A stretch of DNA of 64,000 nt from the NCBI GenBank assembly GCA_934101145.1, contig CAKOPZ010000005.1:5290-69289 (forward strand), in the 5' to 3' direction. Position 1 is the stretch's first letter. Every line of letters starts with the position of its first letter. Shown in pieces: positions 1 through 64,000 of this stretch. Source of the DNA: an uncultured Clostridia bacterium (GTDB lineage Bacteria > Bacillota > Clostridia > TANB77 > CAG-508). The position numbers were made by a program, and so were the translations under genes. Below the pieces are notes generated by a model. It did no database searches and was not told the DNA's origin. It saw only the letters and a list, made by a program, of their open reading frames with translations.

Positions 1-1
1 A

Positions 2-1183
2 CTTACAATGACAGCAACACCAATTCCAAGAACACTACATATGTCAATACTTGGAATTAGGGATATGTCTGTAATATATGAGCCACCACAAAACAGAAGA
101 CCAGTTCAAACTTATGTACTTGAATATGACAGAGAAGTTATAAAAGAAGCTATAACAAAAGAACTTGAAAGAAATGGTCAGGTATTTTATTTGTATAACA
201 AAGTAGAAGACATAGAGAAAAAAGCACTTGAAATAGACGAATTGGTGCCAGAAGCAAAAGTTGAATATGCACATGGCAAAATGTCTGGAAAACAGCTAGA
301 AGAAATCATGGAAAGATTTATAAATAAAGAAGTAAATGTACTTGTATGTACAACAATACTTGAATCTGGAATTGATATACCAAATGCAAATACAATAATT
401 GTAGAAAATGCAGACAGGCTTGGACTTGCACAGCTATATCAAATACGTGGAAGAGTTGGAAGAAGCAATAAACAAGCATATGCATATGTTACATATAAAA
501 GGGATAAACTACTTACAGAAGTTGCAGATAAAAGACTAAAAACTATAAAGGAATTTACAGAGTTTGGTTCAGGATTTAAAATAGCAATGAGAGACCTTGA
601 GATAAGAGGAGCCGGAAGTTTGCTAGGTGAAATTCAACATGGACATATGGAGCAAGTTGGATATGATACATATTGCAAATTACTTGACGAAGTTGTAAAA
701 GAAATGCAAGGAATAGAAGTAAAGGAAGAGCAAGATGTTCAAGTGGATATTAATATTTCAAGCTATATTCCAGATAGTTACATAGATTCTGGAAGTCAAA
801 AAATTGAAGTATATCAAAACATTGCACTTTGTAGAACAGAAGATGATATACAAAATGTTATTGATGAATTAGTTGATAGATATGGAAATCCACCAAAAGA
901 GATAGAGAATTTGCTAGAAGTTACAAGAATAAAGGAGCTTGCAAGAAATGCAAATGTGGTAAAAATATCTCAAAGAGCCTCAAATGTTGTATTCTATTTT
1001 GATAGAAGCAAATATAACCCAGATATTATAGATAAACTTGTTAAAAAATATGAATTTAATGTAAAATTTGGTGCAGGAATTGAGCCATATGTAACATTAA
1101 AAGTAAATAATGAAACAGATAAAAAATTGATAGAGACTATAAAAGAATTCTTAATTTTTGTATCTGAAAAAGGAGAAGAATAG
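2..1183 (+). CDS. mfd: Transcription-repair coupling factor Mfd, C-terminal part (5' end outside window)
   Basis: Frame is open from the window edge. SF2 helicase C-terminal motifs TTILESGIDIPNANTIIVENADRLGLAQLYQIRGRVGRS are followed by a TRCF C-terminal domain. Confidence 0.9.
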   Translation, partial: LTMTATPIPRTLHMSILGIRDMSVIYEPPQNRRPVQTYVLEYDREVIKEAITKELERNGQVFYLYNKVEDIEKKALEIDELVPEAKVEYAHGKMSGKQLEEIMERFINKEVNVLVCTTILESGIDIPNANTIIVENADRLGLAQLYQIRGRVGRSNKQAYAYVTYKRDKLLTEVADKRLKTIKEFTEFGSGFKIAMRDLEIRGAGSLLGEIQHGHMEQVGYDTYCKLLDEVVKEMQGIEVKEEQDVQVDINISSYIPDSYIDSGSQKIEVYQNIALCRTEDDIQNVIDELVDRYGNPPKEIENLLEVTRIKELARNANVVKISQRASNVVFYFDRSKYNPDIIDKLVKKYEFNVKFGAGIEPYVTLKVNNETDKKLIETIKEFLIFVSEKGEE

Positions 1184-1971
1184 TGCAGATTATTTCAAGT
1201 AAAGATAATGAAATTGTAAAAAATATAAAAAAGCTTAAAGAAAAGAAATATAGAGATTTGGAAAATAAATTTATTGTAGAAGGAATTAAGCTTGTAGAAG
1301 AGGCAATACAGGAAAATGCTGATATAAAGCAAATTGTAGTATGTGATGATGATGTACAAGAAGGTAATTTGTCAAAAGAATATATGTACAAAATTGCAAA
1401 ATATGATTGTATATATGTTACAGCAAAGGTATTTCAGGTATTATCTGATGTAAAAACACCTCAAGGTATTTTGGCAGTAATTGAAAAGAAAAACACAAAT
1501 ACTACACTTGATTTTTCACAAGATATAATAATTGCATTAGATGATATACAAGATCCAGGAAACCTTGGAACAATACTTAGAACAGTTGATAGTGCAGGAC
1601 TAAATCAAATAATACTTTCAAAAAATAGTGCAGATGCATTTAATCCAAAAGTAGTTAGATCTACAATGGGTGCAATTTTTAGAGTAAATATAATAATTGC
1701 AGAAAATTTAGAAGAGATGCTAAAACAGGCACAAAAAAATAAATTTGAAATAATGGTAACTTCGCTGGATACACAAAATAGCATATATGATATAAAGTAT
1801 AAAAATAAAGTGATTGTTATTGGAAACGAGGCAAACGGAGTGTCTAAACCTATACAAGATATGGCAGATAAAAAAGTTAAAATTCCTATGCTTGGAAAAA
1901 CAGAAAGCTTAAATGCTTCTGTCGCAGCAAGCATTATGATATATGAATATGTTAGAGGAAAGATAGTATAA
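1183..1971 (+). CDS. TrmH/SpoU-family RNA 2'-O-methyltransferase
   Basis: GTG start overlaps the mfd stop, with RBS AAAGGAG upstream. SpoU motifs DPGNLGTILRT, VIVIGNEANGVS and IPMLGKTESLNASVAASI are present. Confidence 0.8.
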   Translation: MQIISSKDNEIVKNIKKLKEKKYRDLENKFIVEGIKLVEEAIQENADIKQIVVCDDDVQEGNLSKEYMYKIAKYDCIYVTAKVFQVLSDVKTPQGILAVIEKKNTNTTLDFSQDIIIALDDIQDPGNLGTILRTVDSAGLNQIILSKNSADAFNPKVVRSTMGAIFRVNIIIAENLEEMLKQAQKNKFEIMVTSLDTQNSIYDIKYKNKVIVIGNEANGVSKPIQDMADKKVKIPMLGKTESLNASVAASIMIYEYVRGKIV

Positions 1972-2060
1972 ATAGGAATTTTGTGATAAATCGAAAAAAA
2001 GGCTGGAATTTTGTGATAAACTTGTGAAAAATACACTTTTTCATATATGAAAACAATACA

Positions 2061-2101
2061 AAAATAACTCTGAATTAGCAATAAAGTCAGAGTTATTTTT
2101 T
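2061..2101 (+). terminator. Rho-independent terminator after the trmH-like gene
   Basis: Stem AAAATAACTCTGA / TCAGAGTTATTTT followed by a T-run. A near-identical copy lies at 6846-6887. Confidence 0.7.
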
Positions 2102-2357
2102 GATGTGGTACTTTTGGGAGGATGTTGAAAAAGTACCACAAAAATACCGTGAGTGAGTAATAATAAATGCAAGAGTAAAATAGAAATTTTTATTTAGAAA
2201 AAAATCGACAAAAGGGGTTGCTTTCTTTTGACAGGATTGGTAAAATAAGGATGTGAATTGAAGTACGCAAAAGATGAAAAGCTGTCCAAATTATCGAAAT
2301 TTTGCCTGTTGATTCAATAATTTTGTATACTAAAGAAAAAAGGAGGAAATGTTAAAA

Positions 2358-3476
2358 ATGAAAAACATAGTAAACAGAAGAAATAGTGGAATAACGCTAA
2401 TAGCGTTAGTTGTAACTATTGTAGTATTGATAATTCTTGCAACAGTAAGTATTTTTGCGGTATTTGGAGATAATGGAATAATATCAAGAGCACAAATTGC
2501 AAAGAGTACGCATGAAGAAGGAAAAGCGAATGAAGCAAATATGCTTGAAGATTATGCAAGCTATGTTGGAAATTATTTAGATGGAAAAAAAGACGACACT
2601 AAAAAAGATGAAGGAGCAACAGAAGGAATAACAGCAACAGTAGAAGGAAAGACAGTAACAATAACAAAAGATAATGTAGCAGACTATTTAGGAAGAGTAG
2701 TAACAAACTATGTACCAATAGCAACAACAGTAACAGTAGGGACAAAGACGTATACAGTATCAAATAACTACAGATTGTATTATGTAGATTTTGATAAAAA
2801 GTATAATAAAGATGAGGTATCAGTATTTTTGAAAGCAGATTGTACAAGCAATAATTATCAATTGCCAATAACAGATACAACATCAGCAGATGCAAGTAAT
2901 ATAAAAATCAAAGCATTAAATCCATCACTATATAAGGATGGAGTAACATCACCAACAGCAAGTCAAGAAAATATGAAGGAAGTAACATGGCTATTAAATA
3001 CAAGTAATTGGAATAGTTTAAAGACAGGAGCAAGCCTAGCAGATAAAGTAAATTATGTAGTAGGGGCACCAAGTGTAGAAATGATGATGGATAGCTATAA
3101 TACAAAGTATGGGCTAAAGGATAAAACAATAAATACAGATAAATTAACAGCAGATACAGAAAGAGCAAAATTGGTATATCAATATACAAGTGGAGATTTA
3201 GGATATAAAGTAGGACCATGTCATGATAATGGAACAGAATATGATTATTATACATCAGATTATTCAGTAAAAACAGATTCGAAAGTAGACAGTATGTTTT
3301 ATCCAGGAGATAACCAATGGTACTGGCTGGCGTCTCCTTCGGCTTACGACTCTAGCTATGTGTTCTATGTGAGCTACTATGGCGAAGGCAGTATGGGCGG
3401 CAACAGCTATGACTGCGACGGCGCGTTCTGTCCGCTAGTTTCTCTTAAGTCTACAGTCTCTCTACAACTACAGTAG
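2358..3476 (+). CDS. DGR target paralog 1: pilin-like N-terminus, conserved middle domain, C-terminal variable region
   Basis: AGGAGG lies 11 nt upstream of ATG 2358 (the ORF track starts at 2349). N-terminus is RRNSG-ITLIALVVTIVVLIILATVSI. The C-terminus WYWLASPSA...AFCPLVSLKSTVSLQLQ contains VR1. Confidence 0.85.
   Translation: MKNIVNRRNSGITLIALVVTIVVLIILATVSIFAVFGDNGIISRAQIAKSTHEEGKANEANMLEDYASYVGNYLDGKKDDTKKDEGATEGITATVEGKTVTITKDNVADYLGRVVTNYVPIATTVTVGTKTYTVSNNYRLYYVDFDKKYNKDEVSVFLKADCTSNNYQLPITDTTSADASNIKIKALNPSLYKDGVTSPTASQENMKEVTWLLNTSNWNSLKTGASLADKVNYVVGAPSVEMMMDSYNTKYGLKDKTINTDKLTADTERAKLVYQYTSGDLGYKVGPCHDNGTEYDYYTSDYSVKTDSKVDSMFYPGDNQWYWLASPSAYDSSYVFYVSYYGEGSMGGNSYDCDGAFCPLVSLKSTVSLQLQ
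3324..3438 (+). repeat. DGR variable repeat VR1
   Basis: 115-nt alignment to TR 9452-9566. Hand count gives 22 differences at TR adenines plus 6 at non-adenine positions. Confidence 0.8.
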
Positions 3477-3602
3477 AAAGTGCAAAAAAAAGTTAACATA
3501 AAACAATCTACGGGCTTTACAATACAAAAAGTTATTTCTTGTTTAAGAAATAACTTGACAAATAATTATTATCAAGGTTATAATAATTATGGGTGATGAA
3601 AA

Positions 3603-4796
3603 ATGCTAAAAAGAGAATTGTATTTATCAAGAATACGAGGATTTTATAATAGTGACCTTGTAAAAATTTTAGTAGGAATAAGAAGATGCGGAAAATCCGT
3701 AATTCTAAAACAAATAATGAACGAGCTAATTGAAAAAGGTATAGATGAAAATCATATAATACATATTAACTTTGAATTTATAGAGTATGAAGAGTTACAG
3801 GACTACAAAAAATTAAATAAATATATTAAAGAAAAAATTACAGATAGAAAAAAATATTATATATTTCTTGATGAAATTCAAAAAGTAGAAAAGTTTGAAG
3901 AAGTAGTAAATTCTTTAAGGGCATCTGTGGATAATATAAGTATATTTATTACAGGCTCAAATAGCAAATTGCTATCAAATGAGCTATCAACAGTTTTATC
4001 TGGAAGATATGTATTATTTAATATTTATCCATTAAGTTATAAGGAATTTGTAGAACTTACAAATAAGGAAGCAGAGTCAGAAGAAACATTTTGGGATTTT
4101 ATTAAGTGGGGTGGCTTACCTAACAGAACGCAGTTTACTGATGAAGAAAATATAAAAGATTATTTGCACAGTGTGTTTGATTCAATTATATTAAGAGATG
4201 TTGTGGAAAGATTGGGTCTAAAGGATATGGTTTTATTTAATTTGCTATTACAATATATTGTTGACACCACTGGACGTCAATTTTCAGCAGAAAATGTAAT
4301 TAACTATTTAAAATGTGAGGGAAAATCTGTATCAACTCAAACCTTATATGTATACTTAGATGCATTGTGCAGAGCATTGATAATAAAGAAAATATATAGA
4401 TATGATATTCATGGAAAAGCCATATTAAAAACTTTGAATAAATACTATATGACAGACCTTGGTATAGCTCAGATAAAAAATAATAATTTTGAGATAAATA
4501 AAAGTTTTGCAATAGAGAATGCTATATATAATGAATTGCTTGAAAGAGGGTATGATGTCTATATAGGGAAAACAAAAAATGGAGAAATAGATTTTATTGC
4601 AACAAAAACAGATGAGAAATTATATTTTCAAGTTGCATATTTATTGGAAAATGAGAAAGTTATAGATAGAGAATTTGGAGCTTTCAAAGAAATTAATGAT
4701 GATTATCCTAAATATGTGTTATCATTAGATAAAACGGATTTTTCAAAAGATGGAATTATTCATAAAAATATAATTGAGTGGTTGCTTGATAAATAA
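3603..4796 (+). CDS. AAA+ ATPase (AAA_14 / DUF4143-type architecture)
   Basis: Walker A GIRRCGKS and Walker B YYIFLDEIQ. Length and C-terminal region are typical of COG1373-like ATPases. Confidence 0.7.
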   Translation: MLKRELYLSRIRGFYNSDLVKILVGIRRCGKSVILKQIMNELIEKGIDENHIIHINFEFIEYEELQDYKKLNKYIKEKITDRKKYYIFLDEIQKVEKFEEVVNSLRASVDNISIFITGSNSKLLSNELSTVLSGRYVLFNIYPLSYKEFVELTNKEAESEETFWDFIKWGGLPNRTQFTDEENIKDYLHSVFDSIILRDVVERLGLKDMVLFNLLLQYIVDTTGRQFSAENVINYLKCEGKSVSTQTLYVYLDALCRALIIKKIYRYDIHGKAILKTLNKYYMTDLGIAQIKNNNFEINKSFAIENAIYNELLERGYDVYIGKTKNGEIDFIATKTDEKLYFQVAYLLENEKVIDREFGAFKEINDDYPKYVLSLDKTDFSKDGIIHKNIIEWLLDK

Positions 4797-4853
4797 ATTT
4801 ATGATTTATAAAAAATTGCTTTGAGTTTAGAAATAAATTCAAGGCAATTTTTT

Positions 4854-4962
4854 GTTGTATAGGAAAAATCGAAGATTTTCCCTATACAACAAGGTTAAGT
4901 TACATTGGGCTGTGCCGATTGCAAAACAATCGTGTACATGTGTCAAAGCCACTTTTCTTATT
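4854..4962 (+). repeat. Second dispersed element, copy 1 (begins with a 37-nt palindrome)
   Basis: GTTGTATAGGAAAAATCGAAGATTTTCCCTATACAAC plus about 70 nt is repeated in inverted orientation at 37957-38082. Identity is about 85% over the first ~75 nt by eye. Confidence 0.6.
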
Positions 4963-5129
4963 TAAAAGGAAAAATTGGACAGGTATCATATAGCATTAAT
5001 CTTAGAAATGGTAAAATCAAGTAAAAAAAGTATTGATTTTTAAAAATATAAATGGTAGTATAGGTATATGAAAAATGAACAAAGGAGTGCACAAAAGAAA
5101 TGATAAAGTATGAAACCGTTGAGGCTGTA

Positions 5130-5155
5130 AGAGAGAGAGAGAGAGAGAGAGAGAG
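5130..5155. repeat. (AG)13 dinucleotide microsatellite
   Basis: Uninterrupted agagag... run read directly from the sequence. Confidence 0.95.
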
Positions 5156-5372
5156 CCACAGTTTAGTAAAATAGATATAGAAGAAAATAGAGGCGAGAAA
5201 GCCTTTATTTGTGATAGAGAAAAAGACAGAAATAAAGCTAATGGTAGCTGGATTTCTATATTAGAAATTCCAAGTTGTCAAGAGCAAAGAGCTTGTAAAA
5301 GCTTATTTGTTCAAATAGCTTAATTTCTGTCTTTTTGTGCGCTTCAAAAATTGAAAAGGAGGAATTTAAAAA

Positions 5373-6506
5373 ATGAAAGAGGGAAAAATGAGGCAAGAAA
5401 GAGGTATCACGCTGATAGCGTTAGTTGTAACTATTGTAGTATTAATAATACTTGCAACAGTAAGTATTAATGCAGTGCTAGGACAAAATGGAATAATAGG
5501 GAAAGCAAAACAAGCAAAGGAGTCATATGAAAAAAGTGTGAAAGCAGAAGATACAGCAATGCAGGAATTACTAAATGAAATGGCACAGTATAATACTTAT
5601 AATAGTGGTTCAGGTGGAGGAACAACAAAACCTGAAGAAGGAATAACAGCAACAGTAGAAGGAAAGACAGTAACAATAACAAAAGATAATGTAGCAGATT
5701 ATTTAGGAAGAGTAGTAACAAACTATAAGCCAACATCAACAACAGTAACAGTAGGAAAAAAAGAATATACAGTATCAAATAATTACAGATTATATTATAT
5801 AGATTTTGAAAAAAAATATAATAAAGATGAAGTATCAGTATTTTTGAAGGCAGATTGTACAGGTAATATATATGCATTAGGACAAGATACAACAGCATCA
5901 ACAGCAGACAATGTAAAAATCAAGGCATTAAATCCATCATTATATAAGGATGGAGTAACAGCGCCAGCAGCAAGTCAAGCCAATATGAAAGCAGTAACAT
6001 TTTTAACAAATACAAGTAATTGGTCAAGCTTAAAAACAGGAGCAAGCCTAGCAGATAAAGTAAATTATGTAGTAGGTGCACCAAGTGTAGAGATGATGAT
6101 GGATAGTTATAATACAAAGTATGGATTAACAGGAAAAACACCAAATACAGGAACATTAACAGCAGATACAGCAAGAGCAAAATTATTCTATCAATATCCA
6201 ACAACGATAGATAGTAATAACTATGGATATGCGGTAGGCCCATGTAATAAAAGGTCAGATAAAAATGAATATAATTATTATACATCAGATTACTCAGTAA
6301 AAACAGATTCAGCAATAGACAGTATGTATTATCCAGGTAGTGGAAACTATTACTGGTTGGCGTCTCCTTCGGCTTCCTACGATTTCTGTGTGCTCAATGT
6401 GGACTGTCGCTTCGGGGGCCAAGTGTGCAACTGCAGCTGTAACAACAGTATTGCGCTTTGTCCGCTAGTTTCTCTTAAGTCTACAGTCTCTCTACAACTA
6501 CAGTAG
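5373..6506 (+). CDS. DGR target paralog 2 (pilin-like N-terminus, C-terminal VR)
   Basis: AGGAGG lies 10 nt upstream of the ATG. N-terminus is RQERG-ITLIALVVTIVVLIILATVSI. It shares the middle domain and the C-terminal YYWLASPSA...LCPLVSLKSTVSLQLQ with the other paralogs. Confidence 0.85.
   Translation: MKEGKMRQERGITLIALVVTIVVLIILATVSINAVLGQNGIIGKAKQAKESYEKSVKAEDTAMQELLNEMAQYNTYNSGSGGGTTKPEEGITATVEGKTVTITKDNVADYLGRVVTNYKPTSTTVTVGKKEYTVSNNYRLYYIDFEKKYNKDEVSVFLKADCTGNIYALGQDTTASTADNVKIKALNPSLYKDGVTAPAASQANMKAVTFLTNTSNWSSLKTGASLADKVNYVVGAPSVEMMMDSYNTKYGLTGKTPNTGTLTADTARAKLFYQYPTTIDSNNYGYAVGPCNKRSDKNEYNYYTSDYSVKTDSAIDSMYYPGSGNYYWLASPSASYDFCVLNVDCRFGGQVCNCSCNNSIALCPLVSLKSTVSLQLQ
6354..6468 (+). 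repeat. DGR variable repeat VR2
   Basis: 115-nt alignment to the TR. Hand count gives 23 differences at TR adenines plus 7 at non-adenine positions, including TTC->CTT inside the GC-rich 3' block. Confidence 0.8.
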
Positions 6507-6544
6507 AAAGTACAAAAAAGTTAACATAAAACAATCTACAACAA

Positions 6545-6787
6545 GCACAAAAAAATAAATTTGAAATAATGGTAACTTCGCTGGATACACCAAATAGCAT
6601 ATATGATATAAAGTATAAAAATAAAGTGATTGTTATTGGAAACGAGGCAAATGGAGTGTCTAAACCTATACAAGATATGGCAGATAAAAAAGTTAAAATT
6701 CCTATGCTTGGAAAAACAGAAAGCTTAAATGCTTCTGTCGCAGCAGGCATTATGATATATGAATATGTTAGAGGAAAGATAGTGTGA
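6545..6787 (+). pseudogene. Duplicated 3' fragment of the trmH-like gene (copy of 1729-1971)
   Basis: Near-identical to the last ~81 codons of the gene at 1183-1971. It has no N-terminal part, and the homology continues through the terminator into the upstream region of target 3. Confidence 0.85.
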
Positions 6788-7165
6788 ATAGGAATTTTGT
6801 GATAAACTTGTGAAAAATACACTTTTTCATATATGAAAACAATACAAAAATAACTCTGAATTGGCAATGAATTCAGAGTTATTTTTTGATGTGGTACTTT
6901 TGGGAGAACGTTGAAAAAGTACCACAAAAATACCGTGAGTGAGTAAAAATAAATGCAAGAGTAAAACATAAATTTTTATTTACAAAAAATCGACAAAGGG
7001 GTTGCTTTTTTTTGACAGTATTGGTAAAATAAGGATGTAAAATAACAATAAAGTATGCAAAAGATGAAAAATCTGCCAAAAATTATCGAAATTTTGCCTG
7101 TGGATTCGATAATTTTGGACATTTAATTTTTGTGTACTAAAGAAAAAAGGAGGAAAACGTTTAAA

Positions 7166-8299
7166 ATGAAAAACATAGTAAACAGAAGAAATAGTGGAAT
7201 AACGCTAATTGCGTTAGTTGTAACCATTGTAGTATTGATAATTCTTGCAACAGTGAGTATTAATACAGTATTAGGAGATAATGGAATAATAAAAAAAGCA
7301 CAAGAAGCTAAAGAGGCATACTCAAAAAGTGTGAAAGCAGAAGATACAGCAATGCAGAAATTACTAAATGAAATGGTACAGTATGATACTGATAATAGTG
7401 GTTCAGGTGGAGAAACAACAAAACCAGCAGAAGGAATAACAGCAACAGTAGATGGAAAGACAGTAACAATAACAAAAGACAATGTAGCAACATATTTAGG
7501 AAAAGTAGTAAGTAATTACAAGCCAACCGGAACAACAGTAGCTGTAGGAGGAACAACATATACAGTATCAAATAATTATAGATTGTATTATGTAGATTTT
7601 GAGGGAAAATATGGAGAAAAAAATGGAGTGTATTTGAAAGCAGATTGTACAAATAAAAATTATGCATTAGGACAAGATACAACAGCATCAACAGAAGACA
7701 ATATCAAAATCAAAGCATTAAATCCATCATTATATAATAAGGATGGGGTAACATCACCAGTAGCAAGTAATCCAAATATGAAAGCAGTAACATGGCTATT
7801 AAATACAAGTAATTGGAATAGTTTAAAAACAGGGGCAGGTTTAGCAGATAAAGTAAATTATGTAGTAGGTGCACCAAGTGTAGAGATGATGTTTGATAGT
7901 TATAATACAAAGTATGGGCTAACAGGAGAAACACCAGATACAAGCGCATTAAGTGCAAGTACAGATAGAGTAAAGCTATTCTATCAATATCCAACAACGA
8001 TAGATAGTAACAATTATGGATATGCGGTAGGCCCATGTAAGGATAGTTCAAATGAAAAAAAATATTATTATTACACATCAGATTATTCAGTAAAGACAGA
8101 TGCAACAATAGACAGTATGTATTATCCAGGGGATAATCAGTATTACTGGCTGGCGTCTCCTTCGGCTCACGGCACTAGCTTTGTGCTCTATGTGGACTCC
8201 AACGGCGGGGGCTATGTGTACAACTACAACTATGGCGGCAACGGTGCGTTCTGTCCGCTAGTTTCTCTTAAGTCTACAGTCTCTCTACAACTACAGTAG
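7166..8299 (+). CDS. DGR target paralog 3 (RT-proximal; pilin-like N-terminus, C-terminal VR)
   Basis: AGGAGG is upstream of ATG 7166 (the ORF track starts at 7130). N-terminus is RRNSG-ITLIALVVTIVVLIILATVSI. VR3 lies in the last ~50 codons. Confidence 0.9.
   Translation: MKNIVNRRNSGITLIALVVTIVVLIILATVSINTVLGDNGIIKKAQEAKEAYSKSVKAEDTAMQKLLNEMVQYDTDNSGSGGETTKPAEGITATVDGKTVTITKDNVATYLGKVVSNYKPTGTTVAVGGTTYTVSNNYRLYYVDFEGKYGEKNGVYLKADCTNKNYALGQDTTASTEDNIKIKALNPSLYNKDGVTSPVASNPNMKAVTWLLNTSNWNSLKTGAGLADKVNYVVGAPSVEMMFDSYNTKYGLTGETPDTSALSASTDRVKLFYQYPTTIDSNNYGYAVGPCKDSSNEKKYYYYTSDYSVKTDATIDSMYYPGDNQYYWLASPSAHGTSFVLYVDSNGGGYVYNYNYGGNGAFCPLVSLKSTVSLQLQ
8147..8261 (+). repeat. DGR variable repeat VR3 (cognate, adenine-only mismatches)
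   Basis: 115 nt aligned to TR 9452-9566. There are 20 mismatches, every one at a TR adenine, and 0 non-A mismatches (hand alignment). Confidence 0.9.
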
Positions 8300-16593: not shown

Positions 16594-17979
16594 ATGAAAA
16601 AGAATTTTAGATTTTACGTAGCTTTATGGGGAGCAAAAGCAGGAACAATTTTGTTAAAATTATTAAGAAGAAATGCTTCATTTTTTCCTGGAAAGTTTGC
16701 AATAACAGTTTGCCCTGATTTTATGGCAAGAATTGATAAACCTAAAACGGTTATTGCTGTTACTGGAACAAACGGAAAAACTACAGTATGCAATATGATA
16801 GAGGATGTGCTAAAAGATAATAATTATAGTATTATAGATAATAAACTTGGATCAAATGTAGAGTCTGGTGTAGTAACAGCCTTTATAAAAGGTGCGAGTT
16901 TAGCTGGAAAGACTAAAAAAGATATTGCAGTATTAGAAGTGGATGAAAGAAGTGCAAATAAAGTGTACAAGTATTTGACGCCTACATACTTAATTTGTAC
17001 AAATTTATTTCGTGATTCGATGGTTAGAAATGCACATGCAGAATTTATTGCAGATATATTGAGTAAATATATTCCAAGAGATACAAAGCTAATTTTAAAT
17101 GGTGATGATTTAATTTCTTGCAATATTGCACCAGAAAATAATAGAGTTTATTTTGGAATTGATAGAATATCAACTGATACAGATGAATGTCATAATATTG
17201 TACGTGATATTGTTGTTTGTCCAAAATGTAATGGAAAATTAAAGTATGATTTTGTTAGATATCATCATATTGGACGAGCCCATTGTGAAAAGTGTGATTT
17301 TGGCTCACCTAAAATTAATTACGAAGTAACAAACTTAGATATTGAAAATAAAAAAATGACGATGAATGTTGCAGGAAAAGAAGAGACTTATGATTTGATT
17401 ACAGATGGAATTATAAACATATATAATATGGTCGCTGTAATTAGTTTATTTAAAGAGCTTGGATTTGATGCAGAAAAAATAAATAATTCGTTAAAAAAAC
17501 AAAAAATAGTTGAGACAAGATTTGCTGTAGAACAAGTTAAGGATAAAAAAATTGTTACACATTTAGCAAAGGGAATGAATCCTATTGCTTGCTCAAGAGT
17601 ATTTGACTATATTAAAAAAGAACCAGGAAACAAGGCAGTTATATTAATACTTGATGATTTTCATGATGCACATGATAGTTCAGAAAATATAACCTGGCAT
17701 TATGATACAGATTATGAATTTTTAAATGATGAGAGTATAAAACAAGTAATTACGACAGGTGTAAGAAATTTGGATACATATGTACGTTTGCAAATGGCAG
17801 GTATTCCAAAAGAAAAAATTGTTCATATGCGAGATGAAGTTGAAGCAGCAAGCAATATTAAATTAGATGGAATTGATACAATTTTTATTTTATATGATAT
17901 TTATACAATCCATTTAAGAGATGCTGTTAAAAAGGAAGTTGAAACTGTAATAAATGATGAGGAAAAAGGGAAGGAATGA
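16594..17979 (+). CDS. murT: MurT-like Mur-ligase family protein (lipid II isoglutaminyl synthase ligase subunit homolog)
   Basis: P-loop VTGTNGKTT and Cys4 ribbon CPKCNGKL...HCEKCDF. The C-terminal region is DUF1727-like. Probable start is MKKNFRF at 16594 (the ORF track starts at 16525). Confidence 0.75.
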   Translation: MKKNFRFYVALWGAKAGTILLKLLRRNASFFPGKFAITVCPDFMARIDKPKTVIAVTGTNGKTTVCNMIEDVLKDNNYSIIDNKLGSNVESGVVTAFIKGASLAGKTKKDIAVLEVDERSANKVYKYLTPTYLICTNLFRDSMVRNAHAEFIADILSKYIPRDTKLILNGDDLISCNIAPENNRVYFGIDRISTDTDECHNIVRDIVVCPKCNGKLKYDFVRYHHIGRAHCEKCDFGSPKINYEVTNLDIENKKMTMNVAGKEETYDLITDGIINIYNMVAVISLFKELGFDAEKINNSLKKQKIVETRFAVEQVKDKKIVTHLAKGMNPIACSRVFDYIKKEPGNKAVILILDDFHDAHDSSENITWHYDTDYEFLNDESIKQVITTGVRNLDTYVRLQMAGIPKEKIVHMRDEVEAASNIKLDGIDTIFILYDIYTIHLRDAVKKEVETVINDEEKGKE

Positions 17980-18689
17980 GATTTAATATGAAGATAGAAA
18001 TATTATTTCCAGAGTTTTGCAATTTGTTTGGAGATATAAGCAACATGAAATATTTAAAAAAGTGCTTACCTGATGAGGAATATATAGAGACATCAATTGA
18101 AGATGAGCCAGCATTTGTATCTCAAGATGTAAACTTTATATACATGGGTGCAATGACAGAAAGAACACAAGATAAAGTAATTGCAAAATTAAAACCATAT
18201 AAAGAAAGAATACAAGAATTAATAGAAAAAAATGCTATATTTTTAGTAACAGGAAATGCAATTGAGATATTTGGCAAATACATAGAAAATGAAGATGGAA
18301 GTAGAATAGAAGGTTTAGGAATCTTTGATGTATATGCTAAAAGAGATATGATGCATAGACATAATAGCCTATTTACAGGAAAGTATGAAGATATAGAAAT
18401 TGTTGGATTTAAGAGCCAATTTACTATGATGTATGGAAATATAGACAGCAATTATTTTATAGAAGTTGAAAAAGGAGTTGGAATTAATCCAGAATGTAAA
18501 TATGAAGGAATAAAGCAAAACAATTTCTTTGGAACATATTTAACAGGACCATTACTTATTATAAATCCACTATTTACTAAAAAAATATTAAAAATGCTTG
18601 GAAAAGAAGATACAAAACTTGCTTTTGAAGAGGATTGCACAGAAGCATATAAGGTTAGATTAGAGGAATTTAAGAGAGTTCCAGCCTAA
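17976..18689 (+). CDS. GatD-like (CobQ-type GATase) protein lacking the expected catalytic Cys/His
   Basis: Start overlaps the murT stop (ATGA). Collinear with GatD (EGLGIFDVYA..., FFGTYL.GP). The nucleophile motif reads VTGNAIEIFG instead of ICGGYQxLG, and GTYLHGP reads GTYLTGP. Confidence 0.65.
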   Translation: MRFNMKIEILFPEFCNLFGDISNMKYLKKCLPDEEYIETSIEDEPAFVSQDVNFIYMGAMTERTQDKVIAKLKPYKERIQELIEKNAIFLVTGNAIEIFGKYIENEDGSRIEGLGIFDVYAKRDMMHRHNSLFTGKYEDIEIVGFKSQFTMMYGNIDSNYFIEVEKGVGINPECKYEGIKQNNFFGTYLTGPLLIINPLFTKKILKMLGKEDTKLAFEEDCTEAYKVRLEEFKRVPA

Positions 18690-18758
18690 AAATAACAACT
18701 ATTGAAAAATATGTATTTATGTGATATAAATATGTAAATAAAATTATAGGAAATAGAT

Positions 18759-19796
18759 ATGAAAAATATAAAAGATTTTAATTTAGACGAATTACAAGAA
18801 GAACTTGTGTCAATTGGTGAGAAAAAGTATAGAGCAGAGCAAATTTTTAAGTGGATATATGTAGAAAAAGTAAAAGAGTTTGATGAAATGACTAATCTTT
18901 CACTTGAACTTAGAGAAAAGCTTAAAGCTAACTATACAATGTGTAATTACAAAATTTTAAGAAAACAAGAATCTTCAGATGGAACAAAAAAATACTTATT
19001 TGATGTACTTGATTCAAATGCAATTGAAACAGTACTTATGCAATATCATCATGGAAAAACCATATGTGTTTCATCTCAAATTGGATGCAAGATGGGGTGC
19101 AAATTTTGTGCATCAACTGGGGTTCAATTTGTAAGAAGTTTGACAGCAGGTGAAATTGTAGAGCAAATTTTAGCAGTTGAGCAAGATATCAATGATAAAA
19201 TATCAAATGTAGTATTTATGGGAATTGGAGAGCCTTTTGACAATTATGATAATGTAATGAAGGCAATAAAAATAATAAATAATCAAAAGGGGCTAAATAT
19301 AGGTGCAAGACATATAAGTGTTTCTACAAGTGGACTTGTTCCAAAAATTTATGATTTTGCAAATGAAGACCTTCAATGTACACTTTCAATATCACTTCAT
19401 GCTACAAATGATGAAAAAAGAAGTAGTATGATGCCAGTAAATAAAAGATATTCTATAGAAGAACTTATGGAAGCCTGCAGGTATTACATAGATAAAACAA
19501 ATAAAAGAATATCTTTTGAATATGCACTTGCAAAGGACAATAATGATAATTTGGATGATGCAAAAGAGTTGGTTAAATTATTAAAAGGTATGCTTTGTCA
19601 TGTTAATTTGATACCAATTAATAAGATAGAGAATGGAAGTTATACAAAAAGCACAAATGAAAATATAATAAAGTTTAGAGATTATTTAAATGATAATGGA
19701 ATAGTTGCAACAATTAGAAGAGAACTGGGTTCAGATATAGATGCAGCATGTGGACAGCTTAGGAGGAAAAATTTAAAAAATCAGGAGGAAAAATAA
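18759..19796 (+). CDS. rlmN: 23S rRNA/tRNA adenine-C2 methyltransferase (radical SAM)
   Basis: KYRAEQIFKWIY N-terminus and CxxxCxxC cluster CKMGCKFC. Confidence 0.9.
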   Translation: MKNIKDFNLDELQEELVSIGEKKYRAEQIFKWIYVEKVKEFDEMTNLSLELREKLKANYTMCNYKILRKQESSDGTKKYLFDVLDSNAIETVLMQYHHGKTICVSSQIGCKMGCKFCASTGVQFVRSLTAGEIVEQILAVEQDINDKISNVVFMGIGEPFDNYDNVMKAIKIINNQKGLNIGARHISVSTSGLVPKIYDFANEDLQCTLSISLHATNDEKRSSMMPVNKRYSIEELMEACRYYIDKTNKRISFEYALAKDNNDNLDDAKELVKLLKGMLCHVNLIPINKIENGSYTKSTNENIIKFRDYLNDNGIVATIRRELGSDIDAACGQLRRKNLKNQEEK

Positions 19797-19800
19797 ACTT

Positions 19801-20523
19801 ATGGTTTTTGCAAAAACAGATATAGGAAAAGCAAGGGAGCAAAATCAAGACTATTATTATATTACGCCAGATGATGAAAACCCTAAGATTTACATTTTAG
19901 CAGATGGAATGGGTGGATACAAAGGCGGAGAAGTGGCAAGCAATTTGGCAACAAATGCAGTAAGAGAGTATGTAAAAAATCATCTTAAGGTTGAAAATAC
20001 GAAAGAAGAATTGATAGAGTTAGTTCGAAGTTCCATGATTTATGCAAATGAGGTAGTTTTTGAAAAATCAAAAGAAATTCAAGAACTTGAAGGAATGGGT
20101 ACTACACTTGAAGTTTGCTTAATATATAATAATAAAGCATATATTGGACATATTGGAGATAGCAGAATATATAGAATTCGAAAAGGAACGATGAGAAGAC
20201 TTACAAAAGATCACAGTTATGTTCAGCAACTTGTAGAAGAAAAAAAGATTACAAGAGAAGAGGCAAACAATCATCCTAAGAAAAATATGCTTACAAAGGC
20301 ACTTGGATGTACTCCATTTGTAGAACCAGACATAAGAGCAAGAAATGTAGAAAAAAATGATATTTTTATAATGTGCACAGATGGACTAACAAATATGGTA
20401 TCAGAAGAAGAAATTTGTGATACAGTTATTAAAAATCCAGAAAAGGCAGCAGAAGAGCTAGTAAAACAGGCAAATAATTTTGGTGGTTACGACAATATTA
20501 CTGTTGTAATCGTAGTATCATAA
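19801..20523 (+). CDS. stp: PP2C-family Ser/Thr phosphatase
   Basis: Motifs ADGMGG, GDSRIY and DNITVVIV. It sits in the conserved position upstream of prkC. Confidence 0.88.
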   Translation: MVFAKTDIGKAREQNQDYYYITPDDENPKIYILADGMGGYKGGEVASNLATNAVREYVKNHLKVENTKEELIELVRSSMIYANEVVFEKSKEIQELEGMGTTLEVCLIYNNKAYIGHIGDSRIYRIRKGTMRRLTKDHSYVQQLVEEKKITREEANNHPKKNMLTKALGCTPFVEPDIRARNVEKNDIFIMCTDGLTNMVSEEEICDTVIKNPEKAAEELVKQANNFGGYDNITVVIVVS

Positions 20524-20541
20524 TATAAGGGAGAGAAAGTT

Positions 20542-22533
20542 ATGAATTTAGAAGGTAGAGTTATAGGGAACCGTTATGAAATAATTAATCGAATTGGCAA
20601 TGGTGGTATGGCTACAGTATATAAAGCAAAAGACCTTACATTAAATAGATTTGTAGCTGTAAAGGTTTTAAGAGAAGAATTTACAACTGATGCAGAATTT
20701 ATAAAAAGATTTAATATAGAAGCTCAATCTGCAGCATCTTTAGCACATCCAAACATTGTGTCAATATTTGATGTAGGACAAGAAGATAATATTTACTATA
20801 TTGTAATGGAATTAATTCAAGGAAAAACTCTTAAGGAAATTATTGATGAAGATGGTGTACTTCCTTGGAAATGGTCACTAAATATTGCAATTCAAATTGC
20901 ATCAGCTTTAGAGACAGCACATAAACATAACATTATTCATAGAGATATAAAGCCACATAATATAATAATTACAGAAGATGGTGTTGCAAAGGTAACAGAT
21001 TTTGGAATTGCAAAAGCTGTATCAAATTCAACAATTACCGCATTTGGTACAACAATTGGATCAGTTCACTATTTTTCACCAGAGCATGCAAGAGGTGGAT
21101 ATACAGATGCAAAGTCAGACATATATTCACTTGGTGTTGTAATGTACGAAATGCTTACAGGAAGAGTTCCATTTGATGCAGATACACCCGTATCAATTGC
21201 ACTAAAACATATGCAAGAGGAACCTGTAGAGCCAATTAAATTAAATCCATCTATACCATATTCTGTTAATAAAATAATATTAAAAGCAATGAAAAAAGAT
21301 ACAAATTTAAGATATCAAAGTGCAACAGAAATGCTTAAGGATTTAACAATGGCACTAAAAGATCCAGATGGAAGTTTTGTTACAGATAGGGCAAATATAA
21401 ATAACGGATATACTCAAGTAGTACCAACACTTTCAGGAGAAGAAATAAAAAAAGAAGAAACACACGTGCCAAACAGAGAGGCTAAATCAAACGAAAAGAA
21501 AAAAGGCAAATTGGCTACATATTTAAAAGAACATCCTGCTATGAAAGTTTTACTAATTATATTACTTATTATATTAATACCTGTTGCTGGATTTTTTGCA
21601 ACAAAAGGGATATTAAATATTGGTAGAGCAAAAGATGTAGCACTTCCAAACTTCGTAAATATGACAAGAGAGGAAGCAGAGCAAGTTGCAAAAGACAATA
21701 ATTTAGTACTTGAAGTTGATGAACAATATGACAAAGATGTAGAACTTGGCAAAGTTATATCACAAGATCCAGGATATATGGAAAACTACAAAATAAAAGA
21801 AAAATCAACTGTAAAAATAGTTGTAAGTAAAGGAAGCAATACAAAAATTGTTCCTAAAATTGCAGGAGAGACTTACGACAATGCTGTAACACTACTTACA
21901 GAGCAAGAACTTGTTGCAGAAAAAGTAGAAGAGTCAAGTAGCAAGGTAGAGGCAGGTTATGTTATAAGACAAGATCCAGAAGCAGATACAGAGGTTAATG
22001 CAGGAGATACTATTAAGGTATATGTAAGTACAGGAATTAAACAAATTACAATGGATTATGTAATTGGTTCAAAAGAAGCGGATGCAAAGAAAAAACTTAA
22101 AGATTTAGGCTTTAGTGTAACAGTTGTATATGAAGAAGATACAACAAAAGATGATGGAGTTGTACTAAGACAATCAATTGATGCAGGAACTGTTTCAAAT
22201 GATGGTACAAAAGTTACAATTACTGTTAATAAAATAGCTCAAATAAAGCAAGGAACTGTAAATATTAATTTAAAATCATTAACAGGTGGTGTTATTGGCA
22301 AAGACGAGAATGGAAATGAAATAAATTCTACTGTAAAATTGGAAGTTAAAGTAACTTCACAAGGTTCAGAAGATACAGTATATAGCGAGAGTCATAGAAA
22401 AGATACAACAAGAGTTACAGTACCTGTTGAAGGAAAGGGAACAATTACAGTAAAAGTATTTATTGATGGAGTTAGAAAAGTACAAAAAACATTAGATTTA
22501 AATGGATCAAATACAGTATTAAACATTGATTAA
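20542..22533 (+). CDS. prkC: Ser/Thr protein kinase with extracellular PASTA repeats
   Basis: Hanks kinase motifs HRDIKPHNII and DFGIAKA, one TM helix (VLLIILLIILIPVAGFF), and repeated PASTA-like units. Confidence 0.9.
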   Translation: MNLEGRVIGNRYEIINRIGNGGMATVYKAKDLTLNRFVAVKVLREEFTTDAEFIKRFNIEAQSAASLAHPNIVSIFDVGQEDNIYYIVMELIQGKTLKEIIDEDGVLPWKWSLNIAIQIASALETAHKHNIIHRDIKPHNIIITEDGVAKVTDFGIAKAVSNSTITAFGTTIGSVHYFSPEHARGGYTDAKSDIYSLGVVMYEMLTGRVPFDADTPVSIALKHMQEEPVEPIKLNPSIPYSVNKIILKAMKKDTNLRYQSATEMLKDLTMALKDPDGSFVTDRANINNGYTQVVPTLSGEEIKKEETHVPNREAKSNEKKKGKLATYLKEHPAMKVLLIILLIILIPVAGFFATKGILNIGRAKDVALPNFVNMTREEAEQVAKDNNLVLEVDEQYDKDVELGKVISQDPGYMENYKIKEKSTVKIVVSKGSNTKIVPKIAGETYDNAVTLLTEQELVAEKVEESSSKVEAGYVIRQDPEADTEVNAGDTIKVYVSTGIKQITMDYVIGSKEADAKKKLKDLGFSVTVVYEEDTTKDDGVVLRQSIDAGTVSNDGTKVTITVNKIAQIKQGTVNINLKSLTGGVIGKDENGNEINSTVKLEVKVTSQGSEDTVYSESHRKDTTRVTVPVEGKGTITVKVFIDGVRKVQKTLDLNGSNTVLNID

Positions 22534-22536
22534 AAC

Positions 22537-22572
22537 AAAAAACTACACATGCAAATGTGTAGTTTTTGTTTT
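22537..22572. terminator. Bidirectional rho-independent terminator
   Basis: AAAAACTACACAT / ATGTGTAGTTTTT stem flanked by A- and T-runs. It lies between convergent genes. Confidence 0.75.
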
Positions 22573-22618
22573 GAAGTATTTTTGGTAAAATATGCTTTCC
22601 AGAAAGCAGGAAGGCAAT

Positions 22619-22855
22619 CTAAATTGACTTGCTATTATTGTATAATTCATCAGGACATATGTCTGAGCCATTTATCCATGCAATTGAAAGTCCGTCAATT
22701 TTTACAGTATTAAAAATTGCAATATTTTTTAAGTTCTCGAATTGCTTAAATTTCAAATAAGGTTTAACGTCAAATATTTTTTTCTCATTATTATCAAAAG
22801 TAATTAATAATTCATAATTTTCTAATGGAATAACATTAATAGCTCTAGGTCTCAT
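22619..22855 (-). CDS. DUF2442-family small protein
   Basis: MRPRAINVIPLENYELLITFDNNEKKIFDV... matches the DUF2442 pattern. GGAG lies 10 nt upstream of ATG 22855 (the ORF track uses GTG 22864). Confidence 0.6.
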   Translation of the reverse strand: MRPRAINVIPLENYELLITFDNNEKKIFDVKPYLKFKQFENLKNIAIFNTVKIDGLSIAWINGSDICPDELYNNSKSI

Positions 22856-22860
22856 ATAAA

Positions 22861-23127
22861 TCACTCCAATCCTTTTATTTTAATAATTTCTCCGTCATTA
22901 TTGTAAGAATACCAGGCTGCTTTTAGTTCATCTTGATGAAGTTCTATCCATGCATCAAGTAATTTTTTTTGCTTGTTTGGAATATATCCATCTAATACTT
23001 TACCATCTAAAGATACAGATATTTCATATTCGTTATATTTTATATGAATGTGTGGTTCGTTATGATGTCCACCTAACTCTTTATATATGTAGACAAGAAT
23101 ACCATAAAATTGCGAAATAAGCGGCAA
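22861..23127 (-). CDS. DUF4160-family small protein
   Basis: FYGILVYIY...HHNEPHIHIKY signature is typical of DUF4160. The stop overlaps the start region of the DUF2442 gene. Confidence 0.6.
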   Translation of the reverse strand: MPLISQFYGILVYIYKELGGHHNEPHIHIKYNEYEISVSLDGKVLDGYIPNKQKKLLDAWIELHQDELKAAWYSYNNDGEIIKIKGLE

Positions 23128-23358
23128 ATTATCACCTCCATTATAGCATATTATTTTTCAAATTTCAAATTTTGGAAATATTATACAGAAAAAAATCTTT
23201 TAGAAAGAAGACCTAGAAACTATAATAGATTTATAACATTATAGGAAAAATATGTCAACAAAAACATATCGACATAAATCGATAAATTGTACTAATTGTA
23301 AAAAAGAAAAATACATGATATAATGTGAAAGCAAAAGATAATTTTAGGAGGAAAGAGT

Positions 23359-24246
23359 TTGCAAAAAGGAATAATAATAAGTAATATATCTGATTTATAT
23401 CATGTAGAACTTGAAAATGACAAAATATATATTTGCAATGCAAGGGGTAAATTTAAAGAAAACGATATAAGCCCTGTTGCAGGAGATAGAGTAGAAATTG
23501 ATATTATAGATGAGCAAAAAGGTACAGGAGTTATAACAAAGATTGAAGACAGAATAAATGAAACGAAAAGGCCTAAAATGGCAAATTTAACACAAATTAT
23601 ACTTGTACTTTCAATGAAACTTCCAAAGCCTGATTTAGAACTACTAGATAAACAACTTGCGTATTGCGAATTTATGCATATAAAGCCTATAATTGTTCTT
23701 AACAAAGTTGATTTAGTTGATGAAGAGGTTGCAAACCATATACAAAATGTGTATGAAAAAATTGGATATGATGTTATAAAAACAAATGCGAAGATGCAAA
23801 TTGGTGTAGAGAAAATTAAATCACACTTAAAAAATAATATAACAGCTTTTTCAGGAAATTCTGGTGTTGGAAAATCAACATTAATAAATGCTTTGTTTAA
23901 CAGAGAAATGACTCAAGAGGGAATGGTAAGTAGCAAAAACAAGCGAGGAAAAAATACTACAACACAAGTACTACTTTACAAAGTACAAGAAAATAGCTAT
24001 ATAGCAGATACTCCTGGATTTTCTACATTTGAAATAACAGAGATAGAAAGCACTTATTTGTGCCATTATTTTATAGAGTTTGTACCGTATATAGAAAAGT
24101 GTGAATTTGTTGGATGTAGCCACATAAAAGAGCAGAATTGTGGTATAAAGCACGCTATAGAAGAAGGCAAAATATCACAGGAAAGATATGATAGATATTG
24201 CAAAATATATCAAGATTTAAAGCAAAAGGAGGCAAAAAAATGGTAG
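23359..24246 (+). CDS. rsgA: Ribosome small-subunit biogenesis GTPase
   Basis: TTG start 7 nt after AGGAGG. Circularly permuted GTPase motifs VLNKVDL and GNSGVGKSTLIN, plus a C-terminal Cys/His zinc motif. Confidence 0.88.
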   Translation: MQKGIIISNISDLYHVELENDKIYICNARGKFKENDISPVAGDRVEIDIIDEQKGTGVITKIEDRINETKRPKMANLTQIILVLSMKLPKPDLELLDKQLAYCEFMHIKPIIVLNKVDLVDEEVANHIQNVYEKIGYDVIKTNAKMQIGVEKIKSHLKNNITAFSGNSGVGKSTLINALFNREMTQEGMVSSKNKRGKNTTTQVLLYKVQENSYIADTPGFSTFEITEIESTYLCHYFIEFVPYIEKCEFVGCSHIKEQNCGIKHAIEEGKISQERYDRYCKIYQDLKQKEAKKW

Positions 24247-24902
24247 AAGTTTCAACATCAATTTTGAGTATAGATAAAGAAAATGCTATAAAAACTTTAT
24301 ACAACATAGAAACAGCAAAAACAGATTATTTTCATATAGATGTAATGGACGGAAAGTTTGTGAAGAAGAATACAAATGATGTAATGCTTGAGTACTGCGA
24401 GTATTTAAATAGTATTACAACAGTTCCACTTGATGTGCATTTAATGGTGAAGGATGTAGAACAATATATAAAAAGTTATTTGGTATTTGAACCAAATACT
24501 ATAACATTCCATTATGAAGCTGCAAAAAATGAAGATGAGTTAAAAAAATGGATAGATTTGCTTAAGGAAAACAATTGTAAGGTTGGCATTAGTATAAAGC
24601 CAGAAACACCGGTAGAAAAAATATATAAATTTCTTCCATATGTACACTTGGTTTTAGTTATGACAGTTGAACCTGGAGAAGGCGGACAAAAACTAATTGA
24701 TGATTGTGTTTTAAAAATGCAAGAATTAAAGCAATATATTGATGAAAATAATTTGGATGTATATATTGAGGCAGATGGTGGAATTAATACAGAAAATGCT
24801 GGAAAATTAGTGAATGCAGGCTGTGATATTATAGTTTCTGGAACTGCAATAACTAAATCAAATAATTTTGCAGAAACAATAAAAGAACTTAAAAATGCTT
24901 GA
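24240..24902 (+). CDS. rpe: Ribulose-phosphate 3-epimerase
   Basis: AAGGAGG upstream of ATG 24240, which overlaps the rsgA stop. Motifs HIDVMDGKFV and MTVEPGEGGQ are present. Confidence 0.88.
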   Translation: MVEVSTSILSIDKENAIKTLYNIETAKTDYFHIDVMDGKFVKKNTNDVMLEYCEYLNSITTVPLDVHLMVKDVEQYIKSYLVFEPNTITFHYEAAKNEDELKKWIDLLKENNCKVGISIKPETPVEKIYKFLPYVHLVLVMTVEPGEGGQKLIDDCVLKMQELKQYIDENNLDVYIEADGGINTENAGKLVNAGCDIIVSGTAITKSNNFAETIKELKNA

Positions 24903-24943
24903 CAAATTGAAATTTAATGATAGAATAAAAACATCATTATAAG

Positions 24944-25008
24944 ATAAAGATAGATTAAAAAAAAACCCCTTTTTGAGGTTTTGGATTTTTTAATCTATCT
25001 TTTTTTGT
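24944..25008 (+). terminator. Long AT-rich hairpin terminator after rpe
   Basis: ATAAAGATAGATTAAAAAA / TTTTTTAATCTATCTTT inverted repeat followed by a T-run. Confidence 0.6.
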
Positions 25009-25026
25009 TTTAGGAGGTAGTAAAAG

Positions 25027-26631
25027 ATGAAAACAAAGTACATTTTTGTTACAGGAGGAGTAGTATCAGGACTAGGAAAAGGAATAACTGCAGCATCACT
25101 TGGAAGACTATTAAAAAACAGAGGATATAGGGTAATTAATCAAAAGTTTGATCCATATATAAATGTAGATCCAGGAACAATGAGTCCATATGAGCATGGA
25201 GAAGTTTTTGTGACAGATGATGGAGCAGAGACTGATTTGGATTTAGGACATTATGAAAGATTTACTGATGTTAATTTGAATAAAAACTGTAGTGTTACAA
25301 TGGGAAAGATATACCAAGAAGTAATTGAAAGAGAAAGAAGAGGAGATTATCTTGGAAAAACAGTTCAGGTAATACCACATATTACTAATATGATAAAAGA
25401 AAAAATTTATTCTTTTGAAAATGATGATATAGATATAGTTATAACAGAAATAGGAGGAACAGTAGGGGATATTGAAGGATTATCTATTATTGAAGCTATT
25501 AGACAGGTAGGACTTGAAAATGCTGTAGAGGATGTTATATTTATTCATGTTACACTATTACCATACATAAGTGGCTCTAATGAGCTAAAATCAAAGCCAA
25601 CACAACATTCTGTAAAAGAGCTTCAATCATTTGGAATAAAACCAGATATTCTTGTGTGTCGTACAGAGGTTGATATTCCAGAAAATTTAAGAGAAAAGAT
25701 TGCACTATTTTGTAATGTAAGAAAAGAAAGTGTTATTGCAAATAAAACAGCATCTTGCTTATATGCAGTTCCATTAATGCTAGAGGAGCAGGGTCTTGCA
25801 AGAGAAGTGTGCAAGCATTTGCATCTTGAAAGTGTTGAACCTTGTAATGAGGCTTGGGCAGATATGGTTAAAAAAATAGAAGAACCTACAAACAAAGAAA
25901 TTACAGTTGGGATTGTTGGAAAATATGTAAAACTTGAGGATTCATATTTGTCTGTAATGGAAAGTTTGCATCATGCAGGATATGAAAATGGTGTAAAGGT
26001 AAATATTAAATTTATTGATAGTGAAACAGTAAATGAAAATAATGCAAAAGAAATACTAAAAGATTGCAATGGAATTATAGTTCCGGGAGGCTTTGGCGGA
26101 AGAGGAATAGAAGGGAAAATTCAAACTGTCAAATATGCTAGAGAAAATAAAGTACCATTTTTAGGTATATGTCTTGGAATGCAAATGGCTGTAATAGAAT
26201 TTGCAAGAGATGTGTTAAAACTTGAAAATGCTAATTCAGAAGAATTTGATGAAGTGTGTGAAAATCCTGTTATTCATATAATGTATGACCAAAAGGATTT
26301 AACTAAAAAAGGTGGAACTATGAGACTTGGAAGTTACCCATGTGTTATAAAAAAGGGAAGCATTGCAGAGAGCCTATATAAAGCAGATAGAATAGATGAA
26401 AGGCATAGACATAGATTTGAATACAATAATCAATATAGAGAAAATTTGGAAAATGCAGGACTTATCGTATCTGGTACATCTCCTGATGGCAAACTTGTGG
26501 AAATGGTTGAAATAAAAGACCATCCATATTTTATAGCTGCACAATTTCATCCAGAGTTTAAGTCAAGACCGGACAAGCCAGCACCATTATTTATGGGACT
26601 TGTTAAAGCATGCAAGAGATTGGCTAAGTAG
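25027..26631 (+). CDS. pyrG: CTP synthase
   Basis: [15 protein letters not shown]-terminus and GATase domain with GICLGMQ and HRHRFE. Confidence 0.95.
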
Positions 26632-26781
26632 TGAAATGAGAAGACAAAGAACAAAGCGACTTTAGGTCGCCCTTTGTTCAAAGCCGATTTGAGTTTTCGA
26701 CTAAAAGGAGAAAATCTCAAAGGCAATAGCGATTGTAGCATTATTATATACTAGGAAATGAGAAATTTCCTAGTATATAAT

Positions 26782-26819
26782 AAAAACCTAGTTAAATTTA
26801 AAATTAACTAGGTTTTTTT
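26782..26819. terminator. Bidirectional terminator between convergent pyrG and the minus-strand membrane-protein gene
   Basis: AAAAACCTAGTTAA / TTAACTAGGTTTTTTT. Confidence 0.7.
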
Positions 26820-26822
26820 ACA

Positions 26823-28010
26823 TTATTTATTTTCTACTGCACTATTTGTTTCTGTTTTAATTTTTTTATCTCCAATTTTAATTAGATGAACTAAAATCAT
26901 ACCAAATCCTGTCATTGTAATTAAGAATGATAGTAGACCACCAACATATGGGATAATACCAATTAATTTAACAAGAACAATTGCAATAACTGTCATTAAT
27001 AAGAAAATTGGTAAATTGTCTTTTTTGATTTTTTCTGCTACAAATTTACCACAAGACATAGCAAATATGCTTTGTGAAACTGTTAATGCAAGTATATAAA
27101 CAGTAATTAATGCAACTGAAATACCTATACATAATCCACCTGTAAGTAGAAGTATTGCAAAAGAACCAGCTATGATAACTAGTGAACCTAGTAAACCGAT
27201 TCCAAGTGAAATAGGTGCTTTCTTTTTTAAACTTGTTCCAAGATTCTTTTTGAAGTTTGGAGCTAACCATGTTACAAGTAGTAATACAACTATTGTATAT
27301 AATATTGCTGACATAGTGCTTGATAAGAAAGCAACAGCTCTTTGAGCAAATGTTATTTCTTCAGAATCTGAACTTTGTGTAAAGTTTACTGTTCCTCCAA
27401 CCATTCCATCTGGAATAGAAATTTCATTTTTAGAAGTATAACTTAAGTTACCTACAATAAGATTAGAAGTATTTTCTGCAAAAGTAATACTATCTGAATT
27501 TATGTAAGCATCTCTTTTTATTTGTCCTAAAATGTTTATAGCTCCAGAACTTACACGTATGTCTCTTGCAACAATTGCACTCTTTCCTAATGTAAAGTTT
27601 TGAGCAAAGCTGTAAATATCGTAGCAAACACCATTCATAGTGAAATCACTTGCACAGACAAATATGCTTCCATGGATGTAAGCACCTTTTGCAATTGTAA
27701 CTGTTTTACCAAATGCAAAAACATCTCCTCCAATTTCTCCACTTATGGTAATGTTGTTTCCACATGCAAATGCATTACCGTCAATAATTGAATCGATTAC
27801 AATATCATTATCAAAATTATATGAATCTGATTCAATGAATTGATATGTACTATTTGAATTATCTACAGAATTTGTTTTTGAGTCATCAGAAATTGGAACT
27901 GCAGTATCTGCAGAAGTTACAACAGCATCTGATGCCATACAAACAGGAGATAAAAGCATTAGTACGGCTAGTACAACTAGCATAAATCTTGCTTTTAAAG
28001 TGTGTTTCAT
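26823..28010 (-). CDS. Secreted/membrane protein with bactofilin-like (polymer-forming, DUF583-like) beta-helical repeats and a C-terminal multi-TM region
   Basis: GGAGG RBS precedes MKHTLKARF (start 28010), followed by a signal peptide. Repeats of the G-N/D-x-x-I-x-G type (GNNITISGEIGGDVFAFGKTVTIAKGAYIHGSIF) precede about 4 predicted TM helices. Confidence 0.5.
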   Translation of the reverse strand: MKHTLKARFMLVVLAVLMLLSPVCMASDAVVTSADTAVPISDDSKTNSVDNSNSTYQFIESDSYNFDNDIVIDSIIDGNAFACGNNITISGEIGGDVFAFGKTVTIAKGAYIHGSIFVCASDFTMNGVCYDIYSFAQNFTLGKSAIVARDIRVSSGAINILGQIKRDAYINSDSITFAENTSNLIVGNLSYTSKNEISIPDGMVGGTVNFTQSSDSEEITFAQRAVAFLSSTMSAILYTIVVLLLVTWLAPNFKKNLGTSLKKKAPISLGIGLLGSLVIIAGSFAILLLTGGLCIGISVALITVYILALTVSQSIFAMSCGKFVAEKIKKDNLPIFLLMTVIAIVLVKLIGIIPYVGGLLSFLITMTGFGMILVHLIKIGDKKIKTETNSAVENK

Positions 28011-28057
28011 AATATAATTCCTCCATTTCAATATATTCTGCAATAATCATACATTGT

Positions 28058-28192
28058 TTATTTTTGTTTGTCAATGGGGATAAAATAAATACAATCAGAA
28101 TTACCACAAATCTTTTGAAAGGTTACTTTTTTCAAGTAACACTTACCATCTTTTTGATATTTGCAATTAGAAGAACAATTAATATTAATCAA
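28058..28192 (-). CDS. Small Cys-rich protein, DUF1540-like (not in ORF track, 44 aa)
   Basis: GAGGTG lies 6 nt upstream of the TTG start. Translation is INCSSNCKYQKDGKCYLKKVTFQKICGNSDCIYF. It lies between nth and the membrane-protein gene on the same strand. Confidence 0.45.
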   Translation of the reverse strand: MININCSSNCKYQKDGKCYLKKVTFQKICGNSDCIYFIPIDKQK

Positions 28193-28247
28193 ATAAAACA
28201 CCTCATCATATAGTATGAAGTGTTTTGGTAAATTTATGCGTAAAACC

Positions 28248-28877
28248 TTAAAAATTATATGTTTTACAATATTTTTTTATTGTACATTTTTCACAAATAG
28301 GTGAGCGCGCAGTACAAGTATTTCTACCATGCCACATAAATAGATGGTTTACGTCCTTAAAATATTCTTTTGGAATTTGTCTTACGAGGTCTTGTTCAAT
28401 TTTTAAAGGATCAGATTCACTAGAAAGCCCAATTCTATTTGAGAGGCGCTTGGCATGTGTATCAACAGCAATACCTTGAGGCTTATTAAAAGCTTCTAAC
28501 ATAACTACATTTGCAGTTTTTCTGCCAACACCAGGAAGCGAAATTAAATCATCCATATTGCATGGAACTTGTGCGTCAAATTCATCAATTAATTTTTGCG
28601 ATGTGAGTTTAATATTTTTAGCTTTATTTTTATAAAATCCACATGGATGAATAAGTTCTTCTAATGTAGATGTATCAATATTTGCAAAGTCTTGAGGGGT
28701 AGAATATTTGCTAAAAATTGTAGGAGTTGTTTTATTTACTCTATCATCAGTGCATTGCGCAGATAAAATTACAGCAATAAGTAGTTCAAATGGGGTAGTA
28801 AAATCTAAGCTACACTTTGCATCTGGATAAGTTTTCTTTAAAATTTCTATCATATCTATTACATCTTTTTTATTCAT
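28248..28877 (-). CDS. nth: Endonuclease III
   Basis: HhH-GPD motif LPGVGRKTANVV and 4Fe-4S cluster loop CTARSPICEKCTIKKYC. Confidence 0.92.
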   Translation of the reverse strand: MNKKDVIDMIEILKKTYPDAKCSLDFTTPFELLIAVILSAQCTDDRVNKTTPTIFSKYSTPQDFANIDTSTLEELIHPCGFYKNKAKNIKLTSQKLIDEFDAQVPCNMDDLISLPGVGRKTANVVMLEAFNKPQGIAVDTHAKRLSNRIGLSSESDPLKIEQDLVRQIPKEYFKDVNHLFMWHGRNTCTARSPICEKCTIKKYCKTYNF

Positions 28878-29027
28878 ATATATACCGTTCTTTCTACATA
28901 TTTTCTACTTAATATTAAATCATAAATTATCAAAAATTACAATAACATTGGCATTACATAAAATGGTAACAAATGAAAGATTTAGCTAATATAATATAAT
29001 GAGAAAAAGATAGGAGGTATGTGGTAC

Positions 29028-29177
29028 ATGATTGAAGCACTGAAAAAAACATTGGGAGTTTGTATGATTGGGCTAGGTCTTGGAATTTTGCTTGTATTAT
29101 TACTTCCTATATCTGGTTGGCTATTTGCAATAGGTGTAGTTATTGTTGCAGTAGGACTTATGTGGTTATCATGTTAG
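29028..29177 (+). CDS. Small hydrophobic membrane protein (49 aa, not in ORF track)
   Basis: AGGAGG lies 10 nt upstream of ATG 29028. Two predicted TM segments. A 24-aa ORF (29196-29270) and a terminator (29276-29308) follow. Confidence 0.35.
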   Translation: MIEALKKTLGVCMIGLGLGILLVLLLPISGWLFAIGVVIVAVGLMWLSC

Positions 29178-29358
29178 AAAGGGAGTGTATTTAGAATGAC
29201 TATTGTTGTGAAAAAAGTTCCAAAGTTCCTGAGAGGATTTGTTAAATTAATTTTTGGAATAAAGGATTAGAACACAAAAAAAGACTTGGTTAAACCGAAG
29301 TCTTTTTTGTATTTACGCGCAAATAAATATATTTAAAATTATGATTTTCATAATCTAA

Positions 29359-29556
29359 TTAAGCTCTTTCAACTTTTCCAGAACGTAAGCATTTTGAACA
29401 AACATACATTGTTTTTGTTTCTCCATTTACTAAAGCTTTAACTCTTCTAAGATTTGGCTTAAAAGTTCTTGATGTTCTTCTACTAACGTGAGAACGAGCT
29501 ATACTAATTTTATTTCCGTGTGCGATTGATTTTTCACAAACTTCACATTTTGCCAT
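29359..29556 (-). CDS. rpmB: 50S ribosomal protein L28
   Basis: MAKCEVCEKS...SHVSRRTSRTFKPNL is canonical L28. GGAGG RBS is present, and start 29556 lies inside the longer listed ORF. Confidence 0.92.
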   Translation of the reverse strand: MAKCEVCEKSIAHGNKISIARSHVSRRTSRTFKPNLRRVKALVNGETKTMYVCSKCLRSGKVERA

Positions 29557-29683
29557 AAACTTTGCACCTCCCATTGCTATAGTTAAAATCGACTATTTAC
29601 AAGTTTACCACAAAGTAGAGAAAAATGCAAGAGTTTTGCAAAAATTCGTACGAATTGGGTCTACAGATATTATTTTATTAAAG

Positions 29684-29819
29684 GCATAACGATATAATAT
29701 TTCAAGGAAACGCGCAGCGACCAAACGAAGCCAAAGGCTGAGTGCGATTCGAGCAGCCGTCAATCCTTTGGGATTGGCTGCGAACGGCAAGTTTCTAAGA
29801 AATATTATATCGCTTATGC
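29684..29819 (-). repeat. Dispersed ~135-nt structured repeat, copy A
   Basis: 20-bp terminal inverted repeat GCATAA(G)CGATATAATATTTC encloses the conserved core GCAGCCAATCC..GGATTGACGGCTGC..TCGAATCGCACTCAGCC..GGTCGCTGCGCG. It lies in the rpmB 5' region. Confidence 0.85.
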
Positions 29820-30133
29820 TAATATAAATATAGAAAACAGTATCTTTTAACTAAATTAGTTACAATGTAGCTTTTTGTCGAATATGGACGAACGATTTTA
29901 CTTGCAATACATAAGAATTTATGCTTAAATAGAACCATAGCAAATATACTATTATTAAAATTATTTCAAAAATTTATTTATCTAGGACAAATCGTCCAAA
30001 TTTTCAATCAAAACACAATATAATGAAACACAAAATAAAGGAGGTGCTATATATTTTAGGGGATTTTTGCGCTCAAAAATTTCTGGTATAACAATAATAG
30101 CGTATTTAACATACAATTTTTAGGAGGAGTATA

Positions 30134-31420
30134 ATGATAGCAAAAAACGTAAAAAAGCTTGTTGGCGTTATGCTAATAGTAATTACATTGATAATTGCCA
30201 CAGAAACATATTCTAGTGCTGCAACTGATATAACATCTGCAGATATAAAATATGTTAAAGATTGTGGGAGTCATTTGCAAGCAAAAGACAAAAATGGATG
30301 GTATACAATTGTAGCAAGTTATGTAGAATACACAGCACCAAATGGAGTAAAGTATCCAGCATATTGTTTGGATAATACAAAGCCAGGAGTTGGAAATTCA
30401 ATTATAGGAGATTTGCCAGAGGGATACAAAGTAGATGTAAGTAAGGTGCTAGAAAATAATCAAGTTTATACAGCTGTGATAAATGGGTATCCATATAAAA
30501 CACCAAAAGATTTAGGAGTAGAGGATAAATATGATGCATATATTGCAACAAAACAAGCAGTTTATTCTGTGTTATATAATTATGAGGTAGATGAGCATTA
30601 CAAAGGAGTGGATACACGAGGAGAAAACATAAAAAAGGCTATAAAAAATATTGTAAAAATAGCAAGAGAAAAAACACAAACTCAAAGGTCAGCTTTGATT
30701 AGATTTGAAAAAGTGGGCGAGTTTGGGATAGATGAAAAAGATAGTTCATATTATTCTATAAAATATAAGGCTACATGTGATGTAGATATGAAGAGCTATG
30801 AAATAATTTCAAAAACAGGGCTTACTAAAAATACAGTTATAACAGATGGTGATAATAACAAGAAAACGGTTTTTGAGGCACAAGATGAATTTAAAATAAT
30901 GATACCAAAAAGTGATGTAGAAAATGGAAAAGATATACAAGGAACAATTAATGCTAAAGCTAAATGTAGAAATAAACCAGTTTTTTATGGAAGAAAAAGT
31001 AGTAAGCTTCAACCATATGCTTTAACATATGATACATATGGTGATAATTATGCAAGCGTAGAATTAAATGTGAAAATGAATACTGGAAAATTACAAATAA
31101 ATAAGATTTCAGAAAAGACTAAAAAGCCAATTGCAGGTGTAACATTTAAGCTTATGAAACTTGATGGCACAGAAATAGAAACTAAAAAAACAGATGCGAA
31201 TGGTATGATTATTTTTGACAATTTATATGAAGGAAAGTATATAGTGCAAGAAATTGAAACAGGGGACAAATACATATTAAATGAGGAACCATTTGAAGTT
31301 GAAATAAAATATAATGAAACAACAAATGTTAGTGTTGAAAATAAAGAAAAAGAAGAGCCTAAAAAGCCAGAGAAACCACCAAAAACTCCAGTAAAAAAAT
31401 TACCAAGAACAGGATTTTAA
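30134..31420 (+). CDS. Cell-surface adhesin-like protein: possible thioester-type domain plus Cna-B/SpaA-fold domain, ending at an LPxTG motif with no membrane anchor
   Basis: Signal peptide; YPAYCLDNTKPG and ATKQAVY resemble thioester-domain motifs. GVTFKLMKLDGTEIETKKTDANGMIIFDNLYEGKYIVQEIE is Cna-B-like. A Pro/Lys-rich stalk follows, and the protein ends KKLPRTGF-stop. Confidence 0.6.
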   Translation: MIAKNVKKLVGVMLIVITLIIATETYSSAATDITSADIKYVKDCGSHLQAKDKNGWYTIVASYVEYTAPNGVKYPAYCLDNTKPGVGNSIIGDLPEGYKVDVSKVLENNQVYTAVINGYPYKTPKDLGVEDKYDAYIATKQAVYSVLYNYEVDEHYKGVDTRGENIKKAIKNIVKIAREKTQTQRSALIRFEKVGEFGIDEKDSSYYSIKYKATCDVDMKSYEIISKTGLTKNTVITDGDNNKKTVFEAQDEFKIMIPKSDVENGKDIQGTINAKAKCRNKPVFYGRKSSKLQPYALTYDTYGDNYASVELNVKMNTGKLQINKISEKTKKPIAGVTFKLMKLDGTEIETKKTDANGMIIFDNLYEGKYIVQEIETGDKYILNEEPFEVEIKYNETTNVSVENKEKEEPKKPEKPPKTPVKKLPRTGF

Positions 31421-31444
31421 AGGTGAATTTGCTAAAATAGTTTT

Positions 31445-31577
31445 GCATAAGCGATATAATATTTCTTAGAAACTTGCTGCTTACAGCCAATCCAAAAGAT
31501 TGACGGCTGCTCGAATCGCACTCACTAACGTTCGTTTGGTCGCTGCGCGTTTCCTTAAAATATGATATCGCTTATGC
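31445..31577 (+). repeat. Dispersed ~135-nt structured repeat, copy B
   Basis: Same architecture as copy A. It has the variant internal segment CACTCACTAACGTTCG, shared with copy F. It starts 24 nt after the adhesin stop. Confidence 0.85.
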
Positions 31578-31677
31578 TATGCATACAAACAAAAATTTGT
31601 ATATATGCTTGCGCTACAACTATTTTTGTGATAGAATTACAGGAAGCAAAAAATCACGAAAGTAGGAGAGGTAAAAT

Positions 31678-32286
31678 ATGTATGCATATATAAAAGGAAC
31701 ATTAGAGATAAAAACAACAGGATATGTTGTGGTCGAAACAAATAATGGAATAGGATATAAAATTTTTATGTCTGAAAGTGCAATTGAAAGACTAAATGAC
31801 ATAGGTAGCACTGTGAAAATTTTTACATATATGAGAGTAAGGGAAGATGATATTAGTTTGTATGGATTTAATACAAACGAGGAACTTCGTATGTTTGAGT
31901 TACTACTATCAGTTAGTGGAATAGGTGCGAAATCAGCTATAAATATATTATCGAATATAACTCCTTCAAGCTTTGCATTGGCGGTTATTACAAATGATGT
32001 AAATACATTAAAAAAATTGCCAGGAATAGGTGCAAAGTCAGCACAAAGAGTTATTTTAGAGCTAAAAGATAAATTAAAGACAGAAGAAGCGGAAGCCAAA
32101 ATTGAAACTTCAAAAGAGATTCAAGTTGCAATCAAAGAAGATGACAAAGTACAAGAAGCTATGTCAGCTTTGCAAGTACTTGGATATAGTAAAAAGGAAA
32201 TTGAAGTTGCAATGCAAAAGATTGATACTTCAGCTCTATCTGTGGAAGATATAATAAGAAAAGGACTAAACAATTTAGCAAGATAA
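31678..32286 (+). CDS. ruvA: Holliday junction branch-migration complex subunit RuvA
   Basis: MYAYIKGTL... OB domain, HhH motifs LLSVSGIGAKSA and LPGIGAKSAQRV, and C-terminal domain III. Confidence 0.9.
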   Translation: MYAYIKGTLEIKTTGYVVVETNNGIGYKIFMSESAIERLNDIGSTVKIFTYMRVREDDISLYGFNTNEELRMFELLLSVSGIGAKSAINILSNITPSSFALAVITNDVNTLKKLPGIGAKSAQRVILELKDKLKTEEAEAKIETSKEIQVAIKEDDKVQEAMSALQVLGYSKKEIEVAMQKIDTSALSVEDIIRKGLNNLAR

Positions 32287-32302
32287 TATAGGAGGCTTAA
32301 AA

Positions 32303-33547
32303 ATGGATTTAAATCAGCCACTAGCATATCGTATGAAACCAAAAACATTGGATGATTATGTAGGGCAAGAGCATATTTTAGGAAAAGATAAGATATTATA
32401 TAGAACAATAAAAGCAGACAGGCTTTCAAGTATTATACTTTGGGGGCCTCCTGGATGTGGCAAAACATCACTTGCAAAAGTTATAAGTAATACAACAAAA
32501 TATAAATTTGCAAAGATTAATGCTGTAACTGCAGGAATTGGAGATATAAAAAATGCAATAGAAGAAGCAAAAAATGTATTCCTAAACCCAAGTGGAAAGT
32601 GTATATTGTTTATTGATGAGATTCATAGATTTAATAAATTACAACAAGATGCACTTCTTCCATATGTAGAAAATGGAACTGTAATATTAATAGGTGCAAC
32701 AACAGAAAATCCATATTTTGAAGTAAACAAAGCTTTAATTTCAAGATCAATGGTGTTTCATTTGCAGCCACTTACTACGCAAAATATATTTGATGTGCTA
32801 AAAAAGGCACTAATTTCAGAAGATGGACTTGCAAGTTATAACATAAAAGTAGAAGATGATACACTTATGAAAATTGCAGAAGTTTCAAATGGAGATGTTA
32901 GAACTGCACTAAATGGACTTGAACTTGCAGTACTTACAACGCAAATGGACTCAAGTGGATATATACATATAACAAATGAAATTGCAAAAGACTGTGTGCA
33001 ATCACGAAAAGCAATATTTGATAAAAAAGGTGATAGCCATTATGATAATATCAGTGCATTTATAAAATCAATGAGAGGTAGTGACCCAGATGCCGCAATT
33101 TTTTATTTAGCAAGAGCAATAAATGGAGGAGAAGATCCAGTGTTTATTGCAAGAAGAATAGTAATTGCGGCAGCAGAAGATGTTGGGCTTGCAAATCCAA
33201 ATGCACTTGTTGTAGCAACATCTGCAATGCAGGCTGTAACAATGGTTGGAATGCCAGAGGCAAGAATTATTTTGTCAGAAGCGGCAACATATGTAGCAAC
33301 ATCTCCAAAATCAAATGCGACATATCTTGGAATAAATAAAGCACTTGAAGATGTAGAAAATAAAGACACAGGAACAATACCAATGCATATAAGAAATGCA
33401 CCTGCAGATGGAATGGCTAAGGAAGGATATCACGTTGGGTATAAATACCCACATGATTATCCAGGTCATTATGTAGAACAGCAATATTTGCCTGATAAAA
33501 TGCTTGGAACAAAATATTATATAAAAGATGAAACAATTCCAGATTAA
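32303..33547 (+). CDS. rarA: Replication-associated recombination protein A (MgsA/RarA AAA+ ATPase)
   Basis: Walker [10 protein letters not shown] and Walker [11 protein letters not shown], with a MgsA C-terminal domain. Confidence 0.88.
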
Positions 33548-33590
33548 GAAAAATATCCCAGTTCAAAAATAAACTGGGATATTTTTAATT

Positions 33591-34547
33591 TTATTCTTCT
33601 GTTGATGTAACATCAACTATTTGACTTTTTTTAGAAGATTTTTTACCTTCTTTTTCTTTTACTATTTCAGCAGCAGCACCAAGTCCAGAAAGTGCACCAG
33701 TTGCTTCAAATGGAATAAATACTTTGTTTGCTTCTCCATTTGCAACTTCTTTTAAAGCTTCCAAAGATTTTAGTTGAACTAATTTTTCATTTGGATTTGC
33801 CTTCATCATTGCATCATATACAACATGAATTTCTTGTGCTTTTGCATCAGCCACTTGTTTAATAGCTTCTGCTTCACCGGCAGCTCTTCTAATTCTTGCT
33901 TCTTTGTCAGCTTCTGCTTCAAGTATAGCAGCTTCTTTTTTACCTTCAGCAAGAGTTATTGCAGATTGTCTTTCACCTTCAGCTTGAAGGATTAATGCTC
34001 TTTTATTTCTTTCTGCATTCATTTGTTTTTCCATTGCATCACGAATGTCTGCAGGTGGGGTAATATCTTTTATCTCAACTCTGTCAATTTTGCAACCCCA
34101 TTGATCTGTTGCTTCATCAAGTATTAATCTTAATTTATCATTTATTGCATCACGTGAACTGAATGTTTCGTCTAAGTCCATTTTACCAACAATATCACGA
34201 ATTGTAGTAATTGCTAAATATTCAATACCTTTCTTTAGGCTTTGAATTTCATATACTGCTTTTGCAGGATCAGTTACTTTGTAGAACACAACTGTATCAA
34301 TTGTGATTGTAACGTTATCCTTTGTGATAACACCTTGTGGTGGAATATCCATTGTTTGTTGTTTTAAACTTACAACACTACGAACATGGTCGATAAATGG
34401 AATGATTATTGTAAGACCAGCATCAGCAATTTTATAAAATTTACCAAGTCTTTCAATAATATAAACTTCAGATTGTCTAACTATTTTGATTGATTTAAAT
34501 GCTATTACTAGAATTAGAACTAATAATATAAGTAAAAATATTCCCAT
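33591..34547 (-). CDS. SPFH/Band-7 (stomatin-like) membrane protein
   Basis: GGAGG RBS precedes MGIFLLILLV (start 34547). An N-terminal TM helix is followed by an SPFH domain and an Ala/Glu-rich coiled coil. Confidence 0.85.
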   Translation of the reverse strand: MGIFLLILLVLILVIAFKSIKIVRQSEVYIIERLGKFYKIADAGLTIIIPFIDHVRSVVSLKQQTMDIPPQGVITKDNVTITIDTVVFYKVTDPAKAVYEIQSLKKGIEYLAITTIRDIVGKMDLDETFSSRDAINDKLRLILDEATDQWGCKIDRVEIKDITPPADIRDAMEKQMNAERNKRALILQAEGERQSAITLAEGKKEAAILEAEADKEARIRRAAGEAEAIKQVADAKAQEIHVVYDAMMKANPNEKLVQLKSLEALKEVANGEANKVFIPFEATGALSGLGAAAEIVKEKEGKKSSKKSQIVDVTSTEE

Positions 34548-34743
34548 AATTTTTCCTCCTAAATATACTACATATATCATATGATAAGCTTAAAATAAGC
34601 TCTACAATAACTATTATACTATAAAAATGGAAAAAAAGGAAGAGGTTTACCAAATAATATTGACACTTTGTAGAAATTGATATAAAGTAAAAAAGTAAGC
34701 ATATAAACAAATATTTCAACTTTAAGTAAAGGAGGAATAGTTT

Positions 34744-36279
34744 ATGCCATATACAAGGTATGTACCAGAATTGTTTATGGGAAGAACTGGCTATCAAATT
34801 TTTGTAGACCGGTTCAACCATAAGGGAGAAATGCCAAAGGAGATGGAAGGCAGAAAATTAAAGGAATGGCAAGACACTATGCCAGATTGGTGGCCGGATG
34901 AGAAAGGAGAGTATCATAACTCGTATTTCTATGCAGGAAATTTGCAGGGAATTATCGAGAAGCTCGACTATATCAAGGATATGGGTTTTGATTTGATTTA
35001 TCATAGCCCTATCTCAAAAACTCATTCTTCGCATCATTATGATGTTGAAGACCAGAGGGAGATTGATGAGTGGATCGGAACATGGGACGACTATCGTATG
35101 ATGTGTGAAGAAGCACATAAAAGAGGAATACTAGTTTGTGCCGATTTGGTGTTTAATCACATGGGAGTAAAAAGTGAGATTTTCCAGGATGCATTAAAAA
35201 ATGCAGACTCGAAATACCGTAGTTGGTTTGAGTGGACTGCAAACCAAGAACCTGTGTTTTGGTATGGATTTAAGGATTTGCCGCAGTGCAATAAATTAGA
35301 CCGAAATTACCAGCAGTATGCAGGTGATGTTTGCAAGAAGTATCTGGAAAACGGAGCTGATGGTGTCCGGTTGGACCTTGGAGAAGTGCTTCCGAGAGAA
35401 TTTATGCAGTATTTGAGAAAATGCATAAAGGAGGTTAAATCGCAGGCCATCATTGTTAACGAAATGTGGGGCCTTGCAACTCACAATGGCAATGCACAGA
35501 TTTATGGTGATCAGGCAGATTCTGTTATGAATTATCCTTTGTCTGATGCAATTTGCAGACTCATCAGGTGCAGGAATGAAAAGCATTTTATGTACATTTT
35601 TGAGGAGATTTCTAAATATCCGTTGCAAGTACAAGATGTACTTTGGAACTTTTTGGACACTCATGATGTACCGCGAGCACTTAATATGCTTGCAGGAGAA
35701 GGAATGCTTGAAGACCCGTTTAAGGGAGGTAGCATCTGGGATATTGAGGAGCCTTGGAGAAAAAGAGATGGTGCAGGTAATGTTGTAGGATTCGATACGT
35801 TTGGTTTTAGAAAGTGGGAAAATGAAACCGACACACCAAAGGATATGACACTTGCAAAAAAACGGCTGATGCTTGCAAGCTTTATGCAGTATACGCTGAA
35901 GGGCGTTCCTGTCGTATATTATGGAACAGAAGCGGGACTGACTGGAGGCAAGGATCCGTTTTGCAGAAAGCCGTATCCGTGGAAGCAAGAAGACAATCAA
36001 CTGCTGGAACATTATAAGGAATTAGGAAGATTTCGAAAGGAGAAGCAGAAAATCTTATCTATGGGTGATTGCAGAGTCACAAATGTTACTGATTCGGTAT
36101 TGGTGTATGAAAGAGCTTTTGAAAATGAAAAGCTTGTGTGTGTAGTTAACTTTTCGAATGAAAAGAAACAAAACATCGTTAGCATCTCTGAATCAAGCAT
36201 TGTGTTTAATCTGCAAGAAAATGAAGCACAAATATTGAACCCGTATGGAGCAATTGTATATGAAACAAGAAATTCGTAA
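34744..36279 (+). CDS. GH13 alpha-amylase-family glycoside hydrolase
   Basis: GH13 conserved regions DLVFNHMG, GADGVRLDLGE, IVNEMWG and FLDTHDVPR. The gene is visibly GC-richer than its neighbours. Confidence 0.85.
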   Translation: MPYTRYVPELFMGRTGYQIFVDRFNHKGEMPKEMEGRKLKEWQDTMPDWWPDEKGEYHNSYFYAGNLQGIIEKLDYIKDMGFDLIYHSPISKTHSSHHYDVEDQREIDEWIGTWDDYRMMCEEAHKRGILVCADLVFNHMGVKSEIFQDALKNADSKYRSWFEWTANQEPVFWYGFKDLPQCNKLDRNYQQYAGDVCKKYLENGADGVRLDLGEVLPREFMQYLRKCIKEVKSQAIIVNEMWGLATHNGNAQIYGDQADSVMNYPLSDAICRLIRCRNEKHFMYIFEEISKYPLQVQDVLWNFLDTHDVPRALNMLAGEGMLEDPFKGGSIWDIEEPWRKRDGAGNVVGFDTFGFRKWENETDTPKDMTLAKKRLMLASFMQYTLKGVPVVYYGTEAGLTGGKDPFCRKPYPWKQEDNQLLEHYKELGRFRKEKQKILSMGDCRVTNVTDSVLVYERAFENEKLVCVVNFSNEKKQNIVSISESSIVFNLQENEAQILNPYGAIVYETRNS

Positions 36280-36364
36280 ATCTTATTAGATAAGCGAAAA
36301 AAAGCAGGAGAGATCCTGCTTTTTTTTATGTGTTACTAGATAATGATTTTAAGATTTATATTGA

Positions 36365-36500
36365 CGCATAGAGATATAATATTTCTTAGAAACTTGCTGT
36401 TCGCAGCCAATCCAAAAGATTGACGGCTGCTCGAATCGCACTCAGCCTTCGGCTTCGTTTGGTCGCTACGCGTTTCTTTGAAATATTATATCTCTATGCG
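36365..36500 (+). repeat. Dispersed ~135-nt structured repeat, copy C
   Basis: Perfect 21-bp terminal stem CGCATAGAGATATAATATTTC / GAAATATTATATCTCTATGCG. It shares the 5' extension GATTTTAAGATTTATATT with copies E and F. Confidence 0.85.
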
Positions 36501-36751
36501 CCTACAAAAAACATTATCCAGTAACTATTAGGCTAGAAACTTAGTAAAAAAAGTATTATAGAAAAATGTGATATATAAGGCAAAATATTAACATTAAAGC
36601 CGTGTAGAAATAATAAGATAAGCCAATAAAAAGAGATATGATTAGTTAAATGTTACAGCTATATTACAGAAATATTACAAATTTGTAAAAACATTGAACA
36701 TATACAAAAAATAATATATAATAAATAAAAAAATGGAAAAGGAGATAAAAT

Positions 36752-37903
36752 ATGGAACATAAGGAAAAGAAAAGACAAGAGAACAAAGGAATAACGCTAA
36801 TAGCGTTAGTTGTAACTATTGTAGTTTTAATAATACTTGCAACAGTAAGTATTTTTGCTGTATTTGGAGATAATGGGCTAATAGCAAGGGCACAAACAGC
36901 AAGAGATGTACAGAACAAAGAAAAGGCAAAAGAGACAAATACACTTGATGATTATGCAAGTTATATAGGAAATTATTTAGATAGTAAAAGTGAAGATAAC
37001 TCTAAGGAAGACGATAACAAGAAAGAAGGAATAACAGCAACAGTAGATGGAAAGACAGTAACAATAACAAAAGATAATGTGGCGACATATTTAGGAAGAG
37101 TAGTAAGCAATTACAAGCCTACAACAAATACCGTAACAGTAGGGACAAATACGTATACAGTATCAAATAATTATAGATTGTATTATGTGGATTTTGATAA
37201 AAAATATAATAAAGATGAAGTATCAGTATTTTTAAAGGCAGATTGTACAAGCAATAATTATACATTAGGACAAGATACAACAGCATCAACAGTAGACAAT
37301 GTAAAAATCAAAGCATTAAATCCATCACTATATAAGGATGGAATTACATCACCAACAGCAAGTAATGCAAATATGCAAGCAGTAACATTTTTAACAAATA
37401 CAAGTAATTGGAATAGTTTAAAGATAGGAGCAAGCCTAGCAGATAAAGTAAATTATGTAGTAGGTGCACCAAGTGTAGAGATGATGTTTGATAGTTATAA
37501 TACAAAGTATGGGCTAAAGGATAAAGCAATAAATAAAGGAACATTAACAGCAGATACAAAAAGAGAAAAATTATTCTATCAATATCCAACAACAATAAAT
37601 ACTTATGGAAGTAATTTAGGATATGAGGTAGGACCAAATAATTCAAGCTCAGCAGTAAATGGATATAATTATTATACATCACAATATTCAGTAAAAACAG
37701 ATGCAACAATAGACAGTATGTATTATCCAGGAGATAGCCAATATTACTGGTTGGTGTCTCCTTCGGCTCGCAGCACTGACTATGTGCTCCGTGTGGGCTG
37801 CGGCGGAGGGGGCTATGTGAGCTTCGGCAGCTACTATAGCGACGGCAGTGCGTTCTGTCCGCTAGTTTCTCTTAAGTCTACAGTCTCTCTACAACTACAG
37901 TAG
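36752..37903 (+). CDS. DGR target paralog 4 (remote, ~26 kb from the RT)
   Basis: AAGGAG RBS. N-terminus is ENKG-ITLIALVVTIVVLIILATVSI. The middle domain and last 17 residues match paralogs 1-3. Confidence 0.85.
   Translation: MEHKEKKRQENKGITLIALVVTIVVLIILATVSIFAVFGDNGLIARAQTARDVQNKEKAKETNTLDDYASYIGNYLDSKSEDNSKEDDNKKEGITATVDGKTVTITKDNVATYLGRVVSNYKPTTNTVTVGTNTYTVSNNYRLYYVDFDKKYNKDEVSVFLKADCTSNNYTLGQDTTASTVDNVKIKALNPSLYKDGITSPTASNANMQAVTFLTNTSNWNSLKIGASLADKVNYVVGAPSVEMMFDSYNTKYGLKDKAINKGTLTADTKREKLFYQYPTTINTYGSNLGYEVGPNNSSSAVNGYNYYTSQYSVKTDATIDSMYYPGDSQYYWLVSPSARSTDYVLRVGCGGGGYVSFGSYYSDGSAFCPLVSLKSTVSLQLQ
37748..37865 (+). repeat. DGR variable repeat VR4 (one codon longer than the TR)
   Basis: Hand alignment gives about 26 differences at TR adenines, 3 non-A substitutions and one extra codon (TAC). 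Confidence 0.75.
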
Positions 37904-37956
37904 AAAGCTTAGAGAACATACAAAATATAAACAGGCAAATGAAGTAATTTAAATAG

Positions 37957-38082
37957 TAAGAAAAGTGTGCGTTAGCGAAACCTTCGACGCACATATGTGC
38001 ATTTCACTTTTCGCGAATATGCACAGACCAAGGAAACTTAAACTTGTTGTATACGTAAAAATCTTCGATTTTTCCTATACAA
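37957..38082 (-). repeat. Second dispersed element, copy 2 (inverted relative to 4854-4962)
   Basis: The reverse complement aligns with copy 1, including the terminal palindrome and the CAACAAG-TTAAGTT / CTGTGC / ACTTTTCTTA blocks. Confidence 0.6.
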
Positions 38083-38235
38083 TAAAACAGCTTGGACTGT
38101 AGTATTAAAAAATACTTATTATCTAAAAGACAAATATACAAAAGACGAGGGCCTTTGCAAGCTTCCTTTGCAGGTTTTCGTCTTTTTAAATAAGTATAAA
38201 ATAACAGAAAATAAATTTTTTAAGAAAGGTAAAAT

Positions 38236-40284
38236 ATGATAGATTTAAAACAAAGTGTGCAATATGTTAAAGGAGTAGGACCTACCAAAGCAAAGATATT
38301 GCAAAAATTAAATATAAATACTGTAGAAGATTTAATTACATATTATCCAAGAACATATGAGGATAGAAGCAAGCCTAAAACAATAGAAAGCCTAGTTGAT
38401 GGAGAAGAAGCTTTAATTGAAGCTGTTGCTACAAGCACTCCAACAGTTGTTAGAATGGGTAAAAAACGCTGTATGGTAAAGCTTGTTGTAAGAGATGAAA
38501 CAGCATCTTGCATTGCTGTATGGTTTAATCAGAGCTATATAAAAGGCAGATTTAAGGCAGGTGAAAAATATCGTCTTTTTGGTAAAATTCAAAAAAATTA
38601 TGGTAGAACAGAGATTATGAATCCTGTTTTTGACCAAGAAGATAAATCTAGAAATACTGGAAAGATAATTCCTTTGTATCCTTTAACTAAAAACTTGAAG
38701 CAAACCTCACTTAGGATGGCGATAGAAAATGGCTTAAAATTGGTTAATGGAAAGCTTGATGAGGTTATGCCAAACTATGTTTTAAATACATATCATTTAA
38801 TGGAAAGGAATAGAGCAATAAAGCAAATTCATTTTCCAGATAACTTTGATGAATATAGCAAAGCAAGAAAAAGACTTGTTTTTGAGGAACTTTTGAGTAT
38901 GCAACTAGCTCTTTCTAATTTAAAGGAAAAGTATAATAAAGAAAAAGATGGTATTGCTTTTAGTAAAGATACAAAGATGTCAGATGTTATAAATTCTCTT
39001 CCATTTAGTCTTACAAAAGCACAGATTAGAGTACTTGAAGAAATTGATAAGGACATGGAAGACAGCAAACCTATGAATAGACTTCTTCAAGGAGATGTTG
39101 GATCTGGTAAAACTATCGTATCTATAATAAGTGCATACAAGGCTGTAAAATGTGGATATCAAGTTGCTGTAATGGTTCCAACTGCAGTTCTTGCAAGCCA
39201 GCATTTAGAGGAATTTACAAAAGTATTGATGCCTTTTGGAATAAGATGTGAAATGCTTACAAGTAATATAAAAGGGAAAAAAAGAAAAGAGATTTTGGAA
39301 GGGCTTGAAGATGGAAGTGTGCAAGTTTTGATTGGGACACATGCTTTGCTTGTAGAAGATGTTGTGTTTAATAATCTTGGACTTGCTGTTACTGATGAAC
39401 AACACCGTTTTGGCGTAAGACAAAGAGGAACAATTGCTGGCAAAGGAAATAATCCAGATGTCCTTGTAATGACTGCAACTCCAATACCAAGAACTCTTGG
39501 ACTTATATTATATGGAGACCTTGATATATCTGTTATTGACGAACTTCCACCAAATAGGAAAAAGATTGAAACATATGCTGTTACAAAGAACATGGAAGAT
39601 AGAGTTAATAATTTTATAAGGAAAAATGTTAATGAAGGAAGACAGGTATATATTGTTTGTCCGCTTGTTGAAGAAAATGAGGAGATTAATGCTAAAGCTG
39701 TTGTTGAGCTTGAAGCAAAATATGAGCAAGAGATATTTAGTGATTTTCGTGTTAGATGTTTGCATGGAAAAATGAGACCAAAGGAAAAAGATGAAATTAT
39801 GCAAGAATTTAAAGATGGAAATATTGATATTTTGGTTTCTACTACTGTTATTGAAGTTGGTGTAAATGTTCCAAATGCAAGTGTTATGGTCATTGAAAAT
39901 GCAGAACGTTTTGGACTTGCACAGCTTCACCAATTAAGAGGTAGAGTTGGAAGAGGTCAGTGGCAATCGTATTGTATTTTGAAATATCAGGGTAAATCTA
40001 AGGAAATTCTGCAAAGAATGAAGATTATGCATGATACAAATGATGGATTTGTTATTGCTGATAAGGACCTTGAACTTAGAGGTGCTGGAGAATTTTTTGG
40101 GACTAGACAACATGGTATTCCTGAGTTTAAAATTGCTAATTTATTTGAAGATATGCCTATTTTAAAAGAAGTGCAGGTTTGTGTATCGCAAATTGAGCAG
40201 GTTGATCCTAATCTTGAACTTGCTGAGAATCAATGCCTTCGCAAGCTAATTGATGAACGTTTTACGAAACGTATAGAGATTTGA
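38236..40284 (+). CDS. recG: ATP-dependent DNA helicase RecG
   Basis: Wedge domain N-terminus and helicase motifs [16 protein letters not shown] and QLRGRVGRG. Confidence 0.93.
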
Positions 40285-40300
40285 TTTTACATATAAAAAA

Positions 40301-40434
40301 CATAAGAGATATAATATTTCTTGGAAACTTGCCGTTCGCAGCCAATCCAAAAGATTGACGGCTGCTCGAATCGCACTCAGCCTTCGGCTTCGTTTGGTCG
40401 CTGCGCGTTTCCTTGAAATATTATATCTCTTATG
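40301..40434 (+). repeat. Dispersed ~135-nt structured repeat, copy D
   Basis: Perfect 20-bp terminal stem CATAAGAGATATAATATTTC / GAAATATTATATCTCTTATG. It starts 16 nt after the recG stop. Confidence 0.85.
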
Positions 40435-40600
40435 CTTTATTTATAGTATAAAAAATAATAATGTAACATTTTTTTACAGGTAAAAATACTACAAAAAAGT
40501 GGCGTTTACTATTGACATTTACATAAAAAAACAATATGATATTAGATAGAAAAATGTAGAAATATGTAAAAGCAAAATTTGAAAGGCAAGGAGAGTAAAT

Positions 40601-41470
40601 ATGTATACGAAAATGCTAACCTCTAAAATGGGTGGAGAATTAGTTAGTTTTAAACTAAATGGAGAAGAACGTATCCATCAAGGTGCTGATGCACTTGACG
40701 AAAATGGAAAAGTATTTTGGAAAAGACATGCTCCAGTATTGTTTCCAGTAGTAGGTAAGCTAAAGAAGAATCAAACAATTATAAGTGGAAGAATCTATGA
40801 AATGCCACAACATGGTTTTGCAAGAGATTTTGAATTTGAGCCAATTACAAAACTTGATAATTTTCATTCATATGTGCTTAAGAGTAATCAAATTACAAAA
40901 AATAGATATCCATTTGATTTTGAGTTATATACAACATACAGATTAGATGAAAATAAATTGACAACAATTTATAAAGTAATTAATACAGGAGATGGGACTC
41001 TTCCTTTTGGTATAGGTGGACATCCTGCTTTTAAAATTGATGTAGATGAGTTAAAAAAAGGTAATTATTATCTTGAGTTTGAAGAGGACGAGGATAAAAT
41101 TCACTTTTTGTACTTAGTAGATGGACTTGTTGGAACAGAATATGCAAGAAGTAGAATGGCTGATAAAAGAACAATTAATATTGATTCGAATACATTTAAT
41201 AATGATGCAATTATAATGAAGGGAATAACATCTCATAAAATTAGTTTGAAGAATAGAGATGGTAATAGAACACTTCTTACAATGGATTTTACTGGTTTTC
41301 CATATTTGGCTATATGGTCTAAGCCTAATGCACCATTTATTTGTATTGAACCATGGTATTCTACTGCTGATAATATAAAAAGTACAGGTGTATTTATTCA
41401 AAAACAGGACATAATTGCATTAAAGCCACATGATACTTTTGAATGTAAATATACAGTTGAATTTTTTTAA
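40601..41470 (+). CDS. Aldose 1-epimerase-family (galactose mutarotase-like) protein
   Basis: Motifs HAPVLFPVVGKL, QHGFARD, GGHPAF and CIEPW are typical of the LacX/aldose-epimerase family. Confidence 0.75.
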   Translation: MYTKMLTSKMGGELVSFKLNGEERIHQGADALDENGKVFWKRHAPVLFPVVGKLKKNQTIISGRIYEMPQHGFARDFEFEPITKLDNFHSYVLKSNQITKNRYPFDFELYTTYRLDENKLTTIYKVINTGDGTLPFGIGGHPAFKIDVDELKKGNYYLEFEEDEDKIHFLYLVDGLVGTEYARSRMADKRTINIDSNTFNNDAIIMKGITSHKISLKNRDGNRTLLTMDFTGFPYLAIWSKPNAPFICIEPWYSTADNIKSTGVFIQKQDIIALKPHDTFECKYTVEFF

Positions 41471-41489
41471 TTAATAAAGAGGATTTTAT

Positions 41490-41684
41490 ATGAGTTTTAA
41501 TTTGATATTAACTTTTATGGGACTTGTTTTAGCAATGATAGGAGTTATTTTGGTTTATGATGCACGTATTTTGACAAAGCGATTTTTTAGTTTTGGAGAT
41601 CAAAATCAAGCATCATGGGGATTGAAGATACTTGGTTTTATCATTGCTATTATAGGTGGAATTTTAGTTTTTTTTAACGTGTAG
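41490..41684 (+). CDS. Small two-TM membrane protein
   Basis: Two hydrophobic segments, tightly spaced between the epimerase gene and valS. Confidence 0.45.
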   Translation: MSFNLILTFMGLVLAMIGVILVYDARILTKRFFSFGDQNQASWGLKILGFIIAIIGGILVFFNV

Positions 41685-41699
41685 AGAGGAGAAAATTGA

Positions 41700-44384
41700 A
41701 TGGATAACAAGCATAAATTAAATGACAAATTTAATCCAAAAGATTTTGAAGATAGATTATATGAACATTGGGAAAAGAGTGGATTTTTTAAACCAAGTAT
41801 GGATGAAAATAGCGAAAGCTATTGTATTATGATGCCACCTCCAAATGTAACAGGAAAATTGCATATGGGGCATGCTCTTGATGGAACTATTCAAGATGTT
41901 TTAATTAGATATAAAAGAATGCGTGGGTTTAATACACTTTGGCTTCCTGGAAGTGACCATGCTGCAATCTCTACAGAGATGAAAGTTGTTCAAAAGCTTG
42001 CTAAGGAAGGTAAAACAAAGCAAGATTTAGGTAGAGAGAAATTTTTAGAAGAAGCATGGGCTTGGACAAAGGAATATGGTGGAATTATTCAAAGGCAACA
42101 ACGTAAACTTGGTTGTTCTTGTGATTGGAATAGAACAAGATTTACACTTGACGAAGGTATGAGTGATGCTGTTTTAGAGCAATTTGTTAGACTTTACGAA
42201 AAAGGCCTTATATACAAAGGTAAACGCATGGTTAACTGGTGCACAAGTTGCAGAACATCTATTTCTGATGCGGAAGTTGAGTATAAAGAAGAAGCTTCTC
42301 ATTTATGGCATATCCGTTATAAAATTGTTGGGGAAGAGAACAAATATGTTGAAGTTGCAACAACAAGACCTGAAACAATGCTTGGTGATACAGCTGTAGC
42401 AGTTCATCCAGATGATGAGAGATACAAAGATATAGTAGGCAAAAAATGTATTTTACCTATTATGAATAAAGAAATTCCAATTGTTGCAGATGAATTTGTA
42501 GAAAAAGAATTTGGAACAGGTTGTGTTAAAATTACACCTGCACATGATCCAAATGATTATGCTTGTAGTCAAAGACATAACTTAGAAATTATAGAAGTTT
42601 TTGATGATAATTTTAAAATGGGAAATCTAGTACCAGAATATGCTGGTATGGACTTGTTAGATGCAAGAAAAGAAATTGTTAAAAAGCTTGAAGAAATTGG
42701 AGCACTTGTTTCAGTTGAGGATTATACTCACAATGTTGCAAAATGCGAAAGATGTAAGAATACGATAGAGCCAAAAATTTCTTTGCAATGGTTTGTAAGT
42801 ATGAAAGACTTAGCAAAGCGTGCAGCAGATAGTGTAAGAAATGGTGAAACAAAATTTGTACCAAAAAGATATGAAAAACAATATTTTAATTGGCTTGACA
42901 ATATTCAAGATTGGTGTATTTCTCGTCAATTATGGTGGGGACACAGAATTCCTGCATATTATTGTGAAGAATGTGGACATATAAATGTTGCAAAAACTGA
43001 GCCAGAAAAATGTGAGAAATGTGGAAGTACAAATCTAAAACAAGATCCTGACACACTTGATACTTGGTTTAGTTCAGCACTTTGGCCATTTTCTACACTT
43101 GGTTGGCCAGATACAAACAGTGTTGATTATAAAACATTTTATCCAACTCAAACTCTTGTAACTGGTTTTGATATTATTACTTTCTGGGTTTCAAGAATGA
43201 TGACACAAGCTTTAGAGTTTACCGGAGAAGTACCTTTTAAAGATGTACTTATCCACGGTATTGTTCGTGATAGTCAAGGAAGAAAAATGTCAAAAACTCT
43301 AGGAAATGGAATTGATCCATTAGAGGTTATTGATGAGTATGGAGCAGATAGTTTAAGATTTTCTGTACTTTCTGGAACAACTATGGGAAATGATATTAGA
43401 TTTATGCCAGAAAAATTGGAACAAGCATCAAATTTTGCAAATAAAATTTGGAATGCAGCAAAATTTATAACAAATTCGCTTGCAGATAATGAAAAAGTAA
43501 GAGAATTTAGTGAAAAAGCATTGCTTGCAGATAATGGATATAACAAAGATTTATTAAAAATTGAAGACAGATGGATTTTAAATAAACTTGATAAACTTGT
43601 ATCAGAAGTTAGCAAAAATATTGATAATTATGATATTGGAATTGCTGTTGATAAGATATATAACTTTATTTGGAATGAATTTTGCGATTGGTATATCGAA
43701 ATGGTTAAACCACGTATATATAGTGAAGATGAAGGGACAAAAGTACAAGTTAGTGCAATGCTAAATTATGTTTTTGGAAATTCACTTAAACTATTACATC
43801 CATTTATGCCATTTATAACATCTGAAATTTATTCAAAATTAATATGTTTTGGAACAGAGGATTTAATTGTAAGCAAGTGGCCAGAGATAAAACATAAATT
43901 TGCCTTTGAAGCAGATGAGTCAATTGTAGAAAGCTTGAAAAAGTTAATAACTGAAATTAGAAATGTTAGAACAAAAATGAATGTACATCCAAGTAAGAAA
44001 TCTAAATTAATTTTAGTTACAAGCTTAGATAAAAAAGAACTAAAAGAATCAGAAGAATTTTTATTAAAACTTGGTTTTGCAAGTGAAATAATATTACAAG
44101 AAAAAGAGGAGAATATACCTCAAAATGCAGTTTCTATTGTGGTAGATGAAATAAAGGCATATATACCTTTTGAAGAACTTGTTGATATTGAGCAGGAGAA
44201 AGCAAGATTGCAAGAAGAAATAAAAAGGCTAGAGGCAGAAGTTGCAAGAGGAAACAAAATGTTATCTAATCCGGGATTTGTAAATAAAGCACCTGAGGCT
44301 AAGGTACAAGAGGAAAAAGATAAGCTTGCAAATTATGAGCAGATGCTAAAGGCAACTAAGGAAAGACTAGAAAGTTTGAATTAA
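41700..44384 (+). CDS. valS: Valine--tRNA ligase
   Basis: Class I motifs HMGH (GKLHMGHAL) and KMSKT, with a C-terminal coiled coil. Confidence 0.95.
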   Translation: MDNKHKLNDKFNPKDFEDRLYEHWEKSGFFKPSMDENSESYCIMMPPPNVTGKLHMGHALDGTIQDVLIRYKRMRGFNTLWLPGSDHAAISTEMKVVQKLAKEGKTKQDLGREKFLEEAWAWTKEYGGIIQRQQRKLGCSCDWNRTRFTLDEGMSDAVLEQFVRLYEKGLIYKGKRMVNWCTSCRTSISDAEVEYKEEASHLWHIRYKIVGEENKYVEVATTRPETMLGDTAVAVHPDDERYKDIVGKKCILPIMNKEIPIVADEFVEKEFGTGCVKITPAHDPNDYACSQRHNLEIIEVFDDNFKMGNLVPEYAGMDLLDARKEIVKKLEEIGALVSVEDYTHNVAKCERCKNTIEPKISLQWFVSMKDLAKRAADSVRNGETKFVPKRYEKQYFNWLDNIQDWCISRQLWWGHRIPAYYCEECGHINVAKTEPEKCEKCGSTNLKQDPDTLDTWFSSALWPFSTLGWPDTNSVDYKTFYPTQTLVTGFDIITFWVSRMMTQALEFTGEVPFKDVLIHGIVRDSQGRKMSKTLGNGIDPLEVIDEYGADSLRFSVLSGTTMGNDIRFMPEKLEQASNFANKIWNAAKFITNSLADNEKVREFSEKALLADNGYNKDLLKIEDRWILNKLDKLVSEVSKNIDNYDIGIAVDKIYNFIWNEFCDWYIEMVKPRIYSEDEGTKVQVSAMLNYVFGNSLKLLHPFMPFITSEIYSKLICFGTEDLIVSKWPEIKHKFAFEADESIVESLKKLITEIRNVRTKMNVHPSKKSKLILVTSLDKKELKESEEFLLKLGFASEIILQEKEENIPQNAVSIVVDEIKAYIPFEELVDIEQEKARLQEEIKRLEAEVARGNKMLSNPGFVNKAPEAKVQEEKDKLANYEQMLKATKERLESLN

Positions 44385-44397
44385 ATATTTTATGAAC

Positions 44398-44428
44398 AAA
44401 GTCAGCACATTTTGTGCTGGCTTTTTTT
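44398..44428 (+). terminator. Rho-independent terminator after valS
   Basis: AAAGTCAGCAC / GTGCTGGCTTT stem followed by a T-run. Confidence 0.75.
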
Positions 44429-44541
44429 GTCGAAAAGTTCTTATAAATCGGCAAAACTTCCCAATTTTTACTCTTGGAAAAATATGTAAAAAGATTTATA
44501 ATAGGACAAGCTAATAAATATGTTATTTGAGGAGGTAAGAG

Positions 44542-44862
44542 GTGAATATTTTTTTTAATCAAAAAGAGAAGATATTAACTGTTGAAATAACAGAGGAGAT
44601 TGACCACTGTGTGGCAGAAAATGTAAGGAGGAGAGTTGATAATGAAATTACGAGATATATGCCTAGAAAAACTATATTTGATTTTAGTAGGGTTGCTTTT
44701 ATGGACAGTGCAGGAATAGGGATGATTATAGGTAGATATAAACTTATGAAGCTTATTGGTGGAAGTTTAGAGATTCACAATGTTAAGGAAAGTGCAAAGA
44801 AGATATTAGAAATGAGTGGAGTTTTAAAAATTGTGCCTATAACAGAGCTAAAATTGGCTTAA
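44542..44862 (+). CDS. spoIIAA: Anti-sigma-F factor antagonist (STAS domain)
   Basis: STAS fold with the phosphorylatable Ser context FMDSAGIGM. First gene of the spoIIA operon. Confidence 0.88.
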   Translation: MNIFFNQKEKILTVEITEEIDHCVAENVRRRVDNEITRYMPRKTIFDFSRVAFMDSAGIGMIIGRYKLMKLIGGSLEIHNVKESAKKILEMSGVLKIVPITELKLA

Positions 44863-44888
44863 AAATAAGTACAAATGTGGAGGGTTAA

Positions 44889-45374
44889 ATGAAAAGTGTG
44901 TATGATAATGAGATGAAATTGGAGTTTTTGAGTAAGGCAAATAATGAGGCTTTTGCAAGGATAACTGTGGCAGCTTTTGTGTCACAGCTTGATCCTACAA
45001 TTGAGGAACTTGCGGATATAAAAACAGCTGTGTCTGAGGCTGTTACAAATGCAATTGTGCATGGATATGAGGATACAGAAGGTATTGTAAAGGTAGTAGC
45101 AAAGCTTTTTGCAAATACTGTCGAGATAGAGGTGTCTGATACTGGAAAGGGTATAGAAGATGTTGAGCTTGCACGTAAACCTCTATATACAACAAAAGCT
45201 AATCTTGAAAGATCTGGAATGGGATTTACAATTATGGAGAGTTTTATGGATGAGGTTGAAATTGATTCTGTTGTTGGACTTGGTACTAAAATTAAGATGA
45301 AAAAAATGATAAAAAAGGTGTCAATTGATGATGAAGAGGTACAAAACCTGATGAGTTTGGGGGCAGATAGATAA
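44889..45374 (+). CDS. spoIIAB: Anti-sigma-F factor (Ser protein kinase)
   Basis: HATPase_c motifs NAIVHGY, DTGKGI and GMGFT. Confidence 0.88.
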
Positions 45375-46137
45375 GTGTCAAATGAGAAGATGTTTCAAAA
45401 ATATGAGAATAAAGTAGAGGACATTATAAAGGCACAAAATGGAGATACTCAGGCTTTGGAGAGTTTGATTAAACAAAATCAAGGGCTTCTTTGGAGTATA
45501 GTGAAAAGATTTACTGGCAGAGGTTTTGAGAATGAGGATTTATATCAAATTGCAAGTTTAGGTTTTATAAAATGTATAAAAAAATTTGATACAAATTTTG
45601 ATGTAAGGCTTTCTACATATGCTGTTCCATATATACTTGGAGAGGTAAAAAGGTATATTCAAGAAGATGGACCAATAAAAGTAAGCAGAGCTTTAAAAGA
45701 ATTAAATAGTAAAATTGCTGTTGTTCAACATGAATATATGAGAAAAAAAGGTAAAGAAATAGGGATTGAAGAACTTGCAAAAGAGCTGCGGTGTTTCAAA
45801 AGAAGAAATTACGATGGCACTTGAGAGTAAAAATTCTGTAAATTCTATTTATGATAGTACATATAGTGATGATGAAGAGGGAATCAGTATTATTGAAAAG
45901 ATTTCTTCAAACATTGATGAACAGAATTTAATTACAAATAAAATTGCAATTTCGCAGTTACTAGAAAATTTAAAAGAGGATGAGAAAGAGGTTATACTTC
46001 TTAGATATTTTAGAGAAAAAACACAGGTTGAAGTTGCAAGAATAATTGGAACAAGCCAAGTACAGGTTTCTAGAATTGAAAAAAGAGCTCTTGAAAATAT
46101 GAAAAGAAGATTAACAAAAGATGTTGTAATGAAATAA
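45375..46137 (+). pseudogene. sigF: Sporulation sigma factor F, interrupted by a +1 frameshift at 45789 (extra C creating in-frame CGG)
   Basis: Two overlapping ORFs (45375-45824 and 45766-46137). Removing C45789 restores ...ELAKEL-GVSKEEITMALE... and a full-length ~253-aa sigma-70-family protein. Confidence 0.85.
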
Positions 46138-46152
46138 AAGAGAGGCAGAGAC

Positions 46153-47143
46153 ATGAGAAAAATTTTGTGTTATTTTTTTATGCTTATTTTAATATGTTTT
46201 GCAATTCCAATAATATTTACAAGTTCGAAAAATAAAGAAAAAGCAAGTCAAAATGTAGTAAATGAACAAATTCCAGAGATTACATATGACTACAAAAAAT
46301 ATTCAAAAATAAAGCTATATCATACAGCAACTAAGAAAACGCAAGAGATTCCAATTGATGAATATTTGTATGGAGTAGTTAGTGCAGAAATGCCTGCAAG
46401 TTTCGAAGAAGAAGCACTAAAAGCACAAGCTGTTGTTGCAAGAACATATACTTTATACAAAATTGTTAATAGTAGCAAACACAAAGGTGCATATATATGT
46501 GATAGCTATGCGTGTTGTCAAGCATGGATTTCAAAAGAAGATAGACTTAAAAAATGGGAAGAAAGTAAAAGGGATGAGTATTGGAATAAAATTGTAAAGG
46601 CAGTAAATACGACGCAGGGCAATATAATTACATATGAAGGAAAGCCAATAAATGCTTTTTTTCATTCAAATAGTGGTGGTGCAACAGAGTCGCCAATTAA
46701 TGTATGGGGTGGATCAAATTATCCATATCTTCAAACGGTTACAACTGCAGGAGAAGATGCATATAAGCAGTATAAAAGTAGTGCTTGTGTTACCAAAAAA
46801 GAATTTGAAGAGAAAATTAAGAAATTACATAGTGATTTTAAAATAGATTTTAAGCAAAAAGATTGTATAAAGATAGAGGAATACACAGAAGGACGGAAGA
46901 GTTAAAAAGGTTAAAATTGGAAATTTAGAATTGTCCGGTGTTGAGGTAAGAAATATTTTTAGCCTTAAATCTGCAAATTTTAAAGTAAGTATAGAAAATG
47001 ATAATATAAAATTTGATGTAACAGGCTATGGACACGGAGTTGGAATGAGTCAAACAGGTGCAGATGCTCTTGCAAAACAAGGCAAAAATTATGAAGATAT
47101 AATAAAACATTATTATTCAAAAATAAAAATTGAAAATATTTAG
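46153..47143 (+). pseudogene. spoIID: Stage II sporulation protein D (lytic transglycosylase), interrupted by a +1 frameshift at 46894 (extra C creating in-frame CGG)
   Basis: ORFs 46153-46905 and 46931-47143. Removing C46894 gives ...EYTEG-GRVKKVKIGNLELSGVEVR.... Motifs QAVVARTY, FFHSNSGGATE and GHGVGMSQ are present. Confidence 0.85.
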
Positions 47144-47212
47144 TTTGTGATTGTATAAATTTCTCAAAAATGTAAATACTGATTTTAAAGAAAAATCAAG
47201 GAGGAACATTTT

Positions 47213-64000: not shown

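What the first reader, a model, noticed from the sequence alone, without database searches (positions are those of the whole stretch)
2358..8299. The DGR diversifies a family of four paralogs with pilin-like N-termini
Four genes share one architecture: 2358-3476, 5373-6506, 7166-8299 and the remote 36752-37903.

- The N-terminus is a short basic segment, then G-ITLIALVVTIVVLIILATVSI, then NGII-x-[KR]A-x-x-AK.
- The middle domain is conserved (GITATV[ED]GKTVTITKDNVA.YLG..V.NY... and ALNPSLYKDG... VNYVVGAPSVEMM.DSYNTKYGL).
- The last ~50 residues are W[LY]WLASPSA-(26 variable codons)-AFCPLVSLKSTVSLQLQ.

The N-terminus looks like a prepilin (class III) signal with a G|hydrophobic cleavage context. 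Position +5 is Ala rather than the canonical Glu, so it is a non-canonical pilin-like or signal-anchor segment. The VR context (aromatic-rich W.WLASPS...) resembles the C-type-lectin-fold VR scaffolds of known DGR targets.

Hypervariable ligand-binding tips on a multi-copy family of pilin-like proteins would be an unusual display system for a Gram-positive bacterium. I do not know of an experimental description. No pilus assembly genes are visible in this window.
Basis: partly seen in the sequence, partly recalled or inferred. Interest (0 to 1): 0.85.

Follow-up and report, generated by a model that had tools for sequence, protein, structure and literature searches.

The report
DGR-varied pilin-headed surface binding proteins
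A gut Clostridia bacterium carries four copies of a surface binding protein that starts like a type IV pilus subunit, but its mutagenic retroelement (DGR) is currently rewriting the binding tip of only one copy.

Summary
The four paralogs, the DGR cassette (MutS-like gene, Avd, TR, RT) and the TR/VR relation are real.

1. Only the cassette-adjacent gene (7166-8299) is being diversified. Its alleles from other samples are identical outside the VR but differ at 14-19 of 26 VR residues. All changes fall at codons that contain A in the TR. The VRs of the other three paralogs are invariant across alleles and carry non-A mismatches or an indel. They are frozen relics.

2. The N-terminus is a type IV pilin class III signal/alpha1N module with Ala in place of Glu5.
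- Substituting Glu at +5 in silico lifts it over Pfam's N_methyl cutoff.
- Gly-1 is kept in 147 of 150 divergent clusters.
- In related low-GC gut metagenome contigs, the same module heads pilin-sized proteins inside conserved pilM-pilin-pilD-pilB-pilT-pilC operons.
- It is also fused to many adhesin domains.

The globular part resembles DUF6273, the VR-bearing domain of Firmicute phage DGR targets, and C-type lectin folds only weakly.

Pilus machinery in this genome, cleavage and pilus incorporation remain untested.

Verdict: a new variant of known kinds, namely DGR targets and modular pilins.

The parts
7166..8299 (+). Active DGR target (paralog 3, 377 aa). Residues 1-36: basic leader, Gly-1, then a pilin-type alpha1N with Ala5. 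Residues 41-88: helix and Gly/Ser/Thr/Pro linker. Residues 90-377: DUF6273-like binding domain. VR at 8147-8261.
   Evidence: ORF and alignment. TR/VR has 20 A-only and 0 non-A mismatches. Alleles P0002-P0008 differ at 0-3 residues outside the VR and 14-19 of 26 inside it. The same holds in L120. AF2 model. Foldseek.
8147..8261 (+). VR3, the variable region now being rewritten. Its 3' end (GCGTTCTGTCCGCTAG) is identical to the TR; the sequences then diverge (VR TTTCTCTTAAG, TR ATTCT-TTAAG), which is the IMH / IMH* arrangement.
2358..3476 (+). Paralog 1 (372 aa) with a frozen relic VR at 3324-3438.
   Evidence: 22 A and 6 non-A mismatches to the TR. The VR is identical in 8 alleles that differ at 3-12 residues elsewhere. 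The exact protein is found on 18 contigs.
5373..6506 (+). Paralog 2 (377 aa) with a frozen relic VR at 6354-6468. Two mismatches lie in the GC-rich 3' homology (GCGCTTTGTCC).
   Evidence: 23 A and 7 non-A mismatches. The VR is identical in 7 alleles. The exact protein is found on 17 contigs.
36752..37903 (+). Remote paralog 4 (383 aa) with a frozen relic VR at 37748-37865, carrying a 3-bp insertion and 5' mismatches.
   Evidence: The VR is identical in 2 alleles. The exact protein is found on 22 contigs.
8438..8887 (+). MutS-domain-I-like accessory gene (MSL class).
   Evidence: Pfam MutS_I 6.7e-10. The MSL class is described in PMC5758913.
8868..9377 (+). Avd accessory protein.
   Evidence: bAvd 5.7e-07. 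NCBIfam DivGenRetAVD 1.4e-10. Both are below the curated cutoffs.
9452..9566 (+). Template repeat (TR), rich in AAY codons: 38 A in 115 nt.
9883..10845 (+). DGR reverse transcriptase (320 aa; IGSMTSQ and YQDD motifs).
6536..6989 (+). Segmental duplication of 1720-2203 (the 3' end of the SpoU methyltransferase gene plus the upstream region of paralog 1). It supplies the upstream region of paralog 3.
   Evidence: 95-97% identity. Sliding identity. A 72-aa SpoU fragment ORF is present.

Best explanation
**What it is.** The window holds a chromosomal, non-phage DGR of the MSL+Avd type. It copies the adenine-rich TR through an error-prone RT and rewrites the last 26 variable codons of the adjacent gene 7166-8299.

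**The target protein.** It is an extracytoplasmic ligand-binding protein. Its globular domain resembles DUF6273 and, more distantly, C-type lectins. The VR sits at the domain's C-terminal end.

**The paralogs.** The three paralogs come from duplication and mosaic recombination. Their VRs were written by the same kind of TR but are now fixed. The cell therefore holds three fixed binding specificities and one that is still being diversified.

**The N-terminus.** All four begin with a type IV pilin class III signal and alpha1N helix in which Glu5 is Ala. In related low-GC gut Firmicutes the same module heads the pilin-sized subunits of a PilD/PilB/PilT/PilC pilus operon. It also heads many proteins carrying adhesin domains.

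**Inferred mechanism.**
- A prepilin peptidase cleaves the proteins after Gly-1.
- They are held by the pilin helix in the membrane.
- Through that shared helix they are taken in low copy into the pilus, most plausibly at its tip. This would carry the variable binding domain through the Gram-positive wall.

**Shown versus inferred.**
- Shown: the DGR anatomy, the activity confined to one target, the identity of the module, and the operon association elsewhere.
- Inferred: cleavage, pilus incorporation and the ligand.

**My probabilities.**
- DGR active on paralog 3: about 0.95.
- Other three VRs frozen: about 0.85.
- Module is pilin-type: about 0.8.
- Cleaved by a prepilin peptidase: about 0.6.
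- Incorporated into a pilus: about 0.35.
For: **DGR**
- Parts and A-only mismatches.
- Between-sample variation confined to TR-adenine codons of VR3.
- Frozen VR1, VR2 and VR4.

**Module**
- N_methyl is the top hit for 51 of 61 members.
- In-silico A5E crosses the Pfam cutoff.
- The best PDB sequence hits are pilin N-termini, though not significant.
- Between window paralogs the first 22 codons show 3-8 synonymous and 0 nonsynonymous differences.
- Gly-1 is present in 85 of 88 metagenome ORFs and in 147 of 150 clusters built at 50% identity. Position +5 is never Glu.
- 13,185 cluster representatives match the module at E<=0.001.

**Operon association**
- 20 of 23 pilin-sized module proteins lie in 15 of the 16 loci that carry the operon, in the order pilM-like, pilin, pilD, two minor pilins, pilB, pilT, pilC.
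- Supporting scores: A24_N_bact 1.6e-29, T2SSE 1e-102, T2SSF 9.5e-26, pilT_fam 1.5e-94.
- Large module proteins sit 2-3 kb downstream of that operon in L080 and L087.
- A Peptidase_A24 gene lies in a MAG that carries this family (L023).

**Modularity and fold**
- The module is fused to LRR_5, GLUG, Big_2, DUF285, Lcl_C, fn3 and FGE-sulfatase domains.
- Fold evidence. DUF6273 as a VR carrier: PMC11792537.

**Literature**
- Glu5 is not needed for prepilin cleavage, and Glu5 mutants co-assemble with wild-type subunits: PMC4471445.
- Glu5-less pilins cap filaments, and modular pilins carry adhesive modules: PMC9934059.
Against: - No pilus gene lies in the 64-kb window or in 29 genome loci of MAGs carrying the family, apart from one stand-alone A24 peptidase. 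The link to a pilus is by association in other, unidentified organisms.
- Pfam N_methyl is below cutoff and Glu5, a hallmark residue, is absent.
- The AF2 model shows no pilin beta-sheet head. The helix is broken at GDNG, and confidence in residues 1-88 is low.
- Gly-1 is Ala in some members (L008, L017).
- The fold assignment rests on a model with mean pLDDT 68 and Foldseek E-values of 5.6e-5 to 4e-3. PDB matches are not significant.
- The evidence that paralog 4 is frozen rests on only two distinct alleles.
Confidence: 0.55

Rival explanations
1. The N-terminus is only an uncleaved signal-anchor (type II membrane protein). Its resemblance to pilins reflects common descent of a reused membrane-anchor cassette. 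The binding domain sits at the outer face of the membrane with no pilus involvement. The DGR part is as in the best explanation.
For: - No pilus genes near any of the family members sampled.
- N_methyl is below cutoff and Glu5 is missing.
- The model shows a helix, a linker and a domain without a pilin head.
- Most cellular DGR targets are N-terminally membrane-anchored binding proteins (PMC8144416).
Against: - A plain anchor does not explain near-invariant Gly-1 and residue-level conservation across more than 100 clusters that share under 50% identity.
- It does not explain 0 nonsynonymous against 3-8 synonymous changes in the first 22 codons.
- It does not explain why the same 38 residues head the pilin-sized genes placed next to pilD in T4P operons.
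Confidence: 0.3
2. All four paralogs are current DGR targets. The apparent constancy of three VRs is a sampling or assembly artefact.
For: - All four keep the same sequence 3' of the VR.
- Paralogs 1 and 4 also keep the GC-rich end of the VR intact. Paralog 2 has two mismatches there.
- Mismatches to the TR are mostly at A.
- Remote targets are known for non-phage DGRs (PMC5758913).
- A relative with no adjacent cassette has a VR with 20 A-only mismatches to this TR (L117).
Against: - VR1, VR2 and VR4 are identical in 8, 7 and 2 alleles that differ by 3-12 residues elsewhere. The exact proteins recur on 17-22 contigs, against 2 for the paralog 3 allele.
- They carry 6-7 non-A mismatches or an indel, while VR3 has none.
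Confidence: 0.07
3. The genes are prophage receptor-binding proteins and the DGR is phage-borne.
For: The best structural matches are gut-phage receptor-binding and DUF6273 proteins.
Against: - The flanks are housekeeping genes (mfd, SpoU methylase, aspS, mnmA). No phage genes appear.
- tblastn finds no match in 50,697 phage records.
- An N-terminal membrane/pilin segment is not a tail-fibre feature.
Confidence: 0.03

Closest known systems
DGRs of architecture D (MSL + avd accessory genes), e.g. the Legionella DGR; multi-target and non-adjacent-target DGRs such as Treponema (Wu et al. 2018, PMC5758913)
   Same: - An RT with a TR, Avd and a small MutS-like gene.
- The VR lies at the C-terminus of the target.
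- A-to-N mutagenesis bounded by an IMH.
- Extra VR-bearing paralogs lie nearby and 27 kb away.
   Different: - The target carries a pilin-type N-terminus rather than a lipoprotein or Sec signal.
- Three of the four VR-bearing genes are demonstrably static.
Modular type IV pilins PilB and PilC of Streptococcus sanguinis, and Glu5-less tip pilins (GspK, PilA) (PMC9934059)
   Same: - A class III-type N-terminus is followed by a grafted adhesive or lectin module.
- Lack of Glu5 is associated with a filament-capping position.
   Different: - There is no recognisable pilin beta-sheet moiety.
- The genes are not in a pil locus.
- Every protein with this module lacks Glu5, including the operon's own pilin-sized subunits.
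- The binding module is diversified by a DGR.
[quoted passage not shown]
   Same: A gut commensal uses a DGR to vary a pilus-associated adhesin (abstract).
   Different: - The pilus class is unrelated (type V, Gram-negative, assembled by strand exchange).
- The pilus link here is inferred only from the N-terminal module.
DUF6273-domain DGR targets of Faecalibacterium prophages (PMC11792537); DUF6273 N-terminal domain of the Thomasclavelia ramosa IgA peptidase (PMC12402451)
   Same: - The globular fold matches DUF6273 proteins (Foldseek probability 0.92-0.99).
- The top PDB hit is the IgA peptidase 9qa6.
- The VR maps to the C-terminus of the domain.
   Different: - The Pfam match is below cutoff (best 0.0042; 7 of 61 members).
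- The protein is cellular and pilin-headed, not a phage tail or secreted sortase substrate.

Membership tests
Diversity-generating retroelement | Reverse transcriptase of the DGR clade | tested here: met
   RVT_1 1.8e-16. The translated sequence contains the IGSMTSQ and YQDD motifs.
Diversity-generating retroelement | TR/VR pair differing only at TR adenines | tested here: met
   VR3 has 20 of 20 mismatches at A. This is not strictly met for VR1, VR2 and VR4, which have 6-7 non-A mismatches or an indel.
Diversity-generating retroelement | Ongoing diversification of the VR in populations | tested here: met
   Paralog 3 alleles differ only in the VR, at A-containing codons. This is not met for paralogs 1, 2 and 4.
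Diversity-generating retroelement | Accessory protein (Avd) and IMH at the 3' end of the VR | tested here: met
   Avd has sub-cutoff but specific hits. The GC-rich end is identical between VR and TR and is followed by divergence. No significant 3' hairpin was found.
Type IV pilin (class III signal peptide, Pfam N_methyl) | Short hydrophilic leader ending in Gly, then about 21 hydrophobic residues | tested here: met
   Sequence R-R-N-S-G | ITLIALVVTIVVLIILATVSI. Gly-1 is present in 85/88 and 147/150 relatives. The definition follows PMC4471445.
Type IV pilin (class III signal peptide, Pfam N_methyl) | Glu at position +5 | tested here: not met
   Ala in all four paralogs. Across relatives the residue is A, S, V, T or G and never E.
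Type IV pilin (class III signal peptide, Pfam N_methyl) | Score at or above Pfam's gathering cutoff for N_methyl | tested here: not met
   14-16 bits for the whole proteins and 18.6 bits for the N-terminal fragment, against a cutoff of 21.2. The score rises to 25.4 only after an in-silico A5E change.
Type IV pilin (class III signal peptide, Pfam N_methyl) | Encoded with, or dependent on, a prepilin peptidase and PilB/PilC machinery | tested here: inconclusive
   Met for pilin-sized proteins with the same module in 16 metagenome loci. An A24 peptidase lies in one MAG that carries the family. No such genes are in the window or family loci.
Type IV pilin (class III signal peptide, Pfam N_methyl) | Long alpha1 helix packed on a beta-sheet head | tested here: not met
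   The AF2 model gives helix 14-36, a break, helix 41-70 (pLDDT about 45-50), a disordered stretch 71-88, then a separate domain. Confidence in this region is low.
Modular pilins (S. sanguinis PilB/PilC type) | Functional module grafted C-terminally onto a pilin N-terminus | tested here: met
   The module is followed by a DUF6273-like domain here and by LRR_5, GLUG, Big_2, Lcl_C or FGE-sulfatase domains in relatives.
Modular pilins (S. sanguinis PilB/PilC type) | Physical presence in the pilus | not testable with these tools
   Requires pilus purification with mass spectrometry or immuno-EM.
DUF6273 / C-type-lectin-fold VR scaffold | Sequence match at the Pfam cutoff | tested here: not met
   DUF6273 best E 0.0042 in 7 of 61 members. 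Lcl_C 0.046 in 2 members.
DUF6273 / C-type-lectin-fold VR scaffold | Structural similarity, with the VR at the C-terminal end of the domain | tested here: inconclusive
   Against BFVD, DUF6273 proteins match at probability 0.92-0.99 and E 1e-3 to 4e-3. Against PDB, C-type lectin domain and Lcl hits have E>0.4. The model has mean pLDDT 68.

The most novel reading that the evidence does not exclude
A lineage of low-GC gut Firmicutes has a retractile type IV pilus in which no subunit carries Glu5. The pilus uses one near-invariant alpha1N module as a universal adaptor. Through it, dozens of different adhesin modules per genome can be loaded onto the pilus. In this species one such adaptor-adhesin is coupled to a DGR. 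This gives a pilus-displayed, continuously re-randomised binding domain beside a small library of fixed former variants.
Probability: 0.3. Interest if true: 0.85.

Novelty: new variant of a known kind. Interest (0 to 1): 0.62.

Why it matters
**For DGR biology**
- The locus gives a natural within-genome comparison of one active and three frozen targets of the same TR.
- This can be used to find what makes a VR competent for retrohoming.
- It also shows that counting VR-like paralogs overstates the number of live targets.

**For pilus biology**
- The shared Ala5 module challenges the near-universal role given to Glu5 in bacterial pilins. It heads pilin-sized subunits in T4P operons and also more than ten thousand divergent protein clusters.
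- It points to a large, unannotated class of pilin-headed adhesins in gut Clostridia.

**If the link holds**
- If the DGR target is shown to be pilus-borne, it would be a Gram-positive, type IV counterpart to the DGR-varied type V pilus adhesins of Bacteroides.

Tried and rejected
- **Truncated AF2 run.** A second AF2 job on the C-terminal 183 residues alone gave pLDDT 44.6 and was not used. The domain seems to need residues 90-194.
- **Foldseek against PDB.** Nothing significant. The best hit was E 0.026, the T. ramosa IgA peptidase.
- **Profile search of PDB sequences.** Only non-significant pilin N-terminus hits.
- **Second homolog search with a diverse profile.** It returned the same close relatives at 65-78% identity and added little depth.
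- **3' hairpin hypothesis.** An inverted repeat 3' of the VR, present in paralogs 3 and 4 only, was tested as the reason for activity. Its DNA fold is no better than shuffles (z -0.5). Paralog 4 has it yet is frozen.
- **tblastn against phage and plasmid records.** No match.
- **Literature search for the motif strings GITLIAL, ITLIALV and GITLVAL.** No paper found.
- **Context of a 94-aa module protein (P0175).** Housekeeping genes and a possible split gene, with no pilus genes.
- **Contexts of further family members and the left flank of the window.** No pilus genes.
- **Shared housekeeping genes.** A search for genes linking the T4P-operon contigs to the family-bearing MAGs found none.
- **Promoter and terminator scan.** Counts were no different from shuffles.

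Full report
**1. Observation**

They encode proteins of 372-383 aa that are 67-76% identical. They share:
- a basic leader;
- an invariant G-ITLIALVVTIVVLIILATVSI;
- a G-x-NG-[IL]-I turn;
- conserved middle blocks;
- a tail of [WY]YWL[AV]SPSA, then 26 variable codons (27 in the fourth), then A[FL]CPLVSLKSTVSLQLQ.

Downstream of the third gene lie four DGR parts:
- a MutS-domain-I-like ORF (8438-8887);
- Avd (8868-9377);
- an AAY-rich template repeat (9452-9566);
- a reverse transcriptase (9883-10845).

This is the MSL+avd 'architecture D' of Wu et al. (PMC5758913).

The window is 30.6% G+C. Gene maps show housekeeping and sporulation genes and no phage or pilus genes. The same locus occurs in a Hadza human-gut assembly (L120).

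**2. Which paralogs are really diversified**

| VR | Coordinates | Mismatches to TR |
|---|---|---|
| VR3 | 8147-8261 | 20, all at TR adenines |
| VR1 | 3324-3438 | 22 at A, 6 elsewhere |
| VR2 | 6354-6468 | 23 at A, 7 elsewhere (two in the GC-rich 3' homology) |
| VR4 | 37748-37865 | 3-bp insertion and 5' mismatches |

Population data settle the matter.

*Paralog 3:*
- Seven alleles from other samples (P0002-P0008) differ from the window protein at 0-3 residues outside the VR.
- They differ at 14-19 of 26 residues inside it.
- Every changed position is a codon that contains A in the TR.
- The Hadza contig carries yet another VR3 with 22 A-only differences.

*Paralogs 1, 2 and 4:*
- Their VRs are identical in 8, 7 and 2 alleles that differ by 3-12 residues elsewhere.
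- Their exact sequences recur on 18, 17 and 22 contigs. The window's paralog 3 allele is on 2.

So one target is live and three are frozen products of earlier mutagenesis. I could not explain why:
- Paralog 1 has intact homology at both ends.
- An inverted repeat 3' of the VR in paralogs 3 and 4 is not thermodynamically significant.

**3. History of the locus**

- The upstream region of paralog 3 is a 95-97% duplicate of the end of the SpoU methylase gene plus the upstream region of paralog 1.
- The paralogs are mosaics of one another.
- A strain with an identical SpoU protein has one AAA_14/DUF4143 gene, one family gene and no DGR between SpoU and aspS (L119). A relative has only one family gene there (L117).
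- The VR in L117 still differs from this window's TR by 20 A-only changes. The same TR therefore acts, or recently acted, from elsewhere in that genome.

**4. The N-terminus**

*Sequence scores*
- Pfam N_methyl is the best hit in 51 of 61 family members but is below cutoff.
- NCBIfam gives only weak GspG/PilA hits.
- Replacing Ala+5 by Glu in silico raises N_methyl from 18.6 to 25.4 bits for the window protein. For a relative it rises from 20.6 to 27.6 bits. The cutoff is 21.2. Glu5 is therefore the only missing element.

*Selection on the residues*
- Window paralogs show 3-8 synonymous and no nonsynonymous differences in the first 22 codons.
- Family members only 35-55% identical overall keep the module.
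- A full HMMER scan finds 13,185 cluster representatives at E<=0.001.
- Among the best 150, Gly-1 is present in 147. Position +5 is A, S, V, T or G and never E.

*Genomic association*

A scan of metagenome contigs with the module returned 80 loci holding 88 module ORFs. The 79 complete ORFs fall into two size classes:
- 23 are pilin-sized (121-170 aa);
- 56 are large (244-685 aa).

Twenty of the 23 pilin-sized ORFs lie in 15 of the 16 loci that carry one conserved operon. L081 has the operon genes but no complete pilin-sized ORF. The operon order is:
- a pilM-like gene and two membrane proteins;
- one or two pilins with the Ala5 module;
- pilD (A24_N_bact 1.6e-29);
- a minor pilin with G|FTGID;
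- a minor pilin with G|ITLIS;
- pilB (T2SSE 1e-102);
- pilT;
- pilC.

Other points:
- These pilins share an invariant 38-residue N-terminus and a hypervariable remainder, as major pilins do.
- The large module proteins carry LRR_5, GLUG, Big_2, DUF285, Lcl_C, fn3 or FGE-sulfatase domains.
- Two of them sit just downstream of the operon (L080, L087).
- A MAG with four family members encodes a stand-alone Peptidase_A24, E 6.4e-20.

*What the literature says*
- Class III signals are defined by the leader, Gly-1 and the hydrophobic tract.
- Glu5 is almost invariant in bacteria but is not needed for cleavage.
- Glu5 mutants can co-assemble with wild-type subunits (PMC4471445).
- Glu5-less pilins cap filaments, and modular pilins carry adhesive modules (PMC9934059).

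**5. The globular part**

- The AF2 model of paralog 3 has mean pLDDT 68. Residues 90-370 score about 75-85.
- It shows a TM helix (14-36), a low-confidence helix (41-70), a disordered linker (71-88) and then one globular unit.
- There is no pilin beta-sheet head.
- Against PDB nothing is significant. The top hit is the T. ramosa IgA peptidase, whose N-terminal domain is DUF6273. Many C-type lectin domains and the Lcl C-terminal domain appear weakly (PMC12402451).
- Against BFVD, a gut-phage receptor-binding protein matches at E 5.6e-5. Several DUF6273 proteins match at probability 0.92-0.99.
- DUF6273 is the VR-bearing domain of Faecalibacterium prophage DGR targets, with the VR at its C-terminus (PMC11792537).
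- Pfam hits to DUF6273 and Lcl_C are below cutoff.

**6. Interpretation**

- Most likely, this is a cellular DGR that keeps re-randomising the binding site of one pilin-headed, DUF6273-like surface protein. Three earlier versions are kept as fixed paralogs.
- The N-terminal module is best read as a class III signal plus alpha1N, shared with the lineage's own pilus subunits.
- Cleavage by a prepilin peptidase is likely. Low-copy incorporation into a pilus is plausible. Neither is shown.
- The main rival is a plain signal-anchor. It does not account for Gly-1 invariance or the operon association.
- Whether this genome has the pilus operon could not be tested. Only the window, its flanks and loci around homologs are accessible, and none carries it.

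**7. Novelty**

- Membrane-anchored, lectin-like DGR targets, multi-target DGRs and MSL accessory genes are all known (PMC8144416; PMC5758913).
- DGR-varied pilus adhesins are known for type V pili of Bacteroides.
- A GspG-type pilin domain has been listed as a rare DGR-target domain (PMC11661182).
- I found no description of this Ala5 module, of the Glu5-less operon, or of DGR-varied type IV pilin-like proteins in Gram-positives.
- I rate it a new variant of known kinds.

Noticed in passing
L080:7094-16432 (also L063, L076, L084, L087, L102, L110 and 9 further loci): A conserved type IV pilus operon in low-GC (26-27%) gut metagenome contigs in which no pilin-like gene has Glu5. The pilin-sized subunits have Ala5. 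One minor pilin has G|FTGID (Asp5) and another has G|ITLIS (Ser5). PilT is present, so the pilus is probably retractile. No canonical GFTLIE pilin appears in 573 kb of these loci.
   Followed up: partly
L119:10001-15759 and L117:9025-13109, compared with window 1183-12677: The DGR cassette and the extra paralogs form a strain-variable island between the SpoU methylase gene and aspS. A strain with an identical SpoU protein has one AAA_14/DUF4143 gene and one family gene there, with no DGR. A relative has a single family gene whose VR still differs from this window's TR by 20 A-only changes. This implies a remote or recently lost DGR.
   Followed up: partly
L004:17486-18745 (same species, about 6 kb beyond the right end of the window): A fifth protein (419 aa) has the identical pilin-type N-terminus. 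Its C-terminus is FGE-sulfatase-like (Pfam E 2.3e-4, just below cutoff). It lies downstream of a sortase gene (L004:15814-16521). It is not a match to this TR.
   Followed up: partly
window 1720-2203 and 6536-6989: A 95-97% identical segmental duplication leaves a 72-aa SpoU methylase fragment ORF (6569-6787) upstream of the active target. The four paralogs are recombination mosaics of one another.
   Followed up: yes
window 3603-4796: An AAA_14 + DUF4143 ATPase gene sits between paralogs 1 and 2. A longer version (444 aa) occupies the same place in the DGR-less strain L119. Its function and any link to the island are unknown.
   Followed up: no
window 30134-31420: A 428-aa protein with TED, SdrD_B and SpaA domains. 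It is a probable thioester/isopeptide-type, sortase-linked surface adhesin, and so a second, unrelated surface-display route in the same window.
   Followed up: no
window 62287-62537: A T-box leader (Rfam RF00230, 96.2 bits) lies upstream of pheS. It is the only Rfam match in the window.
   Followed up: no
L034:10001-11246: A 94-aa ORF with the pilin-type module is followed 100 bp later by a 286-aa ORF with no Pfam hit. The exact 94-aa protein is recorded on 37 contigs. It may be a split or phase-variable gene, or a genuine short pilin-like protein.
   Followed up: no
L008:9974-11236 and L017 (about 9950-11215): Family members in an Erysipelotrichaceae MAG and a rabbit-gut Clostridia MAG have Ala instead of Gly at position -1 of the module (KAITLVAL, KAITLIAL).
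   Followed up: no
L013:486-3204: Three module-bearing genes lie together in one rabbit-gut MAG contig: two in tandem on one strand and a partial one upstream on the opposite strand. One has an FGE-sulfatase-type domain, one belongs to the DGR-target family, and the partial one is unassigned. This suggests local arrays of pilin-headed binding proteins.
   Followed up: no

What the first reader, a model, noticed from the sequence alone, without database searches (positions are those of the whole stretch)
3324..6468. Unequal VR states: only the RT-proximal VR is adenine-pure; VR1, VR2 and VR4 carry non-adenine changes
The table gives my hand counts of differences against the TR.

| VR | Differences at TR adenines | Non-adenine differences |
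|---|---|---|
| VR3 | 20 | 0 |
| VR1 (3324-3438) | 22 | 6 (CTC->TTC, GGG->GAA, GTG->ATG, two third-position C/T changes and others) |
| VR2 (6354-6468) | 23 | 7 (including TTC->CTT in the GC-rich 3' block and C->T in the 5' flank) |
| VR4 (37748-37865) | about 26 | 3, plus one extra codon |

Each retrohoming event should reset non-A positions to the TR sequence. Three explanations are possible:

- Paralogs 1, 2 and 4 have not been rewritten since those substitutions arose and are fossil or decaying VRs.
- They are serviced by another TR elsewhere in the genome.
- The TR itself changed after they were last written.

Several non-A differences are AAC versus xxT third positions, which would fit an ancestral or alternative TR with AAT at those codons.
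Basis: seen in the sequence. Interest (0 to 1): 0.7.

Follow-up and report, generated by a model that had tools for sequence, protein, structure and literature searches.

The report
One active, three frozen DGR targets
A gut Clostridia bacterium carries a targeted-mutation system (a diversity-generating retroelement) that today rewrites only the target gene next to it, while three sister genes keep old, unchanging versions that still bear the marks of earlier forms of the template.

Summary
Against the 115-nt TR (9452-9566, 38 adenines), differences at adenine / non-adenine positions are:
- VR3: 20 / 0
- VR1: 22 / 6
- VR2: 23 / 7
- VR4: 25-26 / 3, plus one extra codon

Population data from about 20 independent gut-metagenome contigs of the same species (99.1-99.98% identical) settle the interpretation.
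- The RT-proximal VR3 has 11 distinct DNA alleles. They differ from the TR at 220 adenine sites and at 1 of 847 non-adenine sites.
- VR1, VR2 and VR4 are each a single invariant sequence. Each is seen on 18-22 contigs and on 3-9 protein backbones that differ elsewhere.

So VR1, VR2 and VR4 are frozen, and nothing is servicing them now. The genes are intact, so they are not decaying pseudogenes.

Part of their non-adenine signal is template history. The TR is polymorphic in the species, with point and codon-indel alleles. One allele at the same locus carries exactly VR2's TTC->CTT. Ten of the 16 non-adenine states occur in other TR alleles or in sister-species TRs.

Why the distal copies stopped being rewritten is not resolved. 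This is an ordinary Avd + MutS-like DGR. Unequal targets were already noted by Wu et al. 2018. The new element here is the explanation: frozen copies written by earlier TR alleles.

The parts
2358..3476 (+). Target paralog T1 (372 aa as called in assemblies; an upstream ATG lies at 2349). Pilin-like N-terminus; VR1 at the C-terminus.
   Evidence: ORF. Weak N_methyl hit. The exact protein is on 18 contigs, and 8 alleles have an identical VR.
3324..3438 (+). VR1, frozen. 22 adenine and 6 non-adenine differences from the TR.
   Evidence: Identical in the window, L120, L122 and L123. Invariant across 8-9 protein alleles.
5373..6506 (+). Target paralog T2 (377 aa).
   Evidence: ORF. The exact protein is on 17 contigs, and 8 alleles have an identical VR.
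6354..6468 (+). VR2, frozen. 23 adenine and 7 non-adenine differences. Carries TTC>CTT, the state of a TR allele found in other strains.
   Evidence: The CTT TR allele is in L219-L222. Six of the 7 non-adenine states occur in other TRs.
7166..8299 (+). Target paralog T3 (377 aa as called; a TTG start at 7130 is possible). This is the RT-adjacent, actively diversified target.
   Evidence: ORF. The exact protein is on only 2 contigs. Nine proteins share this backbone and carry nine different VRs.
8147..8261 (+). VR3, active. 20 adenine and 0 non-adenine differences.
   Evidence: Eleven distinct alleles occur in 19 loci; differences fall at TR adenines except for one base.
8262..8313 (+). 3' flank of VR3: an IMH-like element and downstream sequence. 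The first 41 nt (8262-8302) recur identically at 3439-3479, 6469-6509 and 37866-37906; beyond that, only VR4's flank continues to match, up to 37917 and further. The TR has a diverged version, CTAG-ATTCT-TTAAGACTACTG.
   Evidence: The possible TTCTCT/AGAGAA stem is present only at VR3 and VR4 and is not significant by folding.
8438..8887 (+). MutS-like (MSL) accessory gene.
   Evidence: Pfam MutS_I, E = 6.7e-10. This accessory class is described in PMC5758913.
8868..9377 (+). Avd accessory gene.
   Evidence: Pfam bAvd, E = 5.7e-7. NCBIfam DivGenRetAVD, E = 1.4e-10. Both are below the curated cut-offs.
9452..9566 (+). Template repeat (TR), 38 codons, AAC-rich. Identical in the window, in all 18 loci fetched through two RT alleles (L120-L127, L130-L139) and in L230.
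   Evidence: Alternative alleles exist in other strains.
9587..9615 (+). 10-bp stem-loop just 3' of the TR. It is a candidate structured part of the DGR RNA; its role in priming is inferred.
9883..10845 (+). DGR reverse transcriptase (320 aa).
   Evidence: RVT_1, E = 1.8e-16. Motifs IGSMTSQ and YQDD are present.
36752..37903 (+). Remote target paralog T4 (383 aa), about 26 kb downstream of the RT gene.
   Evidence: ORF. The exact protein is on 22 contigs. Twenty contigs have the same neighbours.
37748..37865 (+). VR4, frozen. 25-26 adenine and 3 non-adenine differences, plus one extra codon in the AAC run.
   Evidence: The same VR occurs in P0007, P0008 and P0093. It is identical in L227.

Best explanation
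This is a chromosomal diversity-generating retroelement of the Avd + MutS-like class in an uncultured gut Clostridia species. It has one TR, one RT and four paralogous targets with pilin-like N-termini.

In the present population only the RT-adjacent target is being rewritten by adenine-mutagenic retrohoming from the resident TR. VR1, VR2 and VR4 were written by TR-derived cDNA in the past. They have not been rewritten since before the sampled strains diverged.

Their non-adenine differences from the resident TR come from two sources. The first is that the TR itself evolves, so these VRs keep the imprint of the older or foreign TR allele that last wrote them. The second is ordinary point mutation after they stopped being rewritten.

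**Shown:**
- the DGR anatomy
- the adenine bias of all four VRs
- VR3 turnover at adenine positions only
- invariance of VR1, VR2 and VR4
- the existence of TR alleles, including the CTT allele, and its transfer to the adjacent VR in the strain that carries it

**Inferred:**
- which TR allele wrote each frozen VR
- the reason they are no longer targeted, which remains unknown. Candidates are loss of a cis element beyond the shared 41-nt flank (VR1, VR2), mismatches in the homology blocks (VR2, VR4), distance (VR4), or selection against change.
For: **Anatomy**
- The RT has IGSMTSQ and YQDD motifs; Avd, a MutS_I-like gene, the TR and four VRs are present.

**Past writing**
- Adenine sites changed far more often than non-adenine sites in each VR: 22/38 vs 6/77 (VR1), 23/38 vs 7/77 (VR2), 25/38 vs 3/77 (VR4); p <= 1e-8.

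**Present activity of VR3**
- Eleven distinct alleles occur in 19 loci that are 99.1-99.98% identical outside the VRs.
- Every pairwise difference checked among the window and L120-L125 alleles lies at a TR adenine. Pooled over all 11 alleles, non-adenine changes are 1 of 847.
- Nine proteins share the T3 backbone and carry nine different VRs.

**Frozen state of VR1, VR2 and VR4**
- VR1 DNA is identical in 4 of 4 loci and VR2 in 5 of 5 loci, while VR3 changed in the same loci.
- The exact T1, T2 and T4 proteins are on 18, 17 and 22 contigs. The exact T3 protein is on 2.
- Eight T1 and eight T2 alleles, plus P0007, P0008 and P0093 for T4, differ outside the VR but never inside it.

**TR history**
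- TR-ORF alleles at the same MSL-Avd-TR-RT locus include ALCPL, SLCPL, a K/D/D allele, and alleles with -1, +4 and -5 codons.
- The DNA of L219-L222 shows a TR identical to the window's except for TTC>CTT. In L219 the adjacent VR also has CTT and otherwise only adenine-site changes.
- Ten of the 16 non-adenine states of VR1, VR2 and VR4 occur in other TR alleles or in sister-species TRs, against 16% expected for random substitutions (p = 4e-5). For VR2 it is 6 of 7.
- VRs of 37-43 codons exist in the family, alongside the TR length alleles.
Against: - No single sampled TR allele carries all of any frozen VR's non-adenine states. Six of the 16 are unmatched: VR1 9508, 9513 and 9521; VR2 9520; VR4 9459 and 9511.
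- The match test is biased. Sites free to vary in TRs are also the sites most free to mutate in VRs.
- Consensus contigs cannot show low-frequency variants within a sample, so rare retrohoming at VR1, VR2 or VR4 is not excluded.
- VR1 has perfect 5' and 3' homology blocks and the same 41-nt downstream flank as VR3. No cis defect explains why it is frozen.
- In strain L121 the paralog at the T1 position is almost adenine-pure against the resident TR. Distal copies can therefore be written on longer timescales.
- The rest of the genome could not be searched for a second TR.
Confidence: 0.8

Rival explanations
1. Noncanonical mutagenesis: the resident DGR itself introduces the non-adenine substitutions and the codon indel when it rewrites VR1, VR2 and VR4. 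Wu et al. 2018 proposed this reading for DGRs whose targets show unequal patterns.
For: PMC5758913 reports non-A-to-N differences in 23% of DGRs and unequal patterns between targets of one DGR. One VR3 allele (L137) has a single non-adenine change.
Against: - The measured non-adenine rate at the active VR3 is 1 of 847 sites. That gives about 0.09 expected per write, against the 3-7 observed.
- VR1, VR2 and VR4 do not vary in the population, so they are not being rewritten now.
- VR2's CTT is exactly a TR allele.
Confidence: 0.04
2. A second TR, or a second DGR, elsewhere in the same genome services VR1, VR2 and VR4.
For: TR alleles with other non-adenine states exist in the species. The genome outside the window was not searchable.
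Against: - The three VRs are invariant across 18-22 contigs and several backbones.
- There is no second TR, RT or Avd in the 64-kb window, nor in the locus stretches fetched around the RT in 18 further contigs.
- The variant TR alleles found all sit at the same locus in other strains, not at a second locus.
Confidence: 0.04
3. All four VRs are still targeted, but strong purifying selection or recent sweeps keep one VR1, one VR2 and one VR4 allele at consensus level.
For: - The three genes are intact and conserved.
- All four paralogs keep an identical 41-nt 3' flank, although the gene bodies are only about 80-88% identical to each other. This could mean the targeting element is still under selection.
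- L121 has a nearly adenine-pure distal VR.
Against: - The surviving alleles carry non-adenine states that a full rewrite from the resident TR would erase, so the sampled lineages have not been overwritten.
- The backbones around the frozen VRs have diverged and recombined (3-12 aa differences), so a single recent sweep is unlikely.
Confidence: 0.1
4. Assembly artefact: the multi-copy VR regions were mis-assembled or made chimeric in the metagenome-assembled genome, creating spurious non-adenine differences.
For: Many contigs break at or near VR3. One database protein (P0183) is a target-TR chimera.
Against: The same VR1, VR2 and VR4 sequences are recovered independently in many samples and by several assemblers, each in its own flanking context.
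Confidence: 0.02

Closest known systems
Avd + MSL (MutS-like) class diversity-generating retroelements with several targets; the class includes the Legionella DGR (Wu et al. 2018, PMC5758913)
   Same: - Gene order is target - MSL - Avd - TR - RT.
- The RT has the IGxxxSQ motif.
- The TR is AAC-rich and its adenines fall at codon positions 1 and 2.
- The VRs sit at the C-terminal end of the targets.
- The element has adjacent targets and one non-adjacent target.
- TR-VR differences include non-A-to-N changes and a 3-nt indel opposite an AAC run, in some targets but not others. That survey describes this same pattern.
   Different: Here the unequal pattern can be explained with population data: inactive targets plus TR allele turnover, rather than noncanonical mutagenesis. 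The targets have a pilin-like N-terminus and no confident Pfam domain.
Thiohalocapsa PB-PSB1 DGRs (Dore et al. 2024, PMC10907252)
   Same: - Many paralogous targets that arose by duplication.
[quoted passage not shown]
- At least one target has stopped diversifying.
   Different: [quoted passage not shown] Here the frozen VRs do not match the resident TR.
- There the loci were disrupted by transposons. Here the single DGR is intact and active on one target.
Bordetella phage BPP-1 DGR (mtd, TR, brt; target recognition in PMC3240598, which I saw only as a title and abstract and did not read; mechanistic details are from my own knowledge)
   Same: - Adenine-specific TR-to-VR transfer.
- A GC-rich block at the 3' end of the VR, followed by a short element that differs between VR and TR (IMH versus IMH*).
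- An Avd accessory protein.
   Different: - That element has a single target and is phage-borne.
- It has a GC-rich hairpin downstream of the VR. Here no significant hairpin was found.
- The host here is a chromosome of a gut Clostridia bacterium, and the element has an extra MutS-like gene.

Membership tests
Diversity-generating retroelement (DGR) | Reverse transcriptase of the DGR type (RVT_1 domain with the [I/L]GxxxSQ motif and YxDD) | tested here: met
   RVT_1, E = 1.8e-16. IGSMTSQ at residue 185 and YQDD at residue 217.
Diversity-generating retroelement (DGR) | A TR/VR repeat pair whose differences fall overwhelmingly at TR adenines | tested here: met
   VR3 has 20 of 20 differences at adenines. 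Pooled over 11 VR3 alleles there are 220 adenine and 1 non-adenine differences.
Diversity-generating retroelement (DGR) | Accessory protein Avd next to the TR | tested here: met
   bAvd, E = 5.7e-7. DivGenRetAVD, E = 1.4e-10. Both are below the curated cut-offs, but the E-values are significant and the gene is in the canonical position.
Diversity-generating retroelement (DGR) | A 3' asymmetry between VR and TR (IMH versus IMH*) after a shared GC-rich block | tested here: met
   The shared block is GCGTTCTGTCCGCTAG. After it the VRs read TTTCTCTTAAGTCTACAG and the TR reads ATTCT-TTAAGACTACTG. Its function was not tested.
Diversity-generating retroelement (DGR) | Inverted repeat or hairpin downstream of the VR, as in BPP-1 | tested here: inconclusive
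   A TTCTCT.../...AGAGAA stem is possible at VR3, at VR4 and at the RT-proximal VRs of this species whose 3' flank was read. It is absent at VR1 and VR2. Folding is not better than shuffled sequence (z = -0.56).
Diversity-generating retroelement (DGR) | The variable region lies in a C-type-lectin-like or DUF6273/Lcl_C-type C-terminal domain | tested here: inconclusive
   There is no Pfam hit above threshold. DUF6273 scores E = 0.0019 for the T1 C-terminus, and relatives' TR ORFs hit DUF6273 and Lcl_C. The AlphaFold model failed (pLDDT 34).
MSL-containing DGR subclass (Wu et al. 2018) | A small MutS-like accessory gene together with Avd | tested here: met
   MutS_I, E = 6.7e-10, 149 aa, overlapping the start of avd. 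The class is described in PMC5758913.
Currently active DGR target (applied to VR1, VR2, VR4) | The VR matches the resident TR at all non-adenine positions | tested here: not met
   There are 6, 7 and 3 non-adenine differences, and VR4 has an extra codon.
Currently active DGR target (applied to VR1, VR2, VR4) | The VR varies at TR-adenine positions between closely related strains | tested here: not met
   Each has a single VR sequence across 18-22 contigs and 3-9 backbone alleles. Within-sample minority variants were not testable.
Currently active DGR target (applied to VR3) | The VR matches the TR at non-adenine sites and varies at adenine sites between strains | tested here: met

The most novel reading that the evidence does not exclude
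Diversify, duplicate, freeze. The RT-adjacent copy is the only writable target. Segmental duplication moves written copies away from the element, where they stop being rewritten and are kept as a stable archive of earlier variants.

Because the TR itself turns over quickly (point changes, codon indels, A>G changes at its own adenines), each archived VR also records which TR allele wrote it. If this is general, many of the 'noncanonical' TR-VR differences listed in DGR surveys would be history rather than mechanism. Frozen VRs could then be used to reconstruct TR evolution.
Probability: 0.25. Interest if true: 0.6.

Novelty: new member of a known kind. Interest (0 to 1): 0.4.

Why it matters
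DGR surveys routinely find targets with non-adenine differences and indels against their TR. They leave open whether these reflect extra mutagenic capacity or inactivity.

At this locus public metagenome assemblies answer the question. The impure VRs are static in nature, the pure one turns over in nearly every strain, and part of the impurity is the footprint of other TR alleles. Three practical points follow:
- Non-adenine mismatches did mark inactive targets at this locus.
- TR polymorphism within a species has to be considered before noncanonical mutagenesis is invoked.
- Searching protein databases with the spurious ORF that gene callers place over a TR is a cheap way to catalogue TR alleles.

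The finding does not change what is known about how DGRs work.

Tried and rejected
2. A longer pattern that matches both VRs and the TR found only VRs, in two MAGs. These were CAJMLO01 (ERR1430524-bin.35) and a rabbit Clostridia MAG. No TR was found, so the window's own genome is not among the GTDB representatives.
4. A structure prediction of T3 from a 46-sequence alignment failed (mean pLDDT 34). I therefore ran no fold search.
5. A PDB sequence search with T3 found nothing meaningful.
6. Folding the 3' flanks to find a cruciform that would separate active from frozen VRs was inconclusive. A TTCTCT/AGAGAA stem is present at VR3 and VR4 and absent at VR1 and VR2. It is not better than shuffled sequence, VR4 is frozen despite having it, and a nearly pure distal VR in L121 lacks it.
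7. I considered a single TR change shared by all three frozen VRs and rejected it. Only position 9455 is shared, by VR2 and VR4.
8. RT infidelity as the source of the non-adenine changes was rejected on the measured rate of 1 in 847.
9. The first exact-protein look-ups of T1 and T3 failed only because the ORF finder's start codons differ from the called genes. They worked with starts at 2358 and 7166.

Full report
**1. The observation**

The window holds a five-member repeat family. The members are four VRs and one AAC-rich TR:
- VR1 at 3324-3438
- VR2 at 6354-6468
- VR3 at 8147-8261
- VR4 at 37748-37865
- TR at 9452-9566

The TR has 38 adenines in 115 nt.

| VR | Differences at TR adenines | Differences at other positions |
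|---|---|---|
| VR3 | 20 | 0 |
| VR1 | 22 | 6 |
| VR2 | 23 | 7 |
| VR4 | 25-26 | 3, plus a 3-nt insertion in the AAC run |

- All four VRs are strongly adenine-biased (p <= 1e-8). All four are therefore genuine products of adenine mutagenesis.

**2. Anatomy**

The genes on the + strand, in order, are:
- a SpoU methylase gene
- T1 (2358-3476)
- an AAA_14/DUF4143 ATPase gene
- T2 (5373-6506)
- a duplicated fragment of the SpoU 3' end
- T3 (7166-8299)
- a MutS_I-like gene (8438-8887)
- avd (8868-9377)
- the TR
- the RT gene (9883-10845; motifs IGSMTSQ and YQDD)
- aspS

T4 (36752-37903) lies about 26 kb further on.

- The window has only one RT, one Avd, one MSL gene and one TR.
- The targets have a pilin-like hydrophobic N-terminus. 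The N_methyl and GspG hits are sub-threshold.
- The targets have no confident C-terminal domain. DUF6273 scores E = 0.0019, and the AlphaFold model failed.
- After the shared GC-rich block GCGTTCTGTCCGCTAG, all four VRs continue with an identical 41 nt. The TR has a diverged version, which gives an IMH/IMH*-like asymmetry.
- The gene bodies of the paralogs are only about 80-88% identical to each other over most 60-nt windows.
- Contig names place the organism among uncultured gut Clostridia. Samples include human gut and Hadza metagenomes. Sister DGRs with 66-80% RT identity occur in rabbit and human gut MAGs.

**3. Population test**

I fetched contigs that encode the exact RT protein (P0009) and a second RT allele (P0011). 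This gave 18 further copies of the locus from independent assemblies, 99.1-99.98% identical to the window.

*TR and VR3*
- The TR is identical in all of them.
- The RT-proximal VR has 11 distinct sequences.
- Every pairwise difference checked among the window and L120-L125 alleles lies at a TR adenine. Pooled over all 11 alleles, they differ from the TR at 220 of 418 adenine sites and at 1 of 847 other sites.

*VR1, VR2 and VR4*
- In the same contigs VR1 is identical in 4 of 4 loci that contain it, and VR2 in 5 of 5.
- At protein level the exact T1, T2 and T4 sequences are on 18, 17 and 22 contigs. The exact T3 is on only 2.
- I grouped family members by backbone, requiring at least 96% identity outside the VR.

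| Backbone | Proteins | Distinct VRs |
|---|---|---|
| T3 | 9 | 9 |
| T1 | 8 | 1 |
| T2 | 8 | 1 |
| T4 | 2 | 1 (also found in P0093) |

- Twenty contigs share T4's neighbourhood, and the VR4 DNA checked is identical.

VR3 is therefore actively diversified in nature, and VR1, VR2 and VR4 are not. Non-adenine changes at the frozen VRs (16 of 231 sites) far exceed those at VR3 (1 of 847; p = 1.8e-10).

**4. Where the non-adenine differences come from**

Gene callers often place an ORF over the TR. I searched the protein collection with that ORF (window 9449-9691) and recovered TR alleles from other strains:
- the major AFCPL allele (P0173 and P0174, on 50 and 41 contigs)
- ALCPL and SLCPL alleles
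- an allele with N>K and two N>D changes
- alleles with -1, +4 and -5 codons

*The CTT allele*
- The DNA of four contigs (L219-L222) shows a TR that differs from the window's only by TTC>CTT, the two changes seen in VR2.
- These TRs sit in the same MSL-Avd-TR-RT context.
- In L219 the adjacent VR also carries CTT and otherwise differs only at adenines.
- So CTT is copied from TR to VR, and a CTT-type TR last wrote VR2, not the resident one.

*Comparison with all available TRs*
- I compared every non-adenine state with two within-species TR alleles and six sister-species TRs.
- Ten of the 16 states occur in some other TR: 6 of 7 for VR2, 3 of 6 for VR1 and 1 of 3 for VR4.
- A random substitution would match 16% of the time (p = 4e-5).
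- This p-value is optimistic, because sites that vary among TRs are also the least constrained sites in VRs.

*Other points*
- The TTG shared by VR2 and VR4 at 9455 is the state in five of the six sister-species TRs.
- TR length alleles, and VRs of 37-43 codons in the family, make it plausible that a longer TR allele or slippage in the AAC run wrote VR4's extra codon. No 39-codon TR was seen.
- Six states remain unmatched: VR1 9508, 9513 and 9521; VR2 9520; VR4 9459 and 9511. They are best read as ordinary mutations after the freeze, or as unsampled TR alleles.

**5. Mechanism and what is not explained**

The best-supported account has four steps.
1. The paralogs arose by segmental duplication. 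Evidence: 1720-2334 repeats at 6536-7126 at 87-97% identity, and strains with RT allele P0011 have only the T3-type target at this locus.
2. After the paralogs had diverged they were still being written from a TR. Their VR non-adenine sites are 91-96% identical to the TR, while the gene bodies are about 80-88% identical to each other.
3. They then stopped being rewritten.
4. Since then the TR moved on to its present allele.

Why they stopped is not shown.
- VR2 has mismatches in both homology blocks, and VR4 has two in the 5' block.
- VR1 and VR2 lose similarity to VR3 from 42 nt downstream and lack a possible TTCTCT/AGAGAA stem.
- Against a cis explanation: that stem is not significant by folding, VR4 has it, VR1 has perfect homology blocks, and a distal VR in strain L121 that lacks it is almost pure.
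- Selection for the archived variants and rare residual retrohoming cannot be excluded from consensus contigs.

**6. Comparison with what is known**

- This is a member of the Avd + MSL class of DGRs.
- Wu et al. 2018 (PMC5758913) already reported three things. Twenty-three per cent of DGRs have non-A-to-N differences. Indels in multiples of 3 occur opposite AAC runs. Targets of one DGR often differ in this respect, for example one target with seven non-A-to-N differences and an indel beside another that is pure. They suggested noncanonical mutagenesis as the cause.
- Dore et al. 2024 use a match at non-adenine sites as the criterion for diversification in trans. They describe a target whose diversification stopped.
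- Roux et al. 2021 classify DGRs as active or inactive from metagenomic SNVs.

The phenomenon is therefore known. What is added here is a clean natural contrast within one element, and direct evidence that TR allele turnover, not noncanonical mutagenesis, accounts for at least part of the impurity.

**7. Verdict**

- Observation: confirmed.
- Interpretation: alternatives 1 and 3 are supported, and alternative 2 is not.
- Novelty: a new member of a known kind.
- Interest: moderate (0.4).

Noticed in passing
window 31444-31581, 36364-36501, 40299-40436, 48083-48220; also 29684-29812 and 60019-60144: A palindromic intergenic repeat of about 138 nt with terminal inverted repeats (GCATAGAGATATAATATTTC...GAAATATTATATCTCTATGC). 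It looks like a MITE or REP element. One copy lies about 250 nt upstream of T4. It has no Rfam match.
   Followed up: partly
window 1720-2334 versus 6536-7126: A segmental duplication (87-97% identity) of the SpoU methylase 3' end and the intergenic region. It leaves a 72-aa SpoU fragment ORF at 6569-6787. Strains with RT allele P0011 have only the T3-type target at this locus and no T1-AAA-T2-SpoU' block, so the number of targets differs between strains.
   Followed up: partly
TR alleles in L223-L226 (TR positions 45, 55, 60, 79) and proteins P0156-P0158 and P0176-P0187: The TR itself is polymorphic in the species. Alleles include A>G changes at its own adenines, T>A and C>T changes, and codon indels of -5, -1 and +4. 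This suggests slow self-mutagenesis, or recombination between VR and TR.
   Followed up: partly
L125-L127 and L134-L139, contig ends: Many metagenome contigs end within a few hundred bases upstream of the MutS-like gene, at or in VR3. This is as expected where a hypervariable, multi-copy region breaks assemblies.
   Followed up: no
protein P0183 (401 aa, on a 1436-nt contig): A target gene is fused directly to the TR and its downstream sequence (...QYYWLASPSANNTNN...AFCPLDSLRLLW...). This is either an assembly collapse between VR3 and the TR, or a real VR-TR recombination that deleted MSL and avd.
   Followed up: no
window 3439-3479, 6469-6509, 8262-8302, 37866-37906: The 41 nt after each VR are identical in all four paralogs, although the gene bodies are about 80-88% identical to each other. 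Other strains carry variant versions (TTCAATCTTCAG, TAAAATCT). This points either to within-genome homogenisation or to selection on the targeting element, even at the frozen copies.
   Followed up: partly
window 9587-9615: A 10-bp stem-loop (ATAATAGCAA / TTGCTATTAT) lies immediately 3' of the TR. It is the most stable local structure in that stretch (z = -1.7).
   Followed up: no
window 62287-62537 (+): A T-box leader (Rfam RF00230, 96 bits).
   Followed up: no
family proteins P0077, P0086, P0102, P0108, P0112, P0115, P0118, P0136: One VR (ALGTTNVLYVVRLNGGYVASYVYNPDY, with one non-adenine-type change) is carried by representatives of eight different 90%-identity clusters. Frozen VRs that spread across diverged or recombined backbones may therefore be common in this family.
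   Followed up: no

What the first reader, a model, noticed from the sequence alone, without database searches (positions are those of the whole stretch)
40301..40434. Six copies of a ~135-nt dispersed repeat with conserved, compensated secondary structure
**Copies.** A 29684-29819 (-), B 31445-31577 (+), C 36365-36500 (+), D 40301-40434 (+), E 48085-48218 (+), F 60019-60150 (-).

**Shared architecture.**
- A 20-21 bp terminal stem, for example CATAAGAGATATAATATTTC...GAAATATTATATCTCTTATG.
- A second stem, GAAAC/GTTTC.
- A hairpin, GCAGCC-AATC-CAAAA-GATT-GAC-GGCTGC.
- A segment TCGAATCGCACTC-[AGCCTTCGGCT or ACTAACGT]-TCGTTTGGTCGCTGCGCG.

**Covariation between copies.**
- The terminal stem covaries: AAGAGAT/ATCTCTT in D and E, ATAGAGAT/ATCTCTAT in C, AAGCGAT/ATCGCTT in B.
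- The small hairpin is AATC/GATT in most copies, AATCC/GGATT in A and AATTC/GGATT in F.

That pattern argues for selection on structure (RNA or single-stranded DNA), not just recent copying.

**Other observations.** Copies C, E and F share an extra 5' block, GATTTTAAGATTTATATT. Copies C and F share a 3' block, CAAAAAACATT. Six copies in 64 kb implies a very abundant family. I cannot match it to a named RNA family or MITE from memory. The listed ORFs beginning MPFAANPK... are artefacts of this repeat.
Basis: seen in the sequence. Interest (0 to 1): 0.75.

Follow-up and report, generated by a model that had tools for sequence, protein, structure and literature searches.

The report
Mobile palindromic repeat in gut Firmicute
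The six repeats are real copies of a small, transposase-less mobile DNA element (a MITE-like repeat of about 135-200 bases) confined to two closely related uncultured gut bacteria; its long hairpin stem is kept paired by compensating changes, which makes it a well-documented new member of a known kind and not a new kind of RNA gene.

Summary
Six intergenic copies sit at the stated coordinates (85-98% identical), and the terminal stem covaries significantly. The ~135-nt unit is the conserved inner part of a ~195-200-nt element with imperfect outer inverted repeats.

The element is mobile.
- Copy F is absent from conspecific strains, and the filled site carries a 7-bp target duplication. Two sister-species copies have 7-bp flanking repeats.
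- Copy A is present, absent or inverted between strains.
- Copy B is deleted or decaying in some strains.
- Copy D occurs in both orientations in both sister species.
- Orthologous copies swap sequence modules with other copies, which indicates gene conversion.

The family was found in only two related uncultured human-gut Firmicutes among 185,579 species genomes. It has no Rfam, Pfam, plasmid or phage match, and no partner transposase was found.

Best reading: a non-autonomous MITE-like element with a GC-rich hairpin core. Pairing of its 20-21-bp stem is maintained either by selection on a single-stranded form or by arm-to-arm correction. It resembles bcr1, RUP, BOX and Correia elements. A host RNA function is not shown. 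Covariation inside the core is weak. Novelty: a new member of a known kind.

The parts
40301..40434 (+). Copy D, inner unit bounded by the terminal stem (P1). Sub-features: 5' arm 40301-40320; P2 40323-40328 with 40407-40412; GC-rich core 40329-40406; hairpin 40335-40370; small hairpin AGCCTTCGGCT 40379-40389; invariant 19-mer 40360-40378; 3' arm 40415-40434.
40285..40467 (+). Copy D with its non-canonical outer parts (TTTTACATATAAAAAA ... GCTTTATTTATAGTATAAAAAATAATAATGTAAC). The limits are uncertain. The interior of this stretch is the segment found inverted in other strains and in the sister species.
29661..29861 (-). Copy A, the full 201-nt insertion relative to empty alleles. The inner unit is 29684-29819. 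It lies upstream of rpmB (L28, 29359-29556, - strand).
31445..31577 (+). Copy B, inner unit only with no canonical outer blocks. It carries the CTAACGT loop variant and the CTTAC variant. In some strains it is deleted (a solo 3' arm remains) or decaying.
36332..36525 (+). Copy C, canonical long form (194 nt). Outer inverted repeat P0 is GTTACTAGATAATG (36332-36345) with CATTATCCAGTAAC (36512-36525). The inner unit is 36365-36500. It follows the terminator hairpin of the amylase gene.
48058..48231 (+). Copy E. Inner unit 48085-48218, canonical 5' block 48065-48082, and a variant 3' part that runs into a half hairpin (TTTTGAGTCCGTCCAAAAAAGTACC). The outer limits are uncertain. Other strains carry a different sequence with a 172-aa gene here.
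59993..60190 (-). Copy F, full 198-nt element. The inner unit is 60019-60150.
60191..60197 (-). Target-site duplication TTCAAAA at the 5' side of copy F, inside the last codons of dapA.
   Evidence: DapA is 297 aa with the element and 295 aa without
59986..59992 (-). Target-site duplication TTCAAAA at the 3' side of copy F. It is present once in the empty alleles L047-L052.

Best explanation
**What it is.** A lineage-specific family of small non-autonomous transposable elements (MITE-like interspersed repeats).

**Anatomy.** A full copy is about 195-200 nt and has these parts:
- Imperfect outer inverted repeats (P0, consensus GTTACTAGATAATG...CATTATCCAGTAAC).
- AT-rich blocks.

**How it moves.** It inserts into AT-rich intergenic DNA with a 7-bp staggered cut. 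By inference it is mobilised in trans by a transposase encoded elsewhere in the genome. It is then lost by ordinary deletions.

**How copies evolve.**
- Resident copies exchange sequence by ectopic gene conversion. This keeps the inner ~115 nt almost identical between copies, while the outer parts have diverged by about 40%.
- Pairing of the variable outer 9 bp of P1 is actively kept. The cause is either a requirement for the long hairpin in a single-stranded form (a read-through transcript or single-stranded DNA) or correction of one arm against the other.

**Shown:** copies, anatomy, presence/absence, the 7-bp duplication, covariation, module exchange, and both orientations at two loci.

**Inferred:** the transposase, the cause of compensation, and any effect on neighbouring genes (stabilising or processing read-through mRNA is the most likely effect).
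For: **Mobility.**
- F locus: six conspecific contigs lack the element, and the filled site is a 198-nt element plus a duplicated TTCAAAA.
- 7-bp direct repeats also abut the ends of L003 (CACTTTT) and L002 (ATTATTT).
- A locus: 201 nt are present in the window and in 2 of the 9 conspecific contigs compared, absent in 6, and inverted in 1.
- B locus: a 132-nt deletion leaves a solo arm, and a decaying copy occurs in another clade.
- Two contigs covering the same region in two conspecific strains differ at 3 of the 4 loci compared (A, B, E differ; D does not).

**No coding capacity or known identity.** There is no Pfam hit in any frame. The window genes scanned with Pfam are mostly housekeeping genes, with no transposase among them.

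**Narrow distribution.** The family occurs in the window's species plus one sister MAG among 185,579 species genomes, and in human-gut metagenome contigs. There are no viral, plasmid or phage matches.

**P0 behaves like ordinary decaying terminal repeats.** It shows no covariation: 1571 of 5000 permutations reach the observed value.

**P1 covaries**.

**Gene conversion.**
- At the F locus, L074 and the window have 100% identical flanks but 9 differences inside the element. Several of them (the CTTAC and CAAGCG modules) are variants seen in other copies.
- The same module swaps occur among D-locus alleles.

**Mean pairwise difference among 10 long-form loci.** P0 0.35-0.43; outer arms 0.42; inner arms 0.02-0.04; core 0.12.

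**Orientation.** All 7 loci lying between co-directional genes are co-oriented with those genes.
Against: - No autonomous partner or transposase was found in the window or in the ~272 kb of related DNA held. The whole genome could not be searched.
- The terminal bases of P0 are not conserved between copies (TGCTAC..., GTTAC...). This is unusual for ends recognised by a DDE transposase.
- Copy A shows no duplication longer than 1 bp.
- The centre is GC-rich, whereas classic MITEs are AT-rich.
- A transposase reading double-stranded ends does not by itself explain why P1 arms stay complementary.
- At the A and D loci the element occurs in both orientations with different arm sequences. Simple transposition explains this only with strong site preference or replacement.
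Confidence: 0.6

Rival explanations
1. The unit is primarily a functional structured RNA: a cis-acting element in 3' UTRs or between cistrons, or a multicopy small RNA. Its fold is kept by selection in the host, and mobility is secondary.
For: - Significant compensated changes in the terminal stem, and one compensated double change in helix 2.
- A GC-rich core in an AT-rich genome.
- Very stable folds.
- All 7 loci between co-directional genes are co-oriented with the genes, and the orientation follows local gene direction on both strands of one window.
- The inner 115 nt are nearly invariant between copies.
Against: - No Rfam match, even at E up to 10.
- The family is confined to two sister species.
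- Copies are dispensable: empty, deleted and decaying alleles exist.
- Both orientations are tolerated at the A and D loci.
- There is no consistent promoter or terminator.
- Internal helices lack covariation, and helix 2 is broken without compensation in several alleles.
- Core identity is explained by gene conversion.
- The functional strand cannot be told.
- No expression data are available.
Confidence: 0.15
2. It is a single-stranded-DNA hairpin element of the REP/RAYT or IS200/IS605-derived (PATE) type. A Y1 transposase recognises the conserved hairpin, so pairing matters more than sequence in the outer stem.
For: - The outer stem keeps pairing but not sequence, while the inner stem and centre are sequence-conserved. 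This is the pattern expected for a hairpin recognised as a structure.
- Terminal bases are poorly conserved.
- No duplication is seen at copy A.
- CTAC/GTAG-like motifs lie at the ends of A and F.
Against: - A 7-bp target duplication at F, checked against empty alleles, and 7-bp flanking repeats at L003 and L002. Y1 elements make none.
- The size (135-200 nt) is far above the 20-40 bp of REPs, and there is no consistent GTAG or CGTC tag (definition in PMC3733652, abstract seen).
- Orientation follows transcription, not a single replication direction, within one 64-kb window.
- No Y1 transposase was seen in the ORFs scanned.
Confidence: 0.1
3. It is a family of invertible DNA switches (invertons). 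A site-specific recombinase flips the interior between the outer inverted repeats and changes expression of neighbouring genes.
For: - The interior lies in opposite orientation between the same flanks at two of six loci: A (L038 versus the window) and D.
- At the D locus both orientations occur in the window's species (L069 versus L065-L068 and L070) and in the sister species (4 forward, 6 inverted contigs).
- The P0-like right flank follows the strain background, while the interior follows the allele.
Against: - Forward and inverted interiors are not reverse complements of each other. The arms differ at 4-5 of 9 positions and the blocks differ by 20-25%, so the two states cannot interconvert by a simple flip.
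- No recombinase gene was found in the window ORFs scanned.
- There is no consistent internal promoter.
- Most loci show one orientation only.
Confidence: 0.07

Closest known systems
bcr1 (group A bcr repeats) of the Bacillus cereus group
   Same: Both are Firmicute elements of ~155 bp with no coding capacity, dispersed in intergenic DNA. Their positions are not conserved between related strains and they are flanked by short direct repeats. Both fold into a strongly paired structure with compensatory base changes (PMC3184786, read).
   Different: - bcr1 has 5-bp direct repeats; this element has 7 bp.
- This element has an extra outer repeat shell (P0 plus blocks) and a GC-rich centre.
- Transcription is shown for bcr1 and untested here.
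- Sequence similarity to bcr1 was not tested, and no homology is claimed.
RUP, BOX and SPRITE repeats of Streptococcus pneumoniae
   Same: These are small (<200 bp), highly base-paired, non-autonomous repeats of a low-GC Gram-positive bacterium. They sit mostly downstream of genes, are partly polymorphic between strains, and are thought to act on co-transcribed genes through their structure. For SPRITE no matching IS end is known (PMC3049150, read).
   Different: - No sequence relation is known.
- This family is restricted to two uncultured gut species.
- This family shows measured stem covariation, module exchange between copies, and alleles of both orientations at one site.
Correia elements (NEMIS) of Neisseria, and MITEs in general
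   Same: Both have terminal inverted repeats around a non-coding core, a target duplication and a long hairpin at the RNA level. Many copies lie close to genes (PMC3184786, PMC3049150).
   Different: - Correia elements have conserved 26-bp terminal repeats and a TA duplication. Here the outer repeats are imperfect and decaying.
- Here the well-kept stem is internal and covaries.
- Here the core is GC-rich and not AT-rich.
REP/BIME elements and RAYT transposases
   Same: Both are intergenic palindromes whose hairpin structure, more than their sequence, is maintained, and both show an orientation bias relative to genes.
   Different: REPs are 20-40 bp, carry a GTAG or CGTC tag (PMC3733652) and make no target duplication. 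This element is 135-200 nt and makes a 7-bp duplication.

Membership tests
MITE (miniature inverted-repeat transposable element) | Small (under about 400 bp) with no transposase gene | tested here: met
   The element is 132-201 nt. No Pfam hit in any open frame. A protein search returned only another copy of the element and one insignificant hit.
MITE (miniature inverted-repeat transposable element) | Terminal inverted repeats | tested here: met
   The outer P0 pair GTTACTAGATAATG/CATTATCCAGTAAC matches at 13 of 14 positions in copy C and is weaker in other copies. An internal 20-21-bp stem P1 is also present.
MITE (miniature inverted-repeat transposable element) | Target-site duplication flanking the insertion | tested here: met
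   The 7-bp TTCAAAA at F was checked against six empty alleles. 7-bp repeats abut the ends of L003 and L002. None is seen at A, and C, D and E are unclear.
MITE (miniature inverted-repeat transposable element) | Dispersed copies whose presence varies between related strains | tested here: met
   The A, B, E and F loci vary between conspecific contigs.
MITE (miniature inverted-repeat transposable element) | A cognate IS or transposase with matching ends in the same host | tested here: inconclusive
   None was found in the window or in 272 kb of related loci.
MITE (miniature inverted-repeat transposable element) | AT-rich composition | tested here: not met
   The outer parts are AT-rich, but the 85-nt centre is 55% G+C against 30.6% for the window.
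Any described RNA family (Rfam 15) | A match to a covariance model | tested here: not met
   The only gathering-level hit in the window is a T-box elsewhere. Across copy D the best match has E = 0.31, at 17 bits against a cut-off of 36.
REP / RAYT-associated palindromes | 20-40-bp palindrome with a GTAG or CGTC tag and no target duplication | tested here: not met
   The element is 135-200 nt with no consistent tag and has a 7-bp duplication. Definition from PMC3733652.
IS200/IS605-derived elements (PATE) | Insertion 3' of a fixed tetra- or pentanucleotide without duplication, and subterminal hairpins instead of terminal repeats | tested here: not met
   The target sequences differ (TTCAAAA, CACTTTT, ATTATTT) and are duplicated.
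Inverton (site-specific invertible switch) | The same segment found in both orientations between the same flanks | tested here: met
   Seen at the A locus and at the D locus in both species.
Inverton (site-specific invertible switch) | The two states are exact reverse complements (a reversible flip) | tested here: not met
   The arms and blocks differ between the states.
Inverton (site-specific invertible switch) | Both orientations within one population, and a recombinase | not testable with these tools
   No read-level data are available. No recombinase was seen in the ORFs scanned.
bcr1 family (sequence membership) | Sequence homology to bcr1 and a TTTAT 5-bp duplication | not tested
   No bcr1 sequence was compared. 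The duplication here is 7 bp, so the relation is one of resemblance in behaviour only.

The most novel reading that the evidence does not exclude
The nearly invariant inner ~115 nt (inner arms, P2 and the GC-rich centre) might be a functional single-stranded module and not mere cargo. It could be a structured RNA or DNA hairpin that the element needs for its own propagation or that acts on neighbouring genes.

Under this reading, the two orientation states at the A and D loci, which persist in two sister species on otherwise recombining backgrounds, would be maintained by selection as orientation-dependent regulatory alleles. That would make this a new type of mobile, orientation-polymorphic regulatory element in gut Firmicutes.
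Probability: 0.1. Interest if true: 0.7.

Novelty: new member of a known kind. Interest (0 to 1): 0.38.

Why it matters
- **Source of strain variation.** The element causes strain-level structural variation in a prevalent but uncultured human-gut Firmicute. Two contigs covering the same region in two conspecific strains differ at 3 of the 4 loci compared. It also changes the C-terminus of DapA.
- **Assembly quality.** It fragments and may chimerise metagenome assemblies.
- **Annotation.** A sequence or covariance model for it would stop gene callers from predicting spurious ORFs in it, and stop RNA-motif pipelines from reporting it as a candidate RNA gene.
- **A caution about covariation.** This is a clean natural example in which stem covariation coexists with mobility and inter-copy gene conversion. 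Covariation alone is therefore not proof of a host RNA function.
- **If the orientation alleles are selected.** The element would be a tractable case of repeat-borne regulatory polymorphism.

Tried and rejected
- **Rfam.** A gathering scan of the whole window and a permissive scan across copy D gave no family.
- **Plasmids, phages, viral contigs.** No match for the long form or the 19-mer.
- **Protein-coding or transposase-remnant reading.** Four translated frames gave no Pfam hit. A profile of the translated core against 5.8 billion proteins returned only an F-locus copy and one insignificant hit.
- **Taxonomic naming.** Cluster look-ups carry no names. The organism is known only as an uncultured human-gut Firmicute (SpoIID, PASTA kinase, LPXTG/TED pilin, T-box).
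- **Solo outer shells, solo ends or IS-sized repeat pairs.** None in 272 kb.
- **Intrinsic terminator or promoter inside the element.** No consistent site. The stem is followed by A-rich sequence, not T-rich.
- **Strand assignment.** Fold energies and G-U content are equal on both strands. Wobble asymmetry is suggestive for the minus strand at two positions next to an internal loop, but overall undecided.
- **'Variable arms come from the target'.** Rejected, because the arms are homologous variants of one consensus (GCRTAAKNR) and fall into subfamilies.
- **'Only the core flips by recombination in the P1 arms'.** Rejected, because the blocks outside P1 are inverted too.
- **'Outer arms are hypervariable'.** Rejected, because they diverge as much as P0 and the 3' block. 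What is special is that they stay paired, while P0 does not.
- **7-bp repeats at D and E.** Not accepted as duplications. The geometry is off or they overlap P0, and chance matches are plausible in AT-rich DNA.
- **A link to the DGR in the window.** Considered and dropped. Arm variation is not adenine-specific.

Full report
**1. Observation check.**
- They are 132-136 nt and 42-46% G+C. The centre is 55% G+C, in a window of 30.6% G+C.
- A profile built from the copies finds no further diverged copy in the window.
- All copies lie between genes. A lies upstream of rpmB. The other five lie just behind a gene on the same strand.
- In D the 20-bp terminal stem (P1) is 40301-40320 with 40415-40434. 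The second stem (P2, GGAAAC/GTTTCC) is 40323-40328 with 40407-40412. The hairpin around GCAGCC...GGCTGC is 40335-40370.
- Both strands fold far better than shuffled sequence (z -8.6 and -7.7).

**2. The unit is the inner part of a longer element.**
- Alignment of 24 copies with flanks shows further shared sequence outside P1.
- On the 5' side this is GTTACTAGATAATG-ATTTTAAGATTTATATT.
- On the 3' side it is C(C/T)TACAAAAAAC-ATTATCCAGTAAC.
- The outermost 14 nt form an imperfect inverted repeat (P0; 36332-36345 and 36512-36525 in C).
- This canonical shell is clear in C, F and L003. Its 5' part is also clear in E, L016 and L018 and more weakly in A and L002, and its 3' part in L001. It is absent or different in B and D.
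- No shell without an interior, and no solo end, was found in 272 kb of related DNA.

**3. Distribution.**
- An exact 19-mer from the invariant centre (GGCTGCTCGAATCGCACTC) was scanned against one genome for each of 185,579 species.
- It hit seven places in a single other genome, an uncultured-bacterium MAG (CAJMLO01). The other 11 hits are chance hits in high-GC genomes.
- One of the seven places, L010, is syntenic with window 38701-46272 at 90-96% identity, so this MAG is a sister species.
- The metagenome scan gave 11 further true copies, several from contigs labelled human gut, and many at contig ends.
- Viral contigs, plasmids and phages gave nothing.
- Rfam gave nothing, either at gathering level or at E up to 10 across copy D.
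- The window genes are those of a spore-forming low-GC Gram-positive bacterium.
- The exact L28 protein is indexed in 672 blocks of the contig collection, and the places returned came from metagenome assemblies that include Hadza gut samples. No species name could be obtained.

**4. Mobility, shown by comparing strains.** Contigs carrying exactly the same flanking proteins were fetched for all six loci.
- **F locus.** One contig matches the window. Six lack the element. The empty site reads ...AAAGTTTTCAAAATTATTAA.... The filled site has TTCAAAA, then 198 nt, then TTCAAAA. The insertion lies in the last codons of dapA, so DapA is 297 aa with it and 295 aa without.
- **A locus.** The window and two contigs carry a 201-nt insertion. 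Six contigs have a clean empty site (GCTACATTAC|ACCC). One (L038) has an insertion of the same size whose interior is inverted. No duplication longer than 1 bp is visible. The left flank, also present in the empty alleles, resembles a worn 3' end of another copy (ATATTCG-ACAAAAAGCTACATT(GTA)AC). This is my reading and was not tested statistically.
- **B locus.** Two contigs have a 132-nt deletion that leaves the 3' arm alone. A divergent clade (L040-L044) has a decaying copy that has lost 12 nt of the 3' arm and carries many substitutions.
- **E locus.** Seven of the ten contigs examined carry an unrelated sequence in place of the element, and four of these extend into a 172-aa gene.
- **C locus.** It is filled in all contigs fetched.
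- **Two-strain comparison.** One contig that matches the window and one from another conspecific strain cover the same region. They differ at 3 of the 4 loci compared (A, B, E).

**5. Target duplication.** Besides F, exact 7-bp direct repeats abut the predicted element ends in two sister-species copies. L003 has CACTTTT with 196 nt between the repeats, and L002 has ATTATTT with 209 nt. Candidate 7-mers at D and E have the wrong geometry or overlap P0 and were not accepted. Three cases of exactly 7 bp indicate a staggered cut, which suggests a DDE-type transposase. This last step is an inference from general knowledge of transposition.

**6. Covariation.**
- The outer 9 bp of P1 differ between loci. 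Examples are GCATAAGCG, CGCATAGAG, GCGTAATCA, CAAAGAACA, GGCTAATTG and AAGCGAGCA. Each 5' arm pairs with its own 3' arm.
- Own arms pair at 8.4 of 9 positions, against 5.5 of 9 for arms from different loci. None of 20000 permutations reached the observed total (14 independent loci).
- On the 26-sequence alignment, 13 pairs have changes on both sides (51 cells). None of 500 shuffles reached this, and slid controls gave 2-8 pairs.
- Eleven of the 13 pairs are in P1 and P2. Two are in helix 2 and come from one lineage (L040-L044, TTCG/CGAA to TTTA/TAAA). Helices 3-5 have none.
- The same helix-2 pairs are broken without compensation in window B, L074, L075 and L080.
- P2 is compensated once (GCACC/GGTGC in L015 and L020).
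- P0 does not covary: own 10.25 against cross 10.0, and 1571 of 5000 permutations reach the observed value.

**7. Divergence profile and gene conversion.**

Mean pairwise difference among ten long-form loci:

| Segment | Mean pairwise difference |
|---|---|
| P0 | 0.35-0.43 |
| 5' block | 0.20 |
| Outer arms | 0.42 |
| Inner arms | 0.02-0.04 |
| P2 | 0.08 |
| Centre | 0.12 |
| 3' block | 0.43 |

- The copies are therefore old in their outer parts and almost identical inside.
- The cause is visible at orthologous loci. L074 and the window share 100% identical flanks at F, yet differ at 9 positions inside the element. Several of those differences (the CTTAC and CAAGCG modules) are variants that occur in other copies.
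- The same modules switch among D-locus alleles of one species and assort independently among copies.
- I conclude that copies exchange sequence by ectopic gene conversion, which homogenises the interior.
- Some metagenome contigs join the 5' flank of one locus to the 3' flank of another (L030, L022, L035). These may be real recombinants or assembly chimeras. They were left out of the independent-locus permutation and strand tests.

**8. Orientation.**
- In the window and the sister MAG, all seven loci lying between co-directional genes carry the element in the gene's direction. F (-) and B-E (+) follow their local genes within one 64-kb stretch. The bias is therefore to transcription, not to one replication direction (two-sided binomial 0.016, my calculation).
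- Two loci nevertheless have a second allele with the interior inverted. These are A (L038) and D.
- At D the inverted allele occurs in the window's species (L069) and in the sister species (L010, L027 and 6 of 10 contigs). The forward allele also occurs in both species.
- The short P0-like right flank (ATGTAAC or ATTTAAC versus ATCAAAC) follows the strain or species background. The interior follows the allele.
- The two states are not reverse complements. The arms differ at 4-5 of 9 positions (ATAAGAG versus AAGAACA at D; GCATAAGCG versus GGCTAATTG at A) and the adjacent blocks differ by 20-25%. They still share locus-specific features, such as TAGTATAAAAA at D.
- This fits an old inversion or replacement of the interior that persists as a polymorphism. 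It does not fit a rapid flip-flop switch. How it arose is not resolved.

**9. Mechanism.**
- I commit to a non-autonomous transposable element with three properties. It is mobilised in trans, with a 7-bp duplication. Its interior is homogenised by gene conversion. Its long internal stem is kept paired.
- Mobility, the duplication, the conversion and the pairing are shown. The transposase is inferred and was not found.
- Two causes of the compensation remain open.
  - One is selection on a folded single strand. RNA in read-through transcripts is favoured by the orientation bias.
  - The other is arm-to-arm correction in a DNA hairpin or cruciform contiguous with the perfectly conserved inner arms. 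This would explain why P1 stays paired while P0, beyond an asymmetric internal loop, does not.
- Fold energies and G-U counts do not separate the strands. Two recurrent A.C/C.A positions beside the internal loop would be G.U on the minus strand, but single cases are balanced.
- There is no consistent promoter or terminator.

**10. Comparison with known elements and novelty.**
- The element meets the MITE criteria of size, lack of coding capacity, inverted repeats, target duplication and strain-variable presence. It fails on AT-richness of the core, and it lacks an identified partner.
- In behaviour it is closest to bcr1 of the Bacillus cereus group (~155 bp, 5-bp direct repeats, transcribed, compensatory changes; PMC3184786). 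It is also close to RUP, BOX and SPRITE of pneumococcus (PMC3049150).
- It is not a REP/RAYT or IS200/IS605-type element, because of the duplication and the size. It is not a member of any Rfam family.
- It is a new family, hence a new member of a known kind.
- The features a specialist would note are the clean contrast between a covarying internal stem and non-covarying terminal repeats, the direct evidence for inter-copy conversion, and the two-orientation alleles shared by two species.

**11. Limits.**
- Only one exact-word scan each of the genome and metagenome collections was possible, so diverged relatives would be missed.
- Copy number per genome is unknown.
- The copies analysed come from two species and include orthologues. 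Orthologues were removed for the permutation tests but not.
- No expression data and no read-level data were available.

Noticed in passing
window 2349-10845 and 36752-37903: A diversity-generating retroelement. The reverse transcriptase ORF is 9883-10845 (RVT_1) and the template repeat is 9452-9571. Variable repeats lie at the 3' ends of four paralogous genes: 3324-3443, 6354-6473, 8147-8266, and a remote one at 37748-37867, 28 kb away and just downstream of repeat copy C. Mismatches to the template fall almost only on template adenines (21 of 21 for the 8147-8266 copy).
   Followed up: partly
window 62287-62537 (+): A T-box leader (RF00230, 96 bits). It is the only Rfam gathering-level hit in the window.
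   Followed up: no
window 48232-48262; L002 and L035 3' of the repeat; L056 1741-1790: A second small hairpin family, GGTACTTTTTG-(8-10 nt)-CAAAAAGTACC. It lies next to copy E (only its right half is present), next to the L002/L035 copy (complete), and in the E-locus allele that lacks the repeat. It may be a terminator-like repeat or a variant 3' end of the element.
   Followed up: partly
window 48053-48620 versus L056-L059: A structural variant downstream of the M23 peptidase gene. Conspecific strains carry an unrelated ~0.9-kb segment with a 172-aa gene of no known family where the window has repeat copy E. The breakpoint lies exactly at the 5' edge of the repeat.
   Followed up: partly
window 29862-29900 (- strand; left flank of copy A), also present in empty alleles L039-L044: The flank CCATATTCGACAAAAAGCTACATT(GTA)AC resembles a worn 3' arm plus 3' block plus terminal GTAAC of another copy. 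Copy A may therefore have inserted next to an old element end. The resemblance was judged by eye and not tested statistically.
   Followed up: partly
L022, L030, L033, L035 (metagenome contigs): These contigs join the 5' flank of one repeat locus to the 3' flank, or the reverse-complemented 5' flank, of another, and their terminal stems are mismatched. They are either real recombination between copies (deletions or inversions) or assembly chimeras at the repeat.
   Followed up: no
window 30134-31420 (+): A thioester-domain (TED) plus SpaA-fold surface protein with an LPRTG sorting signal, lying between repeat copies A and B.
   Followed up: no
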